In this document: piece after piece, positions 1-64,000 of the stretch
How positions within the stretch are numbered: the stretch's first letter is position 1
How the letters are laid out: the number at the start of each line of letters is the position of its first letter
Assembly: GCF_000143415.4 (NCBI RefSeq)
Contig: NW_003314333.1
Coordinates: 695,207-759,206 of the forward strand
DNA: 64,000 bases
DNA from: Selaginella moellendorffii
Taxonomy: Eukaryota; Plantae; Lycopodiophyta
Direction of reading: 5' to 3'
The notes under the pieces: model-generated
Told to the model about the DNA's origin: nothing
The model's input: only the letters and a program-made list of their open reading frames with translations
The model's database searches: none
Position numbers and translations under genes: made by a program

Positions 1-140
1 CCAGTCTTGATAGATGGACAAACAGAAAGGGTGAATAGACAATTAAAGGATTATTTATGATATTATGTCTCTGAAGACTAAATAGACTTGGTAAATTATT
101 TAAGATTTGCAAAACTATGCTATAACAATTCACCCAATTT
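1..140 (+). pseudogene. Ty3/gypsy integrase fragment (degenerate)
   Basis: Frame 1 reads DGQTERVNRQLKDYL*YYVSED*IDLVNYLRFAKLCYNN, matching the gypsy integrase DGQTERVN...YLRHYV...DW...AEF.YN region; in-frame stops. Confidence 0.85.
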
Positions 141-195
141 GGTATTCATAAACTATCAAAAGCACAGAGACATAGAGTATTAATTTGGGGAGAAG

Positions 196-643
196 TGTAA
201 GCCCTTGAATTTGGACTTCCCAAGATGTCACCCATCTTAATATTATTCAAACCCAAGGACGTTTAATCCCAAATATCTCAATGCCCTTAACCGATTAGAA
301 AAAGGGATACACTTTTATTCATTAATCTTTTTATTTTATATTTAAACCCTATTGAATTATTTTTCAAGTTGTTCTCTTTGATTGTTTATAATTCACTTTG
401 TGATGGATTATAAACAACCATACTTCCTTGCAAGTGCATGCCCTTATGAACAAAAGTTAAGAGCCTAACCAAACCATTATTCAACATATGATGCAATTCC
501 CTTGGTTAGACCCAAGACCCCTTTGATATTAAATATAAACTCATGAATTTGGACTTTTTGAAAGGTCACTCAGTTTAGTACTATTCAAACCTAAGAACAT
601 TTAACTTCAAATATCCCAAAATCCTTAATTGATTAAAAATGAG
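196..643 (-). mobile_element. Degenerate Cassandra-like TRIM (one LTR 196-390, internal region, truncated second LTR from ~534)
   Basis: Reverse complement aligns with the LTR and internal region of the intact TRIM at 36854-37446, with many C>T/G>A changes. Confidence 0.8.
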
Positions 644-2726
644 CTTATTGCGGTTCGATTAAATTCGAATGGTCATTTAATTTGTGCTTGTTTATGTTTT
701 TATATTTTATACCTAGGACATTACCTTTATGTTGGACAAGTATATGATTCGATGATATGAATTTAGTGTTTGGGTCTTGTGAATGTAAGTTAAAGAGTGA
801 TTATTAGTTGCTTTACAACTATTGATTGCTTGTAGACTTCATAGAAGATTTTGAATACTTATTTCGCTCAATGATGATTTAGCAATAATAGACTTGTTTT
901 ACTAGATAATGTTATGGAGGATTGTGTTGTTAAACTTACATGATTTTTCCATGTTAGCATATCGACTCTACCTCTATCAATATCATTTAGTTGAGTTTAG
1001 TCTGTGGTGTTAGATTATATTGAGTCTTGGATGTGGTGAATCATTCCTTGATGATGTATTATCTATAATTGAGTTTTATTAAAGGTTTAGTCTCAGATAC
1101 TAACTAATGTATTTTCTACTTTGGTTAGTTTAGTTGCTAAAGAGCTTTGAGTGGTGATTCACTCTTTCTTTCTTCTAGCTTTGTTCTAGTGTTGATAGAA
1201 TGGAAGTGATGCTTTGTTATTGACATTATTGACATTGAGATTGGAGTGGAATGAGATATCTCCCTATAAAATTAATATTGAGTTTCATTAGTCTTGATGT
1301 AAATAGTATTGATGATTTAGTTGTAGCTTGTGTTATTGACATTTGTGCAATTGCTAGTTAGCAATTATATTGCCATTCAAATAAGTTGAGTAGCAAGTTG
1401 AGTTAGTTGTGTTTTAGATAAGATTTTTTAGTAGGAGTTGAGCTTTGAGCTTTTCCTTGAAAAGTGATTCAATCATCAACTATGTTAACTTCACGAGAGG
1501 AAAAGTTGGTGATTAATATTGAAGATATTGGTTCTTTATTGGATTTGAGTTAAGATATATCGATCATTAATAATTTCTTTTACACTTATTATAAAGTGAG
1601 TTATGTCTTATTATACATAGATGGATTCATGAAGAATCTATTTGGTAGTCATTCGTTAAACATAGCTTTATAGTGCTTGGTTTTTAGACTACTTTTGCAT
1701 TATGAAGTTTAACTTATGAATGTGTTGAGAAGGATATTATGGGTTGTACCATGATTTCTTTTTTAGTATTGAAGATAGTTCATATGAAATTCGTGATTAT
1801 TGTTAAACAAGATTTAGATATAAGCTTCTTCAAGTTTTTGGTTCTTTGAGTCTTATACTTATTATTCTATTTGTTAAAAATTGTTGGGGAAGGTATTTTG
1901 GCTTATTAACTTCGATGTTGAAGTTAGTATTTGCATTTAGCAATCAATAGTGACTATCATCTAGGATAATTTATTATCATTGTGAAAGGTTTTACTTGAT
2001 TATTATTGATATAGATTACTTTGCCATACTTCAAGATGGTGGATTCTTTTTTTGATGGTGATTATATATATCTCTATTGATAGGATGATTAATGGTCTTT
2101 TATAATAATTAGTTGTTCTCTTTAATAACTTTTGGCTTTCCATAATACCATATATTTTTTGTAATTTTCTTTGGATTGATCTCTTCGGTTTGAGACATTG
2201 CTAGTATATTGTTGACACTTGTTTAAACAATTTGAGTTCCTTCATATTATTAACTAGGATTTACTCAAATTGGCTAGTATGATAATTGGCATAAAGACTA
2301 TGTTTGTTAGTCTTACAACATTCATTTTTTTCTATTAATTGTTACTATATTTGGTTTTTATAGATTAGAAGTTATTTATTTTGGTTGCTACATTTGTGAG
2401 TATTTTGCTTTTTATCAATGATATTTTGTGTTCTTTTAGTTGTCTTTCATAAGTTTTTTAGCATGTTATTTGCAATTTTTGATAGTTATGTTTTATCGTT
2501 GAGTTTTCTTGATGATACACTGGTAATTAAATTTTTTTGGATGGTGAATCCTATGTTTTCCAATTATGATGATCTTGGTAATAATGATTTATTGAATGAT
2601 AACTTACTTAGAATACTTTTATGTTCTAATTTAAGATCTATTCACTGATAATTAAGTTTCTAAGATATCATTGTCTCTAACTTTGATATTTTCCATCTCT
2701 TGATCTTTCTATTTAAGCCAGTATAG

Positions 2727-4213
2727 TGTAAGCAATTAATTTTTCCATTCTACTTTAGACACCTCCGACTACTTGGAGAAGTCTCATTCACAACATCCAT
2801 AAGTCAAATTCAAGACTTGGGGTCTGCTAGCCCCAAGAATGGCATCCATGCCACTCCACCTTTGCATTTGGTCTAAGTGTTCCACGTGTCCGATCCCATA
2901 ACCAACACCCCAAGGTACCATTGACATACCAACCCGTTACGCTAAGACAATTCACCTTAGTCACACCGGTGGTTCAACACCACCTACATCGCAGTCTCAT
3001 CTCTCAAAGATTGGGGCATCCATCCATGAGTGACTATCCTAGATCCACTCCTTAGTATCCTTAAGATGCCCACAAACATGGGGAATAACCTTCCCCAATA
3101 TCCCTTTTATAATCCCCACCAAGTCCTTTTTCTATCCATAGCCGTGTTTGCTAACACTACCACTGGGACAAGGTTTACAGGCTTAACCACTAAGTCCCAC
3201 TATCCTCTGGGACTTCCTCACCACATGACCGTATCTTTGGTCATTACACCAAAGGACCACTCTTTTTTCTTTCTATTGTCTAGGACTTTGGGACAACATT
3301 TTGGAACACTGTAGCCTTATGCTAGCCTCCTAGGTACTCTCCCCACCTTCTGCCTTTGGGTACTCTAGCCATGGGCTTAGAGCGAGGTTTCATTGAGCCA
3401 CGCCGGGTATCAAAGTAGGTAGTGCCACTTATGCTTGAAGTGAAAGCATCGACCATTCGATTTCCCGAGGGAACTAGAGTCGGCTCTTGAACACTTCATT
3501 AAGCTACCCCGCTTGTCAGTTCGTATTCACTCTAACCTTTGACTTCCTAGTGGTTATTTTATTACCCAATAAATGGGTATAGCCTTCCTAAGCCAAACTG
3601 GCTCCACTAGTGTCTAACCCCCACACTCTCCCTACTATACTTTTGGAACCCCCTATAGTACAGCTCCTGCCCCCCCCCCCCTGGGGGGACGATCGCTTTG
3701 GGCTTTCACCCAACAGCCTATATTAGTATTCGGACTCTGACTCGAACTCGGTCTCAGACTTGGTCTCGGTCTCGGCCTTGGACTCGAACTCGGTCTCAGT
3801 CTTGGCTTTAGTCTCTATTCCATCTCAAACTCCATCTCGGGTCTATCTCGGACTCCATCTCGGGTCCATCTCAGACTCTATCTTAGGTCCATCTTGAACT
3901 TCATTTTGGGTCCATCTCGGACTCCATCTTAAACCTTATCTCGGACTCCTTCTCGAACTCTATCTTGGACTCCATCTCGGACACTTCCACGTGTTATGTG
4001 TTGGTCCTCTTGTGTCCCTTTTCTAGAGACTCATTTATTGCTCACTTCATGCTTGTTCCTCGAGCACTTCATTGGGAGTTCCACTCCCGCTCTCGACCTT
4101 TCAAGTTGAAGTTTTTAGTCCAAACATGTTATGCTCATTTGACTTTCACTTTAACCACTACCATATAACACCCTTTCAACTCCACTTTGGGGCTTAGGGA
4201 TTTGTGTCTCATA
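2727..4213 (-). mobile_element. Solo LTR of family A gypsy element
   Basis: TGTAAG...TCTCATA, homologous to LTR 5235-7036; 5-bp TSD TATAG at 2722-2726 and 4214-4218. Confidence 0.9.
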
Positions 4214-5234
4214 TATAGGTAAATTGGCTTTAAAACTTCATATGCATGGTGAAATCTTTAGTCATGGGGTAGCTACTATAGATTAGTCACATCACCTGCC
4301 TTTCCGTCAATGTTCCTTATTTCATTTAAAGGGTGTGACTATGTAAACAACTCTAACTATTTATTTATAGTAGTTTATCAAAACATGACCAATGGGTTTG
4401 GTTTGTGTGCTCATGAAGGTTGAGGCCTTTAGCTTCTCTCTCTATATCACCTGCAGACAGGGGTATATCATCTTTTATAAGCTGGGTGACACTGGGTGGC
4501 TAACTCCATTGATAATTTCATTGTCAATGATGGCTAAAAAGTGTCTATGTTGTAGCACATTTGTGTTAGACATAGAGGTTACCCTAACTCATTTAAGTTG
4601 GTGCATTTCTTACAAAGTATGAACACCATAAACTTTTTCTAGAGTTGTTTCTTTGGTAGTGTTCTAGACTAGAGTATGCATCGATGAGGATGTCGATCTT
4701 CCCTAAGAGGGAAGAGTGTCACAAATATGATTGCAGGTATCTAAAATTACTTATTAGTGAATCCTTTCAGATATTATTTCTTTACTGCCATGACGGCAGG
4801 AGGTCGATATTGGTAGACCCTTTATCAATCTCCACCCAAGTTAGTTGAGAAACTAGTTATTATATATATACTTATGTTGAATAAACATAAGGTAAAAACT
4901 CCCTATGTGTTTCTTGCTGAGCGTACTCAGCCCAGCATGAGAAACTTATATGCTGGCTTGCACTTGCTAATGTTGAAAACCCTTGTGATATTGAGCTTGG
5001 TCCTTCAATATTCATTAGGTGATACCTTATTATGTCCAAGACAATCTCGCTATCATGTCCCTTGTGTTGATCATGTTCGATTCTATTAGTTATTTATAAA
5101 AGTGTCTAGATTTGCTAATTTGGCATATCTATGGAATGTAGAGATTGCCTTGAACACAATGGTGTTGGTCCCATGTCCAAATTCACAATCTAACATTATT
5201 TCATATTTAATAAGTTTTAAACTTGTCATAAAGG

Positions 5235-8200
5235 TGTAAGCGACTAATTTTTCCATTCTACTTTAGTCACTTAACCACACCTCCGACCACTTGGAGGAGT
5301 CTCATTCACAACCTCCATAAGCCCAACTCAGGACTTGGGGCTTGCTAGCCCCGAGAATGGCATCCATGCCACTCAACCTTAGCACTTGGTCCCAGTGCTC
5401 CATGTGTCCGATCCCATGATCGACACCCCAAGGTACCACCGACATATCGGCCCGTTACGCTAAGGCCATGCCCATTTACCTTGGTCACACTGGTGGTCCA
5501 ACACCACCTACATTCCAATCCCGTCTCTCAAAGACTGGGTCATCCATCCATGAATGATCATCCCATATCCACTCCTTAACATCCTTAGGATGCCTACAGA
5601 CATGGGGAATAGCCTTTCCCAATATCTCTGTTCCGGTCCCCACCAAGTCCCTTTCTGTCCTTGGCTGTGTTCGCCAACACTGCCACTGGATCGAGGCCCA
5701 CCAGCCCGACCACTAAGTCCCACTATCCTCTAGGACTTCCTCACTATGGGACTGTGTCCTTGGTCACTACCCCAGAGGACTGCTCCTCTTCCTTTCCACA
5801 GTCTGGGCCTTTGGGACAACATTTCGGAACACCGTGGCCTTACGTGAGCCACCTGGGTACTCTCCTCGCCTTCTGCCCTTGGGTGCTCTAGCCATGGGCT
5901 TAGAGCGGGTTCCGTTGAGCCACACCAGGTATCCAAGTAGGTAGTGCCACCCACACTTGGACTGGGAGCATCGGCCAGTCGATCTCCCGGGGGAACTAGA
6001 GCCGGCTCTTGAACACTTCACCAAGCTACCCCGCTTGTCGGTCTGTGTTCACTCTAGTCTTGGACTTCCCAGTGGGCAGCTCATCACCCAACACTAGGTT
6101 CGGCCTTCCTGGACCAAACTGGCCTTTCCTGGCCAAACTGGCTCCACTGCAGTCCTCCCCCTTACTATACTTTTGGAGCTCACCAAACCCCCTAGGGTCT
6201 GGGAGACGAACGCTTTGGGCTTTCACCCTCTCAGGCTCCGGACTCGGACTCGGACTCGGACTCGGACTCGGACTCGGATTCGGACTCGGACTCGGGCTCG
6301 GTCTCGGTCTCGATCTCAGTCCCGATCTCGGTCTCGGTCTCGGTCTCGGTCCCGGTCTCGGTCCCGGTCTCGGTCTCGACTTCGGACTCCATCTCGGACT
6401 CCATCTCGGGTCCATCTCGGGTCCATCTCGGACTCCATCTCGGACTCCATCTCGGGTCCATCTCGGACTCCATCTCGGACTCCATTTCGGGTCCATCTCG
6501 GGTCCACCTTGGACTCCATCTCGGACTCCATCTCGGACTCCATCTCGGGTCCATCTCGGACTCCATCTCGGATTCCATTTCGGGTCCATTTCGGGTCCAC
6601 CTCGGACTCCATCTCGGACTCCATCTCGGGTCCATCTCGGACTCCACTTTGGACTCCAACTCGGGTCCATCTCGGGTCCACCTCGGACTCCACTTCGGAC
6701 TCCATCTCGGACTCCATCTCGGGTCCATCTCGGACTCCACTTCGGACTCCAACTCGGGTCCATCTCGGACTCCACTTCAGACTCCAACTCGGGTCCATCT
6801 CGGACACTCCCACATGTCATGTGTTGGTCCTTTTGGGTCCCTTTTTGGAGCCTCGCCTTTTGCTCGCTTCGTGCTCATTCCTCGAGCACTTCGTTGGGAG
6901 TTCCACTCCCGCTCTTGACTTTTCATGTCGGAGCTTTTGGTCCAAACGTGTTATGCTCGTTTGGCTCTCGCTTCGGCCACTACCATGTGGCGTCCTTCCG
7001 GCTCCACTTTGGGGCCTAGGGATTTTGTGTCTCACAACTCCACCACCCATAGACGAAGTTCGATGTCCTCATCGAACAGTAAACCCTTTCATAAAATAAC
7101 ACCCACACGTGTTACCATTTCCATCCTTGGCACCTAGCCAATCTTTGTCTATGGTTTGACACCAAAGGCTCACCATGCCTTGTTCATCCTTTAAGGAGCG
7201 TAGTCTCTCCAACTTAGAAACTGATTGGACCACATGTAATGGTTCTCTCCTTTTATTGGTTTAGTTCTCGCTAAACCTCTTAGAGACCCTTCTCTAAGTC
7301 AATCCCACTACTCCTTCTCGAATAGTCTCAATTTCCATCGGTATAACCTTTGCACTTTGGAACTTTGAATTTTGACTTCTTGGAGTCAATTTCCTAGGTG
7401 TCTCCGACACCTTGCCTTGCACCTTTTGTGCAACTCCACTTCCCATCCTAGGAAGTTCTCTACTCGAGGGCACCATCATCCTCTTTTCTATTTCGTGCTA
7501 AAGTTCTAGTTATCATACTTTGTGCTAAGGCTGTTCATGGCCCTATCATTTGGCTACCTTACCGCTCCCTCCCTTGGAGCTTCCACTTTCGCCAAATCGG
7601 AGCATTTCAGAATCCCTCCTTGGAAACACACTTCCTTTCCCGCAACTTGTTAGCGTCCAACACAATAGTGTTCCTCGCCTAACTTTGTCACTTGGATTCC
7701 TTCCAAGGGATTCCACGGCCCTATCTTGGCCACTCATCTTTTGCTCCTATCCGTTGATTGTTGCACCAAGCAACATCGAATCTCTACCTCCCTCCTTGAG
7801 GTATTGTTTCGGTTCCATAGCAAAGACTCTTCTTTGCCAAGTCCGGAGGATGTTCACCCCTAGTACGTCTCTTTAGCATCTTCTGCTATGGGCTCTATCT
7901 ACGGCCCAACTTCGTGACCCTCCCATGGGTCTTTTATAGAGACTACTTTCCTCGGACTCACTATGCCATCGCACGGACATAGTTTATTTCCCTTAGGTGC
8001 TCTTCCCACTTGGTTATCACGACCAAGCCACACCACCTTAAACAATTCAATTTCAACATTTTGAACCAGGAACTTCATTCCTTAGCCAACCAAGGACCTT
8101 GTCCTTATCTGGCCATAAGATCACCTAGTGATCTCACCTTGGCACCTTAACAGAGTTGCCAAGAGGTACTTGGTTTTCTAGACCTCCAAGTTGTTGACTA

Positions 8201-11200
8201 TAACCCTGGGGGCATCCCCCACACTTGGCGGTGCACCCAAGCTAGCCCTTACGGCCAAGGGTTCATAGCAACTGAGATTAGGTGTCCCCATCTCACTCAC
8301 CACGACCTTGGTGCCACTTGCACCAAAGTGTTCAAGTTAGATATGCTGAGCTTTCACACTAAGCAATCTAACTGTGCATCACGACTCCGAGGCATCCCTC
8401 GCTTGGCGGTGTGCCCAAACCAATCTCCCCACTGAGAGTCCATGACCACCGAAATATGAGTGTCCTCATATTCCAAACCATCACCACGCCCTAGTGATTT
8501 GGGACTCGAACCCAAGCACTAGAGGGTTGGGACTCGAACCCAACCTCCGTATATGCATCTACGGATGGCATCACACAAGATGCCTGGCGTGACTCCCCAC
8601 GCCGGTGCACCAACTTATACTCAAAGCGCGCTATAGATCATAGCTTAGGAACCTAGTTCCTCCACATTGCCAAGTCCTCTCACTTGACAAGTCTGTGATC
8701 ATGCATGGACTCCTCCATGCTCGGCCCCATGGCCCACCCTTTTTGAAGTTATCACCTTCAACTAGGGTATTGGTTCCCCCGACATGCCAATCTCGCTTGG
8801 CAAGTCCTCCGACCACTGTAACATGGTTCCTGCATAAGCGTGAAAGTCCTTGACCATCGACTTTCGTTCAAAGCCTTCTCTTTGAACACTTGGGAACTAC
8901 TTCCCTAACCTTGATAGCCTTGCCTCATGGCAAGCTTCAAGACCACGCTTCTGCTGCGCCACTCTGATTTCGCGCGTTCCATGAACCATTTACACTTGGC
9001 CTTTCTAGGTACTAAGCTACCTAGAATCGTCTTTGGGAACCTTGAAGGAACTCTGTCCCTTAGCTTGCTAAGGCCTCCCTTTTAGCAAGCCTTCCAAATG
9101 CCACATAGTCTAACATGGACAATTCCATATTTTAGACTCTCCATGGCATCACGGTTGCTAGCGGCAACACCCTCGAGCCCCCACTTGATTCTCCACTTCC
9201 AGCTGGCATAACCAACCTTGGTTATGCCCTTTGATTCCTACGGTTCGGTTCTATCCCCTTACTTCTTGCTTTTTGGCTTCACACCTTTCCTTTGGTCATT
9301 CTCCTCCAGACCAGGAGGATAGCTTCGCACTTTCTATCATGCTTTAGCAAGTATTCTTAGGGATGAACCTACCCAATAGCCTAGGGAGTGGTTCTTCAAT
9401 CCGGGTATGCTCACCTTATAATCCCACACACTGGGATTACATTGTTGCTTATGGGCCTTTACATGCCCATCACTAGCCTTGCCAAAATTCCATTTTTGGT
9501 TTTGTCCAACTCGGGTAGACAGTCCTCTCCTGTCTCCGCAACCTTGGACATTTGGATAGCACCTTCTATCCATCATTCGCTAGGGACTTAGTCCCTTGGG
9601 CTTTATCCATTGCCCTCGCGACATCAAACACCAGCTTCTGGTGTTCTAGAGTGTTCGGGTGTCCCAATGATGGCTTTCTTGACAATGAGTATTTCCTTTT
9701 ATGACATTGACTTACTATATCGCAACACAAGCAACTTATCCCCCGTAAAGGTATATCCAACTTCCCTATGCTATTAAGAAGTCTTGGGTAGCTACCATCT
9801 ACCCGTTTAACCAGTTATTTTGCACCTCTTGCTTAGTTGCCTCATAGTTGTCAAGTCCTACAACTCATTGCTTGGTGCTTTCACACCTCTATCATTATCT
9901 GGGTCACCACACTCCAACTGCATGCTTTGCGGCTTAGGCTATGCTATTCCCATTTCCATTGGGATTCCTTTAGCAAGGGGTTCTCATGAACCCACCAACA
10001 TAGCCTCAAGGTATCACACCTTGGCACATTTGGTGTCTCCACACCATCGGCTCCACGAGCCTACCTCTATGACATTTCCCCTTCGTGTCTAAGTCTTTGC
10101 CAAGACCAACACTGCTCTTTCTCATGCCAACCATCCGTTAGCACTGCACCATAGAGGTCACACACAAATTTATGTCAAAGTTGTTTTCTTCTGGGAACAC
10201 CTTTCCCATAACTTTAGCATGGCATATTTTGCCATCGATGAGATACCCTCTGTTCTCATCCTTGGATCCTATGATCCCCCCCCATCCTTTGTGGGGTACA
10301 ACACACCTCAGTCCAAATGCTTCTATCAGTCCTTTTAGGACCATCCGTTGACTCTACTTGAGTCATCCAGCAATTTTGGACTTGGTTAATCCACAGACCC
10401 GTAAGGTCCCACTTGTGAGGCACAAACTCACTGGAATACACTTCTTGCATTCCTGTCCTACTCAAAAGGACTATTTTCACAAGTGTTACTCTGACACTTG
10501 ATTTTGTTCTCTGGGGGCAACCTTTGCCCCTTAGGACTACTTGTCCATGTGATGAGAACACCAACTCATCCACTTAATACACCCCCAACTCCTGGGGTTA
10601 TTCCAGCATTTATTAGAGGTTGCCCCGGCTACCTTTTCAAGGACTTGAGTCCTCTTCCGTATTTGACCTCCCACGGTCATTACTTCTGGTCTCACATTCA
10701 TGAGCACCAACCTCAACTATATGAGGAAAATCTTGTGACTCCTTTATTGCTTTGGAGTCTTTATCTTTCCCGTGATCCCAACTGTAGTTGTTTACCACAA
10801 CTACATTAGCCAGTTTGCTAAGTCAAACGCTCATCTGGATCACATCCTCAACTCTTTGAGGAAAACCATATACTGTTCCCAAGATCCCAAAGTCGTTCCA
10901 TTATTGGCCCTTTTCTATCCACCACCTCGTTTACAAGTTCACACATGAACTGTAATGGAGAGCTATGTCTTCCCGACTTGCTACTCCTCAAGGATAGGCC
11001 CACTCCTCGGACCTTCCGATGCCAACACTAGTGGTGATATACTTGAGCACCAATAAAAGTCGGACTAAGGAACAGCTCCGATACCAAGTTGTAAGTGACT
11101 AATTTTTCCATTCTACTTTAGTCACTTAACCACACCTCCGACCACTTGGAGGAGTCTCATTCACAACCTCCATAAGCCCAACTCAGGACTTGGGGCTTGC

Positions 11201-12713
11201 TAGCCCCGAGAATGGCATCCATGCCACTCAACCTTAGCACTTAGTCCCAGTGCTCCACGTGTCCGATCCCATGATCGACACCCCAAGGTACCACCAACAT
11301 ATCGGCCCGTTACGCTAAGGCCATGCCCATTTACCTCGGTCACACTGGTGGTCCAACACCACCTACATTCCAATCCCGTCTCTCAAAGACTGGGTCATCC
11401 ATCCATGAGTGATCATCCTAGATCCACTCCTTAACATCCTTAGGATGCCTACAGACATGGGGAATAGCCTTCCCCAATATCTCTGTTCCGGTCCCCACCA
11501 AGTCCCTTTCTGTCCTTGGCTGTGTTCGCCAACACTGCCACTGGATCGAGGCCCACCAGCCCGACCACTAAGTCCCACTATCCTCTAGGACTTCCTCACT
11601 ATGGGACTGTGTCCTTGGTCACTACCCCAGAGGACTGCTCCTCTTCCTTTCCACAGTCTGGGCCTTTGGGACAACATTTCGGAACACTGTGGCCTTACGC
11701 GAGCCACCTGGGTACTCTCCTCGCCTTCTGCCCTTGGGTGCTCTAGCTATGGGCTTAGAGCGGGTTCTGTTGAGCCACACCAGGTATCCAAGTAGGTAGT
11801 GCCACCCACACTTGGACTGGGAGCATCGGCCAGTCGATCTCCCGGGGGAACTAGAGCCGGCTCTTGAACACTTCACCAAGCTACCCCGCTTGTCGGTCCG
11901 TGTTCACTCTAGTCTTGGACTTCCCAGTGGGCAGCTCATCACCCAACACTGGGTCCGGCCTTCCTGGGCCAAACTGGCCTTTCCTGGCCAAACTGGCCTT
12001 TCCTGGCCAAACTGGCTCCACTGTAGTCCTCCCCCTTACTATACTTTTGGAGCTCACCAAACCCCCCAGGGTCTGGGAGACGAACGCTTTGGGCTTTCAC
12101 CCTCTCAGGCTTCGGACTCGGACTCGGACTCGGACTCGGACTCGGACTCGGACTCGGATTCGGACTTGGACTCGGGCTCGGGCTCGGTCTCGGCCTCGGC
12201 CTCGGTCTCGGTCTCGGTCCCGATCTTGGTCTCGGTCTCGGTCTCGGTCCCGGTCTCGGTCCCGGTCTCGGTCTCGACTTCGGACTCCATCTCGGACTCC
12301 ATCTCGGGTCCATCTCGGACTCCACTTCGGACTCCAACTCGGGTCCATCTCGGGTCCACCTCGGACTCCACTTTGGACTCCATCTCGGACTCCATCTCGG
12401 GTCCATCTCGGACTCCACTTCGGACTCCAACTCGGGTCCATCTCGGACTCCACTTCGGACTCCAACTCGGTCCATCTCGGACACTCCCACATGTCATGTG
12501 TTGGTCCTTTTGGGTCCCTTTTTGGAGCCTTGCCTTTTGCTCGCTTCGTGCTCATTCCTCGAGCACTTCGTTGGGAGTTCCACTCCCGCTCTTGACTTTT
12601 CACGTCGGAGCTTGTGGTCCAAACGTGTTACGCTCGTTTGGCTCTCGCTTCGGCCACTACCATGTGGCGTCCTTCCGGCTCCACTTTGGGGCCTAGGGAT
12701 TTTGTGTCTCACA
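5235..12713 (-). mobile_element. Full-length non-autonomous Ty3/gypsy LTR retrotransposon (family A, copy 1)
   Basis: LTRs 5235-7036 and 11090-12713 (TG...CA); TSD AAAGG (5230-5234, 12714-12718); tRNA-Met-type PBS TGGTATCGGAGC on - strand at 11075-11086; PPT at ~7037-7051; ~4 kb interior with no intact ORF. Confidence 0.95.
6235..6805. repeat. Tandem array (GGACTC)n, (GGTCTC)n and GGACTCCATCTC/GGGTCCATCTC units inside LTR
   Basis: Directly visible. Homologous arrays at ~12110-12485, ~34897-35436 and ~41284-41850; eroded versions at ~3730-3980, ~14960-15150 and ~21850-22140. Confidence 0.95.
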
Positions 12714-13324
12714 AAAGGCTAATTCCTAGGATTAAAGGTGAAAGCCGAAAGCTTGTGTTCCTCAAGGGTGGGGGGGGTAGGGTTCTAAATATATAGTAGG
12801 GATAGTGGGTAGGTTGGGTATGGCCGACACACCTGAGGCATAGTCAAACTCCTATTTGTATGTTTATCCTTATTCTCCATCCGTTTGGGTCTAAGCTTAA
12901 ATTCCACACCATGCTAGCTAGTGGAGTATCCATATCCTTGCATTAAGCCACCAGTATACTAAAATTATGCTAAACTCCATTTGGCTCCGTTTTGCATACT
13001 GGTCATGGCATTAGGATGCTAGAAACTCTGGGATTGTTCCAAGTCACTTTGTGCTCATATCCCTTCACTCATTGGGCTGAACACTTGGGAGTTGTTCCAT
13101 GCTCCAGCTCCTTCACTCCTTAACTACAAGCTTGGGAGTTTGGCTTTGTTCCTTCGTTCAATGGCTAAAGGCTTTAAAACTCAAGTTCTACTCCACTGTC
13201 TTTATATATGTGGCATGTGGCATATGGCATGTTACATATGGCATATGGAGGGTTTAGATTCTACTTCATAATTATTCTATGGTAAATTACATTAGGATAA
13301 AGGGTGAAAACCACATGCACTACA

Positions 13325-15568
13325 GGATGCTCCAGAATTATGATACATAATTAAATTGCTTAGTATGAAAGTTTGGCATATCTAATTTAAACACTCTCAT
13401 GCAAATGGCATTAAGGATGTGGTGAATAAGATAGAGACACTCAATCTCTATTGCTATGGACCCTTGGCCAGAAGGGTTAGCTTAGGTGCATTGCCAAATA
13501 TAAGGGATGCCTCTAGAATTATGGTTAACAACTTAAAGGTCTGGCAAACTTAATGCCTATTGGTAAACACGTAAGGTATCAATGTGAGATCATTAAGTAA
13601 TCCTATAGCTAAAGAAAAACAAACTCCTTATTAGGTCAAAGAATAAAGTTTTTAGTTTAGAGTGTTGATTTGAACTATTAGTAATAGTGTGACTTGGTCA
13701 AAGTGACTAAATGGGAAAGACACATAGGTGAAATGAATTATGATATTACAATGGTATTATAAATTTAATAAATTAGTCTTTAAGGAAATACCTATAGAAA
13801 AGTCACAAGGTTGCGCTATAGATAAAGCCTCTAGTAGAAAATGATAAAGATATTTATTAAGGATAAACACCCTCTACATTTGGCAAAACAAAGCCTTTAC
13901 TATGGAACCAAAAAAATACCTTAAGGATGGAGGTAATGATCCTATATTACTTAATGTAATAATCAAAGGATAAGAGCAAAAGAGTAATGACCAAGAATGG
14001 GTTATAAAAATTATTGGAAGGAATCCAAATGATAAATTATTTGAGGAACACCCATATAGTGGATACTAATGGATTGTGAGAAAAGAAATATATTATTAAG
14101 GATGGATTTTTTCAAATGCTTTAATGTGGTGAAGATGAAAGTTCTAAGAGATGGAACAACAAAGTAGCTAAATAACATAGATAGCCGTAACACAAATTAT
14201 GGATGAATGAAAATTAATACCTATAGTGGCACAAAATAAAAGAGAGGATGATGGTGCCCTTAAGTAAAGGATTTCCTAGGATATGAAAGTAGAGTTTGGG
14301 CAATATGTGTAATACAAGGTGTTGGAGATACTGAGAAAATTGACTTATGAAATCAATATCAAAGTTCCAAAGTATGATAGTTATATTAATAGAGGTTGAG
14401 ACTACTTCGGAATGAATAGTAAAATTGAGATAGAGAAGGTGTTTCTAACGGGTTTAGTGAAAGCTAAACAAAAGGAAGAAGAGAACCACCACAAGTGATC
14501 TTATAAATCTCTAAGATGAAGAAACCATACTCCTTAGAGGATGGGAAAGGCATGGTGAGCCTTTGGTGGCAAACCTTTGATAAATATTAGCTTAGTGTCA
14601 AAGATGAAAATGGTAATCCATAATGGGGTTACTTTATAAAAAGATTTATTGTTCAATGAGGATATTAAACTTCATCTATGGGTGGTGGAGTTGTAAGACA
14701 CAAATCCTTAAGTCCCAAAGTAGAGTTGAAACTATATTATATGGTAGTGATCGAAATGGAAGTTTAACAAGTGTAACACATTAAGACCAAAAGCTCTGAC
14801 TTGGGAAGTTAAGAATAGGAGTGGAACTCCAAATGAAGTGCTTGAAGAATAAGTAAGAAGCAATTGATGAATGAGTCTTTAGAAAAGGACACAAAAAGGA
14901 CTAACATATGGTAAGTGTCGTGACACATGGTAAGTGTCATAACACTTGGAAGTGTCAAAACCAAGTCTAAGATAAAATTCGAAATAGAGTCCGATATAGA
15001 GTTTGAGATAAAGTTTGAGAAGGAGTTTGAGATGAAATCTAAGATGGAGTCCAAGAAGGAATACAAGATGGAGACCAAGACCGGGTCTAATATCAAGGCT
15101 AAAATTGAGACTAAGACAAAAATTAAATCCAAATCCAAATCTAAATCTAATTACTAATACAAGTCAAAAGGTGAAAGCCCAAAGTGATCATCCCCCAAGG
15201 GGAGGGCGGGGTCTTGAAAGATTCTAAAAGTATAGTAAAGAGAATGTAGGGGTTGGACTCTAGTGGAACCAATTTGGCCAAGAAAGGCTAGTGTAATCTA
15301 GGAAGGTTATACCCACATGATGGGTGATAATATAACTATTAAAGAGTCCAAAGTTAGAGTGAACACAGACAGACAAGTAAAGTAACTTAGTGAAGTGTTT
15401 AAAAGTTAACTCTAACTCCCCTAAGAGATCTAATGGTCAATTCTCCTAATCCAAGTGTAAGTGGCATTATGTACTTGGATACCTGGTATAGCTCATTAGA
15501 CTTTGTTTTAGCCACTTGGCTAGGGCACCCAAAAGCATAAGGTGAGGGGAGTACTTATGGAGGCTCAT
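13325..15568 (+). mobile_element. Old family-A copy: 3' internal region plus 5' part of 3' LTR (LTR starts 14692; continues at 23662-23880)
   Basis: Colinear with 39725-42240 of copy 2; PPT ATGGGTGGTGGAGT before TGTAAGACAC; heavy G>A erosion. Confidence 0.85.
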
Positions 15569-15785
15569 TGTAATATATATGATCATAGAATGAGATTTAA
15601 ATATACTATCACTGTGGATCCTTAGAACTTTAAAGAATAAATAAGGATTAAATAGCTACTAAAGGCTCTTTTATTAAACAATTAACCATTTTCTAGTTAG
15701 TTTAAGGGGAGAGATATAAAGTGTTCAATAAACTAAGAAAAAATTTATTAGGTATTATTGAAATTTATATACAAGAACAAACTAA

Positions 15786-16439
15786 CTAAGTTTGGTTGAT
15801 GAGGTCCCTGAGCTGCTGAATGAGCTTGGGATTGATCTGGAATGCCCTCTCGATGACAGCGTCATAAATGGGAGGATTTGATGCAAACACGGCTTTGGCT
15901 ACCTGGGTGACACTAGGATTCTGGGAGTTGAATCCCGCAAGAGCAACAGCCGGTGTCTTCCCAACGTTGAGCTGGAAGTGAATGAGACCACGCGGAAACA
16001 CAAAGAGATCCCCTGGATGCAAAGTTTGAGCGAAGAGTGTATTGTTGGTGGTGCTCACGAATCCAACATAGAGAGTTCCTTGCTGGAGGAAGAGGAGCTC
16101 GGTTCCTCGGGGGTGGACATGAGGGGGATTGACACCATATGGAGCATAATCAATCCTTGCAAAAGAGACTCCAAGAGTGTTGATTCCCGGGAATACGCCA
16201 ACATTTGCATTGGTGACTATGGATCCGAGCTTGTTGTTGGTGTTCCCGGGGTTCCTGAGTCCCTGGAACATGAAATCACTGGCTAGAGTTGCTGCAGCAG
16301 GCTTGCAAGTGAATCCATTGACGATGGTGCTGCTGTTTCCGTTGCAGACACAGAAATCCTGGAGGGCATCTTCATCTGATCCATGGACGAAAGCAATGGC
16401 ACAAATGGCAACTAGACAAATGGCTAACTTGTAAGACAT
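15786..16439 (-). CDS. Germin-like protein (cupin), secreted
   Basis: Signal peptide, QDFCV motif, germin box 1 GVNPPHVHPRGTE and box 2 GDLFVFPRGLIHFQLN; intact 217 aa ORF; TATA-like CTATATAAA ~90 bp upstream. Confidence 0.95.
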   Translation of the reverse strand: MSYKLAICLVAICAIAFVHGSDEDALQDFCVCNGNSSTIVNGFTCKPAAATLASDFMFQGLRNPGNTNNKLGSIVTNANVGVFPGINTLGVSFARIDYAPYGVNPPHVHPRGTELLFLQQGTLYVGFVSTTNNTLFAQTLHPGDLFVFPRGLIHFQLNVGKTPAVALAGFNSQNPSVTQVAKAVFASNPPIYDAVIERAFQINPKLIQQLRDLINQT

Positions 16440-16779
16440 GTTGTATCTTCACATAGATTTTGTGTTGTGATGCTACTTAATTGATGAAGAATTGAGTGAG
16501 GAGAAATGTGGAGGTCGCTGGAGTTTATATAGTACTCCAAATCTGACTTGGTCATTTTACTGGAACAGAGAACACGTTAACCAGACTTGATCAGATGTTA
16601 CATTCTATTTATCTTCCGAGGAAAGAACCAAGAAGAAGTGGACCAAGAACTGTTCCTTGAAAACGTTGTAAGGATTGATTTGGGAGGGCCATTCATACAA
16701 ACGCTGTCCATTTGACAGCTGTGAGGCTCAACAAGCTGAACCACAAGTCACAGCCGTGAGAGTTTTTGATTCGTCCTAA

Positions 16780-17560
16780 ATAGGGAAATGGTAGCGCCAT
16801 GTGTCACTCAAGGACTTTCCGCCGGCTCGGATCAGGTGAGTGATCAAGCCTCTATTGTTTCTGTGATCTTTTTCCTGCAGGAGTGTTGCGATGTTCCCCA
16901 GGAATTATAAAAGGAGGCCTGAGCTTAGCTTGTGACTCACTGTGTGGATTTTGCTCTGTTTTGATTCTGATCAATGGTGCCTGCAAAGTGGGAAGAAAAA
17001 GAAGAACAGTGTCCAGCATACACGCTCACGAAAAAGATAAGGACGAGAGCGGAAAATAATCCAACGTCTCCTCTCGAGACTGGGATGAGGACTAAACTCG
17101 AATTGATCAATCCATTTTCTTAGCACGATATTCGGCTGCACAGGTGGAAAAATCTGTACTGTGCTGCATCGTTTCTTCTGGCGAGTCGAGTGTCCCATGG
17201 CCAAATGCGCTGGTGGCGGTTTAAGCTCAGCGTGCCTTTCAGCGATGATCTCAGAACCTGGTTATTCGAGCTTGATGTATATGGGAAGAGCACCATGGGA
17301 CATCAGATAGCTGGGTTAACTGGGAAAAGTACTCGCTTGAAGGTCAAATAATTAGAGTCTATTGTCAGCGATTTGTAAGCTTCTTGCAGAAGACCACAGT
17401 AAGTGGACGGCTGGAATGCCCGATCTTCTGCTGTGGAAGGAGCAGCTGGCCGAAGTCAAGGGTCCAGGGGTCGCTTGTCCGAGCAATAGGTGGCCTGGTT
17501 TCTTATTCTCTCGGACGCTAATTTTCCAGTGGAACTTTGCAAGGTCTCACATGTGGTGTC
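16780..17560 (+). pseudogene. FAN1: Fragment of Fanconi-associated nuclease 1-like (VRR-NUC) gene
   Basis: WEEHHGT..VNWEKYSL and DHSKWTAGMPDLLLW..LAEVKGP, then frameshifted RLSEQ*; only the C-terminal part is present. Left boundary approximate. Confidence 0.75.
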
Positions 17561-17689
17561 ACTTGTGGACATTAACTTCTTTAGATTGAATCTTTTTCTA
17601 TACTTCGGCGAGACGCACGCGCAGAGGTATTTAGAACACTTCTTTGACTTGTATGTGAATTCTTTCCTTCAGGCTTTGAATTTCTGAGG

Positions 17690-18284
17690 TCAAGACATGA
17701 CAACGAGAAGCTTCTACAGAAGGCCCTTTTGCAACACCAACCAAGAATCGAACCACGTCCGCTTCAAGCTCCTGGTTTGCATGAGTTACCTTTCCAAGAT
17801 GCTTTTAGACAGGGAGAGTGATAGAGACGAGAAGAAGTTGCAAACCCGCGGCAGAGCAGATACCAGGCTTACATTTATGACTTCAATTCCATCATAACAG
17901 GCTGCGTCCAGTCTCCGGACAGTGATCAAGAACAGCCCGACCAGGAAGTATTTAGCGTGCTCAGCGAGTGCGCCAGAGAGAGCAGTAGCCACCAGCAACT
18001 CGGCACAGGTTTACTTTATGGGCCATGACTTCCACACTTCTCGGTCGTGCATCCGGGCCTTGAACTCGCCAACGGTCGAGCCTTCGGGAAACTCAAGAAC
18101 CTGCTCTCGACCATTTCCAGCTCCGAGTCGATGCAGTGCGCAGGCATCGCCACTGCGTCGTTCAAACAAAGCCATCAACCAGCAAGCACAATCCAAGAAA
18201 GGAATGGGAGCTCTAAACCTCCCTCTCGTAAATGTACGAGTCCATGAACAACTGCTGCTCCTCGAGATGTTCTTCTGGCGGCAT
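17690..18284 (-). CDS. Unknown small gene or gene fragment, possibly with a ubiquitin-like segment
   Basis: GC-richer coding-like stretch; peptide VLEFPEGSTVGEFKARMH resembles a Ubl strand-helix; exon structure not resolved. Confidence 0.3.
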
Positions 18285-18366
18285 GACTATAGGAGGTTAT
18301 GAATGTTTAGGTTAGTTTAACTTTCAATACTATAATTAATGGCTGTTATAACTAAACACAAGACCT

Positions 18367-18475
18367 ATGGCTGCTAAGTTTATGAGAACTTGGATCAATT
18401 ACGCTGGTTTTATACCAAAGTCGTTAGTGCCACCCGTGAACATATTGACTTGCCATGAACTCCCTAAGAAGTTTC
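18367..18475 (-). promoter_or_regulatory. Duplicated chitinase promoter/5' UTR remnant
   Basis: Aligns with 19303-19415 (GCTGCTAA..GTTTATGAGAACTTG, GGTTTTATAC, GCCACCCGTGAACATATTGACT). Confidence 0.75.
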
Positions 18476-18507
18476 TTACTTATTTCGAAATATTATGGAT
18501 TTTTAGC

Positions 18508-19304
18508 TTAAGCACAACCAAGGTTTTCACCTGGTGAAACACCCAACTGTGAGCAGAAGTCCCTGTAATAATTGATACGGTTTTGTGCTGGTTGTGTCTC
18601 ACTGCCCCTGCCACACTCTACCGCTCCATTGATGGCTCGAATTGTAGCTCCAAATCCTTGATTCTGTGTTATTGCGGTGTGGCAATTCGAGTTTTGCATC
18701 CAAAACCACACTGATGCCCTCCATGCAAGTAAGCCATTCTGAGCAACTTGGTCTGGGTTCTGGAGAAGGTTCATATTGAAAGCCCTTCCCGCGGCATCAT
18801 AGTTGTAATTCCTGCAGATGAAATTTTGGATTTGTACTGCATACGTTTTTCATTTCTAACTTACCAAGTGAGCTGCAGAGGACCTCTTCCATAATAAGCC
18901 ATATCGCCTGCCGGACATGAAACTCCACCTCTAGTGTCACAATAGACGTTGTTTTGGTTGATCTCTCGAATGAATTGCAGTGCTACAATCAAGTAGAAAA
19001 ACTTCAAGACATTAGTGAGAAATGGATTTTGCTATGTAAAATTACTTCCAGTCTCCTGCTTCACATTTGCAAAGTACGCAGCCAGTTCCCTCCTTTGAAC
19101 ATCAAGACTCCCTGTGCTTCCAAAAGCAGGAAAGCCATTTGCTGCAGCAATGAAATCACTATAGGTGTAGAAAGGATTGGCAACATTGGATGGGAAGAAC
19201 TGCCTAAACACAGACTCGGTTATGATGCTAGATGGGTTTGCTAGTGTGGGGGAGGGAGATCCAATGCAAAGTATAAAAGATATGATGATTGCTGCAAAAG
19301 CCAT
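18508..19304 (-). CDS. GH19 chitinase without chitin-binding domain; exons 19304-19046, 18982-18865, 18811-18508
   Basis: Signal peptide; RELAAYFANVKQETG, FIRE, YYGRGPLQLTWNYNY, WFW and GFGATIRAINGAVEC motifs; GT-AG introns restore the frame. Confidence 0.95.
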
Positions 19305-20424
19305 GGCTGCTAAAGTTTATGAGAACTTGAATGAATTTGGGTTGGTTTTATACTCTTGAAGCCACCCGTGAACATATTGACTAAAATGCCGTGTTGATGG
19401 AAACTTCCTAAGATGGAAGGTGTCTTTTATTGACTTTTCAAAATACTTTTGATTGAGGTTATGATCTTCTGTTTAAAGGTATAATATCTAGTTTCACAAT
19501 ACATTTTTATATCTAGAAATAAAATACCAATTTATACAGTTATCAATCTTAGTAAATAGAAATTAAATTTATTTTAATTAGAAAATTTTTAAAATGGAAT
19601 TTTTTGCATGATTTTTAGCTAGAATACCCTGGGACATTCAAAGATATTTATTCATCTACTGGTTGCTAGTTATTTAGATTAATATTATATTTATAGTTTA
19701 TAAATATATTATGATATCTTTATATTTACTAAGAAAGTATATCATCACTATTGGCAATGACATAAATTGAAATTTAAACTCAAGACCTACTATACACATA
19801 AAAGGGATTATTATGAATCTATACTAAAATTAAGTTTCTAGATTAAGTCATGAATTTATACTAAAATTATATTTCTATATTAGCTAGAGGTTGGATCAAA
19901 GCCTTTATATAAATAGAGTTTTGATAATTTTGTATTAGAGTGTTTAACATAAGTTTAACTTTTCTTTTCCATTTTTTATTATTTTATTAATAGTTTAATC
20001 ATCTCCCTTCCTCTCAATAGCAATTTTTTAACAGTTTAAACATTTTGAAATCAATGATTTTCTCAAATTTGTTTTTTCAGCTCTAGTTAAATCAGAATAC
20101 TCTATAGAAGTCATACCAAGCATTAAGAGCAATCCAATACTATACTTAATTTGCAGCTCTACTAAATTATCAACACCAATTGATTTAAAACCAAAATTTG
20201 GTATGCCAAAAAAGTTTGATGCACATGGTCCAAATTTCATAACTTCCTTAGCCAAGTCAGATTTCGAAGTGCCATGCAACTTGATTGATATTCCATAACA
20301 TAAAATCATTTTTTATTTTCTATTATTTTAATATTTTAATAGTATTTTCATTTTTTTGATATAAAATTATTCAAATAGTTCATTGTGAAGTATAATATAT
20401 TAAATCCAAATTTAAAACTCTCAC

Positions 20425-21205
20425 TGTGAGTGCATGAAATATGGAAAGGGAATACAGAAAATGTGTACAACAATTAGCCCAAAAACCCTAGCTTATATAC
20501 AGGAGCGAATAGTCTGGATAGAAACCAATCTGATGGCTACTAAAATCCCACTATGCTAATATTAATATACGGCATCGTAGCCATATACTTAGACCTCATA
20601 TCATCCCCTCCTCTTAGAATAATGGAAGACCATCAGGGTTCTCTCATAGATGGGCTGGGATCTGGAGGAACGTCAGGAGGAGGCATTAGCAGGTCTGTAG
20701 GTGGTATCAGTTGTTCTTGATCCTTTTGTATGAAGCATTTCAACTGTTGCATATGTATAATTTCTGGAGGATCGGCCTGCTGGATGTCATGCCGAACCTC
20801 ATAAACTTGTGGTTCAACTTGCCACAACACCCGATATGGTCTTTTCCACTGAGCAAGGAGCCCCTTACATAAACCACGTACCATAAGATGGGGAAAATAA
20901 ACTAACACTAAGTCATCCACTTTGTACTCCACAGGTGAATGATGATGGGAGTTGTAGCGCCATTGTTGTCCCACTTGTATGCAGTTTAAATGTTCAATAG
21001 ACTCTACTTAGACAAGTGGAAGAATGCTCATCAAATACTGATTCCACGACCTAACATTAGTAATTAGTGGCAATTGCAAAGGTAAACCCAGCTCTGTTAA
21101 TAATATTGGATCATGACCATATAGGAGTTTATATAGTGAAGCACTAATAAAGCTCTGCACCCCTGTGACATATGCATACCGAAGAGACGGCAAATAACCA
21201 TCCCA
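20425..21205 (-). mobile_element. 3' fragment of a Ty3/gypsy element: integrase C-terminus, PPT and short LTR (20425-20600)
   Basis: LRYAYVT..SLYKLLYGHDP and YKVDDLVLV..LLAQWKRPYRV..YEV (integrase GPY/F-like tail); PPT AAGAGGAGGGGATGA; LTR resembles 31507-31689. Confidence 0.8.
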
Positions 21206-23055
21206 ATATGGGGAACAACCTTCTCCAATATCCCTTTTTTAGTCCTCACTAAGTCCCTTTTTGTTCATGGCCATGTTTACCAACACTGCCATTGAGTCAA
21301 GGCCTACAGGCCCAAACACTAAGTCCCACTGTTCTTTAGAACTTCCTCAACATGTGGCTATATCCTTAGTCACTACACCAGAGGACTTCTCCTCTTTCTT
21401 TCCATAGTTTGAGACTTCGGGATAACATTTCGAAACACCGTAGCCTTACGCGAACTTACTCTCCCCACCTTCCACCTTTGGGTGCTCTAGCCATGGGGCT
21501 AGAGCGAGATTTTGTTGAGCCATGCCAAGTATCCAAGTAACCCACGCTTGGACTGGGATCATCGACCATTTGATCTCCCAGGGGAGCTAGTTCCAGCTCT
21601 TGAACACTTCACCAAGCTACCCCGCTTGTCTGTTTGTATTCACTTTAACTTTGAACTCTTCAATAGAGATATCATCACCCAAGACATGGGCATAGCCTTC
21701 TTAGGTCACATTGGCCTTTCCTAACTAAATTGGCTCCACTAGGGCTTAACCCCCACACTCTCCCTACTATACTTTTAGAACCCCCTGCAGCCCCCCTTTG
21801 GAGGACGATTGCTTTGGGCTTTCACCCAACAGCCTGTATTAGTATTTGGACTTAGAGTCGGGCTGGGACTCAGACTCAAACTCGAATGCAGACTTGGACT
21901 CGGTCTCAGACTCGGACTCGGTCTCGGTCTCAAACTCCATCTTGGGTCCATCCCAGACTCCATCTCAGACCCATCCCAGACTCCATTTTGGACTCCATCT
22001 TGAATCCATTCTGGACTCCATCTTGAGTCCATCTTGGACTCCATCTCGGGTCCATTTTAGACTCCATTTTGGACTCTATCTCGGGTCCATCTTGGGTCCA
22101 CCTTGGACTCCTTCTCGGACTCTATTTCAAACTCCTTCTTGGACACTTTCATGTATCATGTGTTGGTCCTCTTGTGTCCCTTTTCTAGAGACTTACTTAT
22201 TGTTCGCTTCATACTTGTTCCTCAAGCACTTTGTTGGGAGTTCCACTCCCACTCTTGACCTTTCAAGTCGGAGCTTTTAGTCCAAACATATTATGCTTGT
22301 TTAGCTTTTGCTTTGGCCACCACTATGTGGTGCCCTTTTGGCTCCACTTTGGGGCTTAGGGATTTGTATTTCACAACTCCACCACCTATAGACGAAGTTT
22401 AATGTCCTCATCAAAAGATAAACTATTTTATAAAGTAATATTAACATGTATTACCCTTTCCATCCTTGGCACCTAGCCTAATGGTTTGACACCGAAGGCT
22501 CACCATGCCTTGTCCATCCTCTAAAGAGCATAAGCTTTCCAACTTAAAAGACTCATTTGACCATTTGTGGTGGTTCTCTCTTTGTATTGGTTTAGTTCTC
22601 ATTAAACCTGTTAGAGATACCTTTTCTATCTCAATTTCACTACTCATTCTTGAGTAATTTTAGTTCCCATTGATATAACCTTTGCATTTTGGAACTTTTA
22701 ATTTTGACTTCTCGGAGTCAATTTCGTGGGTATCTCTAACACCTTGTATTACACATTTTGTGCAACTCCACTTCCCCATCTTAGGAAGTTCTTTACTCAA
22801 GGGCACCATCATCCTCTTTTCTATTTTGTACTACCTTTGGCACTACGTTCTAGTTATTATAATTTATGCTAGGGCTTTCCACAGCCCTATCATTTGGCTA
22901 CTGCTCCCTCCCTTGGAATTTCCACCTTCACCAAATCAGAGCAATTAGGAATCTATCTTTGGAAACACATTGCCTTCCCACAATCCGTTAGAATCCAACA
23001 CATTAGTGTTCCTAGCCTAACTTTGCCATTTGGGTTCTGTCCCATGATTCCCATG
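21206..23055 (-). mobile_element. Truncated family-A fragment (partial LTR to 22375 plus 3' internal region)
   Basis: Colinear with ~5600-7720. Confidence 0.85.
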
Positions 23056-24169
23056 TTACATGTGGTATCAAAATAAATGATATGGGTTCGATTGCCATTG
23101 ATTAATGGCTACTTAAAATATATACCCTTGAGTAAAGTATATTCTTACCCCTAAATTTGAAATCGTATGTATTAAGCATCCATGAGTATGTCCTTTGTTT
23201 TATAGAGCACCTATGGATGAAGGTATCCACTCAAGACTACAGTACAAGTGGATGATTAGTTGTCTCACATAGAATAACTAATCTACATAATGGAAGAATT
23301 AGTAAATTCAGTGCAAAAATAAAAGTGTTAGTTCCCTTTGGTTCAATAATGGTTGTTAGTTAGTAATTAATAAAGACAATAACTAGTTTACACAATGAAA
23401 TGATTGGTAAATTTAATGCGGAAATAGAAGTGTTAGTTCCTCTTGACTTAATAATAGTTGTTAATCAGTAGTTAATAAAGACTTTGACATCTCTGAAGTG
23501 GGGGTGAGTGTAGCACATATGATTATGGGATGAAATTTAGATATACTATCACCATAAATCCTTAGAACCTTGGGGGATAAATAGGGATAAAATAGCCATT
23601 AAAAGCTTTTTCATCAAGTAATTATGCCTTTTCCAATTAGCTTAAGGGGGGGTGCATTACACTCACATAGAGCTATAATGTTTCAAAATGTCGTCCCAAA
23701 GCCTTGGATTGTGAAAAAGAAGAAAAGCAATCCTCTTGTGTTATAGTGAGGAAGTTGCAAAGCCAATGGGATTTAGTGATCGTGCCTTTAGGCCCTAACG
23801 TAGTGGTGGTATTGGTGAGCATTGTTGTGGATAGAAAAGGACTTAATAAGGACCGAAAAAGGGATATTTGGGGTGGGGATAATTATAATTTTTAAGATGG
23901 GGAATGATTTTCTTTTAAGCCATTCCTATATTGAAGATTCCAACTTTCCAAGAAGCTTATGGACAAAAAAATATAATAATGACTATAATTTTTCTTAGTA
24001 GTTTATATACTAAGTTTTAGTTTTGAGAATGAAGTTTATTTTTTATTTTTATTTTTATTTATTACTAGTCATTCCAATACTCTAAATTATTGAAATATTA
24101 GTCTTGAAAATGAGACTTCATAATCATAGCTTATGAATAGATAAACTTCTAGAATTTTAAACAACTCCC

Positions 24170-24890
24170 ATAAACTCCCATAAGCACCTAGTGGGGATTC
24201 ACAAATACACACCTAGTAGGGATTCACCACAAGGATATACCTTGCTCTTCTTATATGGGAGGATTGTGAAATAGAATTTTTCATATGAATTAATATATAA
24301 ATTACAAATACCATAGAAAGTTTTATAAAGTAGATTTATTAGTGCCTTTTACCATATTGTTCATTTCTTCATTTTTTTTACTCTAAACTATTATTTTGGA
24401 CATACTAAGAGCATTTTTATCAATAGTGATAATGGTTATCACATTCCTAGATAGGTAATAAAAACTAGGACCAAGGTTTTGAAACTATGATCTAGATACA
24501 AGATCAAAGTCACTTGGTTTGAAGTAAAGAAAGTCAGCAAACCAACATGTGTGACTTTATGTCAAGGTCTTTTATAAAATTAAGAATAAATAAAAGATAC
24601 TATAGAATATTTTTCATTACTTTTGTATTCATATGTATGAACATATAGGGATGAATTCTTCTTGCCCTTCTCTTCTTACTCACTCATCAAAAAGATTGTC
24701 CCATATTAAAAACAAGCCAAAGTTTCCTCACCAGCAAATGCTCTTGTCGAGCTCCACTTCCTCTCTCAATCAGGCACAGAAAGAAGCTTGAAGTGGTAAT
24801 CATGCAATCTCAACATCCCTAGTCCTACCCACAATACTAATTAATGTGTTGTGTGTGCTATACCAAGGTGTCAATAGCAAGTACTCTAGT
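24170..24890. repeat. Local segmental duplication; second copy at ~26421-26618 joined to 30598-31108
   Basis: Near-identical stretches (e.g. GGACCAAGGTTTTGAAACTATGATCTAGATACAA); the second copy is interrupted by the element at 26619-30597. Confidence 0.85.
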
Positions 24891-24956
24891 ATATTCATAA
24901 TCATAGCTTATGAATAGGAGAACTTCTAGAATTTTAAATTATCATTTATACATATA

Positions 24957-25488
24957 TGTAATATATGTGATTATAGGATGAGATTTAGATATACTATCAC
25001 CACAGATCTTTAGAACTTTAGGGGATAAGTGGGGATAAAATAGCCATTAAGGGCTTTCTCATTTAGCAATTGCCCCTTTTCCAATTAGTTTAAGAGGAGA
25101 GAGATAGGGTGCATTACATATGGTATGTGGTATTGATTAATGGCTATTTATATTCCTACCCCTAAATTTGAAATCATATATATTAGGCCACCATGCATAT
25201 ATCTTTCCTTTGTATAGACAAAAGTATCCACCATGAGAGTGTGGTATAGGTGGATGATTAGTTGCCTTGCATGGAATGGAATAAAAGGATTAGTAAATTT
25301 AGTGTGGAAATAAAGGTATTAGTTCCTCTTAGCTCAGTAGGGGTTGTTAATAAATAGTCAAAGAGGACATTGATATCTCCAGAGAGGAAGGTGAGTGTAA
25401 CATACATGATCATGAGATGAGATTTAGATATACTTTCACTGTGGATCTTTAAAACCTTAGGGGATGAATGAGGATAAAATAGCCATTT
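24957..25488 (+). mobile_element. TRIM family B copy (5' LTR 24957-25118, internal region, truncated 3' LTR from 25396)
   Basis: TGTAAT...CATTACA LTR, TGGTAT PBS-like motif, purine tract AGAGAGGAAGGTGAG. Confidence 0.75.
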
Positions 25489-25901
25489 CTAGAGTTGTTT
25501 CCTTGCCGGTGGTCTAGACTAAAGTATGCATCAATGAGGATGTTGATCTTCCCTAAAGAGGGGAGAGTGTCACGAATATAACTTTGGGTTAACTGCCTTT
25601 TTATAATAGTTTATCTAAACCTTACTTTCTTTACTCATGAGGGTTGGGGCCTCTAGCTTTTCTCTCTATGTCCCTACAGACAATGTTTCGTTGGATTAAC
25701 ACAAGACCGTGACATGTGAATAACTCCAGTGAAAATCTTTGACAAGAACAATCAACTATCCTAGATGATAGTCAATCATCGTTAATGATTGCTAGATGCA
25801 AAAACCTACTTGAAAATTTTAAATTATGCCTCCCCTTTGTCATTTTCTTAGAACTATAAGAAATATCAATCATTTTGATAAGAATTTTAATAAAAGGCTT
25901 T

Positions 25902-26096
25902 TGTAAACTCATGAGTTTGGACTTCCCAGGAGGTCACCCAACCCAATACTATTCAAACCCAAGGACATTTAACCCTAAATATCCTAAGACCCTTAACCAA
26001 TTAGAAAAAAGGGTGCACTCTTATTCATGAGCCCTTTCACTCTATATTTGAACCCCTATGAATCGTCTCTTAAGTCATTCCCTTTGGTTGCTTATA
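25902..26096 (-). mobile_element. Solo LTR of Cassandra-like TRIM
   Basis: Reverse complement of the 36854-37047 LTR; TSD GCTTT (25897-25901, 26097-26101); lies within a family-B LTR fragment ending at 26162. Confidence 0.88.
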
Positions 26097-26618
26097 GCTT
26101 TCTCATCAAGAAATTGCCCCTTTTTTAGTTGGTTTAAAGGGAGAGAAATAAGGTGCACTACAATATGCTAAATTATTTATCATTTTGATAAAAACCTACT
26201 TGACTATATATATATTCTTTCTACCCTTGTGCCAACTTTTTAGTGAAATAGAATGTAGGGAAATATAGACCCTATTATAGTGGCAGAGCATGTCATAAAT
26301 ATATAGGCATTCTCTTGTGCAAAATTATCTTTTAGTTTTGGATATATATATAGACTTGATTTTTTATATGATATTACTTTTGAGTCTTTTGAAAGATTTT
26401 GATTTCTATTATTATTCACGAACTCCCATAAATTCCTAGTGGGGATTCACGACAAAAACATACTTTACTCTTCTTATATGGGAGGATTGCAACATATATA
26501 AGCAAGTAGAGTTTTTTATATGAATTAATATATAAATTATAAATACCATAGAAAGTTTTATCAAGTAAGTTTATTAGTGTTTTTTGGCATATTATTCATT
26601 TCTTCATTTCTATTATAT

Positions 26619-29600
26619 TGTAGTGCATATGGTTTTTACACTTTATCCTATAATGATTTATCATAGAATAACCACGAAGTGGAACATAAACCCTCCATAT
26701 GCCACATGCCACATGTCCAAGGACAGTGGAGTGCAACTCAAGTTTTAAGGTCTTGGGTCAGTGAATAAACAGAGCCAAACTCCTAATAGAGCCAAAGAGT
26801 GAAGGAAGTGGAGCATGGTGTCATTCCAATCTTAATATCAACAATGTCACCAACAAGGCGTTATTTTAATACCATTAACATTAAAACAAAGTTAGTAGAA
26901 AGTAAGAGTGAATCACCACTCAAAACTTTTTAGTAACCAAACTAACCAAAGTCAAAGTTACCTTATTTAGTATCCGAAACTAAAGCTTTAATAAATCTCA
27001 GTTACAAATAACATATCATCAAAGAGTGATTTATCACGTCCAAGACTCAATGTAATCCTATAGTATGGACTAAATGCAGCTAAATGATATCATCAAATGT
27101 AGAGTTGATACGCTAATATGGGGAAACTATATAAGTTTAATGACATAATCCTCTATAACACCATCTGGTAAAGAAGCCCATTGTTGATAAATCTTCATCG
27201 AGTAAAACAAGTGTCAAAACTCTTTGATGAAGTTTACAAGCAATCACTAGTCACAAATCAATCAACAATTATTTTTCAACTTGCCTCACAAAACCTAAAC
27301 ACTAAACTCACATTATTGAATCATATACTTGCCTAACAAAAAGATAACACCCCAAGTACAAGATATAAGAACATGGATAAACACATACTAAATGACTACT
27401 CAAATCCAATCGTATAACAATAAGCTCACTAATATATCTAGCCAACAACTATGAGCATGCCTTGAAGAGGCTAGCTATACTTGATCAACATTCAGTTGAA
27501 ATTAAAGTGAAAATTATTAGATGTATTCATATAATACACAACCTCCTCATAGATAAAGCTATAGTATGGGTACTAACACCTCAACCTTAAACAATTAAGT
27601 TGGATATCACTATCCTCAACCAAGATGAAGAGCCACCAAAACCAAGTCAAGATTAGTAAGAGCTCACTACTTTTATATAGAGTTTTAACAAAATGCAAGA
27701 TGCAACTTACCACCAAGCATAATACTATAAAAGAAAAACACAAGGGTCATCTTTCTAGAAAATTGCAATGGCCATTTTCTTACACTAATTCCAGATTCTA
27801 TCCAATTTAATTGCCTTATCCCCAAAAAGCTAACACTCCTTTTAGGCCACATTATACAAACTACCTACTATGGTCTAAGCTAACCAAAATTAACTCTAAC
27901 CCTTTCACTAATTTGTATTGACTTACAAAATGAAATAATTTTTGGGCAAAATGATCAATAGATTAGCTATTGGAAAAATCTAAGAAAATTTATAGAAAAT
28001 TTTCCTCAGTCTAGGAATATAAATTCTCAAGACTTAACCAATTTCTTCATACCAACAACTTCACATAGGTTCACCTCAACATAAATTTTTCATAACCCAA
28101 TATTTTGCCCATATTTTTAGCATGCAACATCAACATCCACAAAATGCAAAATGAATATCCAAAACTCAATTATGAAAACTATATCTTTAGATATCCATAT
28201 TGCATTAACACTCTTCTTTAATCACCTTCAAAATCCAATATAAAGCTAAAACACTAACAAGAAAAATGACATGGAAAATCAAACTTTAAGAAAAATTCCT
28301 CATCACATAATATAACAATGCCACCCCCACTAGCACAAGTGCTAATAAAGTTAATATTTCAACTTCACATGTTTTCCATCCAACAATCTACTTCAAGTGC
28401 TAATAGATAAATCGACAAGCCATAACAAATAAATGCTATAACCCTTTTTAACACTTAATGGGTAAATTCTCAAGGACCAAAGTACCAACTCAAGCTTAGC
28501 ATAATGGACCACCATTAAGAACTAAGTCAAATCTACTTCAATGTTATTATTTGCAAGTAGACTAATTTCATATCAACCACTTTGGAGTTATTCATTATCT
28601 ATCTAAGCAACTTTATAACATATTGCTCATGATCATATAAATATGATATGGAAATCATAATGATTTGATTATCAATTGAGTAATACCACGAGTAAGTCCA
28701 AATTATTACTTTAAATGTTTATGTGAGTATTAAATACCAACTTTATTTGATAAAATGCAGCATAAATGCCACACCCCACCAATAGAGATTTACAACACTG
28801 AACATCACTAACTTTGTTCACAACATAGACAAGCTTATGTGACACTCTTTTTGGCCAAACTCAAAACTAATCCTACACCAAACTACTCAAGGAACAATAG
28901 CAAGATTCCCCAGAAAAGAATTGAGCATTATAACCCAAGTCTTTAATAGCAAGCCTAGATAAAATGGTTTAGCATTTCACCACTATCCATCCCATAACTC
29001 ATCACTTGTAAGTCCATTATTTCTAACATGCATTAAGATAGGGACTCTTGATTGTATGATATAAATATGAGCAATGAGTTACACTTTGTTACAAATCATT
29101 TCTCAAAGAAGAGAAAATGATTTACATATTTGATACTTTGTCCTTGATAACTCTTTTTTTGAACTTGACTAAATTTCACTGTAAGGATTAATCTATTTTT
29201 TCAAGTAATCATTACTACACTATTTTATAAACTTTTCTTGGATTGGATTGTAGGCAGTGCAAACACAAGCTTCTTGATTGATCCACTTATAATCTTGCCT
29301 AGGAAGGATTTACTAATGTTGTGTTAAATAGCTATAGATCAGCCTATTTGCCACTCATAGCAAACCCAAGGGAAGTTTATGGAACAACTTATAAACCATC
29401 GATACGCTAATATTAATCCCAAGCGCAAACTTGTGCAAACAAAACATCTCAATCCATTTTATGAGTCCAAGCATAAGCTCACATAATATGGTACTAGAGG
29501 TAACTAAAATCTATACCCAAGGAATGAATGTGAAGTTTTTGCACCAAAATGTGTACCCACTCAGATTATTGTTTTCATCTTTGCATATGTAACGACACTA

Positions 29601-30597
29601 GTTGCCTAATCTTAGTAGATAGTACTCACTAAGACTCATCCTTTGATACCAAATGTAGCACAAATGGTTTTCACCCTTTATTCTAGAGTGATTTACTATA
29701 GGATAACCACGAATTAGAACTTAAACCCTTTATATACCATATGTCACATGCCATGTGCCACATGCCACATGTCCGAGGACAATGGAGTAAAACTTGAGTT
29801 TAAGGGCCTTAGGCCACTAAATGAAGGAACAAAGTCAAAATCTTAAGTATAGAGTTAAGGATTGAAGGAAGTGAAGTATAGAACGATTCCCAAATATACA
29901 ACTTAAGGAGTGAAGGGACAAAAGTATGGAGTGACATTGAAACAATTTTAGAGGTTTTAGCACCCTAATGCTATAATTAATATGCAAAACGGAGCCAAAT
30001 AGAGTTTGGTGCTATTTTAGTATACCAGTGGTATAACGTAAGGATATAGGTACTCCACCAACTAATATGCTTTAGGCTTTCACCCTTAGTCACCTTTAGT
30101 ACCAAAAGTTAGTCTTTGAGAATAATGAAAACTTACTAAATATGGAATGGAATTTTAATATAAAATGAACACCATTATATTCAGAACAATCTCTACATTC
30201 TATTGATATACTAAATTAGCAAATCTAGATATTTTCCATAAATAGCCAATGGAACTAAACAAAACTAATACAAGGGGCATGATAGCAAGAGTATTTTGGC
30301 GGACACAGTAAACTATCATCTATCCAATATTGAGGGTTCCTAACACTAGCAAGTGCAAAGTAATGAATGAGTTTCTCTAACCAGGTTAAATATGCTTGAC
30401 TAATAGCATTTATGAATTCCATCCTTATACTCATTTGATCAAGTGCACATGCGAAGATCAGTTTCTCAATTAGCTTGAGTGGAGATTGAAAAAAGGTCCA
30501 GCAATGCCGATCTCCTACCTTCATGGCAATAAAGAAAGAATATCTGAAAGGATTAGCTGATAGATAACTTTTGATACCTACAGTCATATTTGTGACA
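26619..30597 (-). mobile_element. Eroded family C gypsy element (5' LTR 29654-30597, internal relic, truncated 3' LTR 26619-~26820)
   Basis: PBS TGGTATCAAAG on - strand next to 29654; flanks TATAT/TACAC (mutated TSD); the uninterrupted site is seen in the duplicate at ~24379. Confidence 0.8.
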
Positions 30598-33500
30598 TAC
30601 ACTAAACTATTATTTTGGACATAATAGGAGCATTTTTATCAATAATGATAATGATTATCACATTCCCAGATAAGTAATAAAGACTAGGACCAAGGTTTTG
30701 AAACTATGATCTAGATACAAAATCAAAGTCACTTGGTTTGACATAAAGAAAGTCAGCAAACCAACATGCATGACTTTATATCAAGGTCTTTTATAAAGTT
30801 AAGAATAAATAAAAGATACTATAGAATATTTTCATTACTTTTCTATTCATATATGTGAACATATAGGGATGAATTCTTCTTGCCCTTCTCTTCTTACTCA
30901 CTCATCAAAAAGATTGTCCCATATTGGAAACAAGCCAAAGTTTCCTCACCATCAAATGCTCTTACCAAGCTCCTCTTCCTCTCTTAGCTAGGCACAGAAA
31001 GAAGCTTGAAGTGGTAATCATGCAATCTCAACATCCCTAGTCCTACCCACAATACTGATTGATGTGTTGTGTGTGCTATGCCAAGGTGTCAACAACATAT
31101 GCTCTAGTTGGATTTGCAGGAAATATGATGACAACACATATTTAGTAATCCAAACCGATCATGACTAATAGATAGATAATGGTTTCATTCAGTCCCAAGT
31201 CAGATAAGGTGACAAAGTTGATCTTTGGATCATATCCTAGATGCCTCTAGTAGACTAATATATAACTATGACTTGCTTACAATCATCTTATTACTATTGA
31301 CTACTGTGTCAAGAAAAGCAAAGCATGTAAAAGGATGAGGTAGAGAATTTGCCATCTTGGACTCCCTCTTAAATCAGTAACTTAACAATGAATAGTTTCT
31401 GTGGGAACACACAAACTATCTTGAAAAACTAGCATCTGTAAGAAATTTAAAAACTCCTATTTAAAACTGATGTTATAAACTATAGCAATAGAAAATTTAT
31501 TAGTTTTTTGAGTGCTCAGAATATAAGAATAGGTATATTAATTGGGGTTTAAGCCCTTGCTTATATACAAGAATGGATGGATCAAATTCAGTCCCAAATG
31601 AACAGTCCATATGCTATAGTACTATAATTAGTGTATTACCTAACTTGGGTAATATATGTATATACATATATATATTTATAAACCTTACACCATCCTCCCC
31701 TCCAGAAGATAAAAAGGTGATAATAAGTCAAGTGGAACATCTAGAGCTTCTATTGGGCGATTATAAACTACTACAAGAATCTAAAGCTCCCACAAAATCA
31801 TCAATAAAGTTGCTGATAACCATGACTAAAATAAAATCCAAAGCCATGGTATAAGCATTAGCCAACTATGGAATCTTGATAAATCAGTTGCAACTTTGTA
31901 TGCAGCTCCCAAATGTTCAAACCAACTATCTAACCATAACTTTGAACTAGGGAGGTCAAACTCACTTCATTCGTCCTCCACATTCTCTTTATCCCCTCCT
32001 CGAAAGAAAAAGAGTTTTGAAGCACTAGCTGTATTCGGACTTGCTGCACTCGTCTTCATTCCACCATCTATGTTCGGCCTCACTCCACTATCACATTCAT
32101 TTGGCCTCGCTACGTCGGGGCCGGATGTTCCATTCAGACTCATTATACTTGTCCTCACTCCACAATTTATGTCATTCGTCCTCACTCCACAATCTATGTC
32201 ATTTGTCTTTGCTCCACTACCGTATTTGCTCATCCTCACTCCATCATTAGGGGCGGACTCCCATCCATCCCAAAATAATTATGGAAGAAAAAAAAGTGGA
32301 TAAAAAAGCATTAGAAGAGGAATTTGTAGCAACTGACAATGCAGAAATGGGGAAATCAGAAGAACATGTGCTTGAAACTTGCACAATAGGGAACTTCTTA
32401 TTATAAAATACTTCAGCCACCACAATATAAATAAAAGATTCACACCATTTAACCTCCTTAACACACAACTCAACACTTGAGATGGGAAAATCAATAACAA
32501 CATTCATACTCTTAAGGGAATATATAAACTCCTTAGTAGCAACAGTAAAGTAAAGGCTCTTAGTGGCACTCACAAGTGGGGACTTTGAAACTCTGACCAA
32601 AGTAACTCAACCCTTAGAACAAAAGAATATTCAACACTAGAATTGATCAAAGGCTTTGCCAACGAAACAAAAGCAAAATTCTCAACTTCATGGATACACT
32701 CAATATCTATATTAGTATGAGGAGGACAAAAAACACTCAACTCAACACTGGACTGAAAATGAGAATCATGAGAGTCATAAATGATCAACGTGCTAAGAGA
32801 AGAAAACACTACAGATGAGGAAGAAATACTAAGAACATGAGAATGTGGCTTAAGCCGAGAATAAGAAAAGGTTAGGAAAGAGTAGAAAGGAAAGAAAAAG
32901 GATTAGATGGCAAATTGAAATATTGACACTTACCTCGTGAAATCTCTACATCATCTCCAAATCATCATCACACTCTAAAATCCACTCAAGCTCGTACATG
33001 TCATCTTAACCTACAAATAATAGATAAATAAATTACATTAATTTTTAAAAATATTTATCCCATAAACTTGATCCTTGAACATTCTCCAAGAATTGGACTG
33101 CATCATCTATAGCTTCCTAATCAATATCATGAGCACACTCCACATCAACAGAAGATGGCAAAACACCAAGAACAGAACAAGCTATGTAATCACGTTTCAC
33201 AAAAGTTGGAGATGGAAACACACCAAGGATAGACATAACACCAATATGATCACACCCCACAGCACCAAAAGTTTAATCCAATGGAGTAGTATTAGCAGCC
33301 TTAAGTGACATACTCTTTAATCGATGATGGTGTGGTATAGTAGAAGAAGATAATGCAATGAAAATCAGAAGAAAAAGTAGATCTAAGGAGTGTGGACCAT
33401 ACTTGAGCTCACGAGTTGAAGAGTTGAGCTCAATTTTCAATTGTAATTTAGTACAAATATTATAAACTTTAAAATTTTAAGGTTATGGCGAACCTAATAA

Positions 33501-36500
33501 TTTCATAACTCTCTATATATTATATAGATAAAAATGTTCTAAAGGATACTTCTTGTTCTAATAATTTAAATATTTACTACATGCAATGATAGGGACATTT
33601 GTTAGAATATAAAATAAAATGTTTGCAAAAAGAATATTATTGTTACTTCTTTAAATTTGTACTTTGTGTTTTCTAGCTAGTAAATGTCAGGTTTGTCAGA
33701 ATTTTAAAATTATTAAATTTGAATTAAGATTTTATATAATGCCATATAACCATTTGAAAGGAAAAAAAAAACTATAATGGTACATATGCTCTCACAACAT
33801 ATTGCAACATCACGCACCAGAAAGATTACCATAAAATATTTTTTGAGATGGTAAAGACAAAAATGGAGACTCACAAATACTATAGGCAGTATTGCAAAAA
33901 GAACACTGGCAAGTATATGAAATGAAAAGTGAAATAATAAAATATATTTTTTAATTATGGCAGCTATAGCGGCACTGACAAGACAGATTAAGTTGTTTGG
34001 AGACACACCAATTGTGACAGAGACACACAAGCAATAGTAAGGCTTGCTTGGTGTATATGAATATCCACTTTAGGATCCTGGTGCAAGATGTTGATGAAGA
34101 TGTAGTACATATGCTTGCAAGGAGCATATGCCTTCCCATGTTCCTCGCCCTTCATAAAGTCTAGACATGTGCAAGAAGGAAAGTCTTGAATGGCAATTGT
34201 GTACTCTCCACCTTTTGTTTTGACTATGTACTCCTTTGCAAACGCAGTGATGTATTTCGTGAAGAGAATCTCACACTCAAGTGTTTGAGCCAAGTTTATT
34301 TTACCTTGCTTCTACTTGGAGACGGTACCAATAAATTTATCTGCTTTACCTTTTTCTTGCTGGCCTCTTATGCATCTCTGTAGGAACAATCTTGGTTTTA
34401 TCACTCATGTCTCCAACTCTCCTTTCAAGATTGAAATTAAATTTCTCAAGGTTTTTAATCTCATCCGAGGTGAGTGCAACCCCATTAGCAACCGGCCATT
34501 CTTTAAGTACTGCATCAGGTTTAGTCACTATAGTGTCTTCAAGCCGCTTTATATGATTGATATCAGTGTTGTAGCAATATAGCCAACACCATCTTGAAAA
34601 TCCTGCTTGCTTTCGTTCCCCATGGAAACATGGGGCTGGAACAGAAGCAGACTTGTCACCACGGTGTGAGACACAAAATCCCTAGGCCCCAAAGTGGAGC
34701 TGGAAAGGGTGCCACGTGGTAGTGGCCGAAGTGAAAGCCAAACGAGCGTAACACGTTTGGACTAAAAACTCCGACTTGAAAGGTCGAGAGCGGGAGTGGA
34801 ACTCCCAACAAAGTGCTCAAGGAGCGAGCACAAAGCGAGCAATAAGCAAGGCTCCAAAAGGGGACCCAAAAAGGAAGAACACATGACACGTGGAAGTGTC
34901 CGAGATGGAGTCCGAGATGGACCCTAGTTGGAGTCCGAGATGGACCCGAAGTGGAGTCCGATATGGAGTCCGATATGGAGCTCGAGATGGACCCGAAGTG
35001 GAGTCTGAGGTGGACAAAGACGGAGTCCGAGATGGACCCGAGATGGAGTCCGAGGTGGAGTCCGAGGTGGACCGAGACGGAGTCCGAGATGGACCCGAGA
35101 TGGAGTCCGAGATGGAGTCCGAGGTGGAGTCCGAGGTGGACCGAGATGGAGTCCGAGATGGACCCGAGATGGAGTCCGAGATGGACCGAGACGGAGTCCG
35201 AGATGGAGTCCAAGATGGAGTCCGAGATGGAGTCCGAGATGGACCTAGACGGAGTCCGAGATGGAGTCCGAGAAGGACCCGAGATGGAGTCCGAGGTCGA
35301 GACCGAGACCGGGACCGAGACCGAGACCGAGACCGAGACCGGGACCGGGACCGAGACCAAGACCGAGGCCAAGGCTGAGACCGAGCCCGAGCCCGAGTCT
35401 GAGTCCGAGTCCGAGTCCGAGTCCGAGTTCGAGTCTGAGAGGGTGAAAGCCCAAAGTGTTCGTCTCCCAGACCCTGGGGGGTTTAGTGAGCTCCAAAAGT
35501 ATAGTAAAGGGGAGGACTGTAGTGAAGCCAGTTTGGCCAGGAAAGGCCAGTGTGGCCCAGGAAGGCCAGACCCAGTGTTGGGTGATGAATTGACCACTGG
35601 GAAGTCCAAGACTAGAGTGAATACGGACCGACAAGCGGGGTAGCTTGGTGAAGTGTTCAAGAGCCGGCTCTAGTTCCCCCGGGAGATCGACTGGCCGATG
35701 CTCCCAGTCCAAGTGTGGGTGGCACTACCTACTTGGATACCAGGCGTGGCTCAACGGAACCTCGCTCTAAGCCCATGGCTAGAGCACCTAAAGGCGAAAG
35801 GTGGGGAGAGTACCCAGGTGGCTCGCATAAGGCCACGGTGTTCCAAAATGTTGTCCCAAAGGCCCAGACTGTGGAAAGGAAGAGGAGTGGTCCTCTAGGG
35901 TAGTGACCAAGGACACAGTCATGTGGTGAGGAAGTCCCAGAGGACCGTGGGACTTAGTGGTCGGGCCTGTGGGCCTCGATCCAGTGGCAGTGTTGGCAAA
36001 TACGGCCAGGGGCAGAAAGGGACTTGGTAGGAACTGACAAAGGGACTTTGGGGAAGGCAATTCCCCAGGTCTGTGGGCATCCTAAGGATGCTAAGGAGTG
36101 GATCTAGGATGACCACTCGTGGACAGATGGCCCAGTCTTGGAGAGACGGGATGGTGATGCAAGTGGTATTGGACCACTAGTGCAGCAAAGGTGAATGGGC
36201 ATGGCCTTAGCGTAACGGGCCGAGATGTTAGTGGTATCTTTGGGTGTCGGTCTTGGGACCGGACACGTGGAGCACTTGGACTAGGTGCAAGTGTTGAGTG
36301 GAATGGATGCCATTCTTGGGGCTAGCAAGTCCCAAGTCCTGAATTGGACTGATGGAGGTTGTGAATGAGACTCCTCCAAGTGGTCGGAGGTGTGGCTAAG
36401 TGACTAAAGTAGAATGGAAAATTTAGTCCCTTACAACTTGGTATCGGAGCTGTTCCTTAGTCCGACTTTTATTGGTGCTCAAGTATATCACCATTGATGC

Positions 36501-36853
36501 TGGCATCGGAAGGTCCTAAGTGGGGGCCTATCCTTGAGGAGTAGCATGTCGAGAGGACATGACTCTCCACTCAAGTTCATGCGTGAACTTAGGCACGATG
36601 TGGTGGATAGAAAAGGGCCAATAATGGAATGACTTTGGGATCTTGGGAACAGTATAAGGTTTCCTCAGAGAGCTGAGGATGTGATCCAGATGAGTGTTTG
36701 ACGTAGCAAACGGGCTAATGTAATTGTGGTAAACAACTATAGTTGGGATCACGGAAAAGATGTAGACTCCAAAACAATAAAGGAGTCACAAGATTACCCT
36801 CATATAGTTGAGGCTGGTGCTCATAACTTTGAGACCGGAATTGATGACCATGG

Positions 36854-37446
36854 TGTAAGCAACCAAAGGGAACGACTTGAGAGACGATCCATGGGGTTCA
36901 AATATAGAGGGAAAGGGCCCATGAACAAGAGTGCACCCCTTTTTCCAATTGGTTAAGGGTCTTGGGATATTTGGGGTTAAACGTCCTTGGGTTTGAATAG
37001 TACTGGGTTGGGTGACCTCCCAGGAAGTCCAAACTCAGGAGCTTACATTTGGTATTGGAGCGGTCTCAGGTCCGACTCTGTTGGTTGGCTAGGGGAATCA
37101 CACCACATGTTGATTGACATCTGGCTGGTCCAGTTTGCTCCCGCTGGGCTAGACCCGAGGGGTAGGGTGTCAAGAGAGCGGGGCTCTCGGGAGAGCTGCG
37201 GCTCTCAGCTTCCGTTCACGAGGGCGTGAACTTGCAGGGAAGCGTGGTGGATTGTAAGCAACCAAAGGGAACGACTTGAGAGACGATCCATGGGGTTCAA
37301 ATATAGAGGGAAAGGGCCCATGAACAAGAGTGCACCCCCTTTTCCAATCGGTTAAGGGTCTTGGGATATTTGGGGTTAAGCGTCCTTGGGTTTGAATAGT
37401 ACTGGGTTGGGTGACCTCCCAGGAAGTCCAAACTCAGGAGCTTACA
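36854..37446 (+). mobile_element. Cassandra-like TRIM with 5S rRNA-derived LTR segments
   Basis: 194-bp LTRs (36854-37047, 37253-37446; 3 transitions apart); PBS TGGTATTGGAGC; PPT AGGGAAGCGTGGTGGA; TSD CATGG; the empty site is visible in copy 1 at ~10665-10680. Confidence 0.93.
36975..37030 (+). promoter_or_regulatory. 5S rRNA internal control region (A box, IE, C box) in TRIM LTR; second copy 37374-37429
   Basis: GGTTAA(A/G)CGTCCTTGGG...TAGTACTGGGTTGGGTGACCTCCCAGGAAGTCC versus plant 5S AGTTAAGCGTGCTTGGG...TAGTACTAGGATGGGTGACCTCCTGGGAAGTCC. Confidence 0.88.
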
Positions 37447-40400
37447 CATGGGAGGTCAAGTACGGAAAGGGACACAAGTCCTTGGAATGGTAGCCGGGGC
37501 TACCCCTAATAAATGCTGGAACAACCCAAGGAGTTGGGGGTGTACTCAAAAGATGAGTTGGTGTTCTCATCACATGGACAAGTGGTCCTAAGGGGCAAAG
37601 GGCTGCCCAAGAGAACAAATCAAGTATCGGAGTAACACTTGAAAAGATGGTCCTTGTGAACAGGACCTGAATACAAGAAAGTTATATTCCAGTGAGCTGG
37701 CACCTCGAAAGTAAGACGTTATAGGTCGGGGGATTAGCAAAGTCCAAAATGCTGGATGACTCAAGTGGAGTCAGGGAATGGTCCTAAAGGATTGGCAGAA
37801 GCATTTGGACTGAGGTGTATGGTGCCCCATGAGGTATGGGGAGGATCATAAGATCCAAGTGTGAGAGCAATGGGTATCTCATTGATGGCAGAATGTGCCA
37901 TACTAAAGTTGTGGGAAGGATGTTCCTTGAAGAAAGCAACTTTGGCCCATAATTGGGTGCAAACACTATGGTGCAGTGCTAACGGATAGTTAGCATAAGG
38001 CACAACTATATTGGTCTTGGCAAAGACCTAAACACTAATAAGTAGTGTCATAAGGATAGGCTCGTTGGGCTAATGGTGTGGAGACACCAAATGTGCCAAG
38101 GTGTGATACCTTGAGGTTATGATGGTGGGTTCATAAGAACCCCTTGCCAAGGGAATCCCAACGGAAGTGGGAATGGCAAGGCCTAAGCTGGAAGGCATGC
38201 GGTTGGAGTGTGGTGACCCAGATAATGATGGAGGTGTGGAAGCACCAAGCAATGAGTTGTAGGACTTGATAGCTATGGGGCAACTAAACAAGAGGGGCAA
38301 GATAATTGGTTAAACGGGTAGAAGGTAGCTACCCAAGACTTCTTAATGGTATAAAGAAGTTAGATATACCCTTACGGGGGATAAATTGCTTATGTTGCGA
38401 TATAGTAAGTCAATGTCATGAAAGGAAATACTCATTGTCAAGGAAGCCGTCATTGGGACACCCGAACACTCTAGAACACCAGGAGGTGGTGTTTGATGTC
38501 GCGAGGGCAATAGATAAGGCCCAAGGGACTAAGTCCCTAGCAAATGATGGATAGAAGGTGCTATCCAAATGTCCAAGGTGGCGGAGACAGAAGAAGACTG
38601 TCTACTCGAATTGGACAAAGCCAAAAATGGAATTTTGGCAAGGCTGGCGATGGGCATGTAAAGGCCCATAAGCAACAACGTAATCTCGGTGTGTGGGATT
38701 ATAGGGTGAGCATACCTGGATTGAGGAACCACTCCCTAGGCTATCGAGTAGGTTCATCCCTAAGAATACTTGCTAAGGCATGATAGAAAGTGCAAAGCTA
38801 TCCTCCTGGTCTGGAGGAGAATGACCAAAGGAAAGGTGTGAAGCCAAAGGCAAGAAGTAAGGGGGTAGAACCGAACCATAGGAATCGAAGGGCATAACCA
38901 AGGTTGGTTATGCCAGCTGGGAGTGGAGAATCAAGTGGGGGCACGAGGGTGTTGCCGCTAGCAACCATGATGCCATGGAAAGTCTAAAATATGGAATTGT
39001 CCATATTAGACTATATGGTAATTGGAAAGCTTGCAAAAAGGGAGGCCTTAGCAAGCTAAGGGACAGAGTTCCTTCAAGGTTCCCAAAGATGATTCTAGGT
39101 AGCTTAGTACCTAGAAAGGCCAAGCGTAAATGATTCAAGGAACACGCGAAATCAGAGTGGCGCAGCAGAAGCGTGGTCTTGAAGCTTGCCATGAGGCAAG
39201 GCTATCAAGGTTAGGGAAGTAGTTCCCGAGTGTTCAAAGAGAGGGCTTTGAATGAAAGTCGATGATCAAGGGCTTTCACGCTTGTGCAGGAACCATGTTA
39301 CAGTGGTTGGAGGGCTTGCCAAAGCGAGATTGGCAAGTCAGGGGAACAAATACCCTAGTTGAAGTTGATAACTTCAAAAAGGGGTGGGGCATGGGGCCAA
39401 GTGTGGAGGAGTCCATGCATGATCACAGACTTGTCAAGTGAGAGGACTTGGCAGTGTGGAGGAACTAGGTTCCTAAGCTGTGATCTGTAGCGCGCTTTGA
39501 GTATGAGTTGGTGCACCGACGTGGGGAGTCACACCAGGCATTTAGGGTGATGCTGTCTGTAGATGCATATACGGAGGTTGGGTTCGAGTCCCGACCCTCT
39601 AGTGCTTGGGTTCGAGTCCCAACTCACTAGGGCGTGGTGATGGTTTGGAATATGAGGACACTCATTTTTCGGTGGTCATGGACTCTCAGTGTGGAGACTG
39701 GTTTGGGCACACCGCCAAGCGAGGGATGTCTCGGAGTCGTGATGCACGGTTAGATTGTTTAGAGTGAAAGCTCAGCATATCTAACTTGAACACTTTGGTG
39801 CAAAAGGGCACCAAGGACGTGGTGAATGAGATGGGGACACCCAGTCTCGGTTGCTATGGATCCTTGGCCGGAAGGGCTGGCTTGGGCGCACCGCCAAGTG
39901 TGGGGGATGCCCCCGGGGTCATAGTCAACAACTTAGTAATGTCTGGAAGACCTAATTCCTATTGGTAGACCTATTAAGGGGTCAAGATGAGATCACTAGG
40001 TGATCTTATGGCTAAACAAGGACAAGGTCTTTGTTTGGGTTAAGGAATATGATTCCTAGTTCAAAATGTTGATTTGAACTATTGATAAAGGTGATGTTTG
40101 GTCAAGGTGACTAAGTGGGAAGGACACCTAAGGGAAATGAACTACTATAATACAATGGTATTATGAGTTCAAGAAAATAGTCTCCAGAGACAGGCCCATG
40201 GGTGGGTCACAAAGTTGGGCTAGGAAGAGAGCCTAGAACAGTTGGGGAGACTTACTAGGGGTGAACACCCTAGTCTGGGCAAAGTAAAGTCTTTGCTATG
40301 GAATCAAGAGGATACCTCGACAATGGAGGTAATGATCCGATGTTGTTAGGTGCAACAATCAAGGATATGAGCAAAAGACTAGTGGCCAAGAAAAGAGCCA

Positions 40401-43400
40401 TGGGAATCATGGGAAGCAATCCAAATGGCAAAGTTAGCCAAGGAACACAAATGTGTTTGATGCTAGCGGATTGCGGAAAAGGAAGTGGACTTCCAAGGAT
40501 AGATTCCCAAGTGCTCCAATTTGGCGAAGTAAAAGCTCCAAGTGAGGAGCGGCAAAGTAGCCAAAGGATAGGGTCGTGGACAGCCCTGGCACAAAAATAG
40601 AAAAGAGGATGAGGGTGCCCTCAAGTAAAGAACTTCCTAGGAGGGGAAGTGGAGTTGCACAAAATGTGCAAGGCAAGGTGTCGGAGACACCTAGGAAAGT
40701 GACTTCAAGAAGTCAAAAGCAAACATTCCAAAGTGCAAAGGTAGATCAATGGAATCTGTGACTACTCAAGAATGAGTAGTGGAATTGAGTTAGAGAGGGT
40801 GTCTCTAACGGGTTTAGCAAAAACTAAACCAATAAACGGAAAGAACCACCACAAGTGGTCCAATCAGTCTCTAAGTTGGAGAGACTATCCTCCTTAGAGG
40901 AGGGACAAGGCATGGTGAGCCTTCGGGGTTAAACCATAGACAAATATTGGCCGGGTGCCAAGGATGGGAATGGTAATACCTGCGGATGTTACTTTATAAA
41001 AGGGTTTACCGTTCGATGAGGACATCGAACTTCGTCTATGGGTGGTGGAGTTGTGAGACACAAAATCCCTAGGCCCCAAAGTGGAGCTGGAAAGGGTGCC
41101 ACGTGGTAGTGGCCGAAGTGAAAGCCAAACGAGCGTAACACGTTTGGACTAAAAGCTCTGACTTGAAAGGTTGAGAGCGGGAGTGGAACTCCCAACAAAG
41201 TGCTCAAGGAGCGAGCACAAAGCGAGCAATAAGCAAGGCTCCAAAAGGGGACCCAAAAAGGAAGAACACATGACACGTGGAAGTGTCCGAGATGGAGTCC
41301 GAGATGGACCCTAGTTGGAGTCCGAGATGGACCCGAAGTGGAGTCCGATATGGAGTCCGAAGTGGAGTCCGAGATGGAGTCCGATATGGAGCTCGAGATG
41401 GACCCGAAGTGGAGTCCGAGGTGGACAAAGACGGAGTCCAAGATGGACCCGAGATGGAGTCCGAGATGGACCCGAGATGGAGTCCGAGGTGGAGTCCGAG
41501 GTGGACCGAGACGGAGTCCGAGATGGACCTGAGATGGAGTCCGAGATGGACCCGAGATGGAGTCCGAGATGGAGTCTGAGGTGGACCGAGACGGAGTCCG
41601 AGATGGACCTGAGATGGAGTCCGAGATGGAGTCTGAGACGGAGTCTGAGATGGAGTCCAAGATGGAGTCTGAAATGGAGTCCGAGAAGGACCCGAGATGG
41701 AGTCCGAGGTCGAGACCGAGACCGGGACCGAGACCGAGACCGAGACCGGGACCAGGACCGAGACCAAGACCGAGGCCAAGGCTGAGACCAAGCCCGAGCC
41801 CGAGTCTGAGTCCGAGTCCGAGTCCGAGTCCGAGTCCGAGTTCGAGTCTGAGAGGGTGAAAGCCCAAAGCGTTCGTCTCCCAGACCCTGGGGGGTTTGGT
41901 GAGCTCCAAAAGTATAGTAAGGGGGAGGGCTGCAGTGGAGCCAGTTTGGCCAGGAAAGGCCAGTGTGGCCCAGGAAGGCCAGACCCAATGTTGGGTGATG
42001 AACTGACCACTGGGAAGTCCAAGACTAGAGTGAATATGGACCGACAAGCGGGGTAGCTTGGTGAAGTGTTCAAGAGCCGGCTCTAGTTCCCCCGGGAGAT
42101 CGACTGGCCGATGCTCCCAGTCCAAGTGTGGGTGGCACTACCTACTTGGATACCAGGCGTGGCTCAACGGAACCTCGCTCTAAGCCCATGGCTAGAGCAC
42201 CTAAAGGCGAAAGGTGGGGAGAGTACCCAGGTGGCTCGCATAAGGCCACGGTGTTCCAAAATGTTGTCCCAAAGGCCCAGACTGTGGAAAGGAAGAGGAG
42301 TGGTCCTCTGGGGTAGTGACCAAGGACACAGTCATGTGGTGAGGAAGTCCCAGAGGACCGTGGGACTTAGTGGTCGGGCCTGTGGGCCTCGATCCAGTGG
42401 CAGTGTTGGCAAACACGGCCAGGGGCAGAAAGGGACTTGGTAGGAACTGACAAAGGGACTTTGGGGAAGGCGATTCCCCAGGTCTGTGGGCATCCTAAGG
42501 ATGCTAAGGAGTGGATCTAGGATGACCACTCGTGGACAGATGGCCCAGTCTTGGAGAGACGGGATGGTGATGCAAGTGGTATTGGACCACTAGTGCAGCA
42601 AAGGTGAATGGGCATAGCCTTAGCGTAACGGGCCGAGATGTTAGTGGTATCTTTAGGTGTCGGTCTTGGGACCGGACACGTGGAGCACTTGGACCAGGTG
42701 CAAGTGTTGAGTGGAATGGATGCCATTCTTGGGGCTAGCAAGTCCCAAGTCCTAAATTGGACTGATGGAGGTTGTGAATGAGACTCCTCCAAGTGGTCGG
42801 AGGTGTGGCTAAGTGACTAAAGTAGAATGGAAAATTTAGTCCCTTACACACGGATCCAAGCCCAACACTTGCCTCTTGGAAGCATCGCCACACACCTTAC
42901 ATTTGATTTTTCTGGCACTCGACGGATTGCTCATTGCTTCGGCTTCACGTTACAATAAGCAATTTTAACTTCCTGTGATGCACTTTCTTTATCAGCCACT
43001 TGAGGTGGCTTGGTTCGGGGGCGATGTCTTGGAGCAGAATGATACTCAACATCATACTTGTAAGAGCTTTTTGCTCTAAGATCCATGCCAACATCTTCAC
43101 CAGCAAAGGAAAAGCGACGCTTTGAGCAGACGGTCTTCATATCACCAACAAAAGCCTAAGGAGTGTACTCCATAGATGTGCCGCGGACCACTTCCTCCAC
43201 TGTAGTTGCCACTATTCGTGTTGGTGGAGTCACTTTCTTCTTCATCCGATTGTGTAACATCTCAACCAAAGGTCCTATTCCCAAGTATCTTCCTTCCTTA
43301 AATGCCAAGGCTTTTGAAATTTGCTCTACAGTGCGTATCAAATCTGATAGACATGTTTTATATAGATTCATCTTCCCTTTCCTTGCCTCAGAGGAACACT

Positions 43401-45399
43401 AGCTCCAATATTTACTCTCTAAGAAATTCATAGTTAGGGTGTATGCAATATCCTCAAGTGGTTGATCCTAATGGAAAATGCAATATTAAAAAGTAATAAA
43501 ATAAAAATAAAAAATAAAAACCAACCTGAAAAGAGTGATGTCTCCATTAAAACATTCTAACTTCCCACCACCCCAACCACGACTCAAGTTGTGGTAGACA
43601 ACTTAGGTCAATATGGCCATCTTCATGCCACCACATTCGGATCTCATTTGCTTTTGCCTCATGCTCTTCTTCAGAAGGTGCAACCTGCCATTGTTTACAT
43701 AACTCTTTAAATGCTAATTGGAAATCTAACTTGATAAGGTGGTAGTGTTAGTTTAGGCTCTAAGCCCAATGGAATTCACAAGTCCTCTTACGACCTTCTA
43801 GGGGTTGATTATTCCCAAAGACTGTCCAGACACCATTCCAATTAGCCCCAGCCCCATCTGCCATAAAACCACGAAAGTTGGCAAGCTTACCAATCTGCTT
43901 CAATATAATGTCGGAGAGGGACTTCCAAAATATTTTCTAAGCCATCTGGTCTTGTACTTTAAACTCTGTTGTTGCAATTGTCAAATTACAATATAGCCTG
44001 TGAAAAGGGCAATGCTTAAAACCATTTTAAGATAATAAAACTACCTTGGATCATACACTTGAGCTCCCATGATTGTCTAACCCACCACCCGCTCCATATG
44101 GTCAAAATGTACCCATGCATTAGCAAGGTCACTTGATCCAGACATATGCATTTGGGAAACAAGATCCACACCAGAGGCGGGGCCTATGGTAAACATTTTG
44201 AAAATGAAGGGGTGCTTTTGCTCACTAACGATTTGATCTGGAAATAAACTCCCATAGATAAACTCATAGGGACAAGTCTGTTTTAGTTCAAGGATTGAGT
44301 TCAATTTTTAATTGGAGTTTCCCCTCTCGAGATTCACACATCCAAAACTTTATTCTAAATAAAACAAAATGTAAGAGAGATATTATTGAAAAGTATGTAA
44401 TAATATTTTCATACCTCATGAGGCTAGTTGTAGGTTGCATGTGTCATAGTAACTCCCACAAGCTAGCCTCATCCAGTTAAATATTCTTGCAGTCTAGATC
44501 AAATATGCTAGAATTACTTACAGATTTTTTGTCTTCCTTGCTTCCCATCTCTGTAAACCCTAAAGAATGAACAAGTGAATCAGTGTTTCAAATTATTTAT
44601 ATATTTCTGGTCAATTTTTGAAATGTTAAAATGTTGAAATGTACAATAGAAATTTTAGGTTTATTTGAACTTTAATATTCCCATTTTATTTGGGACCAAT
44701 AAAGCCCAAAAAATTCTATGGGTTCAAATGAACTTCTAATTCTAGAAACAGTATTTTATTGTATAAATTGCATTAGAAAAATTAAAAAAATAGAAATTTC
44801 TCTGAACCATTGATATTTAAATTGATAAATTTCAAGTTCACCAAAGAATAACATTTTTCTGACTTAATATTTCCTTATAAGACTTATGGTTGATTATGTT
44901 GACTAACATTGACTTGCGCTGAATTAAGCTCAACTCATGAGCTCAACTCAACTTTGGACCATCCCTGATCTAAGCACAATGATAGCTAGAATTCTAAATC
45001 TTGCAAAAAGCTAATATAAATCTAGATCCTAAAGAGAATGAAGAAATAAGAATAAAAAAGCACAATCCCAAACACTAAAGCAAAGCACTACCAAAAATCT
45101 TTGCTTTTCATGCATAAATTGCAATGTCTCTCACCTCTACCAATGTGAATGTTCAGGATATAGGAATAAGTATACTAATTAGGGTTTAAGCCCCTGCTTA
45201 TATACAAGAATGGATGGATTAGATTCAGTCCCAAATGGATGATCCATATGCTATAGTACTATAATTAGTGTATTATCTAACTAGGGTAATAAATGTATTT
45301 ATGTATTTACAAATCTTATAGTTTTACATTTTAAAACTATATTTAAAATAATTTCTGGTAATAGTTTGGGCTCCTAGTGATAGAAGGTCTTCAAAGCTG

Positions 45400-46278
45400 G
45401 GTGCCTAGTGAAATCATGTGCTGAGTCATATAAGGTTGCACTTGCTGCAGCAGTAAAGGTCCATTTCAACAAATGCTTGTATCAAAACCCCCTATTTCCG
45501 GAAAGTAGTTACACAGAGCTTCGTATGGGAAGCAAAGCTTTAAAGGCAAATGGTCAACTCTCAGCACACATTCAAGTCATAATGCAGTGTGGGCAACTAA
45601 AAGTGAGGATGGATTTCACAGTACTGGAAATGGAAGGGTGTATGTAGTCTTTCAAATGGAATGGTTCCATCAATATGTCATAGCACTGCATGGACAACAT
45701 AAAAATCTCATAGTGCTTGACAACTTGGCTGGGGAACATTCTCAGATTGAGGCACAGTATCTATATGTCAGGAAAGAGAGGCTTTTGATACAAGCCTAAT
45801 ATCATCTCCTCATGACGACAATTGACTAAGGGAACCAAAGCTTTGCTCTTGTACCTGGTTACAACTCCTGATGTGAAAGAGGAGCAATCAGGAATGCCAA
45901 TAGCCATCTAAGAAAGGTTTAAAGACATTATGCTGGACCACCAGCAAGAGTTTTCGAACACAAAATCAGATGGAGCACTAGTAATGGTAAGTCTGCCATA
46001 TCATTTAAATGCAAAAGAGCTGGGTGAGCTAAAGTCTCAACTTAAGGATTAGGAATATATTCGACCAATTAAATCTCCTTATAAAGCATTAGTGTTGTTT
46101 GTGAAAAAGAAAGATGATAGAATAAGCACACTAAAAAGAACAAATACCCTCTAGCATGGATAGAGGATGAAGTATTTCTCATATTGATTTATGATTTGGT
46201 TATCATCAAATACAAATTGTGGGGATGTAGAGAAGACAACTTATTAAACACACTATAGGAAATTCTTAGTGATGCCTT
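45400..46278 (+). pseudogene. Ty3/gypsy pol fragment (protease-RT)
   Basis: PYHLNAKELGELKSQLKD, YIRPIKSPYKALVLFVKKKD, KNKYPL, GYHQI, FLVMPF; stops and deletions. Confidence 0.85.
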
Positions 46279-47520
46279 TTGAAGCCATTTCTCCACACTA
46301 ATAAGTTTACCTACCATGTGCTGGTGCCGGACATTCTTACAGAAGACATGACCTCATTTTCATACATGGGACGGAAGACTACGGTGGACATACTGAAGTT
46401 TTTCCAAGCTGTGGAGAAGGGTCCGAGCTTGTATAGCACGAACCGGAATCTTGATATTCAGTTCATGACTGGGACCACTGGGCTGCGTTGCAGCCCCAGC
46501 TGGTTACTTATATGTCAGCGAGTGAAGAAAAGCTACCGGTGCGTATATCAACACCCGAGTGTTCATGGGAGGTCCATCTTACAATTTATGGCGTGCGCTC
46601 ATTCTAGCCTATGCTCGTGATGAAGCGGCTCTCAACGCGCTGAAATGTGTTGACTACGACAGGCCGGACAGTCTGCTCCAATTTCTCAAAGAGGGAAAGA
46701 AGCTGCAAAAGGTTTACCTTAGAGCCTCTATATTCGACGATGGCAACTCGCTAGATGACAAAGATATCAGATCAGATTTGCTGGTCGATCTTTTGTGGAG
46801 TCGCTTGCTCAGGTGTGCGTCGTCGTCTTCTGTGCATTCATACAAAGCAAGCTGCGCAAAGAGCTTATAAAGGACACTGCTCCGCCTCAATTCATCGTTT
46901 GCGGAGAGTATACGGTAAGTGCCTGTTTTGGAAAACTGGTTCACTGACTAGAGAAAGGAACTAGTTGCCTGCATTGGCATGTACCTCGAAACTACGGAGG
47001 TGTACACTCCTACAGAGACAGACACTTGGGTGGTTAAGGACCTCATGTTACTCAAGTCTTCATGTCTTTTGGTCAGCTGTCCAGCCATCTCAAGGATATC
47101 GATTCCGCACTTCGGGTGCTCAAGAGCAATCACTACTCAAAGAAGCCGGCCGAGGACGTCTGTCCAGAGTGCAAGTGTGCTGAAACCTGCAGGATGATAA
47201 GTGGATAAGCTGTACTTACTGTAACGTCTGGTTTCACTGGCTCTGCACCACTGCTACTGAGGAAACTTGGGAGTTGTGGTTGTGTGATAACTGCCGTGCT
47301 CCTGGTAAGTATCATACCTGTCTCTTGCTAACTTACACGCCTTCGCCTTCTGACGCCTCATTTTGCAGATGATGATCCCGATGTGGAATTGCCTCCACCA
47401 GTTTCGGATGCTGGTCGAAGGCATGGAACATTTCAGAGGACACATTAATCTCTTTCTAGTCGGAGCTTCTTCCTTCTGTGCAAACGAGTTTAAATGTGCA
47501 AATCGGGATCTGATTTGGCT
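46279..47520 (+). pseudogene. Putative Crinkler (CR)-like NTPase pseudogene
   Basis: FSYMGRK...MTGTTG (Walker A broken), RCVY, LWRALILAYA, IFDDGNSLD (Walker-B-like), later TGSAPLLL; frameshifted. Family assignment is from remembered motif order only. Confidence 0.5.
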
Positions 47521-48340
47521 ACAACAACCTCAAACGTTACGTTATTTCCGTACTTAAAAGTAGTAATGTAATTGCCATTAAATAAAATCACCAGTAAAAT
47601 AACAAAGCTCGAGGTGTCTTGTAAGGTATGGTCGCATTCTCTTCCTTGGTGAAGAATTGCGGTATGAATTCACATCTAATAGAGCATGGCCTGTTCACTG
47701 TAGTGCCAGGTGATCCAAAATATGGTCATTTTTTGGTTCGGTACAGAAGCATGGCCAGTTATTACTTTTGAATTTTATAGCTGTTGGCAGAGATGGCGGT
47801 GGAAATAGCTGATGAAGAACTGAGATGAAGGGGAGATGGTGCCATCGATTGGGGCGCTTTGAAGCAGACTCTCAGGAGCAGACGCCCAGGAGATGTTGAG
47901 GCATCGACGTTTTCTCCTTCAAGGTCACAGCTCACAAGCACTGCTCCCAAGAGCTCCTCGTCATCACGTTGCTCGATCCTCTCATACGAGACTTGAGGGC
48001 ATGGCCTAGAGAGAGTGAGAAGAGGACTGTTGACACAAAGAAGCAATTCCCTGCACAAAACAACAAACACCCAGGTAGCAGCATTGACCTCGACTTGCTG
48101 TCGACACTAACCTTCTATGCCATCCCCTCTTTCCAGAAAGCGAATATTGTTACGGTGTCAATCCGTACGAAGTACGGACAGACCCAATCATTTTTGGTTG
48201 TACATTGACCAAAAATCTCATGAATAAAGATTCATTCGATGGTCAAACACAACAAGCAGCAGCGAGACACATCGTTAGGCGCATTAGGATGAGGAGATTG
48301 CTAGCTCAGGTAGTTAGGGTTGTAGTTGCAAACTAGGGAA

Positions 48341-49190
48341 TGCTTCCTACGGAGATGGCAGTGCCACCTCTGCCCCCTCCTCTTCCTCCTCTTCCTCTTC
48401 ATCCTCCAGCACCACCTCCAGTAGTACTGTCATAGCAGATTTGGCTAGCTCCGCTTAAACTCACAGCTTCCGAATTCTCAATTTGGAAGAGGAAAATATT
48501 ACCTCGATGATCGTGGCAAATCATGGCGAATGATATTGAACCATCCTGCTGCTGCACAAATTGATCACGTGGGCTGCACTGAATAGGAAGGCTTTAGGGA
48601 AATTTTTCGAAGCTTTGGATGCATTCTAGATGTACAAAAGCTTGTGAAATCTGGAGCACACTGAAAGCAACCTATGAGCAACAAACTTCATCATATTGGG
48701 TTTATCTCCACCGCAAACTCTTCACGATGGCAATGTCTGAGGCTGACCACCTCCTACATTGCTGCCGTTAAGGAGATCCTCGACGAATTGATGGCTGTTG
48801 AGGCACAGACGGAAGAAGAAGAAGAGTGCGAATATCTCCTTTCGACTCTCCCTTCATCTTTTGACACGGAGATCTAGTCTCTTCAACCATCAATTCCTGG
48901 AGGAAAATCTCTTTTGTACATCTGGAAACATTGCGCAGGTTGTGTGCATCCAAAGCTTGGAAAAATTTCCCTAAAGCCTTCCTATTCAATGCAGCCCAGC
49001 AGCAGGGTCTGGTTCAATATCATTCGCCCAGTCCATGTTCATCAAGGTAATACTTGATTTTCCTCTTCCAAATTGAGAATTCGGAAGCTGTGAGTTTAGA
49101 CAGTCACTACTGGATCAAAGGAAGGCGGTGCTGGAGGACGAAGAGGAAGAGGAGGGGGCGGAGGTGGCGCTGCCATCTCCGTAGGAGGCA
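48341..49190. repeat. Inverted repeat, arms 48341-48640 and 48911-49190, ~270-bp spacer
   Basis: Arms are reverse complements with small indels, e.g. AAACTCACAGCTTCCGAATTCTCAATTTGGAAGAGGAAAAT and its reverse complement. Confidence 0.9.
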
Positions 49191-49915
49191 CCCACAAATA
49201 TGCCACCTCCACGTACTTTTATTCCACGTAGTTTCCATGCCCCTCCACACACTGCAAGCAACTGAGATGCTCCGCATCGAGCATGGCATCCACGGCTCCT
49301 CTCAAGCCCGGCAGCACAACTGTAGCCCCAAGCTTGAATAGGCACGCCACTCCCTCCTGCTCCTTGCTGTAGACTTCAAGGGAACAAGGTGCCTCCGAGA
49401 CTACTTCAACTGCTGAGGGATGGCAGCTCTGTCTGCTGAGACAAAGAAAGAGTGGTCGCCAACTTTGTGGAAAAAACAGCATCTATATCTGCCTTACGTC
49501 CGAGTGAACAGCACTAGACACAGTAGAATGTTAGAAAATGCCGATGCAAGGCATTTGCTGCTCAGATTTGCTGCTAAGAGTTGCGTTCGATCGTATGTGC
49601 TTGTCCAGGGCAGAAGGAAGATCAATGCAGGTGCTTCAGTCTGTTTATCATTGTTTCTTGTTCTAACAACAAGTGAATATTTCTTTGGACAACATTGGTG
49701 CAGCTTTTCTTCCTCAATACACTGGTTTTGTTTGATCCATATTCTCCAGAAAGAGCTGGGCAAGCTTAATATCATGATGATCCAAGCAAGTAAGTTTCAT
49801 TGATTGCTTGTCTTTGTTTATTTTTTTGGCAGAGTTCCTGGTCAATCTTTGGAGGACTATTCTTTTGATTCCAACAAAAACCACACAAGCATGAAATAAG
49901 GTTGCATCCGGCCGA

Positions 49916-50990
49916 CTAGACATGGATGTCGTATATGCGGCGAGCCAGGAGCTTGAATATGAAAGATGTTTCACTCTGCTTCTTGTACTTGAGGAAGTCT
50001 GCCTTGACCTCCTCTTCGTCCTCATCGTCAATGCGTGCCAGGCTTGCTGCCTCCTTTTCCGGTGAACTCTTGTGCGAGCCCACGAAGCACTCCCCCAATC
50101 TCGACATCCTCGCCATGTAACAGCTGCGGCTCTCTGGCTCAAGATCCATTGGCGTCACGTAATGCACCTTCATCTCCGAGTGGCTGAGCACGCCCAAGTG
50201 GTTGCCCGCTGCACTGCCTCCGCAGGACGTGCAAGGTGGAGGGAGGGTGGCCATGCAGCTGCCGCATGGCTGGAGCGGCCCCCTTGCGGATCACCTTGTC
50301 TGTGAAAATTACATGAGCAACCAAAAAGAATCGAGAATGCTGAAGGCTCACAAGATCCACTTCTCTCGACAAGTTCGACAGGAAGCTCCGAGTTGCTCAA
50401 CCACAGCTGCGCGTCTAACACGGCAATGTAGACGTTATCCTCGTGCGTAAGATAACGTAATAAGAGAAGCAAGCCTTCCCCCGTCACTCAGATCTACCAG
50501 GAGCTGCTCCAGATCCCTTGCACTTACAGTGGTTTTTGTCAGCAGTTTCAACTCCGATGGCTTGCAGCGCGGGATGTCATTAAGCAAGAAATCCAGCTTT
50601 GAGGACCACCACCCCTCCACGGCCTTTGGATGTTGAACTTTGTACCGTGCATATGGGTTCGGCTCTATAGCAGCAAGTTAAACTCTACAGCAAGAAAAAA
50701 CACAGTGCGTACCTTGGGGTACTCCTCCAGGTTGAAACTAGGTACGTATTTCTCCACGTACCACACTTCGATTGTCTTGAACAGAGCTCCACCCTCCACA
50801 CACCGCAAGCAACTGTACCTGAAGGAGGAGATGACCCTCCGCAACTCGAGCGTGGCATCCACGGCTTCTCTCAAGCCCGGTGGCACATCGGCATCCCCAA
50901 GCTTGAAGATCAAATTGGCCAGACCCACGTTGAGACTTGAATCTCGGCCATCGAATGGCTGTCGCTGGGGAGCAAACAGAATTTGGCAAA
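49916..50990 (-). CDS. Lineage-specific multi-exon gene of unknown function (paralogous fragment at ~49200-49340)
   Basis: Consecutive coding-like minus-strand segments separated by short intron-like stretches; 50730-50905 is duplicated at 49200-49340. Confidence 0.4.
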
Positions 50991-51037
50991 TATAGCTTAC
51001 ATTGTGATTTCAGCTTGAAAATCCAGATTTGGTATGA

Positions 51038-52690
51038 TGCCGGCATTTGGATCGGTAAGGCAACTCTCAGTCTACTCTTTGTCTCGTGAGCGCTGCTGGC
51101 ATTCCCGGAGGCTGGGAGTCGAATTTTATTCTCTTGTGGGATTGTAGCAGGGGTTTGTGAACAGTGGTTTCGTTTCTTCCCTGGAGAGAAGGGAAGAAGG
51201 GGTCGTGGAAGACTCTTTGCATCTGAGGAGGGGGGGGCTAGCAGCACGACGAGGATGAACGCCGAGATGGAAGGTAAGCTTCGACACTCGCAGTGCCCCT
51301 TTGGTGGACTTGGAGAGCGTTTTTACGTGAGTGATCCTTTCCGCGAGAGCGATCGATTGTCCGGGGCGAAGTTTCAGGCCCTATGTCTCATGTTTCTTCC
51401 CTGGCAGGAGGTGACAAGAAAGCTATAAACCAGGCATTGTGGCTTGAATGCCCGGGACCTCTCATCACTTTGCCAGCGATTGGTAGCCAAGTTGTCTACT
51501 TCCCACAAGGTTACACCGAACAAGTCAACATACGTAGGAACTCTCAGAAAACGAAAAAAACCTTTTTTTTTCTCGTACCAGGTGGTAGCTTCCACGCAGA
51601 AGGAGGCTGATTTCGATATCCCAATCTCCCACCTCCATGTAAGGCAGACAACGAGAACGCAAACTTCAGAAAAAACTGACTTGTGTGTAGGCCGATCAAG
51701 AAAACGACGAGGTATTCGCGCAGATGACGCTGCAGCCCTTCTCACAGACTGCGGTAATCGCTTCCGATGAAACTCTTGGTTTTCTTCTTGCAGGACCCGT
51801 TTCTTTTGCCGGACTTTGGAATCCAAACGAAGCAAACCATTGTTTCTTTCTCCAGGACACTAACAGTGAGTGATACGAGCACTCATGGTGGTTTTGCCAT
51901 TCCTTGCAGAGCAGCGGAGAAAGTTCCCCCCCCCCGCCCCCTCTTGTAAGAAAAGTTTCTTTTGTTTTTCTTCGTTTCATCTGATGAACGAGATTTCTCG
52001 TGTCCAGGATTTTACCCAGACACCTCCAGCTCAAGAGCTCGTTGCCAGAGACTTACACAACATCGAGTGGCGTTTCCGCCATATCTATCGAGGTATGTGC
52101 CCGTCACACAGCAAAATGCAAAGTTCCAGCTTTTACCCGCAGGCTACAAAATGGAAAGAGTATTTTTCACCTCAAGAACAGCACAGTGTCGCCAGCTTGA
52201 AGCCGCTTAAAACTGACAAAGACGCTCCATTCGGTCGTTAGCAAGTGCCCTCCAGGCTGGAGCTTGAGATTTTCTTGCAGGACGAGCATGGACAACACAT
52301 GCTGGGAATTCGACGTGCAAACCGGCAGCAAACGAATTTCCGAGCGACAGCACGCTCGTCGGTGTTCTTGCCGCCGCTGCTCTCGCAGCGTCGACTAACA
52401 GCCGCTTCGAGGTGCTCCTAGAGGAGGAATACTAGGAATACTGGTGCTATCTCGCAGAGGCAGATGAAAGAGAAGAAGAAGGCAAGTTTAAATATGAACT
52501 TTCCTGGGCTCGGGATGCCGAGGCAATTCAATCAGTCGATGCCACCGCTACTCCAGCAGCAGCAACAACAGGTCCAGCAGATTATCGACTTGCTTCCAAA
52601 CGTCCCGGAAGCAGCGAGCATCCTCTCAAGACCCCTCCGGATCAGGGGTGAATCGAAGCAGCACGCCGCTTCTAAACCGCCTCATCGTCT
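51038..52690 (+). pseudogene. Partial tandem duplicate (pseudogene) of the downstream ARF gene
   Basis: Colinear with 53490-56140, with deletions, frameshifts and an inverted exon at 52144-52260. Confidence 0.92.
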
Positions 52691-53752
52691 GGGTGATCGT
52701 GATGTTGTGATGTTGTTTTGTGTCGTGATCGTTTTTTATGCTTCCTGTCAGGGCCGGATCATGTGAAAAACCATGAAACTCTTCACCTCCTCGAAGATCG
52801 AACGCCAGTTTTCCTGTCCGGAAATCCCATCGATGGAATAATAAGATACGACTTACTTCCCTTTCCTCGGCATCGATCGATTCACACGCTGGCGCCATCC
52901 ATTTTTTTGTAGTTCCCCCAAAATGTTCCTGGTTTCTCGTGCAAGCGCATCGATCCAAAAAAAAAAGCCATGGATCAGATCGAGCCCTGCCCGATCAAAC
53001 GCCGCGTCCTCAGTCAATCCCTCAAATCTCGAAAGATTTGCAATATCCGTTCTCATGAATGTGAGGAGCAGCCGACAGTCCAAGTAGAGTATTTCCAAGT
53101 AGCGATGATTTTTATTTTAGTTGGATCGAGAGAAGCACGGGGGGACAAGGAGCCGACAGCACCCCCTGCCTGCCTGTCCCCCTTGTCCCCCCGCTGACAT
53201 CGTTTGCCCCCAAATCCACTCCGCCAAACCAAAACCCCCTGCCCGTTAGTTAAGCCAATCCATGCCCACGTCACCGGCCCCGTCACTGCCACGTCAGGCA
53301 ATATGCCACGTGCCCATATCCAAATGGCCGGCAGCATTTATTTGTTTTCTCCCTCTTTTTTGCTCCTGTGTGGCGGCTGCTGTTGTGTAGGGTAACACTG
53401 CGCTGGTCTGCTGCTAACTGGGCTTTTGTTTGCTCCTTTTTGCTTGCGCGCTGCCTTGTTTGGATTTGGGAGATCGCTGTGTGGTGTTTGTGCCGGCATT
53501 TGGATCGGCAAGGCAACTATTGGGAGTTCTCACTCACTCTCTCATTCGTCCTAGTGTTTGTGGGTTCTTTGTTTTACTCTTTGTCTCGCAAGTGCTGCTG
53601 GTGGGTTTGCTGTTCTCGCTGTCTGTGGCATTCCCGGAGGCTGGGAGTGGAATTTTTTTCTCTTGTGGGGTTGTAGCAGGGGTTTGTGAACAGTGGTTTC
53701 GTTTCTTCCCTGGAGAGGAGTGAAGGAAGAACGGGGGCTTTTGCGTGTGACA

Positions 53753-53797
53753 ATGGCGTCGGTGGAAGACTCTTTGCATCTGAGGAGGGGCGGCTAG
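53753..53797 (+). promoter_or_regulatory. Upstream ORF (MASVEDSLHLRRGG*) in ARF 5' leader
   Basis: ATG in context ACAATGG; stop 13 nt before the main ATG at 53811. Confidence 0.5.
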
Positions 53798-53810
53798 CAC
53801 TAGGACGAGG

Positions 53811-56800
53811 ATGAACACCGAGATGGAAGGTAAGCTTCCCTCTTTTCTCTTTGCTTGTTTCGAATGCCCTTGGACTTGGAGAGCGTTTTTTCGTGAGTGA
53901 TCCGAGAGATGGATAGAAGTTTAGGCGACATGGTTTCCACGAGAGTGATCGAAGCTCGATCAAAGTCAACTTTGTTGTCTTGTCCGGAGCGAAGTTTCAG
54001 GCCCTATGTCTCATGTTTCTTCTCTGACAGGAGGTGACAAGAAGGCTATAAACCAGGCATTGTGGCTTGAATGCGCGGGACCTCTCATCACTTTACCAGC
54101 GATTGGTAGCCAAGTTGTCTACTTCCCACAAGGTCACAGCGAACAAGTGAGTATCAATCAACATACGTAGGAACTCTCAAAAGACAAAAAAAAACCTTTT
54201 TCTTTTCTCGTACCAGGTGATAGCTTCCACGCACAAGGAGGCTGATTTCGAAGTTCCCAGCTATCCGAATCTCCCACCTCAGCTCTTTTGTATTCTTCAC
54301 AACATCACTCTCCATGTAAGGCAGACAACGAGAATTCAGACTTGAGAAAAACACTGACTTGTGAGACTTTTCCGTGTAGGCCGATCAAGAAAACGACGAG
54401 GTTTTCGCGCAGATGACGCTGCAGCCCTTCTCACAGACTGCGGTAATCGCACCCAGTTCTTCCGATAATTGCGTGAAAACTCTTGGTTTTCGTCTTGCAG
54501 CTGCTGAAGGACCCGTTTCTTTTGCCGGACTTTGGAATCCAGACGAAGCAAACCATCGTTTCTTTCTCCAAGACGTTAACAGCGAGTGATACGAGCACTC
54601 ACGGTGGTTTTTCCATTCCCCGCAGAGCAGCGGAGAAAGTTTTCCCCCCTCTTGTAAGAAGTTTTAAGCTTCTCGTATCATCTGATCAATGGGATTCTTC
54701 CTGTCCAGGATTTTACCAAGACACCTCCAGCTCAAGAGCTCGTTGCCAGAGACTTACACAACAACGAGTGGCATTTCCGCCATATCTATCGAGGTATGTG
54801 CCTATCACACACGTAGAATTGCAAAGTTCCAACTTTTACGCGCAGGCCAGCCTCGAAGGCACTTGCTCACGACCGGGTGGAGCGTTTTCGTCAGCGCTAA
54901 GCGGCTTCAAGCTGGCGACACGGTGCTGTTCTTGAGGTAGAAAAAACTCGTTCCATTTTATAGAGCTTGAGATTTTCTTGCAGGGACGAGCAGGGACAAC
55001 ACATGCTGGGAATTCGACGGGCAAACCGGCAGCAAACGAATCTCCCGACATCTCTCTTGTCGAGCGACAGCATGCTCATCGGTGTTCTTGCCGCGGCTGC
55101 TCACGCAGCATCCACCAACAGCCGCTTCACGATCTTCTATAATCCGAGGTAGCTTTATTCTCTTCCTGTTTTGGAGCTGGCTGAGGCGTTCTTCGCAGGG
55201 CGAGCCCCTCGGAGTTTGTCATTCCACTGGCGAAGTATCAGAAAGCACTGCATCCTCCGCAACTGACTGTAGGAATGCGATTTAGAATGGAGATGGAAAC
55301 CGAGGACTCAAGCACAAGGAGGTAGCAACAGTAGATAAACAGAAGTATAGATCTATTTACCCGTTTGATCCATAGGTACATGGGAACAATCACTGGTATA
55401 GGAGATTTGGATCCCGTAAGATGGCCAAACTCCCACTGGAGATCTCTCAAGGTGAGAGCTTTACCGAAGCAAGATGAGTCTTCTCACTTTTCTTTGTCCT
55501 CTCAGGTCGGCTGGGACGAATCTACCGCTGGACAGAAGCAACGCAGAGTGTCAGCATGGGAGATTGAGCCACTGACAGTACCTTTTCTTCTCTGCAACTC
55601 TTCGTTTTTGTTGAGGTCCAAGCGTCCGAGAGGTACTGGTAAGTGAGAGCTTTCTCCGGTGTGCTTAACACTCTCTCTCTCTCGCAGAGGAGGAGCTCCA
55701 GATGAAGGCTCCCTCGATCTGGGCCAGAGGAGAAGAAGGCAAGTTTAGCATGCAAAATATGAACTTTCCTGGGCTCAGTGGGATGGATCACTGGCTCCAA
55801 CTCCAGCAAAAAGCCGGGGGCTCCGCGGCAGTAACTCCACCGCCTCCTGTCATCCAACCTGGTTACTACAGCTCCATCCTCCAAGAAATGAGGACCATTG
55901 ATGCTACTCCAAAGCAGCTCATGCAAAGTCCGCAAGCCTTCCAGCCGATGCAATTCAACCAGTCGATACCACCGCTACTCCAGCAGCAGCAGCAACAGGC
56001 CCAGCAGATGATGCACCTGCCTCCAAACGTCCCGGAAGCAGCCAGCATGCATGCTCCATACATCCCAGCTGCTCTCAAGACCCCTCCGGATCAAGAGGTG
56101 AATCGAAACAGCAACTCATACCCGCCCCTCATCATCGAGGACGGCGTCTCGTATACTTCGATGCTCCAGGGCTCGGCTCCAGCATCACTCCCAAAGCAGC
56201 AACACCATCAGCAGCAAGCAGGGATGTTGACTTGCTCGAGTTTGGATCACCAGACCAACTGGATGCCATCCCTGCGAGAAGGTGACGCGAGCATTCCGGT
56301 GGATGCATCGCTTCTACCGCCGTCGTCATCGCAGCAAGCTCTGGATCAAGACAACGATCCCAGAAGTCACGTCCTCTTTGGCGTCAACATAGATGGCCAA
56401 GTCCCGCCATCTTACGCTCCCCCGCCTTTCTCCAAGCCAAAGGATTTCTCCGGAGCTCAACCCGACATAGCTCTCCTCCATGCCGCCGAAGAGAATGGAG
56501 TCCCCCAACCAAGCTGGCCGCAACAAGTCTATCCCCCGCCAGTGAGAACTTTCACCAAGGTTTGCCTCCTTCCACTTGAAACTCTTCGATGGGACGATCG
56601 ATCGAGTAACACTTGCTTGCAGGTCCACAAGGTCGGATCGGTCGGGAGATCGCTCGACATCACCCGCTTCAAAAACTACCACGAGCTTCGCAACGAGCTC
56701 ACGCGAATGTTCGGCCTGGAGCACGATCACAAGTCGGGCTGGCAGCTCGTCTTCATCGACAACGAGAATGACATGCTGCTACTGGGCGATGATCCTTGGG

Positions 56801-57158
56801 AGTAAGTTCTTCCTTCCTTTCACTCTTGAGGCGTTGCTAACGTTGACATCGCTGCAGTGAATTCATCGGCTGCGTCAAGTCGATACGAATCCTCTCCTCG
56901 TCCGAGATCCTCCAGATGAACCAAGAACATATGGAGTGGCTAAACTCCATTCCACTCCACCAGCAGCAAAAGCAAGCTAGCAGCTCCTCGGATGATCACC
57001 GGCCCTGCGGCGACGTCCCTGCGATCACTACTGCTACCCCCACTGCTGCTACCACTACTACTGCTACTACTGCTACCACCACTGCTCAAGCAGGCAACGT
57101 ACCCCGAGCGATGAGCAGCTACAACAGTGACCCGTCGTGCGTAAGCGATGGGATCTAA
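53811..57158 (+). CDS. ARF: Auxin response factor, class A (B3 DNA-binding domain, Q-rich middle region, PB1 domain), multi-exon
   Basis: [109 protein letters not shown]; short GT-AG introns. Confidence 0.95.
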
Positions 57159-57411
57159 CGTAACCAAGGGAAGAACTTGTCTCGATTTCTAGCAAGTAGG
57201 AAGCTTACAGCGAAGTCGCGCTTTTTATTCGCGCGTCTCCCTACCTATGTAGAAATTTTTACGCTGGACAGAATCAACAAAAACCGATACTTAGACGCGC
57301 TTAGGAACCACGTACCTCGCTACGTGATTGCGTTTGTTAATCTGACGCGTGTATGTTGTATGTCCTCCTTCCACCTACGTATGTACACCCCCGACTGATG
57401 ATCGAGGCAAA

Positions 57412-59154
57412 TCAGCTTGAGCGGAGTGACCCGTTCACGAAGCCATCAGGAAGTGTAGAGGCAGCGGAGGAGGAGGCGGCGGCGGCGGACTTCGGAGTAA
57501 GTAGATCCGTCCTTGCAGCGAGAAACACCGCCAGGTACTCGGGATCACGTTGGAGAGCCTCTACAAATTCGTCACGGCTCACCCGCTCCATTCCTTTGCT
57601 CAGCTTCTTCCACACCTCCTGTATTTGCCTCCCACTGATGCTCGGAATCAAGTCCTTAAGGCTGCTGAAAACGTCCTCAAAGCTCAAGATGCCATCGTTG
57701 TCCTGGTCGCAGAGCCCGTACGCCGCGTCGATTGTCTCACGGAGCTTTTCAAACCTTGATATGAATGCCAGCCCGTTGACATACTGCCGGAAGTTGAAGT
57801 AGCCCCTCCCTAAGCCGTCAAACAGCGAGAACACTTGCTGGACCGGCTGGCAATCGGGCAGCGCCAGCACCTTGACAAATGTCTCGTAAGTCACCCTGTT
57901 GGTCGCGGCCGGATCCAAGAGCTTGAACTTGGCGTAGTAAGCCTTGGCCTCCTTCATCGTCAGCCTGTAGAGCCTCTCAAACCTGCCAAACTCGATCACC
58001 GGAATGGTGGAGTAGTCTTTGGCCTTCTGTGCGTCCGACACCAGGCTCAGGTCCTCATAACTGTGCTCCGACACCATCACGTTGAGAATGCTGGCCATTG
58101 TCATCCGGGTTCTCTCCGTGAAGAGCCTCGGGTTGCACTGCTCCTTCCAGCTCGGCTCGATCACCGGGAGGTACTCCACCACCATGTAGTTGTGGAACTG
58201 GATCATAAGCTTGAAGATGAGGAAGTATATAGACGGGCCCTGTGCTACCCACGATGGATCCATGTGAACTTGAGGATAGCGTACCACCATCGGTTGGACC
58301 GGGTAGCCGGGCGTAAACGCTCCAGTCTTGAAAGAAACCAGCGACTTACCATTAGTGGTGGTCGCCTCTGGGAAGATCATCACGGTGCTCCAGTCGTTAC
58401 ACATAGCTCGCCGCTTGATCTCCCCGGCCGCGTTCCTGCGCGAGTCTGGCGAGCCCCGGTTGATGGCGATGACTTGCATGGCACTGATGATCGCGCCCAT
58501 GACCGGGTACTTGAGATTCTCCTCCGCCGTCACGATCACGGGCAAATGCTTGTAGAAGATGAAAACGGGGTCCACGAACGTGACGTGGTTGGAGACCAGA
58601 ATCGGAGCTCTCTCGCGAGGAGCCGGCTTGCCTTTGATGGTGATCCAGTGGAATCCACACACGAAGAGAAGCACCCTCGCGAGAATCCTCACTGGCCACA
58701 GCAGAGACCTCCTCCATGCAGGAAAGGGCCTGGTGAGCACGTCCCTGGCGCCGATGAGCGCGATCTTGGTGAGGACAAGACCCAGCAGGAGAATCACTGT
58801 GAATGCGATCATCCGCAAGATCGCGACCGGGAGCATGACGATCGCCTTGAAGAGCTCGTAGGGATTGGAAATACCCGGCACTGCGTTGAGGAAGGGATTG
58901 AAGGGCATGTCGGGCTCCACAACCGGCGGACTCCCGAGCGACGATAGCACTGGCGCTGCTTCTGTCACCGCATGCCCCGAATCGAAGGCATTTTGATCGG
59001 GAGAGGGCTTCTTCACAGACCTCTCTTGGATCGCTGTAGCTGGCGATTCCTCCGCCGACGGCGATTTCATCACCCGACGCTTTGATAATCCGCCGATGCC
59101 AGCGTGGTGGACGCTAAGCGGCGCTCCCCCGACGTTCTCCAGGCGCAGCGCCAT
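57412..59154 (-). CDS. Lysophospholipid acyltransferase (LPEAT2/LPCAT-like) with C-terminal EF-hands, single exon
   Basis: PlsC motifs VSNHVTFVD, FPEATTTNG and FKTGAF; EF-hand DQDNDGILSFED; first ATG at 59154. Confidence 0.92.
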   Translation of the reverse strand: MALRLENVGGAPLSVHHAGIGGLSKRRVMKSPSAEESPATAIQERSVKKPSPDQNAFDSGHAVTEAAPVLSSLGSPPVVEPDMPFNPFLNAVPGISNPYELFKAIVMLPVAILRMIAFTVILLLGLVLTKIALIGARDVLTRPFPAWRRSLLWPVRILARVLLFVCGFHWITIKGKPAPRERAPILVSNHVTFVDPVFIFYKHLPVIVTAEENLKYPVMGAIISAMQVIAINRGSPDSRRNAAGEIKRRAMCNDWSTVMIFPEATTTNGKSLVSFKTGAFTPGYPVQPMVVRYPQVHMDPSWVAQGPSIYFLIFKLMIQFHNYMVVEYLPVIEPSWKEQCNPRLFTERTRMTMASILNVMVSEHSYEDLSLVSDAQKAKDYSTIPVIEFGRFERLYRLTMKEAKAYYAKFKLLDPAATNRVTYETFVKVLALPDCQPVQQVFSLFDGLGRGYFNFRQYVNGLAFISRFEKLRETIDAAYGLCDQDNDGILSFEDVFSSLKDLIPSISGRQIQEVWKKLSKGMERVSRDEFVEALQRDPEYLAVFLAARTDLLTPKSAAAASSSAASTLPDGFVNGSLRSS

Positions 59155-59705
59155 AGCCACAAGCTCCAGTGCGCGCAATGGAGAATATCCAGGAGCCCTA
59201 GAAAAAAAGGCCCTAAATTAGATTAAAACCAGCGCAATCGGTTCTTCCGCGTGGCGCAAGCGGCACCGTTGGATCCGCCCGCAGCACACTTTAAAAGACC
59301 ATGTGTATGAACATTGATGAATCTTTCGGTGGAGCAGCCTCTGTAGCGGCATTTAATTTGTCAACTCGCGCTATAATTCTTGGATTGGATCCAAAAACGT
59401 TTCAAAACCGCGTGTGAATTTTGTTTCCCTTTCTCCATTCACTGTCTAACCAGGCCAGAGTTTTCGTTTTCGCGGTCGAGTGATTGATTGATCTGTTCGT
59501 GTATCACGTCACGGGCATTTGGTGTCCTCTAGACAAGAGCTAAAATTGGGGGTGCCGTGTTCCATGAGAAGATACGCCAACGCCCAAACCCCAAAGAGTG
59601 GAGCCCAAAGCGTGGAGCCGGAGTAAATGGACACGAAAGATTCCGATTCCTTTGTCGTTCATCCTTTGATCGCCCGGGATCCATGCTCGAATCCACAGGA
59701 AACGC

Positions 59706-61559
59706 ATGAATTTGATATCAGGGGGGAATTTCTTCGCATTTCCAAATCGCCCAGATCGATTGGAACTACACGGAAGGAGCCCAATCTTGTTGTTGTCAGG
59801 CTTTGCGAAAGCTGGGGATCCCATCCAGGCAAAAAAGGTGTTTGATTCTCTCTCCCACAAGAGCACACTGGCCTGGACCATCTTGATGACTGCTTATGCC
59901 CAATGTGGGCATATAGACAATGCCATTGAGACGTTCTATTCCATGCCTGAACATGATCTAGTTTCTTGGTCTGCTCTTATCAATGTCTATTCTACCTTTA
60001 GCGTGATCTGCGCGGCAAAACTGACGTTTGAATCAATGCCAGAGTGGAACCTGGTAGCTTGGAGTTCTCTTCTTGCAGCATATGCCCAGAACGGGGATTT
60101 AAGAAAGGCAAAGAATGTGTTTGATTTCATGCAATCGCGAAACATCGTCTGTTACTCGACACTGCTCACAATGTACACACGATTTTGTAGTTTAGATCAT
60201 GCAAAACTATTTTTTGATCAAATGCCAGAGTGGAATCTAGTGTCGTGGAATGTGCTTCTTTCAGCTTATGCAAAGAGTGGAGATCTTGAAAGCGTTCAAG
60301 AGGTGTTCTTGATAATGGAGGCTTGGAATCTCGTCTCCGGCGCAACTATGATAACTGGATACACAAAATGTGGCCATATTGGAAAGGCTCAAGCCATTTT
60401 TAAAAGCCTGCCACTGTGGAATGCCGTCGCATGCACGGCGATGCTGACTGGATATGCCCAAACGGGGCATGTCTTGCTTGCTAAGCAGGTCTTTGACACG
60501 ATGCCCGTGAGAGGCATTGTGACGTGGAATGCCATGCTGGCGTGTTATGCCCGAAACGGGTACACGGAAGATGCAAAGGCGATATTTCATGGGATGAAAG
60601 AGCACGACATTGTTTCGCTGACGACGATGCTAAGCTGCTCACCCTGTTTGGCCGATGCTGAGAGTCTTTTCAATCGATTTCCGGAGAGAAATCTTTGCAG
60701 TGAGAATGTGATGCTGGATGCATATGTGTCTGGAGGAAAGATCGAGCAAGCGAAGAGATTTTTTGATGGAATGAAATACCATGATTTCCAATCGCTGGTT
60801 GTCATGGTTCTGGGATTTTCCCACGCCGGGAGGCTGGAAGAAGCAAAGTATGTTTTTGAAGAGGCCCGCGAGTTTAATCCTGTGCTGTGGACTTGCATGG
60901 GTTCCGCATATGCTCAATCTGGGCATTTTGAGGAAGCCAGGCAAATTTTTGGCAATGCTTCGGATGTAGTCTTTTTAGACGACAATGCAAATGAAAAGAT
61001 TGCTTGGCATTTACATGATCACAATGATCTTGTTTTCTGCAATGCTCATCTTTCAGTTTGTCTCCAAGACGGAGATTTTGTGGAGGGAGTCCAGAAGTTC
61101 CATCGCATGAAACAAAGAGACCAAGTTACCTGGAACTCGGTTGTATCAGCTTATATCCGGAGGGGTCAAGTGATCACGGCAGCTCGTTTGTTTGATCGCC
61201 TTCCAGTGAGAGATGTTACAAGCTGGAACTTGGTTCTAGCCGGCTTGTGTTGGAAGATCGACTCTGAGGTTCGAAATGAAGTGTTTCACAAGATGATCCT
61301 GATGGAAATGCCGGACGAGGTCACGCTTCTCTGCAAGCTAAACTTGTGTAGCCATGAAGGAAACTTAGCCAATTTCTCGAGATGGTTTGCTTCACTGAGA
61401 AGTGACTTTGGGCTGGAACCAACCAAGCAGCACTACTCAACAGCGATTGATATCCTTTCTAGAGCGGGGGATTTAAGAGAAGCTTGGGATCTTTTAAACA
61501 CAATGCCGTTCTATCCAGATACGATGGAGTGGACAAAGATCACAAAACACAAACACTGA
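59706..61559 (+). CDS. PLS-class pentatricopeptide repeat protein with partial E domain
   Basis: Repeated ~31-35 aa motifs (N.V.W..LL.AYAQ.G....AK.VFD.M); C-terminal PDEVT..CSHEG..HYSTAIDILSRAG; no DYW domain in this ORF. Confidence 0.88.
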   Translation: MNLISGGNFFAFPNRPDRLELHGRSPILLLSGFAKAGDPIQAKKVFDSLSHKSTLAWTILMTAYAQCGHIDNAIETFYSMPEHDLVSWSALINVYSTFSVICAAKLTFESMPEWNLVAWSSLLAAYAQNGDLRKAKNVFDFMQSRNIVCYSTLLTMYTRFCSLDHAKLFFDQMPEWNLVSWNVLLSAYAKSGDLESVQEVFLIMEAWNLVSGATMITGYTKCGHIGKAQAIFKSLPLWNAVACTAMLTGYAQTGHVLLAKQVFDTMPVRGIVTWNAMLACYARNGYTEDAKAIFHGMKEHDIVSLTTMLSCSPCLADAESLFNRFPERNLCSENVMLDAYVSGGKIEQAKRFFDGMKYHDFQSLVVMVLGFSHAGRLEEAKYVFEEAREFNPVLWTCMGSAYAQSGHFEEARQIFGNASDVVFLDDNANEKIAWHLHDHNDLVFCNAHLSVCLQDGDFVEGVQKFHRMKQRDQVTWNSVVSAYIRRGQVITAARLFDRLPVRDVTSWNLVLAGLCWKIDSEVRNEVFHKMILMEMPDEVTLLCKLNLCSHEGNLANFSRWFASLRSDFGLEPTKQHYSTAIDILSRAGDLREAWDLLNTMPFYPDTMEWTKITKHKH

Positions 61560-61873
61560 TCTTGTCAAGTTCAATCGAAGTTCTTATACATAGTTTGCTC
61601 ATCACTTCGAGTTTTTCAAGGAGCTTTGAAGCTCCGCTGGTTGTTTGTTTACAACACAGAATGACTGGAAGCTTGGGGGATTTAAACAACACAACCATGT
61701 CGTCCACAAACTTTGATCCAAAAACTTGGTCATCTCATCCAAGCATCTTGAAACGGATCTAAACAAAAATGAATGCAAAGAACAGACTAGAAACGAAATC
61801 GAAAGAACCAACCTCAAGATCACTTGTTAGTTGCGAGTAGCTCCGTTTCTTCTTCCAATTCCTTCGATCAGTT

Positions 61874-62602
61874 TCACTCCATGACGGCGGTCCCTCCCAC
61901 AGCCTTCAACTTGTTAATGATCTTCTCGGCCTCCTCTTTCGTGACGCTCTTCTTCACCATCGCCGGGAGCTTCTCCACGAGCTCCTTGGCCTCCTTGAGC
62001 CCCAGCTCCGTCACCGATCTCACCTCCTTGATCACCTTGATCTTGTCCGCGGCCTCATACTTCTCCAGCTTGATATCAAACACCATCTTCTCCACTGGCT
62101 TCTCGGGTGCCGCGGCGGCGGCGGACGCATCGGCAGCGGCGCCGCCACTTCCAGCTCCGCCAGGAGCCATCATCCCCGCCGGCATCACCATCCCCGCGGG
62201 CATCATCATCGGCACCGAGATGTTGGCGTGATCAAGCCCGAGGCGCTTCTTGAGCTGCTCCGTGAGATCCGCGAAGTCGACCACCGAGAGCTCCACGAGC
62301 TCGTTGACGAGCTTCATCACTCTCTCGGATGGAACGCGCTCTTGGGCTGCGGCGGCAGCTGCTTCCGGCTTCTCGGATTTGCCCGCCGCCGCCGCTGCTG
62401 CTGCTGCTTCTGGCTTCTCGGATTTGGCCTTGTCACTCGCTGGCGATGCTTTGTCTGGTTTTCCCGCCTTCTTCGCCGCTGCCTCTGCCGCATTTACCTG
62501 GGAGGATGTGTGGAATGCCAAGGACCAACCTGTGAGAAGCGCGCTCCTCCATTGCTCGTCGGTCCGGAGAGCCAAGTGCCGAGCACCACGAAGAACGCTC
62601 AT
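61874..62602 (-). CDS. RPL12: Organellar (probably mitochondrial) ribosomal protein L7/L12
   Basis: [27 protein letters not shown]...KEEAEKI..KLKAVG; N-terminal targeting-like peptide. Confidence 0.93.
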
Positions 62603-62609
62603 TCCTCCC

Positions 62610-62665
62610 TAGGGTTTTAGGGAAGAGCCCAAAAACCCTAATAGTAAAGCCCAAAACCCTAATGG
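62610..62665. promoter_or_regulatory. Telo-boxes (AAACCCTA) and site II (AGCCCA) elements upstream of RPL12
   Basis: TAGGGTTT, AAACCCTAA twice and AGCCCA twice within 55 bp; a known combination in plant ribosomal protein promoters. Confidence 0.7.
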
Positions 62666-62802
62666 CAAATGGTCATAAGGTTGCTAAAAACTCGATTATT
62701 CGCTGGCCATGGTTATTTTCTAGAGGACAGTGTTTGTGTTTGTGGCAGTAGCGTCAATGATATATGATCCAATCGGATCAATTGGGTATGAGAAGACGAT
62801 GA

Positions 62803-64000
62803 TCAGTCGCGCTCGATCTGGATGGTAACATGCGTGATCTTAAAATCGCGCTCGCAGTATTCGATCACGTTGCGCAGCACCTCGTCCGCGTCCGCATCGC
62901 GCTCGATCTTGACATGGCACGCCAGCAGAACTTTGCCGAGCGTGATCGCCCAGATGTGGAGCTCATGCACCGCCTGGACGCTGCCAATCCGCCGCAGCCC
63001 CTCCTCCAGCCTCGTCGCGTCGATCTCCCGCGGCGTGCTCTCCATGAGCACGTCCGAGATCTCCGTCCACATGTTGACGGTGGTGAGCAGCACCAGTACC
63101 GAGAAGAGCAGCGTGCACACCAGATCCACCACCTTCCACTCGGGCTTGTACCAGATGATCGCCCCCGCGATCATCACTCCGATGCTCTGGATCAGATCGC
63201 CCAAGACGTGCAAGTAAGCGCCCCTCACGTTGATGCTGCTGGTCTTGCTGTTCTTGCTCGTACCGTGGTCACGGAGCTCGTCCAGATCTTTGTCGAGCTT
63301 GATACGGTTGGGGCCGTGATCCGAGTCGACACGTATCAGAAAAGAATCACTTTTTCTCCCATGGTGATCGTGCTGTTCCTGTCCCTGGTGGCCGTGCTCT
63401 TGGTGGCCGTGATCTTGTTCCTGGTGGTCGTGATCTCGGCCGTGTTCTTCGTGATCGTGCTGCTGGTGGTCGTGATCGCTGTCAGCGTGATTAGGATCTT
63501 TGTCCTTGTCACCGACAGTAGTGCATCCTCCACTGTGAGTGTGAGAGTGGGATTGGCGGGAGTGTCCTCCTCCACTGTGGCTGTGGCCGTGGCCGTGGCT
63601 ATGGCTGTGACCGTGGCTATGGCCGTGTCCACCATGATCTCCCAGGATCAGCATCATTCCAATGTTGACGAGCAAGCCAAGCGTTGCGATGATGAACATG
63701 AGCCCCCCATTCACTGGCTGGCTGTCGTGGAAGAAGCGCGAGACCGCCTCGTAGACGAGGATCCCAGTGATGAGCCAGATGATGTGAATTGAAACCAGCG
63801 CCCCCAGGATCTCCACCCGGTGGAAGCCATAGGATTGCTTGGGGGTCGCGTCCCAGCCCGAGGCGTAGATCGCGAAGAGCGAGATCGCGAACGAGGCCAC
63901 ATCCGAGAGGAGATGAGCCGCGTCCGTGAGGATCGCCAAGCTCCCGGCTATAATCCCTCCCCCTACCTCCAGAATCATGAAGACGATACAGAGCCCAATC
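62803..64000 (-). CDS. MTP1: Cation diffusion facilitator zinc transporter (MTP1-like), 5' end beyond window
   Basis: [14 protein letters not shown], His-rich loop, [22 protein letters not shown] and HVTIQIE motifs. Confidence 0.93.

Follow-up and report, generated by a model that had tools for sequence, protein, structure and literature searches.

In the lycophyte Selaginella moellendorffii, a 7.3-kb block of genomic DNA that holds an intact germin-like gene and an intact chitinase gene interrupts a TRIM element (TRIM1), which in turn interrupts the 5' LTR of a family-A LTR element (element 3). Taken as a whole, this arrangement is probably best explained by the insertion of the block during repair of a chromosome break within the nested TRIM. 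The features on which this reading rests are given below by their positions in the window, that is, the whole 64-kb stretch of DNA that was analysed.

13351..14691, minus strand: left-truncated interior remnant of the host family-A element (element 3), about 71-72% identical in alignments with the element 1 and element 2 interiors
14692..15568, minus strand: 3' portion of the host family-A 5' LTR, from alignments to family-A copies
15564..15568, no strand: CTCAT, left copy of the TRIM1 target site duplication (TSD), at a site where six reference LTRs have a single motif
15569..15725, plus strand: TRIM1 5' LTR, 76-79% identical to three other LTRs of the TRIM family
15726..23055, no strand: inserted genomic block, 7.3 kb, which breaks the colinearity of TRIM1
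15786..16439, minus strand: intact single-exon gene for a germin-like protein of 217 aa (Cupin_1, E=1.4e-47)
17356..17684, plus strand: frameshifted C-terminal fragment of FAN1 (VRR-NUC; 25.6 bits to VRR_NUC against a cut-off of 23.8)
18508..19304, minus strand: intact GH19 chitinase gene of three exons (19304-19046, 18982-18865, 18811-18508) with GT-AG introns
20633..21193, minus strand: remnants of an integrase C terminus from a different LTR retrotransposon (Integrase_p58_C, E=7e-5, under the gathering score)
21205..22375, plus strand: 5' LTR of element 4, a second family-A element carried in the block, from family-A alignment
22376..23055, plus strand: first ~680 bp of the element 4 interior, about 80% identical to 41052-40399 of element 2
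23056..23508, plus strand: remainder of TRIM1, comprising the last LTR bases TTACA, the primer-binding site TGGTATCAAAA, the interior and the purine tract
23509..23661, plus strand: TRIM1 3' LTR, free of cargo
23662..23880, minus strand: 5' portion of the host family-A 5' LTR, starting with CTCAC (23662-23666), the right copy of the TSD
24957..26162, plus strand: TRIM2, the comparator from the same TRIM family, colinear with TRIM1, its 3' LTR broken by 609 bp (25488-26096)

A first-pass annotation, made from the letters alone, described a family-A LTR that breaks at 15568 and resumes colinearly at 23662 with the TSD CTCAT/CTCAC, and this description holds on both counts. When 13300-15568 and 23662-24600 are joined, the BLAST alignment to four other family-A copies runs unbroken over the join of this minus-strand LTR. 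Each of the six reference LTRs in a multiple alignment shows a single CTCGC, CTCAC, TTCGC or CTAGC at the place where the host has ctcat plus CTCAC; because a single motif in the references corresponds to two in the host, the 5-bp duplication is genuine. The boundary between LTR and interior of element 3 (...TCTTACA followed by ACTCCACC) lies at 14692/14691. The 'gypsy' label that the annotation attached to family A is unproven: neither of two family-A interiors, of 4-4.6 kb, contains an ORF of at least 130 aa, ten interior ORFs matched no Pfam family, and the interiors do not display the gag-pol with RT-RNaseH-integrase order of Ty3/gypsy elements. Family-A elements behave as non-autonomous (LARD-like) elements.

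TRIMs are recognised by noncoding sequence between LTRs of about 100-250 bp with TG...CA ends, a tRNA-Met-type primer-binding site, a purine tract and a 5-bp TSD. The family studied here has LTRs of 153-162 bp (TGTA...TTACA), the primer-binding site TGGTATCA, the tract GAAGTGGGGGTGAG and 5-bp TSDs. TRIM2 (24957-25487 plus 26097-26162) is complete and has a TSD of its own, ATATA/ATATG, and the 609 bp that interrupt its 3' LTR are an insertion without a TSD. The annotation held that the TRIM1 5' LTR stops short of its final bases and that TTACA, primer-binding site, interior and 3' LTR follow from 23056. Comparison with TRIM2 bears this out, as TRIM1 is colinear with it once the block is removed, and of the family consensus GTGCAYTACA only CA is gone. 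The TRIM1 interior also has a 105-bp tandem duplication. At the left border TRIM-derived bases are certain to 15723 (GTG) and ambiguous at 15724-15725 (TT). The motif TGTT does occur at both inner junctions (15722-15725 and 23054-23057), as first noted, and amounts to 2+2 bases that are ambiguous against the TRIM consensus, or 2-4 nt of possible homology. Composition changes abruptly at the left junction, which is marked by a sharp step in both CpG and GC: the TRIM1 5' LTR has a GC content of 25% and a CpG o/e of 0, and CpG o/e is 0.48-0.81 in the genic part of the block versus 0.0-0.26 in the host.

The outer LTR and the TRIM are each colinear after removal of the piece inside them, and the TRIM has one clean TSD; the block therefore entered after the TRIM, and the proposal in the annotation that the genes arrived later than the transposable elements stands on this nesting. 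An inversion origin was rejected, as the two TRIM halves do not differ in orientation and join at a single site. The two LTRs of TRIM1 are not mutual closest relatives, being 76% identical to each other versus 84% to TRIM2. As a test of single insertion this sisterhood depends on informative sites that divide 4/4/8 and that mostly reflect alternative CpG decay (TG vs CA), and CpG homoplasy accounts for much of the non-sisterhood.

The cargo was first described as an intact germin-like gene, an intact intron-containing GH19 chitinase, a FAN1 fragment and pieces of transposable elements, and each part of this inventory was reproduced. The germin-like frame is uninterrupted, its Cupin_1 match spans positions 2-148 of 151, and 60 bp separate its stop codon from the left junction. 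The predicted protein has the features of a germin-like (cupin_1) protein, with the signal peptide judged by eye, and is identical to a protein annotated in S. moellendorffii. It differs from the rest of a 14-member S. moellendorffii cluster (identity at least 90%) by five private residue changes, two of which are CpG transitions; the germin tree is an unresolved star. The chitinase was searched exon by exon and its full length judged through the database protein to which it is identical, RefSeq 'chitinase 6' (XP_002986254.2, 226 aa), in which the exon translations begin at residues 1, 88 and 127 (offsets 0, 87 and 126). It has a GH19 class IV-type catalytic domain without a chitin-binding domain, with the catalytic glutamates of QETG and FIREIN both present. 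The exons cover PF00182 positions 20-64, 82-116 and 118-232, and the alignment of exon 3 with 3hbd (E=3e-32) runs from end to end. The 'defence' label given to both genes comes from their family names only and is to be read as putative.

The rest of the block is debris. The FAN1 scrap matches residues 943-984 of human FAN1 in PDB (E=0.02-0.04), and its continuation, ...FPVELCKV, sits in another frame; this second frame (17490-17684) had no PDB match, and a homologue search with the 77-aa scrap returned no annotated scrap on other scaffolds. To the left of the integrase scraps lies an AT-rich tract (19305-20600, GC 26%), which may be the decayed 3' end of the element from which they came. The element 4 LTR and the host LTR begin at the same LTR position (about 372 of younger copies), so the start of the element 4 LTR is probably a true terminus. 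Its interior is severed at an arbitrary point, and this cut is the right junction of the block. I considered whether element 4 might be a snap-back copy of the host LTR and rejected this, since it has no TRIM at the site that is occupied in the host.

Both cargo genes belong to protein clusters of S. moellendorffii with identity of at least 90%, and for each gene the closest non-allelic members are found on one and the same pair of scaffolds, of 845,143 bp and 470,017 bp (chitinase 94.5-95.6% identity, germin 96-97%). A 98.2%-identical chitinase is found on a separate scaffold of 1,132,267 bp; this copy probably belongs to the other haplotype, where the block would then be present too and the empty TRIM that the annotation proposed to look for probably does not exist. 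In the chitinase tree the window and 1.13-Mb copies are sister to the 845k/470k clade, with joint clade support of 100/100; as the window chitinase is sister to the array clade and not nested in it, the tree gives no direction of movement. The sharing of scaffolds by the nearest paralogues of both genes suggests a germin plus chitinase array as the source, and judging from these protein relationships the donor was probably the putative array that the 845-kb and 470-kb scaffolds carry today, or its common ancestor. Within the 64-kb window, tblastn and blastn searches turned up no further copy of a cargo gene. Like other tandem germin-like and chitinase arrays of plants, these are multi-copy, near-identical families clustered on a few scaffolds, but the window copy stands alone, dispersed from the arrays and set in a nest of transposons.

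Could the TRIM have retrotransposed with the cargo already inside? Witte and colleagues reportedly described, in 2001, plant TRIMs that carry pieces of host genes, and the present locus resembles them in having host genes between TRIM LTRs. It differs in that the cargo lies ahead of the primer-binding site and is absent from the 3' LTR, which places its arrival after integration and outside the mobile unit. Had the cargo been reverse-transcribed from its place between U5 and the primer-binding site, both LTRs would now contain a copy, so the clean 3' LTR argues that the block was not retrotransposed; the same LTR and the two GT-AG introns kept by the chitinase argue that it is not a retrocopy. 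A cargo of 7.3 kb would also be extreme for an element of roughly 0.75 kb. The argument by which the annotation judged retrotransposition unlikely is sound, and a gene-transducing TRIM is extremely improbable. Germin and chitinase genes occur as a pair in at least three groups of scaffolds (845k/470k, 797k and 981k/1132k). This could mean that the pair moves as a unit, and so that all or part of a gene-carrying DNA transposon (a Helitron, Pack-MULE, CACTA or similar), having moved into the TRIM, makes up the block or includes it. Such elements are recognised by family-specific termini and a target site, which the block does not have: at its ends there are no terminal inverted repeats and no Helitron, CACTA or MULE ends, and at its borders no Helitron site between A and T with TC...CTRR and no target duplication beyond the ambiguous TGTT. 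It ends instead in the germin 3' UTR on the left and in the middle of the family-A element 4 interior on the right, and whole genes with promoters and introns would be unusual cargo, all of which makes a transposon vehicle unlikely.

The block combines genes with pieces of two unrelated transposons, and this mixed make-up might also reflect several separate rearrangements (two successive insertions at one spot, or a duplication followed by a deletion), and the 609-bp insertion in nearby TRIM2 indicates that this nest has been broken repeatedly. Yet such a history requires at least two breakpoints within 2 bp of one another in the TRIM, and the boundary between the integrase scraps and element 4 resembles an ordinary LTR terminus inherited from the donor; a multi-step origin has perhaps a slim chance. 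Transposon nests are prone to misassembly, and a chimeric join could have placed a gene block in the TRIM, but this would take two misjoins at the same TRIM base in 64 kb that contain no N gaps, and the closest chitinase (98.2% identity) is on a different scaffold; I regard an artefact as very unlikely.

The break-repair reading accords with the structure. The insert interrupts sequence that can be rebuilt exactly, TRIM1 against TRIM2 and the host LTR across TRIM1, and its borders carry neither transposon termini nor a target duplication of the transposase type. Order of events, junctions, gene integrity and paralogue distribution are matters of observation; for the repair pathway, the choice between copying and cut-and-paste, and the identity of the donor, I infer the following course. 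The chromosome would have broken at the boundary between U5 and primer-binding site of an old, already decayed TRIM, which itself sits within the 5' LTR of a likewise old, non-autonomous family-A element. Repair would then have joined in 7.3 kb from another part of the genome, through templated 'filler' synthesis (of SDSA/MMEJ type) or through the capture of a free DNA fragment. The insert would be a contiguous chunk of a germin plus chitinase locus, including a FAN1 pseudogene scrap and the transposon debris of that locus, and would terminate partway through a further family-A element. Non-homologous joining would have cost the TRIM at most 2 bp, with 2-4 nt of possible microhomology. Judging from chitinase protein divergence of about 5%, the event appears to be old; it is probably common to both haplotypes, and both genes are still intact.

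That plants can move genes when double-strand breaks are repaired with filler DNA is established (Wicker et al., 2010, as described in PMC3445842). The grass cases (Wicker, Buchmann and Keller, 2010) resemble the present one in comprising a kilobase-scale fragment with whole genes and scraps, in a non-ancestral place in transposon sequence, and in having non-homologous junctions with a few bases of homology at most and no transposon termini. In the grasses, species comparison allowed donor and target both to be seen, whereas here, in a lycophyte, the donor is suggested by protein paralogues only. Filler DNA that enters at NHEJ/SD-MMEJ junctions (Gorbunova and Levy, 1997; review in PMC7156093) is likewise inserted at a break, with tiny target loss (here 2 bp) and short repeats at both junctions. 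In experiments such filler mostly measures tens to hundreds of bp and frequently has its template in cis, whereas the block described here is 7.3 kb and has no template within the 64-kb window.

Selaginella has had no whole-genome duplication, so its new gene copies have to arise by local or segmental events (PMC5750206). The present locus is an unusually clean case of such movement, in which a multi-gene segment was moved into a datable stack of transposons, with both sides resolved to the base and both genes surviving. It reveals no new mechanism but extends one known from grasses to a lycophyte. The locus also lends itself, as a natural experiment, to asking if genes that land among methylated repeats escape methylation and continue to be expressed. 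A more speculative possibility, which I hold to be doubtful, is that the germin and chitinase pair is a cassette that has dispersed repeatedly in S. moellendorffii, by recurrent break-patching or by an unrecognised vehicle, given that near-identical members of the two families are found together in at least three groups of scaffolds. If so, this process might seed working pairs of secreted-defence genes into transposon nests, in a lineage without whole-genome duplication.

The transposon nest spans roughly 2.7-43 kb of the window, which contains no N gaps, and from about 50 kb ordinary genes lie beyond it. CpG observed/expected is 0.88 in this adjoining gene-dense stretch (50000-64000) whereas it is about 0.2 in the nest. 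Self-comparison of the window defined a repeat family, family A, whose LTRs contain many tandem repeats. Two of its members are full elements that face opposite ways and are 87% identical to each other; alongside them are a solo LTR and two older partial copies, one of which (element 3) hosts a miniature retrotransposon, TRIM1. The LTRs of the full elements are about 1.8 kb long and packed with 12/23/35-bp tandem repeats.

Features of the nest and its flank
2726-4211: solo family-A LTR
5231-12714, plus strand: first full family-A element, LTR pair 92.9% identical
13351-14691, minus strand: interior of element 3, a partial family-A copy
14692-15568, then 23662-23880, minus strand: LTR of element 3, both parts
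24957-26162: TRIM2, second complete copy of the TRIM, with its own target duplication ATATA/ATATG
34665-42849, minus strand: second full family-A element, LTR pair 94.5% identical
55702-56805, plus strand: AUX/IAA-like ORF
57412-59178, minus strand: acyltransferase with EF-hands
59706-61559, plus strand: PPR protein, 617 aa
62803-63978, minus strand: cation-efflux/ZT-dimer transporter

The first-pass annotation called family A 'gypsy', a label that is unproven: the interiors contain no ORF of at least 130 aa, no Pfam match and no detectable gag or pol, and the elements therefore look non-autonomous and LARD-like. In the coordinates of the younger LTRs, both old ones (14692-15568 plus 23662-23880; 21205-22375) start near position 372; an extension of about 370 bp at the LTR 5' end seems to have arisen in the younger subfamily.

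The same annotation proposed that a family-A LTR breaks at 15568 and is colinear again from 23662 with the duplication CTCAT/CTCAC, and two kinds of alignment agree with it. When the flanks of element 3 are joined in silico, alignments to four other family-A copies run unbroken over the join. In the multiple alignment a CTCGC/CTCAC-type pentamer occurs just once at this point in every reference LTR, whereas the host has CTCAT, 8.1 kb, and then CTCAC. This is therefore a genuine 5-bp target duplication left by a single integration event.

The element integrated there, TRIM1, has LTRs of about 155-162 bp (TGTA...TTACA), the primer-binding site TGGTATCA, a purine tract, and a short interior that is non-coding and includes a tandem duplication of 105 bp. 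Alignment with TRIM2 upholds the claim that it is split by a 7.3-kb block (15726-23055), since TRIM1 is colinear on either side. Its 5' LTR ends in ...AAAGTG(TT) at 15723/15725 and continues as TTACA plus primer-binding site at 23056, with only CA lost relative to the family consensus GTGCAYTACA. The TGTT reported at both inner junctions is present, but as 2+2 bases of ambiguous assignment. Both TRIMs have old LTRs (K2P divergence 0.31 in TRIM1 and 0.21 in TRIM2, with transitions far exceeding transversions). Informative sites (4/4/8) do not recover LTR sisterhood within the TRIM elements, since a number of them reflect different decay outcomes at shared CpGs; the argument that TRIM1 inserted once thus rests on the target duplication and host colinearity, both of them strong.

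Features of the block
15786-16439, minus strand: germin-like gene, one exon, 217 aa, Cupin_1 E=1.4e-47
19304-19046, 18982-18865, 18811-18508, minus strand: GH19 chitinase, three exons, GT-AG introns
20633-21193, minus strand: integrase C-terminal scraps
21205-22375, plus strand: 5' LTR of element 4, an old family-A element

These contents match the earlier description of an intact germin-like gene, an intact intron-containing GH19 chitinase, a FAN1 fragment and TE pieces; the 'defence' role of the two genes is putative, taken from family name only. The germin ORF, whose stop codon lies 60 bp from the left junction, exactly matches an annotated S. moellendorffii protein on the 981,669-bp scaffold. 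The chitinase was searched exon by exon. Its exons cover PF00182 positions 20-232, exon 3 can be aligned from end to end with 3hbd, a class IV chitinase of spruce, and the translations fall at offsets 0, 87 and 126 of RefSeq XP_002986254.2, a 226-aa protein named 'chitinase 6' that maps to the 981,669-bp scaffold as well. The FAN1 scrap is frameshifted (VRR_NUC 25.6 bits) and matches human FAN1 residues 943-984. An AT-rich stretch lies beside the integrase scraps. At the left junction composition steps sharply, from CpG observed/expected of 0.0-0.26 and GC of 25-34% in the host to 0.48-0.81 and 44-50% in the genic part of the block.

Element 4 contributes its 5' LTR and the first 680 bp of its interior (plus strand). 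Its LTR and the host LTR share a start point, near position 372 in the younger copies; the boundary is therefore probably a genuine integration terminus that the block brought along from its source. The site that carries the TRIM in the host LTR is empty in element 4, which is thus not a copy made locally from the host.

How did the block arrive? Both junctions lie at a single point of the TRIM and the two halves keep the same orientation; this makes the block an insertion rather than an inversion, and one that postdates TRIM integration, as had been claimed. Retrotransposition, already judged unlikely, is ruled out: the introns are kept, and reverse transcription would have copied cargo lying upstream of the primer-binding site into both LTRs, whereas the 3' LTR is clean. 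A recognisable DNA transposon is likewise rejected, as the block ends show no terminal inverted repeats, Helitron ends or longer target duplication. Of the two block ends, one falls within a 3' UTR and one partway through an LTR element, arbitrary end points as expected of a chromosome chunk. In its signature the event matches gene relocations in which foreign DNA is used to repair a double-strand break, as described in PMC3445842 (Wicker et al. 2010), and also filler-DNA insertions that short homologies prime at NHEJ or SD-MMEJ junctions (PMC7156093). Foreign DNA would have entered a break in the TRIM either by copying via synthesis or by taking up a free fragment, linear or circular.

The 3' LTR of TRIM2 is also interrupted, by a 609-bp insertion (25488-26096) that replaces AAGG and lacks a target duplication. 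Its right 195 bp consist of an LTR in reverse orientation with about 89% identity to the Cassandra-like TRIM at 36854-37446, and its left 94 bp match 4636-4728 at 88%. It may be a second non-transpositional (break-repair) event in this nest.

The 64-kb window holds no second copy of any cargo gene. Compared as proteins, each of the two genes falls into a tight S. moellendorffii family. For germin, the cluster (at least 90% identity) comprises 14 members spread over 8 scaffolds, and the window copy is 96-97% identical to three copies on the 845,143-bp and three on the 470,017-bp scaffold. Five residues of this nest copy differ from those of all 13 cluster relatives; among these private changes R32C and D33N, side by side in an otherwise conserved FCV(R/A)D motif, are CpG transitions and could reflect early methylation-driven decay or altered function. 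In the chitinase cluster (17 members) the nearest relative is XP_002985070.2 on the 1,132,267-bp scaffold (4/226 differences, 98.2% identical), followed by copies on the 845,143-bp and 470,017-bp scaffolds (94.5-95.6%). The tree places the window and 1.13-Mb copies (83/84) as sister to the 845k/470k clade (95/93), with 100/100 for the joint clade. The 797,443-bp scaffold has one member of each family. That the nearest relatives of both genes share scaffolds argues that the pair would have moved together, as DNA, out of a germin-chitinase array; the direction of movement is given by the position inside the TRIM, not by the tree alone. Near-identical germin-like and GH19 chitinase genes, with many partial models, also occur together on the 845,143-, 470,017-, 797,443- and 134,442-bp scaffolds, and this co-occurrence suggests a mixed tandem array from which dispersed copies arose.

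The S. moellendorffii assembly reportedly contains both haplotypes (Banks et al. 2011), and the similarity of the chitinase on the 1.13-Mb scaffold would fit an allelic copy. If so, the insertion is older than the haplotype split and no empty TRIM is expected there. None of the 14 germin-cluster members is recorded on that scaffold, so a germin allele there may be broken or unannotated.

The block adds a lycophyte case to a kind of event already known. This lineage is one without whole-genome duplication, and new gene copies reach it through segmental events (PMC5750206).
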